The position numbers were made by a program, and so were the translations under genes. The notes beneath the pieces were generated by a model. The model searched no databases. It saw nothing but the letters and a program-made list of their open reading frames with translations, and was not told where the DNA came from. From an uncultured Desulfohalobiaceae bacterium (GTDB taxonomy: Bacteria > Desulfobacterota > Desulfovibrionia > Desulfovibrionales > CAZUBS01): 63,572 nt of DNA. Below, in pieces: positions 1-63,572 of the stretch. The stretch spans positions 1-63,572 of the forward strand of contig CAZQOG010000003.1 in the NCBI GenBank assembly GCA_964594925.1, written 5' to 3'. Each line of letters opens with the position of its first letter. The stretch's first letter is position 1.

Positions 1-49
1 GGTTGCAGCGGTAGACGTCGCCTTTTTTCATTTCTTTGCAGTTGGCCAT
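1..49 (-). CDS. 5' end of a small Cys-containing protein running off the window (MANCKEMKKGDVYRCN...), desulforedoxin/rubredoxin-like GDVYxC start
   Basis: ATG at 47-49 on the minus strand, AGGAG 6 nt upstream. Only 16 codons are visible. Absent from the ORF track because it has no stop in the window. Confidence 0.35.
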   Translation of the reverse strand, partial: MANCKEMKKGDVYRCN

Positions 50-116
50 TGGGGTCTCCTTGGTTGGTGGGGTTGGGTTGAATAGTGACGGTAGTGCAGG
101 GTGGGGGGGTTGTAAA

Positions 117-224
117 TGGGACTGATAGGACCGATAGGACGGAAAGGACCGATAGGACCCCCCCTATAGGACGATAGGACCCAGTCTTTTGCCGGTGGTC
201 CTATCCGTCCTATCGGTCCTATTC
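117..224. repeat. Opposed 9-nt tandem arrays: TAGGACSGA-type units 117-182, 14-nt linker, GTCCTATCG-type units 198-224
   Basis: Read directly: ...gataggaccgataggacggaaaggaccgataggacc...ggtcctatccgtcctatcggtcctatt. The two arms are mutually complementary. The last unit overlaps the stop codon at 219-221. Confidence 0.9.
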
Positions 225-911
225 TTTCACCACCGGCAATGTCTTCTTGCACTTCGGAAAAAACGAGCAGCCCCAGAACTCACTTCCGGCCCACCGCCCC
301 TGGCGCGCTTGCCTTTTGACCATGGGCTTGCCGCACCGGGGGCAGGGTGGGGATCCTGCCTTGGCCCCAACTTCAGCCCGCTGCTCCATCCGGGCGGCGT
401 ACAACCGCTCGCTGAACCCGCCCTTTTCGAGAAAGCTTGCTTCCAGGGACTTGATCTGCCGGTCCAGCAGGTAGTTGGTCTGGTGGATGAGGCAGATGAC
501 CGTGTTGGCCGCAATCTCGGGGTCGGGGTGGTCGAGCCATTTTGTATAGCGGAAGGCTTCCCGTTGGCGGGCCAGGGCGCGGACCTTGCGGGCCCGGTCG
601 TCCTGCTTGTCCCAGACCGGCAGGCGGCGCTGGCGCAGGAAGTCCTCGTAGTCCAGGAGCAGCTCGTCCAGACTGGCCCGTCCCACGCTGGTCAGCTTGA
701 GCTCCGACTTGGCCGAGGTGGCCGCGGCCCGGCTGCCTTCGGCGATGTTCTGTCGGCCGCTGCGCGCGGCCTGGACCATCTGGTCGCGTGTGCGGGTGTT
801 TCTGGGCAGGAAGCGGTGGCAGAAGCGGACCGTGGCGTCGTAGATGATGGTGGCGTTGCGGAAGGAGTGCAGGCTGCGGTAACCGCCGTGGGGTGGGATG
901 GGGTTGTTCAT
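219..911 (-). CDS. Four-helix-bundle protein (23S rRNA intervening-sequence protein / Avd family) with C-terminal topoisomerase-type C4 zinc ribbon
   Basis: N-terminal part has the IVP-family core (QMVQAARSGRQNIAEGS...GRASLDELLLDYEDFL). C-terminus is CPRCGKPMVKRQARQGRWAGSEFWGCSFFPKCKKT, matching the CxxC...GCSxxPxC pattern of topoisomerase Zn fingers. The ATG directly abuts a repeat unit and no clear RBS is present. Confidence 0.75.
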   Translation of the reverse strand: MNNPIPPHGGYRSLHSFRNATIIYDATVRFCHRFLPRNTRTRDQMVQAARSGRQNIAEGSRAAATSAKSELKLTSVGRASLDELLLDYEDFLRQRRLPVWDKQDDRARKVRALARQREAFRYTKWLDHPDPEIAANTVICLIHQTNYLLDRQIKSLEASFLEKGGFSERLYAARMEQRAEVGAKAGSPPCPRCGKPMVKRQARQGRWAGSEFWGCSFFPKCKKTLPVVKE

Positions 912-1148
912 AGGACCGATAGGACCGATAGGACGGATAGGACGGATAGGACCGATAAGATCCCATCCTCAGGACTATGGGACTATAGGACCGGGCTACT
1001 GCAAATGGCGGGCCTACCGCGCAAGGCCAGCCACTTGCGGGTTGTGCCGGAAAAGTGTTTTGCATTGTGCACACCCCGCTGTGCACAATGCCCTCTTGGG
1101 GGTGTCCCATCCGTCCTATAGGTCCTATCGGTCCTATCCGTCTTATTC
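910..1148. repeat. Opposed 9-nt arrays (ATAGGACSG x6 at 910-963; GTCCTATNG x5 at 1104-1148) bracketing a 140-nt spacer
   Basis: Read directly. The arms are reverse complements at the unit level. The spacer contains the 1062-1091 palindrome. Confidence 0.9.
1062..1091. promoter_or_regulatory. Perfect 12-bp inverted repeat GCATTGTGCACA-CCCCGC-TGTGCACAATGC (candidate operator or RNA hairpin)
   Basis: Arms are exact reverse complements and each arm contains the palindrome TGTGCACA. It lies between the divergent 4HB gene and the cheBR-like gene. Confidence 0.45.
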
Positions 1149-1245
1149 TTCCACCCCCCCTCTTTGCCCTTTCCCATGACATCGCCTAGACACGCAAAGA
1201 AATTCGCGTACCCTGAACTGTAACCCGAAAACGAGGCACCGCGCC

Positions 1246-4200
1246 ATGGTCGAGAAAAAGCAGCAGACCACCAACACCCACACCGAAACCTGGACCAAGC
1301 CAGAGGGGCTGCCCGATTCCGGCCGGGAAGGCGAGCAGGAACAAGCCGGGTCTTCCCCCCCGGAAGCCGGCCAACCGCACCAGCCCTCCCAGCAGGATGC
1401 ACCGCATCAGGAGCCGGAGAAGGCCCCAGTGCCGGAGCAAAAGGCCCCAGAGCCTGCCGATCAGGAGAACTGGTTCCCGGTGGTCGGGGTGGGGGCCTCG
1501 GCCGGGGGGCTGGAGGCCCTGGAGGCCATGTTCTCCGGTGAGGGCGACGCCTGCGACATGGCCTTTGTGGTGGTCACCCATACCAGTCAGAAGCAGGTCT
1601 CCATGCTGCCCGAGCTGCTGGCCCGCAAGACGGGCCTTGCCGTGGTGGAGGCCGGGGACGGCATGGAAGTGGCCCCGGGAAAAATTTTCGTGCACCCCAC
1701 GGACCGGGACGTGGTCCTTAAGGGGGGGCGGCTCAGGCTCGTGGCGAGGGAGAAGTCTGACGGCCTGCATCTGCCCGTGGACAGGCTGTTCGAGTCCCTG
1801 GCCTGGGAGCTGCGCGAGCGCTGCGCCGTGGTGGTGCTCTCGGGCAGCGGCAGCGACGGCACCCGTTCCCTGTCCACGGTCAAGGAGCAGGACGGCCTTG
1901 TCCTGGTCCAGGATCCCGAGAGCGCCAAGTACACGGGCATGCCGGCCAGCGCCATCCGCACCGGCATGGTGGACGACGTGGTGGACGCCAAAAACATCTG
2001 CCGGGTGCTCCGGGACTACTTCGCCACCCTGACCGAGATCATCTCCAAAGGGGACCGGGAGCGGCGCGAGGTCATCGCCAGGCAGGAGATGGAGGCCATC
2101 CTCTCCCTGCTCAAAAACCGCACCGGCCGCGATTTTTCGAACTACAAGAAGAACACCTTGATCCGGCGCATCCAGCGGCGCATGGCCGTGACCGGATCGG
2201 ACTCGCCCAATAAATACATCCTGGCCATGAAAAAGTACCGGGACGAGGTGGACAATCTGCACCAGGAGCTGCTGATCGGGGTGACCAGCTTCTTCCGGGA
2301 CCCGGGGGCCTTCGAGCATCTGCGGCAGGAGGTCCTGCCCGGGCTGGTGCGCCAGGTGGAGGACTCGGAGCAGCTGCGGGTCTGGGTGCCGGGGTGCGCC
2401 AGCGGGGAGGAGGCCTACTCCCTGGCCATGCTGCTGACCGAGACCGTGCAGGAGCTGGAGGCCAACCTGGAGTACCAGGTCTTTGCCACGGACATCGACC
2501 AGCAGGCCTTGGGGCGGGCCAGGCAGGGGCAGTACCCCAAGGCCATTGCCTAGGACGTCACCCCGGAGCGGCTGAAGCGGTTCTTCACCGAGCAGGAGCA
2601 GGGCTTCCAGGTGCGCAAGGAGATCCGGGACCACATCGTGTTCGCGGTCCAGGACGTGCTCAGGGACCCCCCGTTCACCCGGCTGGACCTGGTGGCCTGC
2701 CGCAACCTGCTCATCTACCTGGAGAGCCGGGCCCAGAAGAAGCTCATCCCCCTGTTCCACTACGTGCTCAATCCCGGGGGGGTGCTCTTTCTGGGCACCT
2801 CGGAGAGCGTGGGCGAGTTTACCGAGCTCTTCGCCCCCATCAACCAGAAGTGGAACATCTTTCGCCGGCGCGAGGTCGCGGCGGGCCTTCGGCCCGGGAT
2901 GGCCTTCCCCTCGGGCCGGAGGGAGCGCAAGCAGGCGCACGCCGTGCCCGGGCAGGCAGAGGCGGAGCAAGAGACCACGCCCAGGCCCAGCCTGGAGGAG
3001 GCGGTGCAGGAGGTGCTGCTCGAGGAGCACACCCCGCCGGCGGTCATCGTGGACGAGCAGGGGGAGATCGCCTACTTCCACGGACGCACCGGCAAGTACC
3101 TGGAGCACTCTCAGGGCCGGCCCTCGGCCAGCCTGCACAACCTGGCCCGGGAGGGGATCAGGTTCGAGCTCTCCTCCTGCCTGCGCCGGGCGGTCTCGTC
3201 CGGGGAGGAGGTGACCCGGGAGAACCTGTGGGTGCGCACCAACGGGGGGCGGCAGCATTTGGCCCTGAAAGTCAGTCCCTTGAACGATCCCCAGCCCCTC
3301 AAGGACATGTACCTGGTCCTGTTCCTGGACCGGCCCGAGCCCGAGCAGGCGCCACCTTCTGAGGTGGACGTCTCCGACCTGGAGCAGGAGGTCCAAGAGC
3401 ACGTGCAGGACATGGAGAAGGCCCTGCAGGCCTGCCAGCGGGAAAAGCGCACCCTGCAGGAGGAGTTGGAGACCACCACCGAGGAGCTCCGGTCCTCCAA
3501 CGAGGAGCTGCAGTCTTCCAATGAGGAGCTGCAGTCCACCAACGAGGAGTTGGAGTCGTCCCGGGAGGAGCTGCAGTCCCTGAACGAGGAGCTGACCACG
3601 GTCAACACCGAGCTCGAGGAGAAGATGGACCAGATCTCCCGGGCCTATCAGAACGTGAGCTCGCTGTTCAACTCCACCCGCATCCCCATCCTGTTCCTGG
3701 ACCGGGAGCAGCGGGTCAAGCGCTTCACCGGGGCGGCGACCGACCTGGTCCACGTCATGGACACGGACATCGGCCGGCCCGTGACCCACCTGGCTTCGGA
3801 GTTCAAGGAGCTGGACATTGCCGGGGCCGCCCGCCGGGTCCTGGAGTCCCTGGACCCGGTGGAGCAGGAGGTGGCCACCACCGGCGGGGATTGGTACCAG
3901 ATGCGGGTTCTGCCCGCCCGTGACGCTGACCAGCGCATCAGCGGCACCGTGGTCACCTTTTTGAACATCAACGCCCAGAAAGAGGCCCAGGAGAAGATCA
4001 AGGCCCTGCACCAGGACAAGATCGAGGCGACCAGGCGCTACGCCGAGAACGTCGTGGACACGGTGCGCGAAGCGCTGCTGGTGCTGAACGACAAGAACAT
4101 GGTCATCTCGGCCAACCGCTCCTTCTACCGCATGTTCAAGGTCAAGAAGGAGGAGACCGAGGGCCGCCACCTGACCGACCTGGGCCGGGGCCAGTGGGAC

Positions 4201-4416
4201 ATCCAAAGGCTCAAGGACTTGCTCAAAAAGGTGCGCTGCACCAGCGAGCCCTTCGAGGACTACCTGGTGGAGCACGACTTCCCGGGCATCGGCTACCGCA
4301 CCCTGCTGCTCAACGCCCGCAGGCTGCAACGTCAGGACGTGGGCGAGGAGCGGATCCTGCTGGCCATGGAGGACGTGACCGGGAAGAGGAAGAGGGAAGA
4401 AAAGGATGAAGGATGA
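1246..4416 (+). pseudogene. CheB methylesterase - CheR methyltransferase - coiled coil - PAS fusion, interrupted by a single in-frame TAG at 2551-2553
   Basis: ORFs 1246-2553 and 2611-4416 share one frame. CheB motifs: FPVVGVGASAGGLEAL, SGSGSDGT. CheR motifs: TSFFRDP, VWVPGCASGEEAYSLAML, ACRNLLIYL. EELxSSNEEL heptads and C-terminal PAS follow. Read-through gives QYPKAIA*DVTPERLKRFF, so the stop lies inside the CheR domain. Confidence 0.75.
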
Positions 4417-4592
4417 AGGATGAAGGATGAGGGAAAGGCAGGGAAGATCCAGTTTTGTGGACGAAGTGGACGATGTGGACTGAGTGGACTGAGTGGACGA
4501 AGAGGACCAATAGCACCCCGCCCCACCGTCCTATAGTCCTATCGGGGGGTCCTATCGGTCCTATCCGTCCCATCGGTCCTATCGGTCCTATC
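4404..4592. repeat. Composite repeat element: GGATGAA x4 (4404-4431), GTGGACNNN x6 (4457-4510), GTCCTATNG x7 (4528-4592)
   Basis: Read directly. Same module order and same 3' tail as 6855-6992 and 12849-12991. Confidence 0.9.
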
Positions 4593-4629
4593 CACAGCCC
4601 CCCACAACAAAACCACCAATGACCCCATC

Positions 4630-6855
<2,226 letters not shown>

Positions 6856-7060
6856 TGGACGAAGTGGACTGAGTGGACAAAGTGGACCAAGTGGACACCA
6901 TAGGACCATAGGACCCCACCCGGTCCTATCGTCCTATGCGGGGGGGTCCTATCCGTCCAATCGGTCCTATCGGTCCTATCCGTCCTATCCACAACCCCCC
7001 GCACCTCTTCCCCCAACCCCCCAGTCCTGCTATCCTGCGCCCAAACCAAGGAGCCCACCC

Positions 7061-8053
7061 ATGCCCCCAGCCCTGACCCACGCCCAGAAGACCGACCTCT
7101 ACCGCACCATGGTGCTCATCCGCGTTTTCGAGGAGCGCATTGCCCGGCTGGCTGCGGAAGGGGAGCTGGTGCCGGGGATGCAGATCCTGGCCACCGGGCA
7201 GGAGGCGGTGGCCGCGGGGGTTGTCGCGGCCATGCGCGAAGAGGACGTGTGCATCACCAACCACCGCAGCCACGGCCACCTGCTGGCCAAGGGCGCGGAC
7301 CCGGGCAAGCTCATGGCCGAGATCATGGGCCGGGTGGAGGGGGTGAATCTGGGCAAGTCCGGCACCCTGCACCTGGCCGTGCCCGAGGTGAATGCGCCCA
7401 TGACCTCCACCGTGGTCGGGGCCGGGCCGCCCCTGGCCGTGGGCGCGGCCTTTGCCCAGAAGTACCGGGGCGAGGACACCCTGACCGCGGTCTTTTTCGG
7501 GGACGGGGCAGCGGCAGAGGGCAGCGTGCACGAGGCCATGAACCTGGCCGGGGTGTGGAGGCTGCCGCTGCTCTTCGTGTGCGAGAACAACTGCTGGGCC
7601 GGGGCCCAGGCCTTTCAGACCCACTGCTCGGCCGGCAAGATAGCCCACCGTGCCGCGGGGTATGGCATGGAGGGCCGGTTCGTGGACGGCAACGACGTGG
7701 AGGCGGTTCACGACGCGGCTGGTGAGCTCATGGCCGGCATCCGGGGCGGCGGTGGGCCGGTCCTGATGGAGGCCCTGACCTACCGCATGCGCGGCCACGG
7801 CGAGCGCGACCGGCAGCACTACGTGGACCCGGAGGAGCTGGCCGGATGGGCCGAGCTCTGCCCGGTGCGCTGTTATGGCGAGAAGCTCGTCCAGGGCGGG
7901 GTGCTGCGCACGGGCCAGCGCACGTCCATACGCGACGAGATGCAGGGCCGGGTGGAAGGCGCCGTGACCTTCGCCGCCATGAGCCCCTGGCCCGAGCCCG
8001 AGGAGGCCATGGACCACGTGTGGGTGAACGAGCCGGTTGGGTTTCGGGGGTAG
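7061..8053 (+). CDS. TPP-dependent 2-oxoacid/acetoin dehydrogenase E1 component, alpha subunit
   Basis: AAGGAG RBS. E1-alpha pattern (HRSHGHLLAKG, FFGDGAAAEGSVHEAMNLA, LFVCENN). Confidence 0.85.
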   Translation: MPPALTHAQKTDLYRTMVLIRVFEERIARLAAEGELVPGMQILATGQEAVAAGVVAAMREEDVCITNHRSHGHLLAKGADPGKLMAEIMGRVEGVNLGKSGTLHLAVPEVNAPMTSTVVGAGPPLAVGAAFAQKYRGEDTLTAVFFGDGAAAEGSVHEAMNLAGVWRLPLLFVCENNCWAGAQAFQTHCSAGKIAHRAAGYGMEGRFVDGNDVEAVHDAAGELMAGIRGGGGPVLMEALTYRMRGHGERDRQHYVDPEELAGWAELCPVRCYGEKLVQGGVLRTGQRTSIRDEMQGRVEGAVTFAAMSPWPEPEEAMDHVWVNEPVGFRG

Positions 8054-8067
8054 AAGAAAGATTTTTG

Positions 8068-8160
8068 GTGGACGAAGTGGACCAAGTGGACACAGTGGAC
8101 TGAGTGGACAGGGGTTTGGTCCACTTCGTCCACTTGGTCCACAAAGTCCACTCAGTCCAC
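8068..8160. repeat. Intercistronic mirrored nonamer arrays: GTGGACNNN x5 (8068-8112) directly followed by NNNGTCCAC x5 (8116-8160)
   Basis: Read directly. The units of arm 2 are reverse complements of the arm 1 units, in the same order. Confidence 0.9.
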
Positions 8161-8179
8161 GAAAACCAAGGAGAAAAAA

Positions 8180-9154
8180 ATGCCCGAGCTCTCTTACGGC
8201 CAGGCCGTGCAGGACGCCCTGGCCACGGCCATGGAGCTGGACGACCGGGTGTTCATTGCCGGGGAGGGGGTGGGGACCTCGATTCACGCCGACCCCAACA
8301 TGCCCACCGCGGGCTTGTTGGAGCGCTTTGGTCCCGCCCGGGTGCTGGACACGCCGGTCAGCGAGGCGGCCATTGCCGGACTGGCCGTGGGTGCGGCCTG
8401 TCAGGGGCTGCTGCCGGTGGTGGAGATCATGTTCTTCCCCTTTTTCACCCTGGCCTCGGACATGCTGGTCAACCACGCGGCCAAGCTGCGCTACCTCTCC
8501 GGGGGGAAGTCCCGCTTCCCCCTGACCGTGCGGGTCAAGGCCGGGGTCAACTTCACTGCCGGCTGCCAGCACTCTCACAACCTGGAGGCCTGGGTGGCCC
8601 ACGTGCCCGGCCTCAAGCTGACCTACGCCGCGACCCCGGCAGAGGCCAAGGGGCTGCTGCTGGAGGCCATCTTCGACCCCGACCCGGTGGTGGTGGTGGA
8701 GGAGATGACCCTGTACTGGTCCCGGGGCGAGGTTCCCGAGGGCGATCACCGGGTGGCCCTGGGCCAGGCCCGGATCGTGCGCCAGGGAACCGACTGCAGC
8801 CTGGTCACCTACGGCGGGGCCGTGTTCACTGCTTTGCGGGCGGCCGAGCTGCTGGAGGCCGAAGGCGTGTCCCTGGAGGTCGTGGACCTGCGCTCCCTGG
8901 TGCCCTTGGATCGGGACGCGGTGCTCGCCTCGGTGCGCAAAACCGGACGCCTGGTGGTGCTGCACGACGCCACCCGGTTCTGCGGGTTCGGGGCCGAGAT
9001 CGCGGCCCTGGTGGCCGAGGAGTGCTTTGCCGAGCTCAAGTCCCCGGTCCGGCGGGTGGCCGCGCCGGATATTCCGGTGCCGTTCTCCCCCCCCATGGAG
9101 GGGTTTTACCGGCCCTCGGCAGAACGGGTGGTGGAGGCGGTGTTGAAAGGATGA
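8180..9154 (+). CDS. TPP-dependent dehydrogenase E1 component, beta subunit
   Basis: AAGGAG RBS at 8168-8173. Transketolase-like pyrimidine-binding and C-terminal domains (VLDTPVSEAAIAGLAVGAA...). Confidence 0.85.
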   Translation: MPELSYGQAVQDALATAMELDDRVFIAGEGVGTSIHADPNMPTAGLLERFGPARVLDTPVSEAAIAGLAVGAACQGLLPVVEIMFFPFFTLASDMLVNHAAKLRYLSGGKSRFPLTVRVKAGVNFTAGCQHSHNLEAWVAHVPGLKLTYAATPAEAKGLLLEAIFDPDPVVVVEEMTLYWSRGEVPEGDHRVALGQARIVRQGTDCSLVTYGGAVFTALRAAELLEAEGVSLEVVDLRSLVPLDRDAVLASVRKTGRLVVLHDATRFCGFGAEIAALVAEECFAELKSPVRRVAAPDIPVPFSPPMEGFYRPSAERVVEAVLKG

Positions 9155-9187
9155 AGGCTGAGGGGTGAAGGATGAGAAAGCAGGAAA

Positions 9188-9213
9188 AGCGCGGCTGGGG
9201 CCGCGCTTTTTTT
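9188..9213. terminator. Rho-independent, probably bidirectional terminator
   Basis: AAAA-GCGCGGC-tggg-GCCGCGC-TTTTTTT between the convergent E1 beta and mscS-like genes. Confidence 0.8.
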
Positions 9214-9295
9214 GTGGACGGAGTGGACAAAGAGTATTGGGAGGGAGGGTCTTGTCCACTTCGTCCACCCCGTCCACCAAGTCCACCCCGTCCAC
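9214..9295. repeat. Nonamer arrays: GTGGACNNN x2 then NNNGTCCAC x5
   Basis: Read directly. The last unit abuts the stop codon at 9296-9298 of the minus-strand gene. Confidence 0.85.
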
Positions 9296-10399
9296 TCAAG
9301 GGGGAGTCCCCCCGGGGGTGTCGGTTGGTTCCTGTTCGGATTCCCTACCGACTTCCGCCCGCAGCCGAGGGAGGGCTCCGGGATAGTTTTGTCGGATCCA
9401 TTCGATCATTTTCTCCCGGATGTGGCAGCGCAGCATCCAGGCCGTGCCCGAGTCCGGGGCGCTCATGAGCAGGCGCACGGTCATGGTCCGGTCGGTGGAG
9501 TCGGTGACCTGGACGTTCCAGACCTGGCCGTCCCAGTCCTCGGAGTCGTCCAGGAGGCGCTTGTACTCGGCTCGCAGCTCCTCCAGGGGCACGGTGTAGT
9601 CCAGGGGCAGCACCACCGTGCCCAGGATGCCGGCCGAGACCCGGGTCCAGTTCTGAAAGGGCTGCTCGATGAAGTAGGAAATGGGCAGGATCAGGCGCCG
9701 CTGGTCCCAGATGCACACCACCACGTAGGTCAGGGTGATGTCCTCGATGCGGCCCCACTCACCCTCGACCACCACCACGTCGTCCAGCCGGATGGGCTGG
9801 GTGAAGGCGATCTGGATTCCAGCCAGCAGGTTGCCCAGGGTGCGCTGGGCAGCCATGCCGATGATCAGCCCGGCAATACCGGCAGAGGCCAGCAGGCTGG
9901 CGCCCACGTTGCGCCCCCCCTTGAAGCTCATGAGGATGACCGCCCCCGCGATGACGGCCAGCACCACGTAGACCACCTTCTTGAGCACCTGGATCTGAGT
10001 GTGGATCTTGCGGGCCCTGAGGTTGTCCGCCACGCCCATCTGGAAACGCTCCAGGATGACAGCCTCGAAAACGATCAGGCCCTGCCGGGCGGCCCAGAAA
10101 AGCACCACCATCCAGGAGATGTTCAGAAAATGCCCCAGATACTCTGTCCAGGGGCTCTCGATCCTGAGCAGGGGCAGGGCCAGCTGCAGGCCGAGGAGCA
10201 GGAAGGCGACCAGGGAAAGCTTTCTGAAATGGGTGCTGCAATGCGCGAGCACAGGGTGGTTTTCATCCCTCCGGGCAATCCTCCTCAGGACTCGGAAGAG
10301 GATGAAATGGGCAGCCAGGGCGAGAACAATGGTGACCCCGGCGAGGAGCAGGTTCATGGACCAGCTGGTGAAGAGTGCGGTCAGGCTTGGTATGTTCAT
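9296..10399 (-). CDS. Mechanosensitive ion channel (MscS family)
   Basis: N-terminal TM helices followed by the conserved MscS beta-domain (NLLAGIQIAFTQPIRLDDVVVVEGEWGRIEDITLTYVV). Confidence 0.85.
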   Translation of the reverse strand: MNIPSLTALFTSWSMNLLLAGVTIVLALAAHFILFRVLRRIARRDENHPVLAHCSTHFRKLSLVAFLLLGLQLALPLLRIESPWTEYLGHFLNISWMVVLFWAARQGLIVFEAVILERFQMGVADNLRARKIHTQIQVLKKVVYVVLAVIAGAVILMSFKGGRNVGASLLASAGIAGLIIGMAAQRTLGNLLAGIQIAFTQPIRLDDVVVVEGEWGRIEDITLTYVVVCIWDQRRLILPISYFIEQPFQNWTRVSAGILGTVVLPLDYTVPLEELRAEYKRLLDDSEDWDGQVWNVQVTDSTDRTMTVRLLMSAPDSGTAWMLRCHIREKMIEWIRQNYPGALPRLRAEVGRESEQEPTDTPGGTPP

Positions 10400-10692
10400 G
10401 GCAGGTACGGGTGGTCTGGGTTGCGGTCTGTCAGGGGGAAACCTTTGTGTATGTTATGCTGGGGTTGATATGAAAAGTCAAAACCACTCTTCCCATGATG
10501 CTGATCACGCTGCTATCCTGTCGGTGATTCAGGCCGGGAAAATCCCCCCCGCGTGTCCTTCTTGAGGGCCGAAACCTGGCGGCAGACGAGGTTTACAGAG
10601 AGTTGGGCAGGGTTTAGAGAGGATTGAGACAGGCTGTTGTGAAAATCGCACGGCACCCAACAGGCACGGAAACCGTTTCCATCTCAAGAGGC

Positions 10693-12012
10693 ATGGCAAT
10701 GGGTAGAAAGGCAGACACGCAGGGCCGGGGAAACAAAGACAGTGCAGACAGCCACGACGAGTACCGTTTTGTGGTGGAGTTCACCGACGACCTGGTGGCG
10801 GTGGTGGACCGGGGCGGCGTCTACCGCATGGTCAACGAGGCCTTTCTCAAGCGTCGCGGACTTGAGCGCACAGAGGTGGAGGGCCGGCAGGTCAGGGATG
10901 TGGTGGGCCCGGAGGCCTACGACAAAGTCATCGGCCCCAACCTGAAGCGCTGCCTGCAGGGGGAGGTCGTGGAGTACGAGATGTCCCACGACTACCCCGG
11001 TCTGGGGCAGCGCCATCTCCTGGTCAGGTACTCCCCCATCCTGGGCCGGGAGGGCGAAGTCGTCCGGGCCGTGTCCGTGATCAGGGACATCACCGAGCGC
11101 AAACAGGCCGTGATCTCCCTTCAGGAAAGCGAGGAGCGTTTCCGGGAGCTGGTGGAGAACATCGAGGAGGTCTTCTGGCTGACCGAGCCCGGGGACCCAA
11201 AACGGGTGCGCTATGTGAGCCCGGCCTACCAGAGGATCTGGGACCGGCCGGCTGATGATCTCTATGACAATCCCAGGGCCTGGATCGAGTCTGTCCACCC
11301 CGAGGATCAGTCCACCGTTCGCAAGGTCTATGCGTCGTTTTTGGCCGGGCAGTCAGGCTTCGACCTGGAGTACCGGATCGTCCGGCCCGACGGGAGCGAG
11401 CGCTGGATCTGGGACCGGGCCTTTCGAACCGGGGAGCGCCGGGAACAGTCCGACTCCATTGCCGGACTGGCCCAGGACATCACATGGCGCAAGCAGCAGC
11501 AGCAGCGCATCCACCACATGGCCATGCACGACCCGCTCACCGGCCTGCCCAACCGCAACCTGTTCACGGACCGCTTTCTCCAGGCCAAAGCCCTGGCCAA
11601 ACGGACCACAACAAAGCTGGCCCTGCTCTACGTCGACCTGGATCACTTCAAGGAGGTCAACGACTCCTTTGGGCACAAGGTCGGGGACACCGTGCTTTCA
11701 GAGGTGGCCCGGCGGATCAAGCTCTGTCTGCGCGACACGGATACCGTGGCCCGCTTCGGCGGTGACGAGTTCGTGCTGCTCATGTCCCAGGTCAGGGGCA
11801 GGAAGGACGTGGAGCCCGTGGCCTACCGGATCCTGGCCGCTCTGAGCGGCCCCGTGCGCCACTCCCTGGGCGTGTCCCGCCTGAGCGCCAGCATCGGCAT
11901 CGCCCTCTATCCAGACCTGGGCCAGGACCAGGACACTTTGATCAGGGAGGCGGACAAGGCCCTGTACACGGTCAAGCAGTCCACTGGAAACGGGTTCCTG
12001 TTTGCAGGGTAA
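10693..12012 (+). CDS. PAS-domain diguanylate cyclase (GGDEF)
   Basis: Two PAS modules and the GGDEF motif RFGGDEF. Start moved to ATG 10693, which has an AAGAGG RBS; the track ORF begins at an upstream TTG. Confidence 0.85.
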   Translation: MAMGRKADTQGRGNKDSADSHDEYRFVVEFTDDLVAVVDRGGVYRMVNEAFLKRRGLERTEVEGRQVRDVVGPEAYDKVIGPNLKRCLQGEVVEYEMSHDYPGLGQRHLLVRYSPILGREGEVVRAVSVIRDITERKQAVISLQESEERFRELVENIEEVFWLTEPGDPKRVRYVSPAYQRIWDRPADDLYDNPRAWIESVHPEDQSTVRKVYASFLAGQSGFDLEYRIVRPDGSERWIWDRAFRTGERREQSDSIAGLAQDITWRKQQQQRIHHMAMHDPLTGLPNRNLFTDRFLQAKALAKRTTTKLALLYVDLDHFKEVNDSFGHKVGDTVLSEVARRIKLCLRDTDTVARFGGDEFVLLMSQVRGRKDVEPVAYRILAALSGPVRHSLGVSRLSASIGIALYPDLGQDQDTLIREADKALYTVKQSTGNGFLFAG

Positions 12013-12030
12013 AGACAAGGCTACGCAAGG

Positions 12031-12150
12031 GTCCGACCGATCCGACGCATCCCGCATCGGACTCTCGGTCGATCGGACATTCGGAGCCGGATAGTCCGAT
12101 AGTCCGAAACAAGATCGGTCTGATCTGTCAGATCCGTCAGATCGATCAGA
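12031..12150. repeat. Third short-period repeat family: GTCCGA/TCGGAC units in both orientations, TAGTCCGA x2, TCNGTCAGA x4
   Basis: Read directly: gtccgaccgatccgac...tcggac...tcggac...atagtccgatagtccga...tcggtctgatctgtcagatccgtcagatcgatcaga. Confidence 0.8.
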
Positions 12151-12198
12151 GGCCACAACCCGGCAATAGCCCTCCAGAGCAACCACTGCCGCTTTCCC

Positions 12199-12798
12199 TC
12201 AAGGGGTAAGGCCTCCGGGTGCACTCCCTGGAAGATCACCCCACTTGTCCGGGGGCGGGGCGTAGCTTGTGAAGCGCCCAAGCAGCGCTTCGCTGTCGGA
12301 TTCCACCACCAGTGCCCGGAGGTAGGCCGGACGGATGAAGCCGTCCTGCTCCATGCGCTCGAGCTGGGCCAGGATGCCGTCGTAGTAACCGGCCACGTTG
12401 AGCAGGCCGCACGGCTTGGCGTGCAGTCCGATCTGGACCCAGGTCCAGACCTCGAAGATCTCCTCCAGTGTCCCGGCCCCGCCGGGAAGGGCCACGAAGC
12501 CGTCCGCCAGTTCGGCCATGCGGGCCTTGCGCTCGTGCATGGAGCCCACCAGGTGCAGCTCCGACAGGCCGGTGTGGGCCACCTCCCGGTCCTCGAGCGC
12601 CCGGGGGATGACCCCGACCACTCTCCCTCCCGCCTCCAGGGCCGTGTCGGCCAGCAACCCCATGAGCCCCATGGCCGCCCCCCCGTAGACAAGGGTCATG
12701 CCCTGCCCGGCCACAGCCCGGGCCAGGCCCCTGGCTGCCCGGGCATATTCGGCACGCTCCCCGAAACTCGAACCGCAGAACACGCAGACGCTCTTCAT
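12199..12798 (-). CDS. LOG family (TIGR00730) nucleotide 5'-monophosphate nucleosidase
   Basis: Motifs YGGAAMGLMG and LPGGAGTLEE. Start placed at MKSVCVFCGSS (ATG 12796-12798); the upstream part of the track ORF runs into the repeat array. Confidence 0.85.
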   Translation of the reverse strand: MKSVCVFCGSSFGERAEYARAARGLARAVAGQGMTLVYGGAAMGLMGLLADTALEAGGRVVGVIPRALEDREVAHTGLSELHLVGSMHERKARMAELADGFVALPGGAGTLEEIFEVWTWVQIGLHAKPCGLLNVAGYYDGILAQLERMEQDGFIRPAYLRALVVESDSEALLGRFTSYAPPPDKWGDLPGSAPGGLTP

Positions 12799-12848
12799 GG
12801 CAGCCAGCTTGCCCAAGCAAAGGAGGGTTGGCAAGGACGGAGAAGCGG

Positions 12849-12991
12849 GTGGACTGTGTGGACTGAGTGGACGACGTGGACAGAAGAGCGACCCCTGAAC
12901 CCGCATCTCTTGTCCCATGGTCCTATTCCCCTTTCTTCAGGGGGGGGTCCTATCGGTCCCATCCGTCCTATCGGTCCTATCGGTCCTATTT
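12849..12991. repeat. Composite repeat element: GTGGACNNN x4 (12849-12884) and GTCCTATCG-type units (12912-12928, 12947-12991)
   Basis: Read directly. The tail GGGGGGGTCCTATCGGTCCCATCCGTCCTATCGGTCCTATCGGTCCTATTTACACCCCCC parallels the tails at 4540-4600 and 6940-7000. Confidence 0.9.
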
Positions 12992-13004
12992 ACACCCCCC
13001 CTCT

Positions 13005-13901
13005 TCACCCCACCCGCCTGCGCACTCTCAACCTGGGGGTGTTGGTCAGAAACAGCCCCGTGACCACCAGGGCCGCGCCCGAGACCAGGGTGCCGGAGAG
13101 GCTCTCGCCCAGCAGGACCACCCCCAGGGTCACGGCGGTGACCGGGACCAGGTTGATGAACACCCCGGCCCGGGTGGGGCCGATGGCCCGCAGGCCCTGG
13201 TAGTACCAGGAGAACCCGAGGCCCGTGCCGCAGACGGCCAGGTAGGCCAGCCCGGCCCACTGGGACGCCTCAAGATCCGCAAGGTGCCCGGGGAGCCCCT
13301 GGGCCAGGGCAAAGGGCAGCAGGAGCAGGGCCCCGGCCAGGCAGGAGCCGGTCACCGCCTGCAGCGGGGAGAGCGAGCCCAGGGCCCGCTTGCCGAGCAC
13401 GGAGTAGAGGGTCCAGGAGAGCACGCAGCCGAGCAGGCAGAGTTCGCCCAGGCCAAGCCCGCCGGACAGGAGCTCCAGCGGGTTGCCCCTGGCCAGGACC
13501 ACGGCTGCTCCGCACAGGCAGACGGCAATGCCCAGCGCCTTCTGCAGGGTCAGGCGCTCGCCCATGAACAGGGCCGAGGCCAGGGCGATGCCCACCGGGT
13601 TGAGGGCGATGATCAGGGCGGCCCGGCCCGCAGCCACGGTCTTGAGGCCCTGGAAGAAGAAGACGTTGTAGGCAAAGACCCCGGTCATCCCGAGCAGCAC
13701 GACCAGGGGCCAGTTTTTGCGGGGCAGCCGCAGCCACTGCCCCGTCTCCTTCCAGGTCATGGCCATGAGGAACAGCGAGGCCAGGAAAAAGCGCAGGAAC
13801 GCGGCCTCGAACGGCCCCAGCTCCCTGGACAGCACCCGCCCGGCCACAAAGGTCCCCCCCCAGAACATGGTGGTCAGCACCAGCTTGAGGTAAACGATCA
13901 C
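13005..13901 (-). CDS. DMT-superfamily transporter (EamA family)
   Basis: Ten predicted TM segments in two EamA repeats. GTG start with an AGGGGGG RBS. Confidence 0.8.
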   Translation of the reverse strand: MIVYLKLVLTTMFWGGTFVAGRVLSRELGPFEAAFLRFFLASLFLMAMTWKETGQWLRLPRKNWPLVVLLGMTGVFAYNVFFFQGLKTVAAGRAALIIALNPVGIALASALFMGERLTLQKALGIAVCLCGAAVVLARGNPLELLSGGLGLGELCLLGCVLSWTLYSVLGKRALGSLSPLQAVTGSCLAGALLLLPFALAQGLPGHLADLEASQWAGLAYLAVCGTGLGFSWYYQGLRAIGPTRAGVFINLVPVTAVTLGVVLLGESLSGTLVSGAALVVTGLFLTNTPRLRVRRRVG

Positions 13902-14019
13902 GCCCCCCTATCAAAACCGGATCAAAACCGAGTGTAAAAAATTGAAAGACCGGACCTGTAGCAGAAAAGCTTCGCTCCCGGAAGTGCACATCCTCAGGGC
14001 AACACATTTTCAGAAACAA

Positions 14020-14061
14020 TTTTTTTACCCATTTCGCACCTGGTCTGAAATGGGTAAAAAA
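14020..14061. promoter_or_regulatory. Perfect 15-bp inverted repeat TTTTTTACCCATTTC-N11-GAAATGGGTAAAAAA in a divergent promoter region
   Basis: Read directly. Lies between the eamA-like gene (minus) and the hlyD-like gene (plus). Confidence 0.4.
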
Positions 14062-14140
14062 GGGGGGAGACAAAAGTCGGTTGCAACCCCATGAAATCAG
14101 TGGAAGTATTATTCGAGAGATTTAAAAGGGAAGGAAAGGT

Positions 14141-15172
14141 ATGAAAAAGACTGTCGTTGTCCTGGTTGCTCTACTGCTCCTTTTCGGGGCAGGTCTTGCG
14201 GCCTGGCAGATGGGCTGGTTTGGCCGGGGAGATTCCAGGGTCGAGGAGTTGGTCCTTTACGGGAACGTGGACATCCGCCAGGTGGGGCTGGGTTTTCTGG
14301 TGACCGAGAAGATCGACCGCTTGTTGGTGGAGGAGGGCGATGCTGTGACCGCGGGGCAGCTCCTGGCCGAGCTGGACACCAGCCGGCTGCGTCAGCGGGT
14401 GGAAGGGGCCAGGGCTCGGGTCAGGGCGCAGGAGAAGGTCCTGGAGCGTCTCCTGGCCGGGTCCAGGCAGGAGGAGATCCAGCAGGCCGGGGCCGAGATG
14501 GAGGCGGCCCGTGCCCAGGCGGTCAATGCCCGCAAGCGGGCGCTTCGCCTTCAGGAGCTTCGGCGGAGCGGGGCGGTCTCCGATCAGGAAGCGGACGACG
14601 CCGTGAGCTCTGCTGAGGCGGCCGAGGCCAGGCTTACGGCGGCGCGGGAAGCCTACCAGCTGGCCCTGGCTGGCCCCCGGCAGGAGGACATTGACGAGGC
14701 CAGGGCCGGCCTGGATGCCCAGCGCTCCGAGCTGGACCTGGCGCTCCAGGAGCTGGAGTACGCCTTTTTGTCTGCCCCCGGGAACGGGACCATCCAGCAG
14801 CGCCTGCTGGAGAGGGGGGACACTGCCTCGCCCCAGAACCCGGTCTTCACCCTGGCCCTGAACGACCCTGTCTGGGTCCGGGTCTTTGTTGACCAGCCGG
14901 ACCTGGGACTGCTTGAGCCCGGCATGACCGCCTGGGTTACCACGGACTCCTTTCCGGACAAGCGCTACGAGGGCTGGATAGGGTACATCTCCCCCACGGC
15001 CGAGTTCACGCCCAAGTCGGTGCAGACCGAGGAGATCAGGACCCAGCTGGTCTACCAGGTCCGGGTCTACGTGCCAAACCCCCAAGGGGAGCTCAGGCTG
15101 GGCATGCCCGCCACGGTGAGCGTGCCCCTGGACCAGGGCCGGGAAAGCAGCAATGCCACCGGTGCAGCGTGA
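14141..15172 (+). CDS. HlyD-family membrane fusion protein (YbhG-like)
   Basis: N-terminal anchor, long coiled coil, C-terminal beta-barrel segment. Overlaps the start of the next gene. Confidence 0.85.
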   Translation: MKKTVVVLVALLLLFGAGLAAWQMGWFGRGDSRVEELVLYGNVDIRQVGLGFLVTEKIDRLLVEEGDAVTAGQLLAELDTSRLRQRVEGARARVRAQEKVLERLLAGSRQEEIQQAGAEMEAARAQAVNARKRALRLQELRRSGAVSDQEADDAVSSAEAAEARLTAAREAYQLALAGPRQEDIDEARAGLDAQRSELDLALQELEYAFLSAPGNGTIQQRLLERGDTASPQNPVFTLALNDPVWVRVFVDQPDLGLLEPGMTAWVTTDSFPDKRYEGWIGYISPTAEFTPKSVQTEEIRTQLVYQVRVYVPNPQGELRLGMPATVSVPLDQGRESSNATGAA

Positions 15173-16983
15173 TGGCCGAGCCGCTGCCAGGAAGGGAAGA
15201 CACCGCCCCTGACAAAGGGTCCGAGGAGCAGCCGGTCCTGGTCTATCAGGACGTGGCCAAGGCCTTCACCTCCGGCAACAGGGTCGTGCACGCCCTGCAG
15301 GGGGCTGATTTTTCCATCCGCCCCGGGTCCATCACCGGGCTGGTCGGCCCGGACGGCGCTGGCAAGACCACGGCCATGCGCCTGGCCGCCGGGCTGTTGG
15401 TGCCGGACCGGGGCTCGGTCACGGTCCTGGGGATGGACGCGGCCCGCGACTCCCTCAAGATCCAATCCCTCATCGGGTACATGCCCCAGCGTTTCGGGTT
15501 GTACGAGGACCTGTCGGTGCAGGAGAACCTGGACCTGTACGCCGACCTGCAGGGGGTCAGGCGCGGGGAGCGTCAGGAGCGCTATGCGGAGCTGATGCGC
15601 ATGACCGGGCTGGGGGATTTTACGGGCCGCCTGGCCGGCAGGCTCTCCGGGGGCATGAAGCAGAAGCTGGGGCTGGCCTGCACCCTGGTGCACCCCCCGG
15701 ACCTGCTGCTCCTGGACGAGCCCACCGTGGGGGTGGACCCGGTCTCCCGGCGGGAGCTGTGGTCGATCGTCTTCGACCTGGTGGAGGAGCAGGGCATGAC
15801 CGTGCTCATGTCCACGGCCTACCTGGACGAGGCCGAGCGCTGTCACGAGGTGGTGCTGCTGCACGAGGGGAAGGTGATGGGGGCGGGGGCGCCGGACACC
15901 TTCGTCACCGGGCTTGCGGACAGGGTCTTCCTGGTGGACGTGCCCCAGGATCTCAACCGGCGCGAGCTGCAGGAACGCCTGGCAGCCACGGACGGGGTAT
16001 TGGACGCGGTCATCCAGGGTGAGCAGGTGCGGCTGGTCCTGGCCGAGGGCGAAACGCCCAGTCAGGGGGAATGGCTGCAAACCCGGGAAGGGTTGCAGGT
16101 CACCCCTGCCGAGCCGCGCTTCGAGGACGGGTACGTGGACCTGCTGACCGGGGATGAAGAGCCCTCACACGGCAGAGAGAAAGATTCTTCAGGTCGGCAA
16201 GGGTCACAAGAGGAGCAGCAAGGTCCGGTGATCGACGTGGAAAAAGCCTCCCGACGCTTCGGGGATTTCTACGCCGTCCGGGAGGTCTCTTTCCAGGTGC
16301 ACGCCGGGGAGGTCTTCGGCCTGCTCGGGGCCAACGGCGCGGGCAAGACCACCACCTTCCGCATGCTCTGCGGCCTGCTGCCTGCCAGCGAGGGGCGGCT
16401 CACCGTGGCCGGGCGCGACCTGCGCCACGCCGCTGCCCGGGCCAGGGCCCGGATCGGGTACATGTCCCAGAAGTTCTCCCTGTACCGGACCTTTTCGGTG
16501 CGCCAGAACATGGAGTTCTTTTCCAGTGCCTACAACCTCACGGGCCGCAGGCGAAGCCAGCGTATCCAGTGGGCCCTGGAGCGTTTCGACCTCGAAGACC
16601 AGCAGGAGGCGGTCAGCGGGGACCTGCCCCTTGGCTACAAGCAGCGGCTGGCCCTGGCCTGCGCCCTGATGCACGAGCCGGACATCCTCTTCCTGGACGA
16701 GCCCACCTCCGGGGTCGACCCCCTGGCCAGGAGGCAGTTCTGGCACCACATCAATGTGCTGGCCTCCAAAGGGGTCACGGTCATGGTCACCACCCACTTC
16801 ATGGAGGAGGCGGAGTACTGCGACCGGCTGGCCATCATGTCCGCCGGGAGCATCCTGTCCCTGGGGACCCCCCTGGAGATCAAGCGCAGGGCGGGCTCGG
16901 AGGATCGCCCCGAGCCGAGCATCGAGGAGGCCTTCATCAGCCTCATCCAGCGTGAGGAGCAGCCTGAGGAGGAGGCGGCATGA
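15172..16983 (+). CDS. ABC transporter ATP-binding protein with duplicated ATPase domains (YbhF-like)
   Basis: Two Walker A motifs (GPDGAGKTT, GANGAGKTT) and two signature motifs (LSGGMKQKL, LPLGYKQRL). Start is ATG 15172 or GTG 15169. Confidence 0.9.
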   Translation: MAEPLPGREDTAPDKGSEEQPVLVYQDVAKAFTSGNRVVHALQGADFSIRPGSITGLVGPDGAGKTTAMRLAAGLLVPDRGSVTVLGMDAARDSLKIQSLIGYMPQRFGLYEDLSVQENLDLYADLQGVRRGERQERYAELMRMTGLGDFTGRLAGRLSGGMKQKLGLACTLVHPPDLLLLDEPTVGVDPVSRRELWSIVFDLVEEQGMTVLMSTAYLDEAERCHEVVLLHEGKVMGAGAPDTFVTGLADRVFLVDVPQDLNRRELQERLAATDGVLDAVIQGEQVRLVLAEGETPSQGEWLQTREGLQVTPAEPRFEDGYVDLLTGDEEPSHGREKDSSGRQGSQEEQQGPVIDVEKASRRFGDFYAVREVSFQVHAGEVFGLLGANGAGKTTTFRMLCGLLPASEGRLTVAGRDLRHAAARARARIGYMSQKFSLYRTFSVRQNMEFFSSAYNLTGRRRSQRIQWALERFDLEDQQEAVSGDLPLGYKQRLALACALMHEPDILFLDEPTSGVDPLARRQFWHHINVLASKGVTVMVTTHFMEEAEYCDRLAIMSAGSILSLGTPLEIKRRAGSEDRPEPSIEEAFISLIQREEQPEEEAA

Positions 16984-18119
16984 GCCGCTCCCGGCGGAAG
17001 GATCGGGGCGGCGGGGCCATGCGGCTGCGGGGGCTGATCCGCAAGGAGTTCTTCCAGGTGATGCGGGACCCGAGCAGCCTGGCCATCGCCTTTGTCATGC
17101 CGGTCATTCTGCTGCTCTTGTTCGGCTACGGGGTGTCCCTGGACGCCGAGAACGTCCCCCTGGCCCTGGTGGCCGAGGACCCCGGGGCGGACAGCGCGGA
17201 CCTGTTCGGCGCCTTTGCCGGATCCAGGTACTTCCAGACCAGGAGCTTCCCGAGCTTTGCCGCGGCCGAGCAGGCCCTTCTCCAGGGTGAGGTCAGGGGG
17301 ATCCTCAGGCTGCAGGGGGACTTCAGCCGCAGGCTGCACGCGGGCGGCAGCGCCCCGGCCCAGCTGGTGGTGGACGGTGTGGACGCCAACACGGCCCGGA
17401 TCGTCATGGGCTATGCCGACGGGGTGATCGCATCCTGGCAGGAAGGAAGGAGGATCAAGAGCAAGCCGGCCGGGGCAGTGGAGCTCGAGCAGCGGGTCTG
17501 GTTCAACGCCGAGGTGCGCAGCCGCAACTACCTGGTCCCCGGGCTGGTTGCGGTGATCATGACCCTGATCGGGGCCCTGCTCACGGCCATGGTCATGGCC
17601 AGGGAGTGGGAGCGGGGCACCATGGAGGCCCTGATGGTCACACCGGTCAGCGTGCGGGAGATCTTGATCGGCAAGCTGGTTCCCTACTTCGTGCTGGGCA
17701 TGGGGGGCATGGCCCTGAGCGTGGCCATGGCCATCTGGGTCTTCGAGGTGCCCCTGCGCGGGTCCTTCTGGGTGCTGCTGCTCTGCTCGGTCCTCTTCCT
17801 GCTGGTGGCCCTGGGCATGGGCCTGCTCATCTCCATCCTCTCCAAGGACCAGTTCGTGGCCGGGCAGGCCGCCATCCTGTCCACCTTCCTGCCGGCCTTC
17901 CTGCTTTCGGGCTTCATCTTCGAGATCCCGAGCATGCCGGGATGGGTCCAGGCCATCACCTACCTGATCGGGGCGCGCTACTTCGTGGCCATCCTGCAGA
18001 CCGTCTTCCTGGCCGGCGACCTGTGGTCGATCGTCATTCCCAACGCCCTGGCCCTGCTCGGGCTGGCCGCGGTCTTCCTGGGCATAAGCCGCGCCAAAGC
18101 CCGCAAACGGCTGGAATGA
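16980..18119 (+). CDS. ABC-2 type transporter permease (YbhS-like)
   Basis: ATGA overlap with the upstream gene. Large extracytoplasmic loop after TM1, then 5 TM segments. Confidence 0.85.
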   Translation: MSRSRRKDRGGGAMRLRGLIRKEFFQVMRDPSSLAIAFVMPVILLLLFGYGVSLDAENVPLALVAEDPGADSADLFGAFAGSRYFQTRSFPSFAAAEQALLQGEVRGILRLQGDFSRRLHAGGSAPAQLVVDGVDANTARIVMGYADGVIASWQEGRRIKSKPAGAVELEQRVWFNAEVRSRNYLVPGLVAVIMTLIGALLTAMVMAREWERGTMEALMVTPVSVREILIGKLVPYFVLGMGGMALSVAMAIWVFEVPLRGSFWVLLLCSVLFLLVALGMGLLISILSKDQFVAGQAAILSTFLPAFLLSGFIFEIPSMPGWVQAITYLIGARYFVAILQTVFLAGDLWSIVIPNALALLGLAAVFLGISRAKARKRLE

Positions 18120-18122
18120 CCC

Positions 18123-19238
18123 ATGGCAATGCTCAGGCGCATCCTGGCCCTGGCCCGCAAGGAGTTCCTGTCCCTACTCAAGGACAAGAAGAGCCGGGTG
18201 GTCATCATCGTGCCCCCGCTGATCCAGCTGGTGGTGTTCGGCTATGCCGCCACCTTCGACCTGACCAGGGTTCCCTATGCCGTGTACGACGAGGACGGGG
18301 GACAGGCCTCCCGAGAGCTCCTGGCGCGTTTTCAGGGCTCGCCCAACTTTCAGGAGCAGGCCCGGGTGAAAAGCCTGGACCAGGTCAGGGAGCTGATCGA
18401 GGCCAAGGAGATTCTGCTGGCAGTGCACATCGGGAGGCAGTTCACCAGGGAGCTGGTCCAGCCAAGGCAGGCGCCGCTGCAGGTCATCCTGGACGGGCGC
18501 AACTCCAACACCGCCCTGATCGCCCTGGGCTACGTGCGCCAGATCGTGGGTCAGTTCAACGCCGAGCTGGCCCTGCGCCAGGGCAGGGGGCAGCCCGAGG
18601 TACAGCTGGTGACCCGGGCCTGGTTCAACCCCAACCTGGAGAGCCGCTGGTTCATCGTGCCCGGCATCGTGGGGCTCCTGACCCTGGTGGTCACGCTGCT
18701 GGTCACGGCCCTGAGCGTGGCCAGGGAGCGCGAGCAGGGCACCTTTGACCAGCTCCTGGTCACCCCCATGCGCCCGGTGGAGATCCTGCTGGGCAAGTCC
18801 ATCCCCGGGATGGTCATCGGGGTGGCCGAGGGCTCGGCCATCATCCTGGTGGCGGTGACCTGGTTCAAGGTCCCCCTGGTGGGGCATCTGGGCACGCTCT
18901 ACCTGGGGCTCGTGCTCTACCTGCTCTCGGCCATCGGGGTGGGGCTGATGATCTCCTCCCTGTCCGTGACCCAGCAGCAGGGTCTCATGGGCGCCTTTCT
19001 GTTCCTGGTCCCGGCGGTGATCCTCTCCGGCTTCACCACCCCCATCGCCAACATGCCGCAGGCGGTGCAGTACCTGACCCTGCTCAACCCCATGCGCTAC
19101 TTCATGGTCGTGGTCAGGGGGGTCTTCCTGCAGGGTGCGTCGCTCGAGCTGCTTGTGCCCCAGATGTGGCCCATGGCCGTGATCGGGGTGGTCTGCCTGG
19201 CGGTGGCAGGCTGGCTCTTCAGGCACCGGATGTACTAG
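18123..19238 (+). CDS. ABC-2 type transporter permease (YbhR-like)
   Basis: Paralogous to the preceding permease with the same topology. Confidence 0.85.
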   Translation: MAMLRRILALARKEFLSLLKDKKSRVVIIVPPLIQLVVFGYAATFDLTRVPYAVYDEDGGQASRELLARFQGSPNFQEQARVKSLDQVRELIEAKEILLAVHIGRQFTRELVQPRQAPLQVILDGRNSNTALIALGYVRQIVGQFNAELALRQGRGQPEVQLVTRAWFNPNLESRWFIVPGIVGLLTLVVTLLVTALSVAREREQGTFDQLLVTPMRPVEILLGKSIPGMVIGVAEGSAIILVAVTWFKVPLVGHLGTLYLGLVLYLLSAIGVGLMISSLSVTQQQGLMGAFLFLVPAVILSGFTTPIANMPQAVQYLTLLNPMRYFMVVVRGVFLQGASLELLVPQMWPMAVIGVVCLAVAGWLFRHRMY

Positions 19239-19424
19239 CCGATCGCCTGAAAATGGGATCTGGACTGCGTTGCGCGGCCAGGACGGACCCTCGGGTATTG
19301 GAATACTCCTCGGCCCCGCCCTGACCTTGCGCCTTGCCAGATCCCATTTTCAGGCGATCGGCGGGTTAGGGGGCAGATGGTGGGATCTGGACTGCGTTGC
19401 GCTGCCAGGACGGACCCTCGGGTA
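19239..19424. repeat. Structured repeat element: perfect 25-bp inverted repeat (19239-19263 / 19337-19361) plus a 43-nt direct repeat (19255-19297 / 19382-19424, 42/43 identical)
   Basis: CCGATCGCCTGAAAATGGGATCTGG ... CCAGATCCCATTTTCAGGCGATCGG; GGGATCTGGACTGCGTTGCGC(G/T)GCCAGGACGGACCCTCGGGTA occurs twice. Confidence 0.85.
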
Positions 19425-19426
19425 AA

Positions 19427-19465
19427 TTGAAGCTGGAAGCTCGAAGATTGAAGCTGGAAGCAAGA
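19427..19465. repeat. Heptamer array TTGAAGC/TGGAAGC/TCGAAGA x5
   Basis: Read directly. Ends in GAAGCAAGAC, like the array at 25771-25806. Confidence 0.85.
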
Positions 19466-19659
19466 CACAAGAGATGCCAAGAGGATGCTTTTTTTCCCAC
19501 GTTGCACGGTGCCGAAGAACAAATACGCTTCGGTCTCGAACTCTTCTTACGCCCCATGCCACGGCGACTAGTCCCGGCGAAGCTACAAGCAGAGACGGAC
19601 TTGTCCCGGCGAAGCCAGGAGCGGAGACGGAAGCTGCAAGCGAAGCCTGGGTTGCCACC

Positions 19660-19980
19660 TCAAATCGTGCGGATGGGGTCGGTGGTGCAGCCGTGGCCGC
19701 GGCCGTGTTCTTCTGGATCGTGGTCCTGGTTGGGGACCTCGTGCACGCAGAGCAGCCATTTCCCCTGGGCGTCGCGGCCGAAGTAGAGGCTGCGCCTGTG
19801 TTGCGGTCCGACCTCTGAGCATCCGGCAAAGCTGCCGAGATCTGTGAAGAATTTCAGGGCCTTGTCGGCGTCCTCGTCATACCACCTGAAGGCGATTTCC
19901 GCCTCATTTTCAGGAAGACGGTTCAAAATCTTGTTCTCCCAGGGGCAGGAGTCGAAGATCTGCTTGAGTCTGAGGCTCAT
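19660..19980 (-). CDS. Hypothetical small protein
   Basis: ORF from ATG 19978-19980 (MSLRLKQIFDSCPWENK...) in a lower-GC patch, GGAG about 10 nt upstream. No family recognised. Confidence 0.4.
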   Translation of the reverse strand: MSLRLKQIFDSCPWENKILNRLPENEAEIAFRWYDEDADKALKFFTDLGSFAGCSEVGPQHRRSLYFGRDAQGKWLLCVHEVPNQDHDPEEHGRGHGCTTDPIRTI

Positions 19981-20363
19981 GGAGCCGGCTCCGGTTGGAT
20001 ACGTGGAAACCCGATCATATCGGTTAATATTGTCGCGTCCTGCAGGAGTCAAGGTCAGACAGGCAGGCCGGGCACCCTGACAGGTACTTTCTTACACCTG
20101 CCCCCTTTTCCCATGTTTCGTAAAGGGGCAGGCGCAGCCCATGCCAATACAGGAATGCAGGACGACTGATGGGGTGTCATGGTCGGGCGGTGAGCTTGCC
20201 GGGTAGAGAGAGCTACCTGAAAAATAGCTGAAGTCTCCCTCTTCAATCGGCAGGAGGAAAGATATTAGGGTTAGAATCAACGTTGCGCAAGGAAGCGGGC
20301 TGGACCCGGTTAGTACATTGGAACAGCCCTGGAAAAGCCAACCATGAAACCAGGAGGTTTTGA

Positions 20364-21062
20364 ATGAAGACGTTACGCATGGCAGCTATGGTATTGTTTG
20401 CCTTTGCCCTGGTGGGACTTGCCGGGCAGGTCCAGGCGCAGACGCACAGCCCCTATGGTCCCCATTATGGGCAGCGGGGCACGTTTGGGCCGGCCTATGA
20501 CATGTATTGGCCCGGAGCCGAGGATCCCCAGTGGGAAGGGAGAGGCCAGGATACGCGCCAAGGCATGAGAAGCCAGGGTCCGGCCCACACGCCCTACGGC
20601 CCCCATTATGGGCAGCGGGGCACGTTTGGTCCGGCCTTTGACATGTATTGGCCCGGAGCCGAAGATCCCCAGTGGCAAGGGAGAGGCCAGGGCATGCGCC
20701 CCGGCATGAGAAGCCAGGGTCCGGCCCATACCCCGTACGGACCCCATTACGGGCAACGGGGAACCTTCGGCCCGACCTTTGGAATGGATTGGCCCGGCGC
20801 TTACGAAAAGGAGTATGACGAGGAGGAGCAGCGGAAGCTCGGCGAGCTGTGGATGATCCACTACGACAAGGTCTCGCCCATCCGGCAGGAGATCCGCAAG
20901 AAGAAACAGGCCATCAACCAGGAACTCTACTCCGACAATCCCGACAAGCAAGAGCTGGACAGCCTGCGCCAGGACCTGAACGAGCTCTACTCCGAGCTGA
21001 TCGAGGAGCAAGTTAGATTCAGACAGGAGGCCTATGAGAAGACCGGCGTCAAGTACGACTAG
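20364..21062 (+). CDS. Secreted protein: three tandem 47-aa His/Tyr/Trp/Gly-rich repeats plus a C-terminal Spy/CpxP/ZraP-like helical domain
   Basis: AGGAGG RBS and a signal peptide (...GQVQA). Repeats are H(S/T)PYGPHYGQRGTFGPA(Y/F)DMYWPGAEDPQW.GRGQ...MRSQGPA. The C-terminus resembles the periplasmic heavy-metal-sensor/Spy family. Confidence 0.7.
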   Translation: MKTLRMAAMVLFAFALVGLAGQVQAQTHSPYGPHYGQRGTFGPAYDMYWPGAEDPQWEGRGQDTRQGMRSQGPAHTPYGPHYGQRGTFGPAFDMYWPGAEDPQWQGRGQGMRPGMRSQGPAHTPYGPHYGQRGTFGPTFGMDWPGAYEKEYDEEEQRKLGELWMIHYDKVSPIRQEIRKKKQAINQELYSDNPDKQELDSLRQDLNELYSELIEEQVRFRQEAYEKTGVKYD

Positions 21063-21142
21063 ATCTCTCAGGGTGGCTGGTGGATGATGGCCCCTGACAT
21101 GAGGGCTGTAGACTAACCACACGACAGCAAATCAGAAAAACC

Positions 21143-21172
21143 AAGGCCGGGGGAATGCTCCCGGCCTTTTTT
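21143..21172. terminator. Rho-independent terminator (bidirectional context)
   Basis: AAGGCCGGG-ggaatgct-CCCGGCCTT-TTTT between convergent genes. Confidence 0.75.
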
Positions 21173-21191
21173 GTGGGAGGTTTCGATTTTT

Positions 21192-22739
21192 TCAGAATCG
21201 CTCCTCCCGGTCCAGGAAGCGGTAGTTGAGTGCCTCGGCCAGGTGGGGCACGTTGAGCCCGGGGTCGCCGGCCAGGTCGGCAATGGTGCGGGCGATGCGC
21301 AGGATGCGGGTGAAGGCCCTGGCGGACAGCCCCAGCCTGCGCACGGCCTGCTCCAGGAAGTCGTGCTCCTGGCTTTCCAGGGCACAGAACTGTTGCAGCC
21401 AGCGGCCCGACAGGTCGCTGTTGGTGCGCGGGGGAAGATCCCTGTAGCGCTGGTCCTGGACCTCGCGGGCCTGCCCGATGCGGGAGCGCATGGTGGCCGA
21501 GTCCAGGCTGCCCCGGTCCTGCCGGAGCTCCTTGTAGGGCACGGTGGGGACCTCCACCTGCAGGTCGATGCGGTCCAGCAGGGGGCCGGACAGGCGGGCC
21601 CGGTAGCGCTGGAGCTGCTGCGGTGTGCAGGTGCAGGGGTGCTGCTCGTGGGTGCGGAAGCCGCAGGGGCAGGGGTTCATGGCCGCCACCAGCATGAACG
21701 CGGCAGGGTAGGTCAGGGAGACCGCGGCCCGGGAGATGGTCACCTGACCGTCCTCCAGGGGCTGGCGCAGGACCTCGAGCACGTTCTTCTTGAACTCGGG
21801 CAGCTCGTCCAGGAAGAGCACTCCCCGGTGCCCCAGGGAGACCTCCCCCGGCCTGGGGTAGTGGCCGCCGCCGATGAGACCTGCGTCCGAAATGGTGTGG
21901 TGGGGGGAGCGGAAAGGCCTGGTGACCAGCAGCGGGCGACCCTCCTCGAGCATGGTGGCCACGGAGTAGATCTTGGTCACCTCCAGGGCCTCGTCAAAGG
22001 CCAGGGGCGGCAGCACCGTGGGGATGCGCCTGGCCAGCATGGTCTTGCCCGATCCGGGCGGCCCCATGAACAGGAGATTGTGCCCGCCGGCCGCGGCGAT
22101 CTCGATGGCCCGCTTGGCATGCTCCTGTCCCTTGACCTCGCTGAAGTCCACCTGATGCTGCTCCCGCGCGGCCCACAGCTCCTCGATGTCACAGACCGCC
22201 GGCCGGGCTTTCTCCTCGCCGGCCACGATGCGCACGGCCTGTCCCAGGGTGTCCACCGGGACGACCACCAGCTCCTTGACCACGGCGGCCTCGGCCGCGT
22301 TTCCCCGGGGGACCAGCAGGCACCTGGCCTGCTGGTCCCTGGCCTTGAGGGCCATGGGCAGCACGCCGGGAACGGGCTTGACCTCACCGGTCAGGGAGAG
22401 CTCCCCGGCCGAGTAGATCCCGTGCAGCTGTCTGCGCTGCAGGGTGTCGTTGGCGGCCAGCAGCCCCAAGGCCAGGGGGAGGTCGTAGCTGGAGCCGGCC
22501 TTGCGCACGTCGGCCGGGGCCAGGTTGACGGTGATGCGGGATGGCGGGAGCTTGAAGCCTGAGTTCTTGAGGGCGGTGAAGACCCGCTCCTTGGACTCGC
22601 GCACCGCCCCCTCGGCCAGCCCGACCATGATGTAGGCGGGCAACCCCGAACGGGCCAAATCGACCTCCAGCTCCACAGTGTAGGCATCAATGCCCAGCAA
22701 AGCGGCGGTTGCAGTGGTTGCAATCATGGTGCTCCACAT
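21192..22739 (-). CDS. comM: YifB/ComM family Mg-chelatase-like AAA+ ATPase
   Basis: Lon-like N-domain, Walker A GPPGSGKT, ChlI-type AAA core and C-terminal Mg_chelatase_C region. The start may instead be the ATG at 22725-22727. Confidence 0.9.
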   Translation of the reverse strand: MWSTMIATTATAALLGIDAYTVELEVDLARSGLPAYIMVGLAEGAVRESKERVFTALKNSGFKLPPSRITVNLAPADVRKAGSSYDLPLALGLLAANDTLQRRQLHGIYSAGELSLTGEVKPVPGVLPMALKARDQQARCLLVPRGNAAEAAVVKELVVVPVDTLGQAVRIVAGEEKARPAVCDIEELWAAREQHQVDFSEVKGQEHAKRAIEIAAAGGHNLLFMGPPGSGKTMLARRIPTVLPPLAFDEALEVTKIYSVATMLEEGRPLLVTRPFRSPHHTISDAGLIGGGHYPRPGEVSLGHRGVLFLDELPEFKKNVLEVLRQPLEDGQVTISRAAVSLTYPAAFMLVAAMNPCPCGFRTHEQHPCTCTPQQLQRYRARLSGPLLDRIDLQVEVPTVPYKELRQDRGSLDSATMRSRIGQAREVQDQRYRDLPPRTNSDLSGRWLQQFCALESQEHDFLEQAVRRLGLSARAFTRILRIARTIADLAGDPGLNVPHLAEALNYRFLDREERF

Positions 22740-23035
22740 GACGGAACTTGTGTTCTGGTTTTATGTGTCCCTGATCATAAGTCGCAGAAGAGTTTATTAC
22801 CCTGAAAAATATTATTTTAAAAGAATTATTCAAGTCGCAATGTGACCGGAAATAGACGAGATCATGGGCAATGGCAAGCTTGAAAAGTCGCAATGGGATG
22901 TCCGGGTTGGGTGAGCCGGCCCAATCTCTCGGGGGGCTGTGGAGACGTTCCGGGAGTCTGGTCATATGACCCTGGCTCATGTAAGGGAAAGGCTCGGAAA
23001 GAAAATCTTATCGCGGGCTGTACTGGAGAGGGTTC

Positions 23036-25798
23036 ATGCCGGCTTTGCCAGAAAAGATCGATCAGGAAAGTTGCGAGCTGCTGCAGCGGGCCATGGAAGC
23101 CGGGGGCGTGTTCGCCTTTGAGTGGGAGCCGGCCCAGGACAGGACCCTGCGCTCCGAGTCGGCTGCCGGAATCCTGGGCCTGGACCCGGAGCTGTCCAGG
23201 GAGACAACCGGAAAGGACCATTTCGAGCGGGTCCACGAGCAGGACAGGCCGGCTTTCAAGGCCATGGTCGAGCAGCTGCACCCCGGGCAGCCGGCATACA
23301 GTGTCACCTACCGGTTCAGGCGTCCGGACGGCGGGGTGATCTGGCTGGAGGAAAGCGGCACGGCCTTGTTCGACGGGGACGGGACAATGATCCAGCTGAC
23401 AGGGGTCGTCTCGGACATCACCGAACGCAGAAGGATCGAGGACGCCCTGCAGGCGGAACGGGCCAAGCTGTACGGTATCCTGAACAGCATGCACGACGGG
23501 GTGTGCATCATCTCGGCCGATTATGAGCTGGAGTACGTCAACCCTGTTCTGGAGCGGGACTTCGGCCCGGTGGAGGGGAAGAAGTGCTACGCCTACTTCC
23601 ACGACCGGAACGCAGCCTGCACACGCTGCAGAAACCCCGACATCCTGGCCGGCAGGACACTGCGCTGGGAGTGGTACTCGCCAAAGGTGGACAAGACCTA
23701 CGACCTGATCGACTCTCCACTTTGCAACCCGGGCGGCTCCGTTTCCAAGCTGGAGATCCTGCGGGACATCAGCGAACGCAAGCAGGCCGAGCAGCGGCAG
23801 CGGGAAAAGGATCGTGAGTTTCGCACCCTGGCGGAGCACACCCCGGACGTCATCGTGCGCTACGACCGCCAGTACATCCGCGTCTATGCCAACCCGGCCC
23901 TGGCCCGTCTGACCGGCAGGCCCCTGAAGGAGTTCGTGGGCAGGCCGGTCTACGAGCCGGATATCAGCGAGAGGGCCGAGTTGGTCGACCGGATCGAGCG
24001 GGCCCTGACCCGGGTGTACAAGACGGGCAAGGAGACCAGCTTCGAGTCCTGGATGGCCACCCGGGAAGGGGTGCGCTGGTTCACCAACATCGCGGTTCCG
24101 GAACGGGAGACCACGGGCCGCTTCGAAACCGTCCTGGTCGTGTCCAGGGACATCACCGAGTACAAGCGTCTCCAGGACAAGCTGCACAGGGCCAGGGACG
24201 TGGCGGAAAAACGCTCCAGCGAGCTGAGCGCCTCCCTGGAGGCCATGGCGGACGGGGTCGTTTTTTACGACACCGGGCACAAGATCTCGGCCATGAACCC
24301 CGCTGCCGAGCGCATCCTGGGCTTCACCCTCGAGGAGGTGGAGGATTTACCCGCTGCGGAGCGCATCGCCCTTTTTCAGGTCAGGTCCGCCGCGGGCGAC
24401 CTTTTGGAGAAGCAGGGCCTTGTGGGCTGGAAGGCGCTGCAGGGGGAGATCGTGGTCAATGAGGAGTTCCTGCTCTACCCCAGAGAAAGCGAGGCCCCGG
24501 TGCACGTCCTGTCCAGCGCTGCCCCGCTGCGGGATCTGGATGGCAGGGTGACCGGAGCGGTGCAGACCCTCACCGACATCACGGATCTGAAAAGGATCGA
24601 AAACGAGCTCCGGCAGGCCAAGCAGGAAGCCGAAACCGCCAACCGGGCCAAGTCGGAGTTTTTGTCCCACATGAGCCACGAGATACGCACCCCGCTCAAC
24701 GGGATCATCGGCCTGGCCGCGCTTGCCGGGCGCAGGACCCGAGAATCCGAGACGGGTGACTACCTGGCCATGATCAACGAATCCTCGGAACACCTGCTGG
24801 ACATCGTCAACGACATCCTGGACCTGTCCAAGATCGAAGCGGGCAGGACCGAGCTGCTCCCTGCGCCCTTCTCATTCCGGGAGTTTTTCGAGTCGACGCT
24901 CCGGCCACTGAGCATGGAGGCAGAGGGCAAGGGGCTCGACTTCCGATTCGAGACCGACCCTGCCATCCCGGACCGGCTGCTGGGAGACGTGGGCAGGATG
25001 CGCCAGGTGCTGGTCAACATCGTGGGCAACGCCGTCAAGTTCACCGAGCAGGGCTCGATCACGGTCACTGCGGAGCTGTCAGACGCCCCGGGATCAGCCA
25101 GCACCACAGAGGTCCGATTTTCAGTCGTTGACACGGGAATCGGCATTTCCAGGCAGGACCTGGGGCGGATCTTCGAGAGCTTTGACCAGGCACCCACCTC
25201 GGCCCACGTCACCTATGGCGGGACCGGCCTGGGGCTGACCATATCCAGAAGCCTCATCGAGATGATGGGAGGGGACATCGTGGTTGCAAGCGAGAAGGAC
25301 CGGGGCAGCACCTTCACCTTCACCATGGAGCTGCAGCAGGACCAGGAAAGAGCCGCGCCTGCTGCAAAGCCACGGGTTGCAGGACAAAAGCCGGGCCCTC
25401 TCAAGCTCCTGGTGGCCGAGGACAACGCCCTGAACCTGATCGTCATCGAGGAGCTGCTCAAGGACGCCGGACACCAGGTGGTTGTGGCGCGCAACGGCCT
25501 GGAGGTTCTGGAAGAGCTGGGCCGGAAGTCCTTCGACGCGGTGCTCATGGACATCTCCATGCCCGAGCTGTCCGGCGACGAAGCTGCCCGGGCCATCCGC
25601 AACGACCCGCCCCCGGGGGTGGACCCGGGCGTGCCCATCATCGCCCTGACAGCCTACGCCCTGGACACCGACAGGGTCCGGTTTGCAGGCTGCGGCTTCA
25701 ACGCCTACCTGACCAAGCCGGTGGAGTTCGAGGATCTGGAGGAGGTCCTGGCGGAGGTGGTTGGGGGGGGAGCTGGAAGCTCGAAGCTGGAAGCTTGA
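23036..25798 (+). CDS. Multi-PAS hybrid sensor histidine kinase / response regulator
   Basis: Several PAS modules, H-box SHEIRTPLNGI, HATPase_c (DTGIGI, GGTGLGLTI) and REC (DAVLMDISMPELSG). The last codons (GAGSSKLEA) are encoded by the heptamer array. Confidence 0.9.
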   Translation: MPALPEKIDQESCELLQRAMEAGGVFAFEWEPAQDRTLRSESAAGILGLDPELSRETTGKDHFERVHEQDRPAFKAMVEQLHPGQPAYSVTYRFRRPDGGVIWLEESGTALFDGDGTMIQLTGVVSDITERRRIEDALQAERAKLYGILNSMHDGVCIISADYELEYVNPVLERDFGPVEGKKCYAYFHDRNAACTRCRNPDILAGRTLRWEWYSPKVDKTYDLIDSPLCNPGGSVSKLEILRDISERKQAEQRQREKDREFRTLAEHTPDVIVRYDRQYIRVYANPALARLTGRPLKEFVGRPVYEPDISERAELVDRIERALTRVYKTGKETSFESWMATREGVRWFTNIAVPERETTGRFETVLVVSRDITEYKRLQDKLHRARDVAEKRSSELSASLEAMADGVVFYDTGHKISAMNPAAERILGFTLEEVEDLPAAERIALFQVRSAAGDLLEKQGLVGWKALQGEIVVNEEFLLYPRESEAPVHVLSSAAPLRDLDGRVTGAVQTLTDITDLKRIENELRQAKQEAETANRAKSEFLSHMSHEIRTPLNGIIGLAALAGRRTRESETGDYLAMINESSEHLLDIVNDILDLSKIEAGRTELLPAPFSFREFFESTLRPLSMEAEGKGLDFRFETDPAIPDRLLGDVGRMRQVLVNIVGNAVKFTEQGSITVTAELSDAPGSASTTEVRFSVVDTGIGISRQDLGRIFESFDQAPTSAHVTYGGTGLGLTISRSLIEMMGGDIVVASEKDRGSTFTFTMELQQDQERAAPAAKPRVAGQKPGPLKLLVAEDNALNLIVIEELLKDAGHQVVVARNGLEVLEELGRKSFDAVLMDISMPELSGDEAARAIRNDPPPGVDPGVPIIALTAYALDTDRVRFAGCGFNAYLTKPVEFEDLEEVLAEVVGGGAGSSKLEA

Positions 25799-25947
25799 AG
25801 CAAGACTGAAGAGAGAAACAGCTGGAAGCTCAAAGCTGAAAGCTCGAAGAATACCGCTCAACTGACAACGCGTGACGGAATCAAGAGGGATCCAGGCAAC
25901 CGTCTTATGCTTGTGCTCTTGCTTCCAGCTTCCAGCTTCGAGCTTCA
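25771..25947. repeat. Heptamer-array hairpin: AGCTGGA/AGCTCGA units 25771-25806 pair with 25917-25947 (1 mismatch over ~30 nt); ~110-nt spacer with more heptamers
   Basis: GAAGCTCGAAGCTGGAAGCTTGAAGCAAGA versus reverse complement TGAAGCTCGAAGCTGGAAGCTGGAAGCAAGA. Confidence 0.85.
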
Positions 25948-25963
25948 TCCGCGCGCAGCGCGG

Positions 25964-26563
25964 CTATCCTACCGGGTCGGCTATGCGGTTCCAGCGGATG
26001 TCGGAGATGCCGTTCCAGGACCAGTAGATGATCCAGGCCTTGCCCTTGATCTTTTCCCGGGGCAAAAAGCCCCAGAAGCGTGAGTCATAGGACTCGTCCC
26101 GGTTGTCCCCCATGACGAAGTAGTGCTCCTTGGGCACCACCACCGGCCCGAAGTTGTCCCGCTGAGGCAGGATCTTTTTGTCGGTGTGCTGCACATAGGG
26201 TTCCTCCTGCAGGACGCTGTTTCGCAGGAGCTGCTTGTTGCGGATCTCGATGGTGTCGCCGGGCAGGCCGACCACGCGCTTGATGAAGTCCTTGGAGCCG
26301 TCCTCGGGAAACTCGAACACGATGATGTCCCTGACCTCAGGGTCGGAGATGGGGACGACGGTGGTGTGGGTGAAGGGGATCTTGATCCCGTACAGGAACT
26401 TGTTCACCAGCAGGTGGTCGCCGATCTGCAAGGTCTCCAGCATGGAGCCCGAGGGAATCTTGAAGGCCTGGACCACGAAAGAGCGGATGAAGAAGGCCAG
26501 GACCAGGGCGATGATCAGGGCCTCGGCATATTCCTTGAGCAGCTTCTGCCAGCGTGGGGTCAT
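25964..26563 (-). CDS. lepB: Signal peptidase I
   Basis: S26 motifs IPSGSMLETL and GDNRDESYDSRFWG. Lies downstream of lepA, as in many bacteria. Confidence 0.9.
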   Translation of the reverse strand: MTPRWQKLLKEYAEALIIALVLAFFIRSFVVQAFKIPSGSMLETLQIGDHLLVNKFLYGIKIPFTHTTVVPISDPEVRDIIVFEFPEDGSKDFIKRVVGLPGDTIEIRNKQLLRNSVLQEEPYVQHTDKKILPQRDNFGPVVVPKEHYFVMGDNRDESYDSRFWGFLPREKIKGKAWIIYWSWNGISDIRWNRIADPVG

Positions 26564-26597
26564 GGTGTCGCTTCTTGGTTGAGAAAGTGGTGTTGGC

Positions 26598-26656
26598 CGA
26601 CGTCGAACTTCGAACCAAAATTTCTTGCTTTGAGCTTTCAGCTTTGAGCTTCGAGC
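26598..26656. repeat. Heptamer units (TCGAACT, GCTTTGA/GCTTTCA) in the lepA-lepB spacer
   Basis: cgacgtcgaacttcgaacc...gctttgagctttcagctttgagcttcgagc. Confidence 0.8.
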
Positions 26657-26665
26657 CCGCCTTTC

Positions 26666-28471
<1,806 letters not shown>

Positions 28472-28578
28472 CGGATAGTGGATCCGCCGGTTTGATTGCG
28501 GGGCGCGGGATGCCCCGGACGGCAGAAGAGTTGAGAACTATAATCACCGTTGGGGCAAAGTGCAACAGGCGCCCTGGG

Positions 28579-28779
28579 GTTCGGAGTTGGAAGTTCGAAG
28601 CTCGAAGCTGGAAGGAAGCAGCTCAAAGCTCAAAGCTGAAAGCAGGAAATGAATGACATTGCTCAATGCTCAAGGCTGAATGCTCAATGCAAGAAGAAGA
28701 GTTTGATGGTCCGATGCTCGGGAACATCATATTTCTTGCCTGAGAACTTAGAGCTTCCGACTTCGAACTTCGAACTTCC
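28579..28779. repeat. Heptamer-array hairpin arms (28579-28619 / 28751-28779) enclosing GCTCAAA/GCTGAAA and GCTCAAT units
   Basis: GGAAGTTCGAAGCTCGAAGCTGGAAGG versus reverse complement GGAAGTTCGAAGTTCGAAGTCGGAAGCTC. Confidence 0.8.
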
Positions 28780-28871
28780 CGGCCACGTAGGGAGTTTTCC
28801 CTTGCTAGCTGGACCAATTAACGCTAATTTGCCGTCAACATTGATCTTCCAGACACAGCACCGGTCAGCAT

Positions 28872-29735
28872 ATGCGCCTTTTGAAGACACTGGTCGTCCA
28901 TCCGGACCCCGAGGTCCGTCACCAGCTCCGGTACCTGCTTGGCGAGCTCAAGCAGGTCAAGGTGCTGGGCGAGGCCCTGTCCGCCTTCGAAGCCATGGAG
29001 ATGCTCGACTTCATCCCCTACGATGTCTTCATCATCGGCGTGGACCTGCCCAACGGGGTCAACGGCATCGAGCTGGGCCAGATGCTGGGCAAGCGTCAGC
29101 AGCGCCCAGTGCTGGTCTACATCGCCACAGACGAGAGCCTGGCCTACAAGGCCTTTGAGCTGGGCGCCGCCGACTACATCATCTGGCCCCTGGACGGGCA
29201 GCGGCTCAAGCTGACCGAGGAGCGTCTGGTGCGCTACGTCCCCGACGAGGAGCCCGAGGTGGAGGCCGGGTCGTGGATGCCCAGGCGCTTTCAGGACGAC
29301 GGTGAAGAGGAGACCCTGCACCTGCAGCTTCCCGAGGAGGACCAGGACCGTTTTCTCCAGGCCCTGCGGCAGGCCTGGGATTTCAGCCACAGGCAGGTGG
29401 AGATCGAAAAGCTGCCCATCACCGAAGAGGGCAAGACCGTCCTCATCCCCTACAACCAGATCGTTTTCATCGAGGCCTACGAGGACTACAGCTTCGTGCA
29501 CACTTCGGCCCAGAAGCACCTGACCTCCTACCGCCTCAAGAATCTGGAGGACCGCCTCAGACACCACGGGTTTTTCAGGGTGCACCGCAAGTACCTGGTC
29601 AACCTGGAGATGGTCACTGAAATCGCCTCCATGCCCGGGAGCAATTTCATGCTGCGCACTGCAGGGCGCAAGCGCATCGAGCTGCCCATCAGCAGGCGGC
29701 GCATCTCGGAACTGAAGCAGATCCTGGGGTTGTAG
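28872..29735 (+). CDS. LytR/AlgR-family response regulator (REC + LytTR DNA-binding domain)
   Basis: REC with acceptor Asp in DVFIIGVDLP. C-terminal LytTR (FFRVHRKYLVNL). No kinase gene is adjacent. Confidence 0.85.
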   Translation: MRLLKTLVVHPDPEVRHQLRYLLGELKQVKVLGEALSAFEAMEMLDFIPYDVFIIGVDLPNGVNGIELGQMLGKRQQRPVLVYIATDESLAYKAFELGAADYIIWPLDGQRLKLTEERLVRYVPDEEPEVEAGSWMPRRFQDDGEEETLHLQLPEEDQDRFLQALRQAWDFSHRQVEIEKLPITEEGKTVLIPYNQIVFIEAYEDYSFVHTSAQKHLTSYRLKNLEDRLRHHGFFRVHRKYLVNLEMVTEIASMPGSNFMLRTAGRKRIELPISRRRISELKQILGL

Positions 29736-29890
29736 CGGGCCTGCTCCGTTGGACCGGGCAAAAAGGCCGCTGGTCGATTGTGGCTTTGCTGTTGCTGCCG
29801 GGCAGCGTAACCCGGAAAGTGCAGACGAGCGAGACGGGAAACAAGCCGGCGCCCATGCCCCTGCAGGGGCGCCAAACCGGAGGAGAGCGC

Positions 29891-31747
29891 ATGGTGCGCA
29901 CGCAAGGCGGCTTTGAGGATCTCGGGCAGGAGGAGCTGGTCTTCCGTCCCCTGCCCCAGATGGTCATCGAGGCCAACATCAATCCCCAGGAGTACGACAA
30001 GGCCCTGAAGTGGAGCCAGATGGACCCGGAAGGCTACTGGGAAGAAGCCGCCAGGGAGCTGTCCTGGTTCAAGAAGTGGAGCCGGGTGCTGGACGACTCC
30101 AACCCGCCGTTTTACCGGTGGTTCCCCGGGGCCAGGTGCAACATCGCCTACAACGCTCTGGACAGGCACATCGAGACGGCCAACAAGAACAAGCTGGCCC
30201 TGATCTGGGAGGGGGAGCCCGGGAACCAGCGCAAGCTGACCTACTACGAGCTCTACCGCGAGGTGAACCGTTTCGCCAATGCCCTGCGCTCACTCGGCGT
30301 GCAGCGCGGGGACCGGGTGGTCATCTACATGCCCCGCCTGCCCGAGACGATCGTGGCCATGCTCGCCGCGGCCAAGGTCGGGGCGGTGCACAGCATGGTC
30401 TACGCCGGCTACTCGGGCAGGGCCCTGCGGGAGCGCATCGAGGCCGCAGGGGCCAGGCTGGTGGTCACGGCGGACGGGTATTACCGTCACGGGCAGGTCA
30501 TCAACCTCAAGAAACGGGTGGACGAGGCCCTGGTGGGCGCTTCCAGGGATTGTGTCGACACCGTGGTGGTCGTGCACCGGGTCAATGTGGACGTGTCCAT
30601 GAACGAGCCCCACGACCTGTGGTACGAGGACCTGGTGCGGCAGGAGAGCCCCCACTTCTCCTGCGAGGTCATGGAGTCCACCGACCCCCTGTTCCTGATC
30701 CACACCGCCAGCGTGTCCGGGAGGCTGCGGGGCATCATCCACTCCCACGGCGGCTACATGGTCGGGGTGCAGCGCACCCTGCAGTGGGTCTTCGACATCA
30801 AGCCCACGGACATCTACTGGTGCACCACGGACGCGGCCTGGATCACCGGGCACAGCTACCTGGTCTACGGCCCGCTCATGGCCGGAACCACCACGGTCAT
30901 GTACGAGGGCGACCCCCTGTACCCCCAGGCGGACCGCATGTGGGACATTGTGTCCCGGTTCGGGGTCACTATCCTGTCCACCCTGCCCACCGAGATACGC
31001 ATGCTGATGCGTTTCGGCACCCAGTACCCCCGCCGGCACGATCTCTCCACCCTGCGGCTGCTCGGGTCCATGGGCGAGCCCTTCAACCAGCAAGCCTGGC
31101 TGTGGATGTACAAGCATATCGGCCGCTCGGAGTGCCCGATCATGGACACCTGGTGGCAGACCGAGACCGGGGCCTTCATGCTCAGTCCCCTGCCCATCTC
31201 GGTGCTCAAGCCCGGATCGGTGGGCAAACCCCTGCCGGGCATCGAGACAGAAGTGGTGGACGAAACAGGAGCCCCGGTCAGACAGGGGGAAACCGGACAC
31301 CTGGTCATCAAGCGTCCCTGGCCTTCCATGTTCCTGGGGCTGGACGGGGACGAGGCGGGGTTTCAGGAGGCCTACTGGGGGCAGTTTGGTGCGGGCACCT
31401 ACGCCACCGGAGACCTGGCGCGCATTGACGAGAACGGCTACTACTGGATCCTGGGACGGACCGACAACATGCTCAAGATCGCGGGGCACAGGTTGGGAGC
31501 TTCGGAAATGGAGGAGGCCCTCAGGTCGCACAAGGCCGTGGACCAGGTCCTGGTGGTGGGCATCCCGGACAAGGTCAAGGGCCAGGTGGCCAAGGCCTTC
31601 GTGGTCCTCAACCAGGCCTACCGGGACCCGGACGCCCCGGAGGAGCTGCTGGGGCAGCTCAAGGAGCACGTGCTCAAGGAGCTTGGCCAGGTGGCCGAGC
31701 TCAAGTCCATCGAGATCAGGGAGGAGCTGCCGGGGGAAGAAGGGTGA
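29891..31747 (+). CDS. Acetyl-CoA synthetase homolog (AMP-forming), C-terminally truncated and with a degenerate P-loop motif
   Basis: Acs-like throughout (WWQTETG, YATGDLARIDENGYYWILGRTDNMLKIAGHRLG). It ends ...SIEIREELPGEEG* where Acs enzymes continue LPKTRSGKIMRR. Motif YTSGSTGKPKG reads HTASVSGRLRG. Start is ATG 29891 with a GGAGGAG RBS. Confidence 0.75.
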   Translation: MVRTQGGFEDLGQEELVFRPLPQMVIEANINPQEYDKALKWSQMDPEGYWEEAARELSWFKKWSRVLDDSNPPFYRWFPGARCNIAYNALDRHIETANKNKLALIWEGEPGNQRKLTYYELYREVNRFANALRSLGVQRGDRVVIYMPRLPETIVAMLAAAKVGAVHSMVYAGYSGRALRERIEAAGARLVVTADGYYRHGQVINLKKRVDEALVGASRDCVDTVVVVHRVNVDVSMNEPHDLWYEDLVRQESPHFSCEVMESTDPLFLIHTASVSGRLRGIIHSHGGYMVGVQRTLQWVFDIKPTDIYWCTTDAAWITGHSYLVYGPLMAGTTTVMYEGDPLYPQADRMWDIVSRFGVTILSTLPTEIRMLMRFGTQYPRRHDLSTLRLLGSMGEPFNQQAWLWMYKHIGRSECPIMDTWWQTETGAFMLSPLPISVLKPGSVGKPLPGIETEVVDETGAPVRQGETGHLVIKRPWPSMFLGLDGDEAGFQEAYWGQFGAGTYATGDLARIDENGYYWILGRTDNMLKIAGHRLGASEMEEALRSHKAVDQVLVVGIPDKVKGQVAKAFVVLNQAYRDPDAPEELLGQLKEHVLKELGQVAELKSIEIREELPGEEG

Positions 31748-31752
31748 AGGCA

Positions 31753-31783
31753 GGCTGAAAGCTCAAAGCTGAAAGCTCAAAGC
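31753..31783. repeat. Heptamer array GGCTGAA/AGCTCAA x4
   Basis: ggctgaaagctcaaagctgaaagctcaaagc, immediately after the acs-like stop. Confidence 0.85.
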
Positions 31784-31908
31784 AAGAAAAAGATTCAACT
31801 CTTTAAGTTCTCTGATGTTTTGTGTGGAATTCCAGTATTGCGGCCACGAATTTGATGGATAGTTACACATCAAGTAAAGATAATTAAATCTTTGCACTTT
31901 TATCGGCA

Positions 31909-31992
31909 GGTCATTCCCGCGCAGGCGGGAATCCAGTGCCTTTGGTCGAGAGGGGCGTAAGATTCCTGGATTCCCGCCTGCGCGGGAATGAC
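31909..31992. repeat. Pair of inverted REP-like palindromes GTCATTCCCGCGCAGGCGGGAATCCAG (ATTCCC-N8-GGGAAT type)
   Basis: 31909-31936 and its reverse complement at 31966-31992. Each copy is itself a hairpin. Both are embedded in an AT-rich 350-nt non-coding patch. Confidence 0.85.
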
Positions 31993-32106
31993 TTATAAGT
32001 AAGCATGGTCATGGGGATTAAATAACGAAAAGCCTCTACACGAATCTTTAGAAATCCACATAAAACGTCGAAGAACCAATCCTTCCTGTTTCCTACAACG
32101 TTGAAC

Positions 32107-33060
32107 TCATTTGCCTCGCAGCAGTCTCTCCACCAGGGTGATGGCCGGGTCGCGGTTGCGTTCGTCCAGGCGGGTGATGCCTTCCTCCCGGGCCATGGTG
32201 AGGGCTTCCTGATACTCGGCCCGGGTAATGGGCCGGTTGATGGCCGGGTGCTGATCTGCCTCGCCGCAGGGCCGGTACTGGTCCATGATGTTCACGTAGG
32301 TGTCGGGGGAGATCTCCCGGGCCAGAAAACGCATCCACTCCCTGGTCCCGGCCAGGTTCCCCGGCATGACCAGATGCCTGACCAGCAGACCGCTCACGGC
32401 GATCCCTCGGTCATCGGTCTTCAGGTCCCCCACCTGCCTGTGCATTTCCCTGACGGCCTCCCGGGCGCGTTCGGGGTAGTCTTCGGCCAGGGCGTAAGTC
32501 TTGGCGGCCTCCGTGCTGGAGAACTTCAGGTCGGGCATGTAGATGTCCACGATCCCGTCCAGGAGCTTCAGCGTTTCCAGGGCGTCGTAGCCCCCGGAGT
32601 TGTAGACCAGGGGCAGGGTCAGGCCGTGCTCCACGGCAAGGGGCAGGGCCTCCAGGATCTGGGGAACCACATGGGAAGGAGTCACGAAGTTGATGTTGTG
32701 CGCCCCTTGCTGCTGCAGTGTGAGCATGGTCCCGGCCAGCTGCTCGGGGTCGGCTTTGTGGAAACCGTGCTCCTCATGACTGATGTCCCAGTTCTGGCAG
32801 AACAGGCATCCCAGGTTGCAGTGGGCGAAAAAGATGGTGCCCGAACCCCCGGAACCAACCAGGAATCGCTCCTCGCCGAAGTGCAGGTTGTAGCTGGCCA
32901 CTTGGGCCAGCCGGCCGGTCCTGCACCAGCCGAGCTCACCTTCCTGCCGGTTCACCCGGCAGCTGCGTGGACAGACGCGGCACTCCCGAAGCCGGCCCAG
33001 AGCCGTGTCGGAACGCTTATGCAGCTCGGCTGCGGGCAGTGAGAGGTAGCGGGCGGGCAC
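32107..33060 (-). CDS. Radical SAM protein (PflX-like putative activating enzyme)
   Basis: CxxxCxxC cluster motif in FFAHCNLGCLFCQNW. Start placed at GTG 33058-33060, which has AAGGAG 7 nt upstream; the track ORF extends to 33117. Confidence 0.75.
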   Translation of the reverse strand: MPARYLSLPAAELHKRSDTALGRLRECRVCPRSCRVNRQEGELGWCRTGRLAQVASYNLHFGEERFLVGSGGSGTIFFAHCNLGCLFCQNWDISHEEHGFHKADPEQLAGTMLTLQQQGAHNINFVTPSHVVPQILEALPLAVEHGLTLPLVYNSGGYDALETLKLLDGIVDIYMPDLKFSSTEAAKTYALAEDYPERAREAVREMHRQVGDLKTDDRGIAVSGLLVRHLVMPGNLAGTREWMRFLAREISPDTYVNIMDQYRPCGEADQHPAINRPITRAEYQEALTMAREEGITRLDERNRDPAITLVERLLRGK

Positions 33061-33133
33061 GGATGGACTCCTTGTCACCGGGCTGTGCAAAAGGGAGCGC
33101 CGAAAAGGTGCCGGCACTCTCTGTTTTCAAGAG

Positions 33134-33649
33134 CTACTTTCCAATGCGCCCGGTGAACAGCCAGTCATTGCCCTTGGCCTTGGCGTGGCATTCCATGCAG
33201 GACTGCACCCCCCCCTGAGCCTCGATGGTGCAGTCGGGTGCGTACTTGAGGTAATACCAGTCATTGTGGTTCGGGTCGAAGCCCTTTTCCTTGTACATGA
33301 CCGTAACCGCGGCCAGCTTCTCGTCCGGTGTGTAGTTCTCCTTGACGATGATCCCACCGTCGGGCATCTCCCCCGGCCGCTCCATCAGCGCCTTGTAGGC
33401 GATGTCGTTGACGTAGGTGGTCAGAAGGACGCCGTGGGGCTTCTGCCCCTCGTACAGGGCGTCTTTGCCGGGCCACATCTTCCAGTCCGTGTAGGGTCCT
33501 TCCATGGTGATGAACTTGAGCAGCAGGTTGTTTTTGCTCAGGGTCAAATCTTTGCTGAGACCATCCGATGTCGAGTCTCCTCCCAGTGCGGGAAGAGAGA
33601 AGAGAAAGGCGGCCATCAGCGTCAGAAAAAGAATCCAGCTCCTGTTCAT
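33134..33649 (-). CDS. Cytochrome P460 / c'-beta family-like periplasmic monoheme protein
   Basis: GGAGGA RBS, a signal peptide, and a single CxxCH (CMECH) near the C-terminus. The family resemblance is judged by eye. Confidence 0.5.
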   Translation of the reverse strand: MNRSWILFLTLMAAFLFSLPALGGDSTSDGLSKDLTLSKNNLLLKFITMEGPYTDWKMWPGKDALYEGQKPHGVLLTTYVNDIAYKALMERPGEMPDGGIIVKENYTPDEKLAAVTVMYKEKGFDPNHNDWYYLKYAPDCTIEAQGGVQSCMECHAKAKGNDWLFTGRIGK

Positions 33650-33910
33650 TGTTCCTCCGTGGTGGGTTTGAAGTGGTTGCAACGAAGTGCTTCACGTTCC
33701 TATCAGGGGGTCATTCGTCCAAGTATACAGGGCCGGGGGGACTGTGCTCGGGGATGAAAAGGTGAATTTTCAGGTATCCCGGGATACCTGAGCGGGGAGG
33801 GACTTCCAGGTTGCGGCAATCCAGGACATTTGCCCGGGAGAAGCAAATATTCTATATCCTCGCAGCAACAGTCTCCCGGTGAAAATGGCCCTCAGCTTCA
33901 GGAGTGTCCC

Positions 33911-34903
33911 ATGACCAGCCCGCAGGCATTGTCCGTTGTCGTCCCCTGTTACAACGAAGAGGGGAACCTGGAAGAGCTGTACCACAGGATCTCGGCGGTG
34001 TGCCGAGAAATGTGCGGTGATGACTGGGAGCTGATCCTCGTGGATGACGGTTCCAGGGATGACACTTGGAAAGGCATCAAGGCGCTTTCCTCCGGTGACT
34101 TCCGGGTCGTCGGTGTGAAGCTGTCCCGAAACTTCGGGCATCAGACGGCTTTGTCCGCGGGTTTGGAGCTGGCCCGCGGGGCGCGTATTCTCGTTCTTGA
34201 CGCAGACTTGCAGGATCCTCCGGAGCTTCTGCCTGAGATGATGCGTCTCATGGATCAAGGTGCTGATGTGGTCTACGGACGACGCCGGGCTCGATATGGA
34301 GAAGGTCCGTTCAAGAAGACAACCGCAGGGCTTTTCTACCGTCTTTTCAACAGGCTCTCCGATGTTCCCATTCCCGCCAATGTAGGTGATTTTCGTCTTA
34401 TGAACCGCACTGTGGCAAACCATCTGGTGGCCATGCCCGAGCGCCATCGTTTTCTGAGAGGAATGACCAGTTGGGTGGGCTTCAACCAAGCCTCCCTTGG
34501 TTACGAGCGGCAGGGACGAAAAACCGGCACTTCAAAATACCCTCTGAGAAGCATGGTCAGCCTGGCCATTGACGCCCTGACCAGCTTTTCGATCCGTCCA
34601 CTGCGCATGGCCTCGCTGCTGGGCATGTCCTTTGGCGCGCTGGCCGTGCTTGGGATCCTCTATGCCATGGTCAGCTGGATCACGGGGAACGTGGTCCAGG
34701 GATGGACCAGCGTGATCATCGTGGTCTTGATTCTTGGCAGCGTGCAGCTGTTCGTCCTGGGCATCATGGGGGAGTACCTGGGACGGCTGTACATCGAGTC
34801 CAAGCAGCGCCCCCTGTACCTTGTGCAGGAGGTCGTCGGCAGGGAAGAGTCACGGCCCGCGACAGCGGTGAAAAGGCGGCCAGCTGAAAATGATGCTGGC
34901 TGA
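33911..34903 (+). CDS. Family 2 glycosyltransferase (GtrB/ArnC-like polyprenyl-phosphate glycosyltransferase)
   Basis: VVVPCYNEE, VDDGSRD and DADLQDPPE motifs; two C-terminal TM helices. Confidence 0.85.
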   Translation: MTSPQALSVVVPCYNEEGNLEELYHRISAVCREMCGDDWELILVDDGSRDDTWKGIKALSSGDFRVVGVKLSRNFGHQTALSAGLELARGARILVLDADLQDPPELLPEMMRLMDQGADVVYGRRRARYGEGPFKKTTAGLFYRLFNRLSDVPIPANVGDFRLMNRTVANHLVAMPERHRFLRGMTSWVGFNQASLGYERQGRKTGTSKYPLRSMVSLAIDALTSFSIRPLRMASLLGMSFGALAVLGILYAMVSWITGNVVQGWTSVIIVVLILGSVQLFVLGIMGEYLGRLYIESKQRPLYLVQEVVGREESRPATAVKRRPAENDAG

Positions 34904-34931
34904 GAAAGGGTCAATTTGAAGCTTGTTCCCA

Positions 34932-36815
34932 TCAATCCGACTCAGGTGAAGTTTTCCCGGCGTCCTGTCCTTTGCCTCTGTCTGCAAAACCGCCCCGCTT
35001 CCAGGCCGTGGTGTCCACGATGACGTTTCCGTCCAGGGCCTCGTTCAGGGCGTAGGCAGCGCTGATCAGGGCCAGGTGGGTCAGGGCCTGGGGGAAGTTG
35101 CCCAGGTGCTCGCCCGAAGGGGCCAGCTCCTCGGCGTAGAGCCCCAGGTGGTTGGAGTAGGAGAGCATCTTTTCGAAGAGCAGCCGGGCCTGCTTCACGT
35201 CCCCTGAGCGCGCCAGGCACTCCACATACCAGAAGGAGCAGGTGGTGAAGGCCCCTTCGAGCCCGGTCAGCCCGTCGATGGGGCTGTCCTGGTTGTCATA
35301 GCGGAAGACCAGGCAGTCCTGCAGCAGCCGCTCCCTGATCCGTCCCATTGTGGACAGCCAGTAGGGGTCGGTGGGGGCGATGAACTTGACCAGGGGCATG
35401 AGCAGCGAGGCAGCGTCCACGGCCGTGGAGCCCTTGTGCTGGACAAAGGCCCCGATGTCGGCATTCCAGAAGTCCTCATAGAGGGACCGGTTGATCCTGT
35501 CGCGCACCTCGATCCAGCGGGGCAGGGGGGCTGGCAGGGACAGCTTCCGGGCCATGCGCACGGCCCGGTCCAGGGCCACCCAGCACATCAGGCGGGAGGA
35601 CAGGAAGTGCCGCCGCCCGCCGCGCACCTCCCAGATGCCCTCGTCGGGCTCCTGCCAGTGGGTGCACACGTACTCCACCGTGTCGGTGAGGCGATCCCAG
35701 AACTCGCGATAGAGCTGCCCGGTGCGCCTGGTCACCAGGTAGACCGCGTCCATGAGGTCGCCGTAGATGTCCAGCTGGAGCTGGTCAAAAGCCCCGTTGC
35801 CGATGCGCACCGGGCGCGAGCCCTTGTAACCGGACAGGTGCTCCAGGACCTCCTCGGTGAGCTCCTTGCGGCCGTCGATGCCGTACATGACCTGCATGGC
35901 CCCGTCACTGGTGCAGGTTTCCGTGCGGCGGTGCAGCCAGTGGAAGAACTCCAGGGCCTCCTGGTGGAAGCCGAGCCTGAGGAGCCCATAGAGGGTAAAG
36001 GCGGCGTCGCGGATCCAGGTGTAGCGGTAGTCCCAGTTGCGCTCGCCACCGAGCTCCTCGGGCAGGCCGAAGGTGGCCGCGGCCACAATGGAGCCGTTCT
36101 CCTGCGAGGTGAGCAGCTTCAGGGCCAGGGCCGAGCGGTGGACCATCTCGCGCCACCGGCCCGTGTAGGTGGATGTGCCGACCCAGCCCCGCCAGTAGTT
36201 GGAGGTGTCCTTGAAGGCCTGGGCCACGTACCGCTCGTCATACTCCGGGCCGTGGCCGCTCTCCTCGACCTGCTCGAAGATGAAGAAGGCTTTCTTCCCG
36301 GCCTTGAGGGTGAACTCGGCGCTCACCCCCCTGTTGTCACTTGTCAGGGAAACAGGGGTGCGCACCCGAAAAACCACGTCCCCTGCGTCGAAGTAAGCGC
36401 AGTCGTGGTAGACGGCCACCTGCGGGGAGGTCTTTCCGTAGTGGGGCCTGGGGCGGCACTCCAGGCGCATGCGGATGTCCCCCTGCACTGCCTTGGCCCT
36501 GCGGATGATGCGCCCGGAACGGTCCACCGGCATGAAGTCCGACAGCTCGGCCACGCCTTCCTGGGACAGGAAACGGGTGATGAGGATGTTCGTGTCCGGC
36601 AGATAGATCTGGCGGTGGCGAACCTGGTTCATGATCGGGCGGATGGAGAAGAACCCTCCTTTGTCCAGGTCGAGCAGCGAGGCAAAGACCGTGGGGGAGT
36701 CGAAGTCGGGGTGGCACATGTAGTCGATGGTGCCGTCCAGGCAGACCAGGGCCACGGTCTTGAGGTCGCCGATGACCCCGTGGTCCTGGATGGGGGGGAA
36801 GTCGGGTGCGGGCAT
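34932..36815 (-). CDS. Glycoside hydrolase family 15 (glucoamylase/trehalase-like)
   Basis: GH15 motifs RNWDYRYTWIRDAAF and WQEPDEGIWEVRG. Start at MPAPDFPPIQDHGVIGD (ATG 36813-36815); the upstream track extension is heptamer-repeat translation. Confidence 0.85.
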   Translation of the reverse strand: MPAPDFPPIQDHGVIGDLKTVALVCLDGTIDYMCHPDFDSPTVFASLLDLDKGGFFSIRPIMNQVRHRQIYLPDTNILITRFLSQEGVAELSDFMPVDRSGRIIRRAKAVQGDIRMRLECRPRPHYGKTSPQVAVYHDCAYFDAGDVVFRVRTPVSLTSDNRGVSAEFTLKAGKKAFFIFEQVEESGHGPEYDERYVAQAFKDTSNYWRGWVGTSTYTGRWREMVHRSALALKLLTSQENGSIVAAATFGLPEELGGERNWDYRYTWIRDAAFTLYGLLRLGFHQEALEFFHWLHRRTETCTSDGAMQVMYGIDGRKELTEEVLEHLSGYKGSRPVRIGNGAFDQLQLDIYGDLMDAVYLVTRRTGQLYREFWDRLTDTVEYVCTHWQEPDEGIWEVRGGRRHFLSSRLMCWVALDRAVRMARKLSLPAPLPRWIEVRDRINRSLYEDFWNADIGAFVQHKGSTAVDAASLLMPLVKFIAPTDPYWLSTMGRIRERLLQDCLVFRYDNQDSPIDGLTGLEGAFTTCSFWYVECLARSGDVKQARLLFEKMLSYSNHLGLYAEELAPSGEHLGNFPQALTHLALISAAYALNEALDGNVIVDTTAWKRGGFADRGKGQDAGKTSPESD

Positions 36816-36902
36816 GGGGGTCGCCTTGGGTCGTGGGTGACGGACAAGGGAAGTGATAGTGGAATGGTGGCGCAAATGGGAAAGGGGGTCAAGGAAGGGA
36901 AA

Positions 36903-36972
36903 GGATGAAGGCTGAAGGCTGAAGGATGAAGGATGAAGGCTGAAGGATGAAGGCTGAAGGATGAAGGATGAA
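36903..36972. repeat. Ten perfect-period heptamers GGATGAA/GGCTGAA
   Basis: ggatgaaggctgaaggctgaaggatgaaggatgaaggctgaaggatgaaggctgaaggatgaaggatgaa, 88-157 nt upstream of the GH15 start. Confidence 0.95.
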
Positions 36973-37003
36973 TAAATGGCAGAAAAAGGAATCAAGAGGG
37001 CAG

Positions 37004-37038
37004 GGCATCGGACCGATCCGGCGGATCGGTCCGGTGCC
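37004..37038 (-). terminator. 17-bp hairpin GGCATCGGACCGATCCG / CGGATCGGTCCGGTGCC just after the TonB-receptor stop (possible terminator)
   Basis: One mismatch in 17 bp. On the minus strand a T-rich stretch (CTTGATTCCTTTTTCTG) follows after a short gap. The sequence resembles the units at 12031-12045. Confidence 0.4.
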
Positions 37039-37043
37039 GTTAT

Positions 37044-39035
37044 TCAGTACAGCTCCCCCCGCAGGCCCAGAAAGAAGCTTCTCCCCGGCATGGGGTAGCC
37101 CTTGACGTAGGAGAAGTCCCTGTCGAAGAGGTTTTCGACCTCCCCCCGCAGGGACAGGGTTCCCCAATCCGGGTCCTGGAAGAGCTGTTTGGACAGGGTC
37201 AGCCCGGCCACGGCAAAGCCGCCCTTGCGCACAATCGGGGCCGGGAACACTCCCGATTCGAAGTCCTCCACGTCCTGGCGGCCGGTGTAGGCCAGGTTGA
37301 ATGACAGGAAGTCGGGCCCCCGGGCCAGGGTCAGTCCGGTGCTCAGCTGCAGCCTGGAGGTGAACGGGAGGTCCTCCCCCGTCTCCTGGTCCTCGAGCCG
37401 GGTCAGGTAGACCCCGGTCAGATGGGGGCGCAGCGTCATGTCCAGGGGCAGCATCCCATCCAGCTCGCAGGAGAGGGAACCTTCCAGCCCCTGGAGCACC
37501 GCTCCGCCAAGGTTTTCCCAGGTGGTGACCGATCCGGGTCCGGTGGTGCGCACGATCTTGTCCTTGAAGTCGGTGTGGAAGAAGGTCAGGGAGGCGAGCA
37601 GGGACCCCCGGGCCACGTCGACCCCGCCCTCGTATGTGGCGCTGGTCTCGGGCTCCAGGTCGGGGTTGCCCAGGTTCCGGGTGCCGATGAGCATGTAGTC
37701 GGCGGCCAGCTGGTCCGGAGCGGGCATGACAAAGGCCTGGCCGTAGGCCGCCCTGAGCTTGACCGTGTCGGCGATCAGGTAGGAAAGGCCGATGCGGGGG
37801 GTCAGGTGGCGGTCACGTTCGCTGCGCCCTGAAGGCTCCTTCACCTCCACTTCGTAGAGGTCGTAGCGCAGCCCGCCGGAGACCACCAGCCGGTCCTCCA
37901 GAAACCTGAGCTTGGCCAGGGCGAACACGGCGGGGTTGTCGTGGGTGGTTTCCCTGGGGTCGAAGGTGGACTCCTGCTCGAAACGAACCCAGTCCAGGCC
38001 CGAAAGGAGGGAGAAAAAACCCAGGTCAGCACCCGCCTGGACCTGGGCCCCCTGGAAATCGTTCGTAAGGCGGAAGGGGGAGGAAAAAAGATCAAAGCCG
38101 TCGGGGTCGCTGTTGGCGGGGAACTCGAAGTCGTCACGGTCACGGCCCTGAAAGTAGTGTGCGGACCAGGTCCAGCGGTCGTCTTTGCTCGACCCTCCAT
38201 AGGCCAGGTCCAGGGAGCGGTTCAAGGAGTCTTTGTGGTCGTCGAAGTCATTGCGCACCAGCACGTCGGGAGTTCCTACGCCGTCGGCCTTGAAGCGGGT
38301 GAAGACGGCGCTGAGGCGGTGGCCGTCCCAGGGGGTCAGCCCCAGGTGCAGGCTCTGCCACTGCTTCTGGTCATACCCGGTGTTGCGGTAGGTACGGCCG
38401 CCTGCCGTGGTGTAGTCGTCCCGGGAGGAGAAGGTTGCGGCGGCGGAGAAATCAAGGGGGCCGGCCTCACCCTCAGCACCCGCCGTGGCCCGCATGAAAT
38501 CGTGGCTGCCCAGCTTCCCCTGGGCATGGAGACGCGGCCCGCCCCTTCCCCGGCGGGTGATGATGTTGATGACCCCGCCCACTGCAGCGGAGCCGTACTG
38601 GACCGACCCGGGGCCGCGGACGATCTCGATGCGCTCCACATTGGCGGTCAGGATCTTGGCCAGGTTGCCGGTTCCGGCGCGGCGTCCGTTCAGGAGCACC
38701 AGCACGTGGGCCTTGAGGTCGTTGCCCAGGGCCTCGGTGCGGAAGCCGCGGATGCCCACCGAGGTCAGGGTGCCGGGGGTCTTCTGGATGTGGCCAAGGG
38801 AGCGTTCGGCCAACAGGTCGCCCACGTTCTCGGCCGGGGAGCGGCGGATCTCCTCGGCGGTGATGACCTCCACGTGGGAAGAGACCTCGCCCAGCCGCTC
38901 GGGGAGTCGTCCGGCGGTCACCACCAGGGTGTCCAGGGAGTGGGGGTCTTCAGCCGAAGGGGTGGCGTTGTCCGCCGGGCAGGGAAGGGGGAAAAGGAAA
39001 AGCAACAGAAACAGGGCGCCAAGGGTCCGGTACAT
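37044..39035 (-). CDS. TonB-dependent outer-membrane receptor (corrinoid uptake inferred from the upstream riboswitch)
   Basis: Signal peptide, TonB box DTLVVTA, plug domain and a 22-strand-type barrel ending in an aromatic residue. Confidence 0.85.
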   Translation of the reverse strand: MYRTLGALFLLLFLFPLPCPADNATPSAEDPHSLDTLVVTAGRLPERLGEVSSHVEVITAEEIRRSPAENVGDLLAERSLGHIQKTPGTLTSVGIRGFRTEALGNDLKAHVLVLLNGRRAGTGNLAKILTANVERIEIVRGPGSVQYGSAAVGGVINIITRRGRGGPRLHAQGKLGSHDFMRATAGAEGEAGPLDFSAAATFSSRDDYTTAGGRTYRNTGYDQKQWQSLHLGLTPWDGHRLSAVFTRFKADGVGTPDVLVRNDFDDHKDSLNRSLDLAYGGSSKDDRWTWSAHYFQGRDRDDFEFPANSDPDGFDLFSSPFRLTNDFQGAQVQAGADLGFFSLLSGLDWVRFEQESTFDPRETTHDNPAVFALAKLRFLEDRLVVSGGLRYDLYEVEVKEPSGRSERDRHLTPRIGLSYLIADTVKLRAAYGQAFVMPAPDQLAADYMLIGTRNLGNPDLEPETSATYEGGVDVARGSLLASLTFFHTDFKDKIVRTTGPGSVTTWENLGGAVLQGLEGSLSCELDGMLPLDMTLRPHLTGVYLTRLEDQETGEDLPFTSRLQLSTGLTLARGPDFLSFNLAYTGRQDVEDFESGVFPAPIVRKGGFAVAGLTLSKQLFQDPDWGTLSLRGEVENLFDRDFSYVKGYPMPGRSFFLGLRGELY

Positions 39036-39079
39036 GATCGTCCTCCGTTCCGCGGGAGAGATGCACGAATGGGAAGAAA

Positions 39080-39173
39080 GAGTTCGAAGTTCGAAGTCGG
39101 AAGCTGAAAGGAAGAAAAAATCGAGCTTCCAGCTTCAATTAACCCTTCGAACTTCCGACTTCGAACTTCGAGC
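39080..39173. repeat. Heptamer-array hairpin between riboswitch and start codon (arms 39082-39103 / 39152-39173, 20/22 complementary)
   Basis: GTTCGAAGTTCGAAGTCGGAAG versus reverse complement GCTCGAAGTTCGAAGTCGGAAG. Confidence 0.85.
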
Positions 39174-39184
39174 TGCCAACCGGC

Positions 39185-39380
39185 TGTGCCGGTTGCTTCC
39201 CTCCCCCGGGCTGGTCTCCCGGCTTGGAGATCGATCTACTCGCCGCGCCTTCCCGGGGTGTCCTGCGGACGGCCCCAGTGGCCTGATGCGGTTTTCGTCC
39301 CTCTTCACGGTTGCGGGCCAGCGCCGGATTTTCACCGGACTTCCCATGGCCCGGGGGGAGCCAAAGAACAGTGTGAACCG
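39185..39380 (-). promoter_or_regulatory. Cobalamin (B12) riboswitch
   Basis: The minus strand reads ...GGGAAGTCCGGTGAAAATCCGGCGCTGGCCCGCAACCGTGAAG...GCCACTGGGG...GGGAAGGCG...AGCCGGGAGACCAGCCCGG (B12 box). It lies upstream of the TonB-dependent receptor. Confidence 0.8.
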
Positions 39381-39648
39381 GGGTGTAGCCCAAACAGGTC
39401 AACAGGACAAGCCGGGGCAGAGGGGAGCCTTCATAATCCGTGACCAGAGAGAAAATCCCCTCTCTCCAGACACCGGGCTGTCACAAGTCCGCACTTGACT
39501 CTTTTGCGGGGGTTGCAATATGAAAGGGATAGTATTTTTTTTGCACAAACTGTTGTGCGACTGATGGTTTTTATATTTTTGTTGTGATTTTATTTGTTGT
39601 GTTTTCTGTTTTGTATTAATGAAAAAGTGCTTGTTTGGGGGAGATTGC

Positions 39649-41913
39649 ATGACTCGGGACATTCATGACGTGCTGCAGGCCGTGTATGGGTACGATTCGT
39701 TCATCGGCAGGCAGGAGCAGGTCATCCGCCACGTGTTGGCAGGGAAGGACGGTCTGGTGCTCATGCCCACGGGGGGTGGAAAGTCCGTCTGCTATCAGAT
39801 CCCGGCCATGGTCATGCCGGGCACGGCCGTGGTGGTGACCCCGCTCATCGCCCTGATGCGCGACCAGGTCAGGGCCCTGTCGCAGATGGGGGCCAGGGCC
39901 TCCTGCCTGAACTCCTCGCAGCCGGGGCAGGAAGCCCGGAAGGTCGAGGAGCGGCTGCTCGCCGGCAGCCTGGACCTGATCTATGTTGCGCCGGAGCGCC
40001 TGCTCACCGAGAGCTTTCTGGGTCTGCTCCGGAAGGTGGACATCGCCCTGTTCGCCATCGACGAGGCGCACTGCGTGTCCCAGTGGGGGCACGACTTTCG
40101 CCCGGTGTACAGGCAGCTCTCCCAGCTCAAGAGGATGTTCCCGGACGTGCCCCGGCTGGCCCTGACAGCCACTGCGGACGGGCCGACACGGGCGGACATC
40201 ATGCACCAGCTGGAGCTCGAGGGGGCAAAAGTTTTTGCCACCGGCTTCGACCGCCCGAACATCTGCTACCGGGTCACCCCCAAGGAGGGGCCCGAGGAGC
40301 AGCTCCTGCGTTTCATCACCGAAGAGCACCCGGGCCACTCCGGGATCGTCTACCGCATGTCCCGGAAGAAGGTGGACCGGACCGCGGAGAGGCTCGCTGC
40401 CAGGGGGGTGCGCGCCCTGCCCTACCACGCGGGCATGGAGGCGGCGGACCGCGACGCGGCCCAGGAGGCGTTCATGCACGAGGAGGGCGTGGTCATGGTG
40501 GCCACGGTCGCCTTTGGCATGGGTGTGGACAAGCCGGACGTGCGTTTCGTGGCCCACCTGGACCCGCCCACGAGCCTGGAGGCCTACCACCAGGAAACAG
40601 GCCGGGCCGGCCGGGACGGGCTGCCGGCGGATGCCTGGATGACCTACGGCCTGGGCGACATCGCCGTGCTCAGGCAGCTCGTGGCCAGGGACGCGGCCAC
40701 AGGTTCCGGGCGCAATGGTTCTCTTTCTGAAAGCGGGCTCTGTGACGAGGCAGGGAAGAGGCACGAGCGGGTCAAACAGCAGAAGCTGACGGCCCTGCTG
40801 GGGTATTGCGAAGCCGTGCGCTGCCGCCGCCAAGTGCTGCTTGGCTACTTCGGGGAGGAGCTCTCCCAGCCCTGCGGCAACTGCGACACATGCCTGTACC
40901 CCGTGAAGGACAGGGAGGGCACTGTGGAGGCCCAGAAGGCGCTGTCCAACATCTTCCGCACCGGAGAGCGCTTCGGGGCGGGGCATCTGGCGGATGTGCT
41001 GATGGGCAGAAAGTCCGCTGCCGTCGGGCGCTGGGGACACGACCGGGTCTCCACGTTCGGGATCGGGGGCGACCGGTCCCGGCGGGAGTGGATGAGCATC
41101 TATCGCCAGCTGGCCGCTGCCGGATGCCTGCAGGTGGACATGCAAGGGTACGGGGCGCTCAAGCTGACCCGCAAGGGGTGGGACGTCCTCAAGGGACACG
41201 AAACAGTTCGTTTCCGGAACGATCCCCAAAAGACTCGGAAGAGAACATCGGCAGCGGAACGTACCCCGGCGGTTGCAGCCGATGTCCTCAGCTCGGAGGA
41301 GTCCCGGATCCTGTGGGACAGACTCAAGGCCCTGCGCCTGGAGGTGTCCGGGGAGCAGGGGGTACCTCCCTATGCGGTGTTCCCGGACAAGACCCTGCTG
41401 GAGATGGTGCGCTACCGGCCGCAGCGCGTGGCGGACATGCTCAGGATCTCGGGCGTGGGGCTGGTCAAGCAGCAGGCATATGGGGAGCGTTTTTTCCAGG
41501 TCCTTGCCCGGCACGAAAAAGAGCACGGCCGGCCGCCCGAATTGCCGCCATTGCCTGAAGGGACCGCAGAAAAAACCGGACAGCCGGACACGACAAGGCT
41601 TTCCCCCACCGAGGAGCAGAGCCTGGAGCTCTTTTCCCGGGACGGCACAGTGGAGGGGGTCGCCGCTTCCAGAGGGCTGAAGCCTGAGACGGTGTACGGG
41701 CACCTGACCCGTTGCGTGGCCCTGGGCAGACTCGAGGCTGCGCAGGTCACGGGCCTGTCCGGGGAGGAGATCGGGCGCGTGCAGGAGACCATGCGCACGC
41801 TCCGCGGCAAGGGTGTGGTCTCCCTGCAGACAATGCGCGAGGCCCTGGACAACAGGCACAGCTATGAGGTTTTGAGGTGCGTGCGAGCGGACATGGACCG
41901 CAACGCGTCCTGA
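39649..41913 (+). CDS. recQ: ATP-dependent DNA helicase RecQ
   Basis: Walker A TGGGKS, DEAH box [15 protein letters not shown], RecQ Zn-binding region ([12 protein letters not shown]...CGNCDTC), HRDC, and a C-terminal helix-turn-helix extension. Confidence 0.95.
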
Positions 41914-41919
41914 AGGGGC

Positions 41920-42003
41920 CATGAACACCCACGGCCTCTTTCCGAAACCGGGCAACCCTTGAAAAAGTACGCTCGAATCGGATGAACCACAAAAGCCGGT
42001 TTC
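41920..42003. repeat. ~85-nt repeat element, copy A (CATGAACACCCACGGCCTCTTTCCGAAACCGG ... CCGGTTTC)
   Basis: The first 32 nt are identical to 44774-44805. The remainder is alignable. Internal stem GAAACCGG/CCGGTTTC. Confidence 0.8.
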
Positions 42004-42060
42004 ACTGGAAAGGATGCTCGAAAATGCCGTTCAGTGCAGGGGAGTTTGCCGGCAGATGGT

Positions 42061-43293
42061 TCATCCCTGACAGAGGAACAAATGGGGCCTGAGCCCCGGG
42101 TGGTGGCATCTGAGCCTGACGGTCATGCCGGAGTGGGCCGTGTCCAGGCGCTGTCCCATGTCGTTTTCCAGGACATAGCCGGAACCCGGGATGGGTGTGC
42201 GGTTCAGACCGGGCTCGAGCAGGACCAGGCTCGTATCAGCGGACCAGCGGTGCTTGACCGCCACCCGCCACAGGTCATCCGCCTCGCAGGACAGGAGCCT
42301 GGCCAGCATGGGCCGACGGTCGGGTTCGGCAAGGGGCTGGCAGCAGGTGCGCCGGCGGCCCGGCAGGAAGAATCCGGTGCCCAGCGGCCGGGTGGCGTTC
42401 CTGCACAGCTCGGCCAGGTAGCGCTTCGGCCGGAACCGGCCGGCCAGGTGGTCGTCCCGGGCGGTGCGGTAGACGTCCAGGACCAGTGCCAGGTAGCCGG
42501 CGGTCTTGGTGCGCCCCTCGATCTTCAGGGCGTTGAGGCCTGTGCGGCACAGCCAGGGCATGAACCTGACCAGGCACAGGTCTTCGGCGGCCAGCACGGC
42601 GTCGAAATCCCCCCCCGGCTCGATCTCCCAGGTCAGCTCTGCGGGGCGCTGCTGCTCCTCCAGGCCGACTGCGCGGTATCTGAAGCGGCAGGGGTGGGTG
42701 CACTCCCCAAGATTCGAGGATCGCTGGGTGCACCAGGCGCTCATCAGGCAGCGGCCCGAAACGGCCATGCACTGGGCCCCGTGCACGAACATCTCCAGCT
42801 CCACGTCCGGCAGGGCCCGGCGCATGGCCCTGACCGCGCGAAGATCCAGCTCCCGGGCCAGGTTGACCCGGGCCACTCCCTGGTCCCTCCAGAAGCGCAC
42901 CGACTCGCTGTTGGTGGTGTTGGCCTGGGTGGACAGATGCAGCGGGACCTGGGGCAGGTGGCGCCGTGCCAGCCTGACAACTCCCGGGTCGGCCACGATG
43001 AGCCCCTGCAGGGGCAGGCCGGAGAGCTCTTCCAGGCGGGCCTTGACCCGGCCCAGATGCTGCTCCTGGGGCAGCAGGTTCAGGCAGTAGTATGCGCGCG
43101 CCCCGTGGGCGTGTGCCAGGTCCAGGGCACGGTCGAGCTGCGGCCCGGCAAACCCTGCGGACCGTGAGCGGAGGCTGAGATCCGTCCCGCCCAGGTAGAC
43201 TGCCTCGGCACGATAGGCCAGGGCGGTCTGGAGTTTTTCCATGTCGCCGGCAGGGGCCAGGATCTCGGGTGCGGCTGCATTGATGAGCGGCAC
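42061..43293 (-). CDS. Peptidase U32 family protein
   Basis: U32 signature EMFVHGAQCMAVSGRC. GTG start 3 nt after the stop of the upstream PHP gene. Confidence 0.85.
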   Translation of the reverse strand: MPLINAAAPEILAPAGDMEKLQTALAYRAEAVYLGGTDLSLRSRSAGFAGPQLDRALDLAHAHGARAYYCLNLLPQEQHLGRVKARLEELSGLPLQGLIVADPGVVRLARRHLPQVPLHLSTQANTTNSESVRFWRDQGVARVNLARELDLRAVRAMRRALPDVELEMFVHGAQCMAVSGRCLMSAWCTQRSSNLGECTHPCRFRYRAVGLEEQQRPAELTWEIEPGGDFDAVLAAEDLCLVRFMPWLCRTGLNALKIEGRTKTAGYLALVLDVYRTARDDHLAGRFRPKRYLAELCRNATRPLGTGFFLPGRRRTCCQPLAEPDRRPMLARLLSCEADDLWRVAVKHRWSADTSLVLLEPGLNRTPIPGSGYVLENDMGQRLDTAHSGMTVRLRCHHPGLRPHLFLCQG

Positions 43294-43296
43294 GGA

Positions 43297-44163
43297 TCAT
43301 TCCATGGGCAGGTTGTTTTTGTGGCGGTGGGCCTTCATGACCTCCAGCAGGTCGTGGGGGATGCGCAGGTCGCCTGTGCCCGAGCCAAGGGCGATGCCGG
43401 GCTTGACGTCACCGTGGAAGTCAGAGCCCCCGGAGACCAGCAGGCCGAGCTTTGCGGCCAGCCCCAGAAAGGTCGTGGTCTGCCTGGTGGAGTGCTCGGA
43501 GTAGTAAGCCTCCAGGCCGTTAAGCCCCCAGGAGATGAAGGTCAGCAGCTCGGACTCCAGTTCCAGAGGGGAGAGGTCCAGGGAGAAGGGATGGGCCAGG
43601 ATGACCGTGGCGCCTTCGTCCAGCAGGACCTGGATCCCTTGCTGCGGAGGGAGCTTCTTCTTGGGGACATAGGCCTTGCCCCCGGTGCCAAGGTAGGTGG
43701 CGAAGGCTTGGTCCACCGAGGGGACCACGCCTTTGCTGACCAGCACCTTGGCCAGGTGGGGCCGGCCCACTGCGCCCCCGCCGGCCACCTCCGTGACCTC
43801 CTGGTAGGAGATGTCGATGCCCAGGCCGCGGAGCTTTTCCACGATGCGCTCGTTCCGGCTGTGCCGGTCCTGGCGGAGCTCCTCCAGGACCCGGTCCAGC
43901 CGGGTGGGCCGTTCCGGAATCCACAGTCCGAGCAGGTGCATGTGGCCGTGCGGGTAGTCAACGCTGAGCTCGCAACCAGGCACGACCTCGATCCCGGATT
44001 CGCGTCCGGCCTGCATGGCTTCGACCAGGCCCATGGTGGTGTCGTGGTCGGTCAGGGCAATGGCGGCCAGCCCGGCCCGGGCGGCGGCTGCGACGAGTTC
44101 CGAGGGGGTGAGGCTGCCGTCGGAGGCTGTGGAGTGGGTGTGCAGGTCGATGGTGTCTGCCAT
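43297..44163 (-). CDS. PHP-domain phosphoesterase (TrpH/YciV-like)
   Basis: IDLHTHSTASDG N-terminal metal motif; PHP fold throughout. Confidence 0.85.
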   Translation of the reverse strand: MADTIDLHTHSTASDGSLTPSELVAAAARAGLAAIALTDHDTTMGLVEAMQAGRESGIEVVPGCELSVDYPHGHMHLLGLWIPERPTRLDRVLEELRQDRHSRNERIVEKLRGLGIDISYQEVTEVAGGGAVGRPHLAKVLVSKGVVPSVDQAFATYLGTGGKAYVPKKKLPPQQGIQVLLDEGATVILAHPFSLDLSPLELESELLTFISWGLNGLEAYYSEHSTRQTTTFLGLAAKLGLLVSGGSDFHGDVKPGIALGSGTGDLRIPHDLLEVMKAHRHKNNLPME

Positions 44164-44311
44164 GAAGAAAATCCCTGTGATGTTGCGGGTGGAGAAAGCG
44201 CTTGCGATGTCTCTTCAAATGTAGGGAATTGCTGAGCCGGAGACAAGGAAAGCTCTTCTTGAGGCAGGGACTGAAACACGGTATCCAGACCGGACAAAGG
44301 AGGGAGACGCC

Positions 44312-44503
44312 ATGGCGCTGAACAAGGAGCTGCTGGACATTCTGGCCTGCCCCAAGTGCAAGGGGGATCTGGAGCTGACGGACAAGGAGGACGGCCTGAT
44401 CTGCCGCACCTGCGAGCTGGTCTACCCCATCCAGGAGGACATCCCGATCATGCTCGTCAACGAGGCTGTCCCGCTCGAGAAGTGGAAGCAGGACAAGGAG
44501 TGA
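44312..44503 (+). CDS. Trm112 family protein (UPF0434)
   Basis: LLDILACPKCKG...LICRTCELVYPIQEDIPIML; AAGGAGGGAG RBS. Confidence 0.85.
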   Translation: MALNKELLDILACPKCKGDLELTDKEDGLICRTCELVYPIQEDIPIMLVNEAVPLEKWKQDKE

Positions 44504-44575
44504 GCTTCAAGGGATAACCCGGGACGAAAGGTGCACCCGGCTCAAGAGAACGCGGCCGGCGCACACCGTGGAGAA

Positions 44576-44865
44576 GGCCGTGGGTGTTCATGCCCAGCCG
44601 AATCCGTGTCTTTTATGAGGTTTGACATGGAATAGTCTCTTGAACGCGGCTGGTTCCGGAGCGGACATCTCAGTTGGGGTGCGACGGTGGTGGTCTGGCG
44701 GCAGTAAGAACGACCGGTACAAAGATGGACCATGTGAGAGTGAGGGACGCGACGCACTTCCATTCTGGCTGGTCATGAACACCCACGGCCTCTTTCCGAA
44801 ACCGGCAATCTATACAAAGCATCCCCGAACAGAATGGACGAGAATAATGAGCAGAAACCGGTTTT
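44576..44865. repeat. Repeat element copy B (44774-44865) plus an inverted copy of its first 17 nt at 44576-44592 (imperfect ~30-bp arms enclosing ~165 nt)
   Basis: GGCCGTGGGTGTTCATG (44576-44592) is the exact reverse complement of CATGAACACCCACGGCC (44774-44790). Flanking CCAGCCGAAT / ATTCTGGCTGG extend the pairing. Confidence 0.75.
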
Positions 44866-44880
44866 TTGTGGGGAAGAGGA

Positions 44881-45762
44881 ATGGCCGGGAAAAAGACCAA
44901 GCGGGTTGATCCTGCGGCAATGAAGCTGCCCAGGGTGGGCGTCGACAGCCACGCCCACCTGGACATGGAGGCCTTTGCCGGCGACTTGGACCAGGTCCTT
45001 GAGCGGGCGGGCGGTGCTGGGGTTGCCAGTACCGGGAACGTCTTCATGGGCCCCCGGGCCTACGAGAAGGGGCGGGGGATGTTCCAGGGCCGAAACGATG
45101 TGTTCTTCCTGCTGGGTATCCATCCCCACGACGCTTTGCAGTGCACCCGGGACGCCCTCTCGGAGCTGGAATCGATCTTCGGCTCCGATGACAGGGTCAG
45201 GGCCCTGGGGGAGATCGGCCTTGACTTCTACCGGCAGTGGAGCCCGTTCCAGGCCCAGCGGGAGGCCTTTCAATCCCAGCTGGAGCTGGCCCGGGACCTG
45301 GACCTGCGGGTGGTCATCCACTCCCGGGAGGCTGACGAGGAGGTCGTGGCCGCACTGACGGACCTGGGTTTCAAGGACCGCCCGCTGCTGTGGCACTGCT
45401 TCGGGAGAGGACCGGAGCTGGCCCGGGTCATCCTGTCCATGGGGTGGACCATCTCCATCCCGGGCCCGGTGACCTATCCCAGAAACCGCGAGCTGCAGCA
45501 GGCAGCAGAGGCCATCCCCCTGGACAGGATGGTCCTGGAGACTGACTGTCCGTTCCTTGCGCCCGAGCCCTGGCGGGGCAAGCGAAACGAGCCGGCCATG
45601 ACCGTGTTTACCGCAGGCAAGATCGCGGAGCTCAAAGGCGTGCCCATCCGGGACGTGTGGCAGGCCACAGGACAGACCGCCCGGCGGTTCTTCGAATTGG
45701 AAGACAAGTTCGAAGCTCGAAGTTCGAAGTCCGAAGGAAAAGAGAAAGACATATCCGAGTAA
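44881..45762 (+). CDS. TatD family metal-dependent hydrolase
   Basis: VDSHAHLD motif and TatD fold. The start is uncertain (ATG 44881 or ATG 44920). The C-terminal FEARSSKSEGKEKDISE is repeat-encoded. Confidence 0.8.
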   Translation: MAGKKTKRVDPAAMKLPRVGVDSHAHLDMEAFAGDLDQVLERAGGAGVASTGNVFMGPRAYEKGRGMFQGRNDVFFLLGIHPHDALQCTRDALSELESIFGSDDRVRALGEIGLDFYRQWSPFQAQREAFQSQLELARDLDLRVVIHSREADEEVVAALTDLGFKDRPLLWHCFGRGPELARVILSMGWTISIPGPVTYPRNRELQQAAEAIPLDRMVLETDCPFLAPEPWRGKRNEPAMTVFTAGKIAELKGVPIRDVWQATGQTARRFFELEDKFEARSSKSEGKEKDISE

Positions 45763-45826
45763 AAACCGCGTATAGTAGCTTTCTCTCTGTCCCCCCTTCC
45801 GACTTCGAACTTCACTCTTCGAACTG
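45708..45826. repeat. Heptamer-array hairpin spanning the 3' ends of two convergent genes (arms 45708-45737 / 45796-45826)
   Basis: GTTCGAAGCTCGAAGTTCGAAGTCCGAAGG ... CTTCCGACTTCGAACTTCACTCTTCGAAC. Confidence 0.8.
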
Positions 45827-46066
45827 TCCCGGCACCTCTATCATCTCCAGCCGGATCTCCTCTGACAGCCCCTGCAGCACGCTGCGCACCATATCCTCCT
45901 GACCGGGCGCGAAAAGAAGGCGCACCACGGCCTGGTACTTGTCCACAGCACTGACCACTGCCAGGTTGTCGTGGGCCTCGACCACGAAACGCACATAGGC
46001 GATCTCTTTCCGGTCGACCCGGGCATAGAGGCGCGAGGACCATCTGGGGATGGGGTTTTCGGTCAT
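45812..46066 (-). CDS. DUF4911-like small protein
   Basis: 84-aa ORF MTENPIPRWSSRLYARVDRKEIAYVRFVVEAHDNLAVV... The family call is by eye. Confidence 0.5.
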   Translation of the reverse strand: MTENPIPRWSSRLYARVDRKEIAYVRFVVEAHDNLAVVSAVDKYQAVVRLLFAPGQEDMVRSVLQGLSEEIRLEMIEVPGQFEE

Positions 46067-46278
46067 TGGGGTGGTGCTCACGGTTCCTGGTTGCAGAGGA
46101 CACAGAGATAGCAGTGATCCGGACCTCGGACAATATCGGCCGTCATGGATGGGGTTGGAGGGGATAAGGGGCAGCTTGCAGGCCCACCGGGTCATGTCAG
46201 GACCGAAGGCATTGCGCAGAAACGGCCTGGTGTGGAATAGTTGTCTTTGCACACAAACCCGAACCAGATGGAGTGGAC

Positions 46279-47418
46279 ATGATCAGCCCGGCAAAGCGAA
46301 CCCTCCGAGCAGCAGCACTGCTCCTTTTTTTCGCCGGACTCCTTGTCCCGCCCCGGATGTCCGGAGCGGACACCGAGGAATTCGTGATCGACGGCAAGGT
46401 TTTCGGCATGCCGCAAGCCCAGGTCTTCGACGAGGAGTACGACGGTCCGCCTGCGGTGGGGGAGTACCTGTCCCTGGCTCCTGAGCTCGTGCCTCTGGAC
46501 TACGAGGGCAACCGGGTCCACGAGGTGCGCATCGACACGGTTGTCCAGGAGATCCAGATCAGCTCGGGCATGCGATTCCGGGCCTGGACCTTCGGTGGGA
46601 CAGTGCCCGGTCCTGTCCTGCACGTGCGGGAGGGTGACAGGGTCATCTTCACCATGGGCAACCGCTCGGCCGAGGAGGTGCGCATTGCCATGCACGGTCA
46701 GGGCTCGCCCTACCTGGCCAGCCTGCAGGGTGACGAGCTGATCCGCCCCACCCCGGCCGTGGACCCCAGGCCCCACTCCATGGACTTTCACTCCGGAACG
46801 GTGGCTGCGAGCGACAAGTGGCGCAGCATCCCCCCCGGCCGGACCATCCGCTTCGAGTGGGTGGCCAACTACCCCGGAGTGTTCATGTACCACTGCAGCA
46901 CGCCCAGTGTGCTCATGCACACCGCCAAGGGACAGTACGGGGCGGTGGTGGTGCAGCCCAGGCAGGGCTATCCCGAGCCGGCCGACAGGGAGTATGTGCT
47001 GGTGCAGTCGGAGTTCTACCTGGGCGGGACCGGAAGCGGGCTGCGCCAATACGACCACCAGGCCGCCCTGGACAAACAACCTGCCCTGGTGACCTTCAAC
47101 GGCCACCTCACAAAGCACATCCTCGAGCCCCTCACGGCCAGGGCCGGTGAACGGGTCCGCCTGTACGTGCTCAATGCCGGGCCCAACCTGATCGCCAGCT
47201 TCCATCTCATCGGCGGGATCTTCGACCGGACCTGGTTCGAGGGCAATCTGGAGAACGAGCAGCGGGGGCTGCAGACCATGATGCTGGGTGCCAGCAACGG
47301 GGCCGTCCTGGACGTTATCGTGCCCGAGCAGGGAAGCTACACCTTCGTGGACCACAGCTTCGCCAACAAGGAGAAGGGCGCGGCAGGAAAAATCGTTGCC
47401 GGGCCCAGGCAAAAATGA
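46279..47418 (+). CDS. Copper-containing nitrite reductase (NirK)-like two-domain cupredoxin protein
   Basis: Signal peptide. HSMDFH (cf. NirK HNIDFH). YHCSTPSVLMHTAKGQ (cf. YHC...H....M, with the loop 1 residue shorter and Met replaced by Gln). FHLIGG (cf. PHLIGGH). VDHSFANKEKGAAG (cf. NHNLIEAFELGAAG). Confidence 0.65.
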   Translation: MISPAKRTLRAAALLLFFAGLLVPPRMSGADTEEFVIDGKVFGMPQAQVFDEEYDGPPAVGEYLSLAPELVPLDYEGNRVHEVRIDTVVQEIQISSGMRFRAWTFGGTVPGPVLHVREGDRVIFTMGNRSAEEVRIAMHGQGSPYLASLQGDELIRPTPAVDPRPHSMDFHSGTVAASDKWRSIPPGRTIRFEWVANYPGVFMYHCSTPSVLMHTAKGQYGAVVVQPRQGYPEPADREYVLVQSEFYLGGTGSGLRQYDHQAALDKQPALVTFNGHLTKHILEPLTARAGERVRLYVLNAGPNLIASFHLIGGIFDRTWFEGNLENEQRGLQTMMLGASNGAVLDVIVPEQGSYTFVDHSFANKEKGAAGKIVAGPRQK

Positions 47419-47487
47419 AGGCTGGTTGCGGGAGTGGCGAGCCCCCTTTGTTGGCAGGATGTCCGGGCCGCAACCGCGGGGGCGGCC

Positions 47488-48564
47488 TCAGAGCACCTCG
47501 GCCCGGTCTTCCGTGACCAGGACCATGTACTCCCACCTGACCCCGCCCCATTCAGGGTAGTAGAGCCCGGGTTCGATGGTGATGACCATGCCCGGCTTGA
47601 GTGCGTCCGGGCTGTAGGGGCTCAGGCTGGGGGGTTCGTGGGTTTCCAGGCCGATGCCGTGGCCCAGGGCGTGGGTGAAGTGTGCGGCCTCGCCCTGTCC
47701 GGCAAAGAAGTCGTAGGCCACGGCGTGCAGGTCCTTGACCGCCATGCCCGGGCGGATGGCCCGGATGGCCCGTTCCTGGGCCTTTTGGACCAGCTCCCGG
47801 GTGCGCAGGAAGACATCCGTGGGACGGTCCCCGACCCAGAAGGTCCGGGTCTGGTCGGAGCAGTACCCCTGGTACCGGGCCCCGGTGTCCACCAGCACAG
47901 GGCCCTGGGGCGTGATGCGGTCCGGCCCCGGGATGGCATGGGGCAGGGCGGCGTTGGGCCCCACAGCCACGATGGAGGTGAAGGACATCTCGCTGGCTCC
48001 GGCCTCACGGAAGGTTTTCTCGATTGTCCAGGCCAGCTCCTCCTCGGTCCCCCCGGGGGCGAGCCCGGCTTCGATCTGCTCAAGGACGCGGTGGTTGAGG
48101 GCGCAGGAGGCGGTGAGGGCTTCGATCTCCAGGGGGTCCTTGATGGTGCGCAGCCCCTCCACCAGGTTCCTGGTGGGTTCCAGGTCCAGCATGACCGCGA
48201 GGTCCTTGTGCAGGTCGAAGCTCACGCTGCGGGCCTCGAACCCGATGGTGCCGGGGGAGAGTCCCTGCAGAAAGTCCGCGATCTGCTGGTGCTTTTTCCC
48301 GGTGTACACAAAGACGCGTTCCTCGGGCCACACCCTCCGGGCTGCCTCCAGGTACCGGGGGTCGGTCAGCAGCCAGTCGCGGCCCGAGGTCGTGACCAGG
48401 AGCATCCCGGCGCTCTCGTTGCACTGGGGGTCGTGCAGCTCGAATCCGCTGAGATAGAAACGGTTGGCCGCGTGGGAAACCAGCAGGGCGTCGAGGCCCT
48501 GCCCGTGGATCTTGCGGCGCAGCTCCCCGCGTCGGGATTGGTAGACAGAGGTGGTTTCGGGCAT
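47488..48564 (-). CDS. Xaa-Pro aminopeptidase (M24B family)
   Basis: Creatinase-like N-domain and M24 metal ligands (...HALGHGIGLETHE...). Start at MPETTSVYQ (ATG 48562-48564). Confidence 0.85.
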   Translation of the reverse strand: MPETTSVYQSRRGELRRKIHGQGLDALLVSHAANRFYLSGFELHDPQCNESAGMLLVTTSGRDWLLTDPRYLEAARRVWPEERVFVYTGKKHQQIADFLQGLSPGTIGFEARSVSFDLHKDLAVMLDLEPTRNLVEGLRTIKDPLEIEALTASCALNHRVLEQIEAGLAPGGTEEELAWTIEKTFREAGASEMSFTSIVAVGPNAALPHAIPGPDRITPQGPVLVDTGARYQGYCSDQTRTFWVGDRPTDVFLRTRELVQKAQERAIRAIRPGMAVKDLHAVAYDFFAGQGEAAHFTHALGHGIGLETHEPPSLSPYSPDALKPGMVITIEPGLYYPEWGGVRWEYMVLVTEDRAEVL

Positions 48565-48590
48565 AGTGTCATCCTGGGGAAGAGACGTCC

Positions 48591-49397
48591 TCACAGCAGA
48601 AAGGATGTGGCCACCTTGAACACGTCGTCGTAGCCCACGTTGTTTCGGATGGCCAGACACATTTCCAGGGACATGGACATCTTGCGTCTGGTTTCGCTCA
48701 GGATCTCGGACTTCTGCAGGTTGAGCCGGTGTTTGATGAAGTCGGAGTCGAAGTTGTCGATGATCAGGGACAGGCCTTCGGTGAAGTACAGGGAGCGGAT
48801 CTTCTCCAGGTAGGGCTGGCAGGCCTCCCGCCCCTGACGCCTGGCCAGCATGCAGAAAAAGATCAGGTGCTCGATGAGGGTCTCGATGTGCATGCGATGG
48901 TCCACGTCGACCTGCAGGTCGTCCCGGCCGTTGTGTTGGGCGAGCAGGGCAGAGGCCGTTTCAAAGACCTGTTTCTCCAGTATGGGGGAGACGGGAAACT
49001 TGGAGATGATGCGCACCAGCACCTGTTGCGGGTTCTCATTGGTGGCGATGCCCAGCACGCCGATGCTGATGAGCACAAGCTTGCGGGACAGGTCGCGCAG
49101 GATTGTCTCCTGCTTGATGGTGGCGTATCTCCTGACCAGGTCGTCGTTGAAGTCGGTGAAGGCGATCTGCAGGAGATGGCTGACGTAGGGCTCGGTGGTG
49201 TAATCGGTCTCATCCCTGATGATGCGCAAGCGGGAGGCCTTCGTATCCTGCAGGACCTTGTGCAGCGAAAGCCAGTAGGCCGCCACCCCCTCCAGGGGGA
49301 TTTCCACCAGGTCGAGGTCGCGGGACAGATCGCGGTGCCCGCTGGTGGAGGTGTCCAGGGAGGGGGGCTGCTCCTTGTGGTTGCCGAAGAGCTTCAT
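48591..49397 (-). CDS. Hypothetical protein
   Basis: 268-aa ORF from MKLFGNHKEQ. Coding-like composition; no family recognised. Confidence 0.5.
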   Translation of the reverse strand: MKLFGNHKEQPPSLDTSTSGHRDLSRDLDLVEIPLEGVAAYWLSLHKVLQDTKASRLRIIRDETDYTTEPYVSHLLQIAFTDFNDDLVRRYATIKQETILRDLSRKLVLISIGVLGIATNENPQQVLVRIISKFPVSPILEKQVFETASALLAQHNGRDDLQVDVDHRMHIETLIEHLIFFCMLARRQGREACQPYLEKIRSLYFTEGLSLIIDNFDSDFIKHRLNLQKSEILSETRRKMSMSLEMCLAIRNNVGYDDVFKVATSFLL

Positions 49398-49534
49398 GGT
49401 CCACCTGTGAAGGCAAGGGTTGGTCGTGACCGGGTGGCACGGTACCGCTTTAAATGCTGGGACGCAAAAGAGCAATGACGGTACGTATGCAGCAGAAGGT
49501 TCGCACAGAGGGCCCGGAGCCTGAGAGGCGCATC

Positions 49535-50683
49535 ATGCACCTGGACATGGACGCCTTTTTCGCCTCCATCGAGCAGGTGGACAACCCCACGATCACGGGG
49601 CTTCCCGTGATCGTGGGGGGGAGCTCGGACAGGGGGGTGGTCTCTGCGGCCTCCTATGAGGCCCGGAAGTACGGGGTGCACTCGGCCATGCCCGTGGTCC
49701 AGGCCAGAAAGCTCTGCCCCCGGGGGGTCTTTCTGCCGGTCAGGATGAAGCGGTACGCCCAGGCTTCCAGACAGGTCATGGACATACTGGCCAGGGTCTC
49801 CCCCCTGGTGGAGAAGGCCTCGGTGGACGAGGCCTATGTGGACATCACGGGGACGGGGCGGCTGCTCGGCCCTCCACGGGAGCTGGCGGTACAGGTCAAG
49901 AGGCAGGTTCTTGAGACGACCTCCCTGACCTGCTCCATAGGCATAGCCCCGAACAAGTTCCTGGCCAAGATCGCCTCTGATTTTGACAAGCCTGACGGTT
50001 TGACGGTCATCGAGCCGGAAGCGGTTGCTGATTTTCTGGCCGGCCTTCCGGTGGGCAAGATTCCCGGGGTGGGGAAAAGGACCCTGGAGATCCTGGAAGG
50101 GGTAGCCGTGAGAACCGCCGGAGACGTACTCAGGTACCCCAGATCCTTCTGGTCCGCCCGGTTGGGCAAGGGGGGCGAAAGCCTTTTTCGCAAGGCCCAG
50201 GGGATCGACACCCGCCCGGTGGTGGCCAGGGAGGCCGCCAAGTCATGCAGTGCCGAGCACACCTTCGAACAGGACACCGACGACAGGGAAAGGCTCAGAC
50301 AGTGGCTGCTCAAGCAGTGCGAGCGTGTGGGGCGTGAGCTCAGACAGGACAGGATCAAGGGACGCACCGTGACCCTGAAGGTCAAGTACGCCGACCACCG
50401 CCAGATCACCCGCTCCAGGACACTGTCCCGTGCCACCAACGCCACGGACCGCATCTTTGAGACCGTATCGGAGCTTCTGGAGGGCGTGGAGCTCAAACAG
50501 AAGGTTCGCCTGGTGGGCACGGGGGTGTCGAACTTCGCTGCCCCTCAGGTGCAGCTGACGCTTCTGGGGGAGGGCTCTCAGGAAGAGTGCGAAGCGCTGG
50601 ACAGTGTTCTGGACTGCATCCGCGCAAGGTTTGGCGACCATGCAATCAAGAGGGGGCGCCTCTTTGGTGAAAGGGAGAAGTGA
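49535..50683 (+). CDS. dinB: DNA polymerase IV
   Basis: MHLDMDAFFASIEQ and SVDEAYVDITG Y-family motifs. An upstream in-frame start is possible. Confidence 0.9.
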   Translation: MHLDMDAFFASIEQVDNPTITGLPVIVGGSSDRGVVSAASYEARKYGVHSAMPVVQARKLCPRGVFLPVRMKRYAQASRQVMDILARVSPLVEKASVDEAYVDITGTGRLLGPPRELAVQVKRQVLETTSLTCSIGIAPNKFLAKIASDFDKPDGLTVIEPEAVADFLAGLPVGKIPGVGKRTLEILEGVAVRTAGDVLRYPRSFWSARLGKGGESLFRKAQGIDTRPVVAREAAKSCSAEHTFEQDTDDRERLRQWLLKQCERVGRELRQDRIKGRTVTLKVKYADHRQITRSRTLSRATNATDRIFETVSELLEGVELKQKVRLVGTGVSNFAAPQVQLTLLGEGSQEECEALDSVLDCIRARFGDHAIKRGRLFGEREK

Positions 50684-50698
50684 CTTTTTCAAACACAG

Positions 50699-50728
50699 AA
50701 GGCCTGGACGGTTACCCGTCCAGGCCTT
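50699..50728. terminator. 13-bp perfect GC-rich hairpin AAGGCCTGGACGG-ttac-CCGTCCAGGCCTT between convergent genes
   Basis: Read directly. The U-tract is weak (TTGGTGCGTTGATT). Confidence 0.5.
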
Positions 50729-50783
50729 GGTGCGTTGATTATGCACCAGCCGGGCAAGATCTTGCGGAAAGTGCTCCCGCGGC

Positions 50784-52676
50784 TCAATCCCTGAGGACGG
50801 CCGGGTTGCGGATCTCGATCTCGGATCGATTCCTGAGCTCGGTCACATAGGCCTGGAAGAGCTGGCTCTGCTTGGTCTCCTCCAGGTCGTCCATGACCAG
50901 GTACTTCTGCAGGGTCCACTGCTCCTTCTCCGGGGGCACCACCTCGTTCAGGCGGGCAATGGCGTGACCCTGGGGAAGCTCGTAGACCCGGGGGAACCAT
51001 TCACTTTCCCTGACGGCGAAGGCATCCTGCACCAGGTCTGGGTTCATGCCCAGCTCAGGGATGGTGCTGCCTCGCCCGAAGGGCTCGGATGTCTGGACGC
51101 CGTCCAGGAGGTCCTCTGGTGCGGGCTCCTCCCCCTGCAGGGAGGTCAGGGCCTGCTCGGCCTGGTTTCTGGCCAGATCCATGCCGCCGGTCTTTTCCAG
51201 GCTGGCCACGATTCTGGCCCGCACCTCCTCCAGAGGCTGCACTGCTGCAGGGATCTGCTCTGTCTTGCGGGCCAGCAGGTAGCCCTCATCCAGCAGGATG
51301 GGCGATTCGGTCATCCCTCCCTCTGGCAGTGAAAAGAGCATCTCCAGCTGGGAGCGGTCCAGATCGAGGCCTTCCGGGCCGGAGGTCCTGGGAAAGGGTT
51401 CGGTCTCCCGGGCCGCAAGGCCGACACTGGCCGCGGCCTCTTCAAATCCGGACCCGGTCAGGAGCAGCTCCAGGGCCTGGTCGAGACGGTCGTTCATCCG
51501 GGTCGAGGCTTTCTCCCGGCGGATCCTGTCGGCAATGGTCTCGCGCACCTCCTCAAGGGGCTTGACCCCAGCCGGGCGACGGTCTTCCACTTTGATCAGG
51601 TGCCAGCCAAACTGGGTCCTGACAGGCTCGCTGATCTGTCCAGGCTCCATCCCAAAGGCCGCCTCTTCAAAGGTCTCGACCATGGCCCCGCGGCCGAACC
51701 AGCCCAGGTCCCCGCCCTGGGGGGCGCTGGGTCCGTCAGAGATCTCCCGGGCCAGCTCCGCGAACTCCGCCCCCTGGATGATCGAGTCCCTGGCCTCAAC
51801 GAGGCGCTCCCTGGCGGTCTCCACCGTTTCCTCGGGAGCGTTCTGGTCCAGCTGGATGATGATGTGCCTGGCCTTGACCTGCTCCTCATGGGAGAATCGC
51901 TCGGTGTTGGCCTGGTAGTGGTCTTCTATCTCCTCTTCCGTGGCATTGTACTGACCGGACAGGGTCTCTGGAGTGAAAAGCAGGTACTCCATGCGCATCT
52001 TGGGTGGCACGGCGAAGCGGTCCTGGTTCTCATCGTAGTAGCTCTGGATCTGCTCTTCGGCGGGCTCGACCGCATCCTGGAAGTCCTTCCAGTCGTAGAA
52101 GATGTAGTCGATGCTGCGGCGTTCCCGGGAGATGTAGAAGAAGTCGCGGGCCTCTTCTTCACCCACCCGGACCGGCATGCGGACCAGCTTCTCCATTTTT
52201 TGCAGGAGCAGGTCGTGGAGGACCTGGGCTTCGAACTGGCCGGGGGTCAGGTTGTTGGCCCGCAGGATGGCCTGGTAAAGGCCCGGGTCAAACCGCTTCT
52301 GCTCGTTCTGAAAGGCGGGAACGCGGCGGATTTCAGTGCGCAGCTCCTCTGGGGCGACCACGATGCCCAGGCGCTGGGCCTCGTTGAGCAGCAGCTGGGA
52401 CAGGACCATTTCGTTGAGGACCTGCTGCTTGATGTTCATGCGCTTCAGGTCCTCGGTGGTCAGATCGGGGTTTTCCTGTCTGATCTGGTCCACCTGGCGG
52501 TTGTAGGCGCGCTGGAAGTCGTCGATCATGATGTTCACGCCCCCCACCGTGGCCAGCACCGCAGAGCGCTCCCCCTGGAAGCTGCCCACTCCCCAGAAGA
52601 CAAAGACCAGGATGATAAGCCCGAAAACCAGTTTGATGCCCCAGGACTGGGCATTCTTGCGCATGGCGTCAAGCAT
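50784..52676 (-). CDS. Periplasmic chaperone / peptidyl-prolyl isomerase (PpiD/SurA-like)
   Basis: N-terminal TM anchor, SurA_N-like region and a parvulin domain (GGDLGWFGRGAMVETFEEAAF). Confidence 0.85.
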   Translation of the reverse strand: MLDAMRKNAQSWGIKLVFGLIILVFVFWGVGSFQGERSAVLATVGGVNIMIDDFQRAYNRQVDQIRQENPDLTTEDLKRMNIKQQVLNEMVLSQLLLNEAQRLGIVVAPEELRTEIRRVPAFQNEQKRFDPGLYQAILRANNLTPGQFEAQVLHDLLLQKMEKLVRMPVRVGEEEARDFFYISRERRSIDYIFYDWKDFQDAVEPAEEQIQSYYDENQDRFAVPPKMRMEYLLFTPETLSGQYNATEEEIEDHYQANTERFSHEEQVKARHIIIQLDQNAPEETVETARERLVEARDSIIQGAEFAELAREISDGPSAPQGGDLGWFGRGAMVETFEEAAFGMEPGQISEPVRTQFGWHLIKVEDRRPAGVKPLEEVRETIADRIRREKASTRMNDRLDQALELLLTGSGFEEAAASVGLAARETEPFPRTSGPEGLDLDRSQLEMLFSLPEGGMTESPILLDEGYLLARKTEQIPAAVQPLEEVRARIVASLEKTGGMDLARNQAEQALTSLQGEEPAPEDLLDGVQTSEPFGRGSTIPELGMNPDLVQDAFAVRESEWFPRVYELPQGHAIARLNEVVPPEKEQWTLQKYLVMDDLEETKQSQLFQAYVTELRNRSEIEIRNPAVLRD

Positions 52677-52733
52677 GTGTGCTCCCTGTGACGATGAAGG
52701 CCGGCACCCCGTTGGAGTTACCGGCCTGTTGTA

Positions 52734-54650
52734 TCAGCTCCGGCTGGCATAGTTGAGCATGCCGCCAGCCCGGATAACGGCTAATTCCTTTTCAGTCAAA
52801 TCATTGTCCATGCGGACCCGGCCCCCGGAGGGGGTGCTGATCTCCACGCCCTGACCGGGCTGAATGCGGTCTGCGGGGATATCCACCCGGTCGTTCAGCG
52901 AGAGACGATCGTAATCGTCCGGGTCGCTGAACAAAAGGGGCAGGATCCCGAAGTTGATCAGGTTGGCCCGGTGGATGCGGGCAAAGGACTTGGCCAGCAC
53001 GGCTTTCACCCCGAGGTGTCTGGGGGCCAGGGCGGCATGCTCGCGGCTCGAGCCCTGGCCGTAGTTCTCGCCGGCCACGACCACGCCCGAGCCTGTCTGC
53101 CGCATGCGGGTCACGAACTCCTCGTCCACGCGGCTGAAAACGTAGGCGCTGATGGCGGGAACGTTCGACCTGAGGGCGGTGATTTCGGCCCCGGCAGGCA
53201 TGATGTGGTCGGTGGTGATGTTGTCGCCGACCTTGAGCATGACCGGGGCGATGATCCTTTCCGGCAAAGGCTTAAAGGCCTCAAGGGGCACAATGTTCGG
53301 CCCTCGCAGGATCTCCACCCCCGACCCGTCTTCGGGCGGGAAGACGAACATCTCCCGGATGTCCGGTGTGTGGGGGGGGATTTCCGGTTTCTCAGGAGGA
53401 GTGCCCCAGGTCGCCGGGTCGGTGAAAGCGCCCTGCAGTGCGGCCATGGCCGCGGTCTGGGGGCTGACCAGGTAGACCTTGGCGTCCCTGGTGCCGCTGC
53501 GGCCCTCGAAGTTGCGGTTGTAGGTGCGGGCGCTGACACTCCCGGACGGGGGGGATCCGCCCATGCCGATGCAGGGGCCGCAGGCGCATTCCAGGATGCG
53601 GGCCCCGGAGTCGAGAATGGGGGTGATGAGCCCTTCCTCCGCCAGCATCTTCAAGACCTGCTTGGAACCGGGGGAGACCAGGAGGTCGGTCGCGGTGTGG
53701 ACTGTTTTGCCCTTGAGCATCAGGGCCACGGTCTTGAGGTCGGCATAGGAGGAGTTGGTGCAGGAGCCGATGGCTGACTGGTCCACCCTGAGCCCGTCCA
53801 GGTCGGCGATCCGGACCCTCTGGTCGGGCATGTGCGGTGCGGCGGCAAGGGGCTCGAGGCTCGAGAGGTCGATGACGATTTCCCCGTCGTAGGAGGCTCC
53901 GTGGTCCGGGCCCAGTGGAGTGTACTCCTGCGGCCGCCCCATGCTTTCCAAGAACTCCCGTGTACGCCTGTCGGAAGGGAAAATGGAGGTCGTCGCTCCC
54001 AGCTCGGCCCCCATGTTGGTTATGGTGGCCCGCTCAGGAACAGAGAGGCTCTCCACTCCCGGGCCGGTGTACTCGAAGACCTTGCCCACGCCGCCCTTGA
54101 CCGTGAGCTCGCCAAGGAGGTGCAGGATGATGTCCTTGGCCGTGGCCCACCCGGTCAGGGATCCTTCGAGCCTGACGCTGACCACCTTGGGGCAGGGGAT
54201 GGTGTAGGGCTGCCCGGCCATGGCCAAAGCCACGGAAAGCCCGCCGGCACCGATGGCAAGGCTGCCCGCGCCGCCCGCGGTCGGGGTGTGGGAGTCGGAC
54301 CCGATCAGGGTCTTGCCAGGAACGGCAAAGTTTTCCAGGTGCAGCTGGTGGCAGATGCCAAGACCTGGGGGGGAGTAGACAATGCCGTATCTGGCGGCAA
54401 CGGTGCGCAGGTAGCGGTGGTCGTCGGGATTGCGGAACCCCATCTGCAGGGTGTTGTGATCGACGTAGCTGACCGAAAGCTCGGTTCTGACGCGGTCCAC
54501 GCCCATGGCCTCGAACTGGAGGTAGGCCATGGTTCCGGTGGCGTCCTGGGTCAGGGTCTGGTCGATGCCGACGGCAATTTCAGAGCCGGGGGTGAGGCTT
54601 CCCCGGACCAGGTGGGCAGCGAGGATCTTCAGGGTCAGGTTTCTGGGCAT
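52734..54650 (-). CDS. Aconitate hydratase (~640-aa type)
   Basis: Fe-S ligand motifs IGSDSHT, IGSCTNSS and CGPCIGMGG; C-terminal swivel domain. Start at MPRNLTLKIL (ATG 54648-54650), with GAGGAG upstream. Confidence 0.9.
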   Translation of the reverse strand: MPRNLTLKILAAHLVRGSLTPGSEIAVGIDQTLTQDATGTMAYLQFEAMGVDRVRTELSVSYVDHNTLQMGFRNPDDHRYLRTVAARYGIVYSPPGLGICHQLHLENFAVPGKTLIGSDSHTPTAGGAGSLAIGAGGLSVALAMAGQPYTIPCPKVVSVRLEGSLTGWATAKDIILHLLGELTVKGGVGKVFEYTGPGVESLSVPERATITNMGAELGATTSIFPSDRRTREFLESMGRPQEYTPLGPDHGASYDGEIVIDLSSLEPLAAAPHMPDQRVRIADLDGLRVDQSAIGSCTNSSYADLKTVALMLKGKTVHTATDLLVSPGSKQVLKMLAEEGLITPILDSGARILECACGPCIGMGGSPPSGSVSARTYNRNFEGRSGTRDAKVYLVSPQTAAMAALQGAFTDPATWGTPPEKPEIPPHTPDIREMFVFPPEDGSGVEILRGPNIVPLEAFKPLPERIIAPVMLKVGDNITTDHIMPAGAEITALRSNVPAISAYVFSRVDEEFVTRMRQTGSGVVVAGENYGQGSSREHAALAPRHLGVKAVLAKSFARIHRANLINFGILPLLFSDPDDYDRLSLNDRVDIPADRIQPGQGVEISTPSGGRVRMDNDLTEKELAVIRAGGMLNYASRS

Positions 54651-54654
54651 GCAG

Positions 54655-56118
54655 CTACTCCTCGTCGGGGGTGTCGGGGATGGTGAGGGAGAGCTCAGAA
54701 GACTCGTCAAGGTCGAAGATGTGGGTGTCCAGATAGTCCTTGAGCTTGTACTTGCTGATGTTCTGCAGCTTGCGGTGCAAATCGAAGACCCGGGAGCTTT
54801 CCCGGGCGATGATGTTCTTGTGCCGCTTCAGGCGCTCCGGGTTGTCCAGGGGTGTGTCCACCAGCAGCTGGGCGGAGTTGACGATGGCGGTCAAAGGTTG
54901 TGAGAGCTCGTGGCTGATGGCGCCTGCAACGGCCAGGGCGGCATTGACCCTGCTCTTCTCCTCTTTTCCGGTCAGGTTGTAGAGTATCCAGGCCACGGTC
55001 CATGATCCGGGCCTGCCCGGAATGAGAAAGTAGGTGACCTCCCAGTCCACGTCATTCCAGAGCACCTTGAAGGTGCTCGAAAAGCTTTCCTGAGAGGAGG
55101 ACGCGCTGTCAAAGCTTCGGGAGCGCATGGTCGACTCGAAATGTGTTTTCAGGACAGGGGCCAGCTCGAACAGTAGAGACCTCCTGAGGTGCTGCCCGTT
55201 TTCCAGGAGGGGGTAGAGGAGCTCGTGGGCGTCGGGGTTGGCAAAGAGGATTTTCCCCGTGAGGTCGGTCTGGATGAGCGGAAAGGGCATGTGGGACATG
55301 ATGGCCCGGAGCTGGTTCTGGTGCTGGCGTGATTTCAGCTTGAGCTGCTCCACCGGGCTGAGGTCCTGCACCAGCTCGATCGAACCAGCAACCCTCCCCT
55401 GGACCTCGATCCGCCGGGCCATGGTCAGGTAGTGGCCGTTGAGCCCGGGTTTGAGGCCGTGGTAGCTTCCAACGACCTGAAAACCGTCCGGAATCGGTGA
55501 AATCTCGGAGTGCTCCCCATAGTATTTGCGAATCACGGATCGCGGGGCATCGGCAACCACCAGCTGACCAAGCAGGGGGCGCTCCAGGGTGTAGAAGAGG
55601 GTCCCGACCTCCCGGCGTCCAAGGACGTCCTTGCCCGCGATGCCCGTCAGCTTTTCACAGGCCCTGTTCCAGGATTGGACCCGCCCCTGAGAGTCGTAGA
55701 CCATGGCCGCGATCGGCAGGGCGTCCAGGAGGGTCTCCAGCATGCGCTGCTTGGCCGCAAGCCTCACGGACAGACCCTGACGGGCCAGAAATGAGGCGTA
55801 GAAGGGGCTTCCGGGTGGAGATTCCTGCAGCTCTGTTTCCAGGGGCAGCCCTTTTCTGAGCTGCGAGCGGAGCATGGGATCGCTGCTCATGTTCACCACT
55901 ATCTGGATGTGGTGCGCGGCCACCAGCTCGCGCCAATGGGTGTAAACCGGGACTCCGACTCCGGCCAGGCCGGGGTGCGGTCCATCGGTCACTGCCACGG
56001 CCACGAGCTCGGTCCGCGGTCTGGGAAAAGGGGGCCTCGTGCCCAGGAAAAAGGGTGCAGCCCGGGAGAGGATCTTTCCAGGGCCCACCAGGGCCATGCG
56101 TGGTCGGGAATCGTTCAT
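54655..56118 (-). CDS. PAS-domain sensor with HisKA/DHp domain but no recognisable HATPase_c domain
   Basis: N-terminal Rossmann-like segment, PAS modules and H-box AGAISHELSQPLTAI. The protein ends ~90 aa after the H-box without N/G1/G2 boxes. Confidence 0.7.
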   Translation of the reverse strand: MNDSRPRMALVGPGKILSRAAPFFLGTRPPFPRPRTELVAVAVTDGPHPGLAGVGVPVYTHWRELVAAHHIQIVVNMSSDPMLRSQLRKGLPLETELQESPPGSPFYASFLARQGLSVRLAAKQRMLETLLDALPIAAMVYDSQGRVQSWNRACEKLTGIAGKDVLGRREVGTLFYTLERPLLGQLVVADAPRSVIRKYYGEHSEISPIPDGFQVVGSYHGLKPGLNGHYLTMARRIEVQGRVAGSIELVQDLSPVEQLKLKSRQHQNQLRAIMSHMPFPLIQTDLTGKILFANPDAHELLYPLLENGQHLRRSLLFELAPVLKTHFESTMRSRSFDSASSSQESFSSTFKVLWNDVDWEVTYFLIPGRPGSWTVAWILYNLTGKEEKSRVNAALAVAGAISHELSQPLTAIVNSAQLLVDTPLDNPERLKRHKNIIARESSRVFDLHRKLQNISKYKLKDYLDTHIFDLDESSELSLTIPDTPDEE

Positions 56119-56363
56119 GTTCGAGGGGTGTTTCCTGCTCCGCAGGCATGCCTGAGCCTGCTCATCTTCTTCTGTCTGAAATCGATCTCCACAGCGAGGC
56201 GCAGCTTTTCCTGCTGCAACTCGAAGATCTCAGCGGCATACACAGTCCCCGCTGCCACATCTTCTGCAGCAAGCAGCTTGCGGAGGGCCGATTCGCAGTG
56301 CTCCTTTTCCAGAGAGAACCGCGCGATCTCCTCCTCGAGAAGCCTGAGGGGCTCAGTCGACAT
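56115..56363 (-). CDS. Small coiled-coil protein (hypothetical)
   Basis: 82-aa ORF MSTEPLRLLEEEIARFSLEKEH... (or start 56381). Its stop overlaps the downstream start (ATGA) and its start overlaps the upstream gene end, suggesting translational coupling. Confidence 0.45.
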   Translation of the reverse strand: MSTEPLRLLEEEIARFSLEKEHCESALRKLLAAEDVAAGTVYAAEIFELQQEKLRLAVEIDFRQKKMSRLRHACGAGNTPRT

Positions 56364-57993
56364 GGAATCGTCTTCTGGCATGGTGCTCTCCAGAGGGACG
56401 CTGGGGTTCTTCCTTGTGGGGCAGCCGCAGCAGGTCGCCGGGTGCGGGAAGGTTCCTGTATGCGGACCAGTACCTGGGCCAGGCGCGGGCCATGTCTCCT
56501 GGGTTGGAAAGCAGGATGCCCGAGCGCGCAAAGGCGGTCAGTGACAAGGCCAGGCTCCACAGGGGGTGCGGGGTGGTAAAGGTCCTTTTCCTGGCCCCGG
56601 GACCGGTGAACGGCTCGATGATCAGGGCCCCGTCCTGCAGGCGGTGCTCCTGCCCGAGCTCTGTCAGAAACCCCCGGCAGTAACGCAGGTCGGGGCTGTT
56701 CTCCGGGAGCAGGATGGTGGATGTGCGGGGCAGCAGCACTGCCAGCGCTGTTGCCAGGGGGAGCAGCCGCGGTGCCGTGCTGATGTCCATGACCTCACTC
56801 AGGGAAGATGTTCCCGGCCGCGACTCGATGGCGTCCTGACCCGGCTGCACCAGACACCCGAACCCGTGCAGCAGGTCAACGAGGACATCCGCCTCGGGCT
56901 GGCCCGAAGGCCACGAACCGCGCAGAGCGACCCGCCCGCCCGAGATGCCCGGCAGGGCGAGAAACGGCGCCGCAAGCAGGGGGTCGATGGCTAGCCCGGT
57001 GCGGGGCGGCACCTTCAGGTCGGACCGGGGGATCAGCAGGTGGGTTGCCCCGAGCACGACGTCCACGGCGCAGGTTTTAAGAACGGACAGGGCCTTGGGA
57101 AGCATCCGTGCTCCGGGCCAGTCCCGGTCCCAGCGCAGGGTCAGCCCATCGGGAAAGGCTGTTGCCGCCAGGGGCAGGGCCAGGGCAAGCTCCTGGGGAG
57201 CCTCGAAAGGGATGGATATCTCTCTTTCAGGCATGCCGCTGGTCTCCAGCCTGAGAGGCAGCCCTGCGCCGCCCGGAGCAAGGGATGTGGCCCGGGCCCC
57301 GAGCTGGCGCAAAACTTCACGCGAAGGGCCGAGGTCAAAGCGTTTCAGGTCCATGTCTCCGGTGAACTTGACAGTGCCCGAAGTGGTGGTGCTCAGACAG
57401 ATCAGCAAGAAGATGTTGAGCCTGTCCCCTCCGACGAAAACAGCGCCTTTTCCCTGAGCCTTCTCATGGGGCGCGGGATCGTGCGTGATGCTCTGCCTGT
57501 CCCAGGAGAGACCCCCGCGTCCGCCGAGCTGGTTCATGGCCTTGATGCAGTCGACGACCGGATCGTTGAGGATGACGGGTTCCAGATGCAGCGGTGCGTC
57601 TGCCAGTCGGGCGGCAAGAATCCACAACCGGGCGCTTTCCATGTCGGGCGGGCCGGCAGAATCGATCCGTGCTTCCGAACGTGAAGGGGCGAGGAGAAAG
57701 CCGGTTCCAGCCTTGTCGGGCTGTTTCTGGCTGTATGCGAGCTCATTGGCCAGATCGAACAGCAGCCGCCAGTTCCTGGTCATTGCAGCCTGCTCCTGCA
57801 GCTCCTCCCGCCAGGAGTCCCAGAGCCTCTTTTCCAGGGCCGGGTCGACCAGGGAACGTTTTGCCTGCTGCCGGGAAGCGACCAGCTTCTGCAACAGCCG
57901 GCTCCTTTTGAGCAGCAGCCGGACCAGGGCGCGATCGGTGTCGGCCAGCTCGACTGTCAGAGGCACAGGGCGTTTTTTTTCCTTTGTGTCCAT
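56353..57993 (-). CDS. EPSP-synthase-fold (enolpyruvyl transferase family) protein with degenerate active-site motifs and an N-terminal chorismate-mutase-like helical segment
   Basis: Collinear with AroA by eye, but PGSKS reads AGPPDMES, LGNAGTAMR reads VGGDRLNIF, and NDHRMAM reads TPHPLWSLA. The N-terminus DRALVRLLLKRSRLLQKL...AKRS...EKRLW resembles AroQ helices. Confidence 0.55.
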   Translation of the reverse strand: MDTKEKKRPVPLTVELADTDRALVRLLLKRSRLLQKLVASRQQAKRSLVDPALEKRLWDSWREELQEQAAMTRNWRLLFDLANELAYSQKQPDKAGTGFLLAPSRSEARIDSAGPPDMESARLWILAARLADAPLHLEPVILNDPVVDCIKAMNQLGGRGGLSWDRQSITHDPAPHEKAQGKGAVFVGGDRLNIFLLICLSTTTSGTVKFTGDMDLKRFDLGPSREVLRQLGARATSLAPGGAGLPLRLETSGMPEREISIPFEAPQELALALPLAATAFPDGLTLRWDRDWPGARMLPKALSVLKTCAVDVVLGATHLLIPRSDLKVPPRTGLAIDPLLAAPFLALPGISGGRVALRGSWPSGQPEADVLVDLLHGFGCLVQPGQDAIESRPGTSSLSEVMDISTAPRLLPLATALAVLLPRTSTILLPENSPDLRYCRGFLTELGQEHRLQDGALIIEPFTGPGARKRTFTTPHPLWSLALSLTAFARSGILLSNPGDMARAWPRYWSAYRNLPAPGDLLRLPHKEEPQRPSGEHHARRRFHVD

Positions 57994-58508
57994 TCTTTCC
58001 TGAGCTGAGAGAGGGTGAGAGCCACGTCCGTGGTCAGGGAATATATAATGAAACCAAAATTATTACCTTAAAAGTATTCAGACAGGCAAGGTGAATGTAA
58101 GATCCTGAAATTAAAAAGCAAGTAAGAGGATGTGGTTCTGGAAGGCGGCTGCTTTTTTCAGGGAAAGCACGGGCTCCCCCTGCAGGGCAGGGTTCAGCCA
58201 TGGTGTTGGAGGCGCGGGGAAACCGGCAGTAAAAGAAGGAAAAATTCTATAATTTCAGCATGTAAGGCTAAAATGGACACAGGGTTGACATTTTGTAGAT
58301 TTTTTCACAAGTAAGACAATCCTTGACTCTTTGAAAGGACGGGGTAGGCTCTCACGTTCCGCCAGGTCTGTGCCGGAAACAAGTTCAGGCGTTCCTGATT
58401 TTGGAGGAGAACAATCATCGGGCCCCCCGGGCGGGGAGCGGCGGACTCATTTCGAGAGCCGCCAGACTCAGGAATGGCAACAAAAATCATTTTGCAAGGA
58501 GTGTCTCT

Positions 58509-59792
58509 ATGTCGAAACTCGTACCCCCCCATGGTGGTAAAGGCTTGGTCGAATGTCTGCTGACCGGATCAGAGCTGGTCGCTGCAAAGGAAAAGGCAGC
58601 CGGCCTGAAGACCCTTGAAATTTCCAACGCCGTCAAGGGCGATGTCATCATGCTCGGCATCGGCGGATTTTCCCCGCTGAACGGTTTCATGGGCAAGGCC
58701 GACTGGAAAAGCGTTTGTGAAAAGATGATGCTTGCCGACGGGACCTTCTGGCCCGTGCCCGTGTGCCTGGACACCAACGAAGAGGTGTCCGAGGGTGAAG
58801 AGATCGCCCTGAAGGGCAAGGATGGCGTCATCTACGCCATCATGAAGGTCGAAGAAGTCTACCAGATGACCGAGGACAACAAGAAGTGGGAATGTGAGAT
58901 GGTCTTCAAGGGGGGCGGGGAAGACTCCGAGAACTTCTGGGGCGTGGCCCTGGAAGACCACCCCGGTGTGCAGAAGGTCATGGCCCAGGGCAAGTACAAC
59001 CTGGCCGGTCCGGTCAAGGTGCTCTCCGAGGGCGACTACCGCGAGAAGTTCCCCGGCGTGTACAAGACCCCGCGTGAGCTTCGGGCCGAGATGGACGAGC
59101 GCGGCTGGGGCAACGTGGCCGCGCTGCAGCTTCGCAACCCCATGCACCGTTCCCACGAGTTCCTGGTCAAGACCGCCATCGAAGTCTGCGACGGCGCCGT
59201 CATCCACTCCCTGATCGGCAACCTCAAGCCCGGCGACATTCCCGCTGACGTGCGCATCAAGTGCATCGACACCCACATCAAGCACTACTTCGTGCCCGAG
59301 TTCGTGATCAACGCCGGGTATCCGCTGGACATGCGCTATGCCGGTCCCCGCGAAGGCCTGCTCCACGCCACCTTCCGCCAGAACTACGGCATCAACAACA
59401 TGCTCATCGGACGCGACCATGCCGGTGTGGGCGACTTCTACACCCTCTTTGAGGCCCAGGAGATCTTCGACAAGATCCCCTACGCCGATCCCAACGAAGC
59501 CTGCGATGTGCCGGGCAAGGCCCTGCAGACCAAGCCCATGAAGATCGACTGGTCCTTCTACTGCTTCAAGTGCGACGGCATGGTTTCCATGAAGACCTGC
59601 CCGCACGGCAAGGAAGACCGGGTCATCCTGTCAGGCACCAAGCTCAGAAAGGCCCTTTCCGAAGGCGCCGAGGTCCCGGATCACTTCGGACGTGAAGAGG
59701 TCCTGGCGATCCTGCGCGACTACTACGAGAACCTCACCGAGAAGGTGGAGATCAAGATGCAGAAGGCCGCCTCCGGCCAGGAAATGAAGTAA
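58509..59792 (+). CDS. sat: Sulfate adenylyltransferase (ATP sulfurylase)
   Basis: [10 protein letters not shown] start; motifs [11 protein letters not shown] and GRDHAGVG. Confidence 0.95.
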
Positions 59793-59823
59793 GCCCCGGG
59801 CTGCTTCACAAAAAGACGTCACA

Positions 59824-59856
59824 GGGGAGCCGGAGTTTCGGCTCCCCTTTTTTTTT
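59824..59856. terminator. Rho-independent terminator of sat (bidirectional context)
   Basis: GGGGAGCCG-gagttt-CGGCTCCCC followed by T9. The T-tract overlaps the stop codon of the convergent usp gene. Confidence 0.85.
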
Positions 59857-60322
59857 ACTGCACCACCCACACCGTGCAGTTTTTGGCGTAGTGCACGACC
59901 TTGGTGGACACGCTGCCCATCAGGAACTCCTCCGCCTTGGACATTCCCCGGCGCCCGACAACGATGGTCCCGAAGCCCCCCTCCTCCTGCACTTTAAGGA
60001 TGTTCTGGGCGATGGAGGGTTCCATGGTGCACAGGTGGCGGATGGTGATGCTCTGCCGGGGTACCTTCAGGTCCTGGAGAATGGTGCGGGCCTGTTCCAG
60101 GAACTCCTGCGAGCGGGCCTCCTGCTCCCGGGACTTCTTTTCCCATTCCTGCTCATCGGGGAACAGATCCTTTTGGGGGGGGCGGGTGACGCTCAGCAGC
60201 TCGATGTGCAGGTCGGTTGTGCACATCCCCCCGGAGCACCCCAGAACGCGCCCGGTGTACTCCACGGCCCGCAGGGAGTTTTCCGAGGCGTCAACGGCAA
60301 TAAGGAACTTTTTGTAATTCAC
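59855..60322 (-). CDS. Universal stress protein (UspA family)
   Basis: FLIAVDASENS ... GTIVVGRRGMSKAEEFLMGSVSTKVV ATP-binding-type motif. GTG start overlapping the upstream stop (GTGA). Confidence 0.85.
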   Translation of the reverse strand: MNYKKFLIAVDASENSLRAVEYTGRVLGCSGGMCTTDLHIELLSVTRPPQKDLFPDEQEWEKKSREQEARSQEFLEQARTILQDLKVPRQSITIRHLCTMEPSIAQNILKVQEEGGFGTIVVGRRGMSKAEEFLMGSVSTKVVHYAKNCTVWVVQ

Positions 60323-61329
60323 GGGTCAGCCTCCTGTGGTTCACGTCCATGGCCGGCATCCCCCCGGGGGGCGAGAATGCCCAGGCAGGGTTCGAGGTCT
60401 GAAAGGAACTCGTCCACAGACTCGTAAAAGACCTCGGCTCCGGAAGAAAAGTGCAGCAGCACCCGGTTGAGCTCCTTGGGGACATAAGGGAAGATGGCGC
60501 GCAGGTTGGCGATGCGGTTCTTGAACAGCAGCAGAAAGTCGGTCTCGGCGAGCTTTTCGAGGCGGCTTTGAGCAACCCCCAGCTCTGTGATCTCCGTTGG
60601 GGTGTAGTAGGTCTTTCCGGTCAGGAAGAGCAGGTAGGCGCCGAGCCCGAATAGATCCAGTCCAAAGGGGTTCTCGTTGAAGTCGAAGGTGTAGTCGAAA
60701 TCGATCCAGCGGTAGTTGCCGGTCCCGCTTTCCACCCAGAGGTGGTCGCGGCGGATGTCGCCGTGTTTTTCCCAGTTGTCGTGCAGAAGCTTGATGGCCC
60801 GGCAGGAGTCGATGAACTTCTCCAGGATGCCGGGGAAATGCTGGAAAAAGTACTCCTCGTGGCCGACGGGTATTTTGTCCACAACTTCGTCCAGCCGGCC
60901 CCCGTGGATGACGTCGATCACCCTGACCACGTTCCCCCTGGTGTCCTTGAACGAGTGACCCTGCATGAATCGGATGTCTCCACGGACCAGGTTGAGAATC
61001 CTGGCTTCCTTTATGGGGCTTCGGTAGCACTGGATCTCGAAGGAGCCGATGGACAGGGGAAAGCTTTCATGGAAGACGAGCTTGAGGATCTTTTTTTCAC
61101 CGGACTGGAGGTGGGTGCAGCGCTTGACCCAGTACTTGGGGTCCTCGAGCCCGTAGCTGCGCTCCACCTCGTCGCGGTGGACCAGGTAGTCGTCCGACCC
61201 GAGCCTGATCACGTCCCCGTAGCTGATGCGCATGAAGTCGGAGGTGTCGGTGTACAGGCGCCCGGACTTGCGTCCCACCCGGGACTCCGGAAGATATTGC
61301 TCGATGAGCTTTTTGACTTCTGCCGTCAT
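60319..61329 (-). CDS. Protein-kinase-like fold protein (APH/choline-kinase-type HGD...IDFD motifs)
   Basis: Catalytic-loop-like HGDIRRDHLWV and metal-binding-like RWIDFDY. Strong GGGAGGGGG RBS. Confidence 0.55.
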   Translation of the reverse strand: MTAEVKKLIEQYLPESRVGRKSGRLYTDTSDFMRISYGDVIRLGSDDYLVHRDEVERSYGLEDPKYWVKRCTHLQSGEKKILKLVFHESFPLSIGSFEIQCYRSPIKEARILNLVRGDIRFMQGHSFKDTRGNVVRVIDVIHGGRLDEVVDKIPVGHEEYFFQHFPGILEKFIDSCRAIKLLHDNWEKHGDIRRDHLWVESGTGNYRWIDFDYTFDFNENPFGLDLFGLGAYLLFLTGKTYYTPTEITELGVAQSRLEKLAETDFLLLFKNRIANLRAIFPYVPKELNRVLLHFSSGAEVFYESVDEFLSDLEPCLGILAPRGDAGHGREPQEADP

Positions 61330-61579
61330 GTCCCCCTCCCTTTCTCATGTGTAAAAAAGATTCTGGCGTGTGACAAGAATTTCACGGCAGGGAGGGGTTT
61401 CGGGGAGGGATGTCTTGCCAGGACCACGCAATTCAATTAAGGAAATTTTTCCCCTGTTCAGGACATTGGCTGCACTTGGGCATCGGGCAGGGAAAACAGC
61501 ACCTGAAAACGAGAAATGAAGGACCAATTGTTTGTTGATTTTATTGATTTTTTTGCTTGCGACAAATTTCACTTTCGTC

Positions 61580-61608
61580 TTGACACGACCTTGCGGCCTT
61601 GTTAAATC
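61580..61608 (+). promoter_or_regulatory. Candidate sigma70-type promoter of aprBA (TTGACA-N17-TAAATC) with AT-rich upstream tract
   Basis: Read directly. It would give a ~160-nt leader before the aprB ATG at 61776. Confidence 0.4.
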
Positions 61609-61775
61609 GCTCACAAGCAATCCGGGTGCCCCGGTTTGTCCATATAGATTTTGTGGTGTCTGGCAGGGGGCTGAGTCCTCTGGGTGAGGATTCGGGTCCC
61701 TGCTTCCGCTTGCTGCCCCTGTTGCGGCAGCCCTTGTGGTGTCGGAAACAACTATTATTGAGGAGGTAGGATAGT

Positions 61776-62282
61776 ATGCCAACCTACGTAAACCCGGAAA
61801 AGTGTGACGGATGCAAGGGCGGCGAGAAGACGGCCTGCATGTACATCTGTCCCAATGACCTGATGATCCTCGACCCTGAGGAGATGAAGGCCTTCAACCA
61901 GGAACCCGAAGCATGCTGGGAGTGCTACTCCTGCATCAAGATCTGCCCCCAGGGCGCCATTACGGCCCGGCCTTACGCCGACTTCGCCCCCATGGGCGGC
62001 ACCTCCATCCCGCTGCGTTCCGCAGAGGACATCATGTGGACCATCCAGTTCCGCAACGGTGAGGTGAAGCGTTTCAAGTTCCCCATCCGGACCACCCCCG
62101 AAGGCTCCATCAAGCCTTACGAGGGCAAGCCCGAGCCCGGCGACCTGGAAAACGAGCTCCTGTTCACCGAGACCGAGTTGCCCAAGCCCAAGGAAACCCT
62201 GATGAAGAAGTTCGATGTTTCCGATGTCGACACCGACCAGTGCTGGATGGACATGCCCTGCGAGCCCGGCGCAAATCGCTAG
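61776..62282 (+). CDS. aprB: Adenylylsulfate (APS) reductase beta subunit
   Basis: MPTYVNPEKCDGCKGGEKTACMYICP and CWECYSCIKICP ferredoxin-type cluster motifs; GAGGAGG RBS. Confidence 0.95.
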   Translation: MPTYVNPEKCDGCKGGEKTACMYICPNDLMILDPEEMKAFNQEPEACWECYSCIKICPQGAITARPYADFAPMGGTSIPLRSAEDIMWTIQFRNGEVKRFKFPIRTTPEGSIKPYEGKPEPGDLENELLFTETELPKPKETLMKKFDVSDVDTDQCWMDMPCEPGANR

Positions 62283-62330
62283 GCCAGGCACCCGTCATTC
62301 CTGAACCCAAAGCGCTAAGGAGATACACAT

Positions 62331-63572
62331 ATGCCGACCATTCCCACCAAAGACGAACCCAAAGGGCTGGCCCTGGCCGAGCCCGAAGTGGTTGAGATCG
62401 ACACCGACCTGCTCATGGTCGGTGGCGGCATGGGCACCTGCGGCACCGCCTACGAGGCCGTGCGCTGGGCTGACAAGTTCGCCCCCGAGTTGAAGATCCT
62501 GATGGTTGACAAGGCCGCGCTCGAGCGCTCCGGCGCCGTGGCCCAGGGTCTGTCCGCCATCAACACCTACCTGGGCGAGAACGATCCCGACGATTACGTG
62601 CGCATGGTGCGCACCGACCTGATGGGCATCGTGCGCGAGGACCTGATCTTCGACCTGGGCACCCACGTCGACGACTCCGTGCACCTGTTCGAAGAGTGGG
62701 GCCTGCCCTGCTGGATCAAGAAGGAAGGAAAGAACCTGGACGGCGCCCAGGCCAAGGCCCAGGGCCTGTCCCTGCGCAACGGCGACACCCCGGTGCGTTC
62801 CGGCCGCTGGCAGATGATGATCAATGGTGAGTCCTACAAGTGCATCGTGGCCGAGGCCGCCAAGAACGCCTTGGGCGAAGACCGCTACATGGAGCGCATC
62901 TTCGTGGTCAAGCTGCTGCTCGACGCCAACGAGCCCAACCGCATTGCCGGCGCTGTGGGCTTTTCCGTGCGCGAGAACAAGGTCTACATCTTCAAGTGCA
63001 ATGCCTGCGTGGTTGCCGCCGGCGGCGCCGTGAACGTGTACAAGCCCCGCTCCACCGGTGAGGGCATGGGCCGCGCCTGGTACCCGGTCTGGAACGCCGG
63101 TTCCACCTACACCATGTGCGCCCAGGTCGGCGCCGAGATGACCATGATGGAAAACCGGTTCGTCCCCGCCCGCTTCAAGGACGGTTACGGCCCGGTCGGC
63201 GCCTGGTTCCTGCTCTTCAAGGCCAAAGCCACCAACTACAAGGGCGAAGACTACTGCGTGACCAACCGCGCCATGCTGAAGCCCTACGAGGAGCGCGGCT
63301 ACGCTCGCGGTCACATCATCCCCACCTGCCTGCGTAACCACATGATGCTTCGCGAGATGCGTGAAGGTCGCGGTCCCATCTACATGGACACCAAGACCGC
63401 TCTGCAGGAGTCCTTCAAGACCATGACCCCGGCCGAGCAGAAGCACCTCGAGGCCGAGGCCTGGGAAGACTTCCTCGACATGTGCGTTGGTCAGGCCAAC
63501 CTCTGGGCCGCCACCAACTGCGCCCCCGAGGAGCGCGGCTCCGAGATCATGCCCACCGAGCCCTACCTGCTC
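62331..63572 (+). CDS. aprA: Adenylylsulfate (APS) reductase alpha subunit, 5' part (414 codons, runs off the window)
   Basis: ATG 62331 after AAGGAG. MPTIPTKDEPKGLALAEPEVVEIDTDLLMVGGGMGTCG FAD-binding start. Open to the window end, so absent from the ORF track. Confidence 0.95.
   Translation, partial: MPTIPTKDEPKGLALAEPEVVEIDTDLLMVGGGMGTCGTAYEAVRWADKFAPELKILMVDKAALERSGAVAQGLSAINTYLGENDPDDYVRMVRTDLMGIVREDLIFDLGTHVDDSVHLFEEWGLPCWIKKEGKNLDGAQAKAQGLSLRNGDTPVRSGRWQMMINGESYKCIVAEAAKNALGEDRYMERIFVVKLLLDANEPNRIAGAVGFSVRENKVYIFKCNACVVAAGGAVNVYKPRSTGEGMGRAWYPVWNAGSTYTMCAQVGAEMTMMENRFVPARFKDGYGPVGAWFLLFKAKATNYKGEDYCVTNRAMLKPYEERGYARGHIIPTCLRNHMMLREMREGRGPIYMDTKTALQESFKTMTPAEQKHLEAEAWEDFLDMCVGQANLWAATNCAPEERGSEIMPTEPYLL

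Follow-up and report, generated by a model that had tools for sequence, protein, structure and literature searches.

The window analysed here is a stretch of DNA of 63,572 nucleotides from an uncultured Desulfohalobiaceae bacterium. Near its left end, with a desulforedoxin-like gene on one side and a cheB/cheR gene on the other, lies a gene for a four-helix-bundle (4HB) protein, and the intergenic gaps around and beyond this gene contain tandem arrays of 9-nt units. With gap borders set by Pfam-supported genes, nonamer arrays were found in 8 of the 9 intergenic gaps of 1-13 kb (51-218, 912-1245, 4417-4629, 6856-7060, 8054-8179, 9155-9295, 10400-10692, 12013-12198 and 12799-13004). Seven of these gaps hold TAGGAC- or GTGGAC-type arrays, the gap at 12013-12198 holds a GTCCGATCN/GTCTGATCN variant, and 10400-10692 is the sole array-free gap among the nine. 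This is the same count as in a preliminary description of the DNA, all of whose listed arrays were found where it had placed them. Allowing up to two mismatches, GTCCTATCNGTCCTAT gave 27 matches against 0.04 expected from shuffles, and GTGGACNNNGTGGACNNNGTGGAC gave 18 against 0.00; all were confined to 116-12989. Within the window, arrays are clustered in 0-13 kb (8 of 9 gaps, versus none of about 24 gaps beyond, to 63 kb). Heptamer arrays were also seen in the window, at 4402, 6756, 25771-25946 and other places.

Arrays had also been described as touching start and stop codons, and the contacts listed here were all verified in the sequence:

219-221, minus strand: TAG stop of the 4HB gene, inside GTCCTA 216-221
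909-911: start codon (CAT) of the 4HB gene, overlapped by TAGGAC 911-916
6853-6855: TAG stop of the kinase gene, overlapped by GTGGAC 6855-6860
9296-9298: stop (TCA) of the MscS gene, adjoined by GTCCAC 9290-9295
13005-13007: stop of the EamA gene, 3 nt past the C-run of composite 12849-13003

The elements lie at gene ends and are able to replace the last codons and stop codon of a gene. Three of them, composites of about 150 nt at 4457-4606, 6855-7003 and 12849-13003, had been proposed to share one layout, and alignment bore this out with a mean column identity of 79%. Each runs from a variable GTGGACNNN array (W) through a fast-evolving linker to a fixed module (M). The right half had been taken for five to seven units, which does not hold: M consists of G5-8, exactly five GTCCYATNN nonamers, a YYACAN tail and C5-7. 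Seven copies of M were found, five in the window and two in a relative; the five-unit length holds for all five window copies and for that in L121, a related metagenome-assembled genome, while the L005 contig ends inside the fifth unit. The G-run, YYACAN tail, C-run and 8-nt units are common to every complete copy (6 of 7). Ahead of the G-run there are two or three of these 8-nt GTCCTANN units, with one in 12849-13003 and none at 1098-1160. Arrays of five units account for 10 of the 13 in the window; elsewhere, in other genomes, four is the most frequent count. The features of the first 13 kb are as follows, with the strand where one applies:

100-181, minus strand: M module, reversed; G7 at 104-110 (complement of the C-run), tail TTGTAAAT, five TAGGAC-type nonamers at 117-158, C-run at 159-164 (complement of the G-run), two 8-nt units
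198-222, plus strand: array of three GTCCTATCN units that contains the TAG stop of the 4HB gene and pairs with 117-181, giving a hairpin immediately downstream of this gene
219-911, minus strand: gene for a 230-aa four-helix-bundle protein (Avd/S23p-like) with a four-helix-bundle suffix domain and a C-terminal Top1/GRF-type zinc ribbon
910-957, plus strand: five TAGGACNNN units, in overlap with the start codon of the 4HB gene; right edge of a block conserved at 99-100% between strains
958-1097: unique, fast-diverging spacer, 82% identical between strains, outside the conserved cassette
1098-1160, plus strand: M module with G5, five nonamers, tail TTCTTCCA and C7; faces outward
4457-4507, plus strand: W array of five to six GTGGACNNN units, retained in the run-X4 strain, which has no neighbouring M
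4508-4606, plus strand: linker, two 8-nt GTCCTANN units and M (G-run at 4544, five nonamers at 4549-4593, CCACAG, C6); an X4 contig has 32 nt instead
6855-7003, plus strand: composite of five W units, an inner hairpin of 8-nt units (two TAGGACCA and two GTCCTATC) and M; the kinase stop shares its last base with the first G of this composite
8068-8160: hairpin of five W and five inverted W units separating the E1 alpha gene from the E1 beta gene
9214-9295: foldback of two W and five inverted W units, after a canonical terminator hairpin at 9185-9213; abuts the MscS stop
12027-12150: variant foldback of GTCCGA/TCGGAC and GATCNGTCN nonamers
12849-13003, plus strand: composite of four W units, a 58-nt linker and M (G8, five nonamers, TTTACA, C7); ends 3 nt before the EamA stop

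The GTCCGA/TCGGAC flavour of 12027-12150 is the usual type around 4HB-suffix genes elsewhere. The spacer at 958-1097 also contains a nested palindrome (1062-1091).

Paired arrays in the window all converge, ..GGAC units forming the left arm and GTCC.. units the right. Across 119 loci from several phyla, 24 convergent pairs and only one divergent pair were counted. Control loci totalling 789 kb contained zero arrays; they came from a JGI metagenome scan with the hybrid kinase, which as a search for orthologous loci returned only paralogues (at most 47% identity) and was reused as the control. Folding of RNA predicted strong hairpins at 117-181 with 198-222 (-60.8 kcal/mol, z -3.7) and at 8068-8160 (-62.5 kcal/mol, z -8.5). 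Opposed arrays had been suggested to pair as 6-bp helices separated by 3-nt bulges, in agreement with our finding that spacer complementarity in hairpin register was only at chance level, 14 of 60 versus 14.2 in shuffles. Conservation is confined to the cores, and the 3-nt spacers vary freely; at 12864, contigs from three runs (X4, X5 and X6) carry three spacer versions with identical cores. Since GTGGAC units also pair with GTCCTATCG units (GGACYGA/TCGGTCC, G-U pairs included), the composites are imperfect foldbacks. A rule by which the second arm repeats the first-arm units in the same order, each inverted, was considered and dropped: it is true at 8068-8160 for three of four units, and exact-core arrays made it seem widespread (3 of 50 in mirror register, 14-16 of 50 in parallel register), but the signal was gone when arrays were lengthened with one core mismatch tolerated (14, 15 and 19 of 60, versus 13-14 in shuffles). 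A scan for intrinsic terminators (GC-rich stem followed by a T/U-run) called none of the elements, and only the separate hairpin at 9185-9210 fits this description.

The product of the 219-911 gene belongs to the four helix bundle suffix family (TIGR04258, 84.5 bits against a cut-off of 40), and also scored 24.6 bits with TIGR02436 (cut-off 24), weakly with PF05635, and 39.3 bits with PF01396 (cut-off 32). TIGR04258, TIGR02436 and PF01396 are the only domains of the gene-carrying version of the element, in which no recognisable catalytic domain was seen. An AlphaFold model of the protein (pLDDT 88.9) matched the folds of 2gsc, a crystal entry with five chains, 2rld, the Avd protein of a diversity-generating retroelement (DGR; 8ub7_B) and the GRF domain of NEIL3 (7jl5), and the N-terminal domain aligned with Avd 8ub7 at a TM score of 0.70 normalised to the target. 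The zinc ribbon is of the single-strand-DNA-binding type. More than 100 homologues have the same domain order and are 56-64% identical to the protein. The 4HB-zinc-ribbon gene is the only repeat-flanked gene in the window; its ORF is boxed by arrays on both sides, with outward-facing M modules at 100-164 and 1098-1160. No reverse transcriptase domain was present among the ten genes called in 219-13901. The preliminary description had not recorded the convergent polarity or the separability of W and M in relatives, nor that the 219-911 gene is part of the same system.

We compared the elements with those in relatives and in independent assemblies, including a Logan contig from another run (L120), another strain (L399), the related genome L121, and the X4-X6 contigs. 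L120 was 99.4% identical without gaps, and both GTGGAC/GTCCAC hairpins were unchanged; the X4-X6 contigs span three other elements, and those of X6 cover 4405-4750, 8036-8580 and 12650-13034. The E1 alpha-E1 beta gap measures 126 nt in the window and 10 nt in L122-L124, in which E1 beta is 77-78% identical in amino acids and the hairpin 8068-8160 is absent; this hairpin is present in L120, L121 and X6. L121 lacks 12858-13003 and retains a single GTGGACTGA there, and in its E1 beta-MscS gap a lone reversed M takes the place of the W foldback at 9214-9295. In an X4 contig W is kept and M at 4508-4606 is missing, and in an X6 contig 6856 is joined to 7002, with W and M both absent, each of these two absences being read from a single short low-depth Logan contig. 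The number of units also varied: six W units are found at the 12849 composite in X4, X5 and X6 versus four in the window, and strains differed by -9 nt at 953, +19 nt at 12864 (two units by the aligner) and about -11 nt at 8152-8165. Among close relatives, elements have been gained and lost and have changed size. No target-site duplication was found around the window copy at any of the three polymorphic sites (for example 12849-13003 versus L121, and 6857-7001 versus X6). In an X6 contig spanning a composite, the W array had no changes, the linker six, and M one change and one indel, while the adjacent coding sequence diverged by about 8%; the hairpin region 8036-8180 had about one change versus 5.5% in coding sequence. 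The proposal that these are copies of one dispersed element and not independent microsatellites was supported by the constancy of M at five window loci and by its occurrence elsewhere, and reversed, in L121. The elements form one family with a fixed M and convergent arrays, in which cores are kept and spacers drift.

Strains resemble each other much more closely in the cassette carrying the 4HB gene than in the sequence on either side of it. Compared with L399, the gene was 99.4%, the hairpin and M 100%, and the array 97.6% identical, and the flanks were 91.8%, 82.0% and 93.2% identical (82-95% overall). Junctions that would mark the absence of the cassette (122 to 1152, 171 to 1058 and 226 to 1158) were not trusted, because their matching sides are only 24-29 nt long and lie in repeats. 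The same nonamer class accompanies the 4HB gene family across phyla, both outside the gene and in frame inside it. In-frame nonamers, read as (D-x-S/T)n repeats, occur at four fixed linker positions in 55 of 120 homologues (46%, many phyla), and in none of 120 E1 beta controls. Arrays flank or enter the 4HB gene in L126, L129, L130, L392, L395, L397, L079, L023 and L398, and the gene is found co-oriented inside unrelated operons: within hsdS-hsdR, following an MmeI-type gene, and flanked by phage portal and capsid genes. A plasmid collection yielded one true homologue, from Prevotella nigrescens, other matches being to the zinc ribbon alone. The family was not found in IMG/VR; nonamer matches there (153 and 192 arrays) were all solo, with no foldbacks, as in G-P-I or G-X-S collagen-like coding repeats, and we therefore regard them as unrelated to the window elements. 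Collagen-like repeats lie within ORFs as solo arrays, many to a gene, a pattern unlike that of the arrays in the window, which pair up and occupy intergenic DNA.

At a probability of roughly 55%, we interpret the elements as a lineage-specific family of miniature non-coding foldback elements that are gene-less companions of an operon-invading 4HB-zinc-ribbon cassette (about 50-957 here). The 6-8-nt cores repeated every 9 nt would be cis sites bound by the cassette protein, probably in single-stranded or hairpin DNA, with (GTCCTATCG)5, (CGATAGGAC)5 and W as candidate targets. Binding of the protein, or host recombination and replication at the foldbacks, may copy and homogenise the arrays, slippage may alter the number of units, and host effects such as transcript-end hairpins would be secondary. 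Several observations weigh against this interpretation. No DNA-cutting or -joining enzyme was identified, the protein being without a recognisable catalytic domain, and the three absent alleles differ (one unit left, W kept, all gone), which fits untidy hairpin deletion equally. Most arrays lie far from any 4HB gene, since only 3 of about 120 array-bearing loci, the window included, have a homologue within 8 kb. The high conservation of the arrays could mean a host function and not homogenisation, and the near-identical cassette block, being at the same locus in both strains, points to recent exchange and not to transposition.

The elements could instead be RNA hairpins that serve the host by stabilising mRNA, providing RNase III/E sites or uncoupling genes, as in REP/BIME, with selection acting on them and dispersal incidental. 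Their position directly after stop codons, mostly between co-directional genes, the strong predicted folds (8060-8170 with z -8.5, and two composites, read on the sense strand, with z -4.3 and -4.2) and the higher conservation of arrays than of adjacent coding sequence are all consistent with such a role. We nevertheless consider it unlikely: no element is followed by a U-tract or was called terminator-like, a canonical terminator already precedes 9214-9295, 12849-13003 runs antisense to its genes, with a poor predicted fold (z -1.8) for the strand that is transcribed, and one copy lies between divergent genes. The chance-level complementarity of the spacers offers no sign of compensation, and presence or absence varies among close relatives with gene order unchanged. 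A search of RNA sequencing runs found none that contain the locus. Binding of a host chromosomal protein (nucleoid-associated, regulatory or DnaA-like), for domain organisation or titration and with the 4HB gene merely a frequent neighbour, would account for a 6-8-bp core with strict 9-bp spacing and free spacers, which is a protein-recognition signature, as well as for the prevalence of five-unit arrays and the strong clustering in 0-13 kb. The DnaA-box consensus is TTATCCACA, and the M tail CTATCCACA matches it at 8 of 9 positions in two copies, but this resemblance is degenerate in the remaining copies and no candidate host factor was identified. Presence/absence polymorphism and spread across phyla suit selfish DNA better, and the in-frame arrays of the 4HB homologues point to the 4HB gene itself, making a host protein a quite improbable explanation.

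Slippage in situ from local GGAC/GTCC seeds, with likeness arising from a small sequence space and gene conversion and without movement, would explain the differences in unit number between strains, the single unit left at the otherwise empty site in L121, and the X4 strain with W and no M. It is difficult to reconcile with a fixed five-unit M bearing non-repetitive features in every complete copy and with an M in a different gap and orientation in L121. Slippage would not give a 24:1 ratio of convergent to divergent pairs, nor place an identical nonamer next to one gene family in distant phyla, and we hold this origin to be very unlikely. Finally, the window is metagenomic and short-read contigs of the source runs break inside arrays, as might be expected if the arrays were artefacts of assembly or binning; this is hardly credible, as L120, L399, L121 and X6, assembled independently from further runs and a second archive, show the elements unchanged or with few strain differences.

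A broader and more tentative extension of the cassette interpretation is that 4HB-suffix proteins with a Top1/GRF zinc ribbon are trans-acting recognition factors of an undescribed class of transposase-free mobile elements, which we regard as possible though doubtful. The protein would form an oligomer, perhaps a pentamer, that binds about five nonamers in single-stranded or hairpin DNA and recruits host replication or repair functions, so that the cassette and the gene-less miniatures would be copied into gene-end gaps and operons, including restriction-modification operons. Avd is a pentamer. The unit counts, with five commonest in the window and four elsewhere, hint only weakly at the same state for the cassette protein.

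The description of the repeats as belonging to no named family stands as far as could be tested. Permissive Rfam searches gave no family near its gathering score, only sub-threshold microRNA and sRNA look-alikes of a generic hairpin nature, and we found no paper with these unit strings or with nonamer repeats in this sense. Known systems share some of the features. REP/BIME/REPIN sequences with a RAYT (TnpA_REP, Y1 HUH), which are high-copy repeats, are likewise short, extragenic, hairpin-forming, located after gene ends, strain-variable and linked to one repeat-flanked conserved gene of single-copy type (PMC3333891, PMC3116915, PMC3733652); in the window the repetition is seen in 8 of 9 gaps of 0-13 kb and in none of 13-63 kb. 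They are, however, single palindromes of 20-40 bp, whereas the arms here have 3-6 tandem 9-nt units with mismatched spacers, no GTAG/CGTC head is conserved at the element ends in the M and composite alignments, and the only repeat-flanked gene of the window encodes not a Y1 HUH transposase but a non-catalytic-looking four-helix bundle with a zinc ribbon. The unit sequence of the window is, unlike REP/REPIN, common to several phyla. MITEs such as Correia, ERIC and RUP (reviewed in PMC3184786) are also small, non-autonomous and intergenic with inverted ends, and sometimes supply the stop codons or tails of neighbours; the present elements differ in having no evident target-site duplication at the polymorphic sites of the window, tandem-array ends, and no parent IS with a DDE transposase. 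The N-terminal domain of the 219-911 product shares its four-helix-bundle fold with Avd, the accessory protein of DGRs (8ub7; PMC10053308). In contrast to a DGR, the locus has neither a reverse transcriptase nor a TR/VR pair nearby, its repeats are short tandem units, and the protein carries an additional ssDNA-type zinc ribbon.

A 23S rRNA intervening sequence with an S23p/PF05635 ORF, described in Coxiella burnetii (PMC4990558), resembles the cassette in carrying a 4HB ORF of the PF05635 family between stem-forming inverted repeats, an arrangement found at the 219-911 locus. Such a sequence is regarded as selfish DNA inserted into transcribed sequence, and it lacks a transposase. The rRNA inserts sit in helices 25/45 and are excised by RNase III, whereas the window cassette lies between protein-coding genes (no rRNA match was found in 1-14 kb) and has nonamer-array stems, suffix and zinc-ribbon domains, and many gene-less miniatures. 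Such intervening sequences also occur in Leptospira. Eukaryotic Foldback (FB) transposons have inverted arms of short tandem subrepeats in variable number, and few copies carry an ORF. The similarity in subrepeat arms, mostly non-coding copies and an occasional ORF between the arms is an architectural analogy only, FB transposons being kilobase-scale elements with no known sequence or protein relationship. Cyanobacterial STRR and other dispersed heptamers are tandem short intergenic units of unknown function, with several families per genome; STRR have a period of 7, while the window elements have a period of 9, strict convergence, a five-unit module with G/C-run ends, and a link to a gene family.

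The miniature element family appears to be undescribed so far, and to our knowledge a partner enzyme is known, among small dispersed bacterial repeats, only for REP/REPIN. A single window combines a defined miniature element, polymorphism between close strains, and a conserved gene boxed in by the same units. The pairing of protein and array is concrete and concerns a very large protein family that is about 60% identical across phyla and has no known function, and the nonamer repeat class is one that breaks short-read assemblies. If real, the pairing would help to explain the insertion of 4HB genes in rRNA genes, restriction-modification loci and operons of unrelated function, the filling of intergenic gaps by periodic repeats in some genomes, and the way in which repeats alter the ends of host genes, from the last codons to the stop codon. 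If the proteins are indeed recognition factors, this would provide a first function for the orphan Avd/S23p-like genes and a link to rRNA intervening sequences.

Nonamer arrays in the window were located by reading 1-13.8 kb and with Tandem Repeats Finder, and period-9 arrays were present everywhere that the preliminary description had placed them. The sequence GTCCTATCNGTCCTAT, with up to two mismatches, occurred 27 times compared to 0.04 expected from shuffles, and GTGGACNNNGTGGACNNNGTGGAC occurred 18 times compared to 0.00; matches to both were confined to the first 13 kb. When gaps in this region were defined by Pfam-called genes, TAGGAC/GTCCTA or GTGGAC/GTCCAC arrays were found in seven of nine, as had been counted earlier, and the variant family reported for an eighth gap was seen as GTCCGATCN/GTCTGATCN units at 12013-12198. 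The gap at 10400-10692 was free of nonamer arrays. A rough census of ~24 gaps in the remaining window revealed no period-9 arrays, and heptamer arrays in six. By our own arithmetic, the hypergeometric probability of this clustering (8/9 gaps versus 0/24) is ~6.5e-7. Unrelated control loci totalling 789 kb contained no nonamer arrays.

Assembly artefacts were ruled out by means of independent contigs. One of these, obtained from another run (L120; 99.4% identical, gapless), contained both GTGGAC/GTCCAC hairpins unaltered, the ENA contig L399 covered 2-1233, and contigs of metagenome runs X4-X6 covered 4405-4750, 8036-8580 and 12650-13034.

Heptamer arrays (GAAGCTN/NAGCTTC and relatives) were observed at 25771-25946, 26627-26656, 28579-28778, 31754-31783, 36901-36972 and 39081-39171, in gaps bordering housekeeping genes (histidine kinase, lepB, lepA, LytTR regulator and acs); the array at 25771-25946 is a convergent foldback with the design of the nonamer element at a period of 7. 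Arrays of AAGGATG and GCTGGAA heptamers lie directly upstream of nonamer elements (4381-4434, 6756-6850 and 9147-9175) and encode the C-terminal tails and stops of the CheBR fusion (...KDEG-stop), a hybrid kinase (...GGKRKK-stop) and E1 beta (...LKG-stop). Their summed contig depth was 10-100x background in four metagenomes, and these heptamers are therefore very abundant. A 141-nt tandem repeat at 20445-20797 (2.5 copies, 87% match, TRF score 524) is unrelated to the short-period families.

The three composites (4457-4606, 6855-7003 and 12849-13003) aligned with a mean column identity of 79%, bearing out the proposal that they are copies of one element, which is modular in its organization.

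Modules of the composite element, and copies of M in the window
W: GTGGACNNN array of 4-6 units, spacers variable
Linker: between W and M, evolves fast
M: two to three 8-nt GTCCTANN units (one at 12849-13003), G5-8, exactly five GTCCYATNN, YYACAN, C5-7
100-181: M, reversed
1098-1160: M, 8-nt units missing
4528-4606: M
6923-7003: M
12920-13003: M

Besides these five copies, a related Desulfohalobiaceae MAG contained two copies of M (L005, L121), with no further copies among 211 fetched loci. Five units were found in 10 of the 13 window arrays. All paired window arrays are convergent, with ..GGAC units to the left and GTCC.. units to the right, and the ratio of convergent to divergent pairs in other genomes was 24:1 (119 loci holding GTCCTATCNGTCCTATC). 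At 8068-8160, arm 2 consists of the reverse complements of arm 1 units with their left-to-right order kept (3/4) and not mirrored; such parallel order as a general rule failed across 22 foldbacks from other loci. The M tail at 4585-4597 and 6982-6994 reads CTATCCACA, and that of the other copies CTATTTACA or CCATTTACA. The DnaA-box consensus is TTATCCACA, to which the tail CTATCCACA matches at 8/9 positions.

As RNA, the array arms are predicted to be joined by core-to-core pairing. Fold z scores were -8.5 for the E1alpha-E1beta hairpin, -3.7 for hairpin 100-226, and -4.3, -4.2 and -2.9 for the plus strand of the composites, whose folds are aided by GGACYGA/UCGGUCC pairing including G-U; the 12849 composite on its own transcribed strand scored only -1.8. 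The locus was found in no RNA run. Spacer complementarity in hairpin register was at chance level (14/60, compared to 14.2 in shuffles), and the 6-bp helices envisaged previously are therefore retained, separated by 3x3 internal loops.

A related MAG contig (L121; GCA_964618595.1), 86-94% identical and syntenic with window 8.1-13.9 kb, allowed alleles to be compared. Its LOG-EamA gap reads ...AAGCGAGTGGACTGAACTCACCCC, with one W unit and no linker or M, where the window has 155 nt. Its E1beta-MscS gap holds a reversed M, and that of the window holds heptamers, a terminator and a W foldback. E1beta homology stops at the identical codon in both, and the repeat provides the stop codon in each: TGA inside AAGGATG in the window, and TAA inside the M tail GGGGGTTGTAAAT in L121. 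The E1alpha-E1beta hairpin is common to both, and in relatives at 77-78% E1-beta amino-acid identity the gap is 10 nt without a hairpin; the hairpin is therefore an insertion in the window/L121 lineage. The E1 alpha/beta pair itself (7061-9154; 2-oxoacid dehydrogenase, acetoin-type) is flanked by neither an E2 nor an E3 gene within the window.

In a strain from run X4, W at 4457 was kept and 32 nt replaced 4490-4628 (a single short contig, matching side 69 nt). In run X6, position 6856 was joined to 7002, with W and M gone (a single short contig, matching side 45 nt). W at 12849 had about two extra units in X4, X5 and X6, with identical cores and three spacer versions; unit number also drops, by one unit at 953 and by ~11 nt at 8152-8165. 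No direct repeat indicative of target-site duplication flanked the window copies at polymorphic sites, and the differing shapes of 'absent' alleles would fit an untidy deletion of hairpins as well as insertion. Arrays within elements are more conserved than their surroundings: X6 showed 0 changes in the W array, 6 in the linker, 1 and an indel in M, and ~8% in the adjoining CDS, and hairpin 8036-8180 showed ~1 change compared to 5.5% in CDS. A lone in-frame TAG (2551-2553) was noticed in the otherwise intact 1056-codon CheB-CheR-PAS gene (1246-4416). Contigs of related strains from X2, X5 and X6 have AAG (Lys) here, and the codon therefore reflects either a nonsense change specific to this strain or an erroneous base, rather than recoding.

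The minus-strand ORF at 219-911 starts inside a TAGGAC unit and ends inside a GTCCTA unit, and encodes a four-helix-bundle (4HB) protein with a zinc ribbon.

Domain matches of the product of ORF 219-911 (minus strand)
TIGR04258, four helix bundle suffix: 84.5 bits (cut-off 40)
TIGR02436: 24.6 bits (cut-off 24)
PF01396, Top1-type zinc ribbon: 39.3 bits (cut-off 32)
PF05635: weak match

In the AlphaFold model (pLDDT 88.9) a helical bundle precedes a three-stranded zinc ribbon, and no catalytic domain was found in the product. The top fold matches were PF05635 structures (2gsc, 2rld) and the DGR Avd chain 8ub7_B (TM 0.67-0.70 normalised to target), with NEIL3 GRF fingers for the C-terminus; Foldseek E-values were weak (at least 0.09), owing to the multi-domain query. 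The family is very large (8000/8000 scored candidates passed), and its conservation is unusual: identity stays at 56-64% across Bacteroidota, Verrucomicrobiota, Chloroflexota, Brocadiia and Desulfobacterota.

Tandem D-x-[ST] triplets (at least three) were present in 55/120 4HB homologues compared to 0/120 E1beta homologues, at four fixed positions (N-terminus, ~0.48 and ~0.78 of length, and C-terminus). These triplets are in-frame translations of GATCNGWCC or GATAGGACC, the nonamer class of the arrays. Nonamers lay directly upstream, downstream or within the gene at eight further loci and in Prevotella nigrescens (DNA contexts). In the latter (NZ_CP082843.1, 260483-261172; AT-rich, cultured), the 4HB-suffix gene has a coiled-coil tail instead of the zinc ribbon. 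Downstream of it lies a TAGGAA/TTCCTA foldback with a period of 9, which is an AT-rich version of the nonamer unit. The gene is co-oriented with its neighbours in unrelated operons (7/7 loci with neighbours called), for example between hsdS and hsdR, after an MmeI-type gene, or between phage portal and capsid genes. Identities were calculated against L399, a relative assembled from a different sample.

Identity of window segments to L399
1-49, neighbouring gene: 91.8%
50-99: 100%
100-218, hairpin and M: 100%
219-911 (minus strand), 4HB gene: 99.4%, protein identical
Array upstream of the 4HB gene: 97.6%
958-1097, spacer: 82.0%
1098-1160, M: 95.2%
cheBR-side flank: 93.2%

These values indicate that the 4HB gene and its immediate arrays are a block exchanged or homogenised far more recently than its flanks. 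A nested palindrome at 1062-1091 (TTGTGCACA...TGTGCACAA), in the rapidly diverging spacer that separates cheBR from the 4HB gene, is kept in L399 despite the 82% spacer identity, and so could be an operator.

The claim that the family is unnamed was upheld in an Rfam search, which matched no family, and in the papers searched we found no description of the element sequences, of 'nonamer repeats' in the present sense or of 'helix bundle suffix'. In lifestyle the elements are similar to REP/REPIN, whose structural definition they do not fit. Their design, though not their location, resembles that of rRNA intervening sequences that carry S23p ORFs. They lack the target-site duplication and transposase parent of a MITE, and share only architecture with eukaryotic Foldback elements. 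Matches in IMG/VR (L212-L391) were rejected as foldback elements: viral contigs, including giant-virus bins, commonly contain GGTCCTATC and GTGGACNNN, with numerous solo arrays on each contig and no foldbacks. Judged from the reading frame (GGT CCT ATC = G-P-I), these look like coding repeats of the collagen-like kind, and such solo arrays are a source of false positives in pattern searches.

The main rival explanation is that the elements are host-serving transcript-end hairpins, as in REP, which would be compatible with a selfish origin; however, their orientation independence, the absence of compensatory change and their presence/absence polymorphism argue against it. Conserved cores at strict 9-nt spacing, together with free spacers, suggest sequence-specific protein recognition of the cores. 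The cassette protein is the only protein consistently tied to nonamer units, and its domains are of nucleic-acid-binding type. The data fit a selfish foldback-type repeat family, of which the 4HB-zinc-ribbon cassette would be the gene-carrying form.
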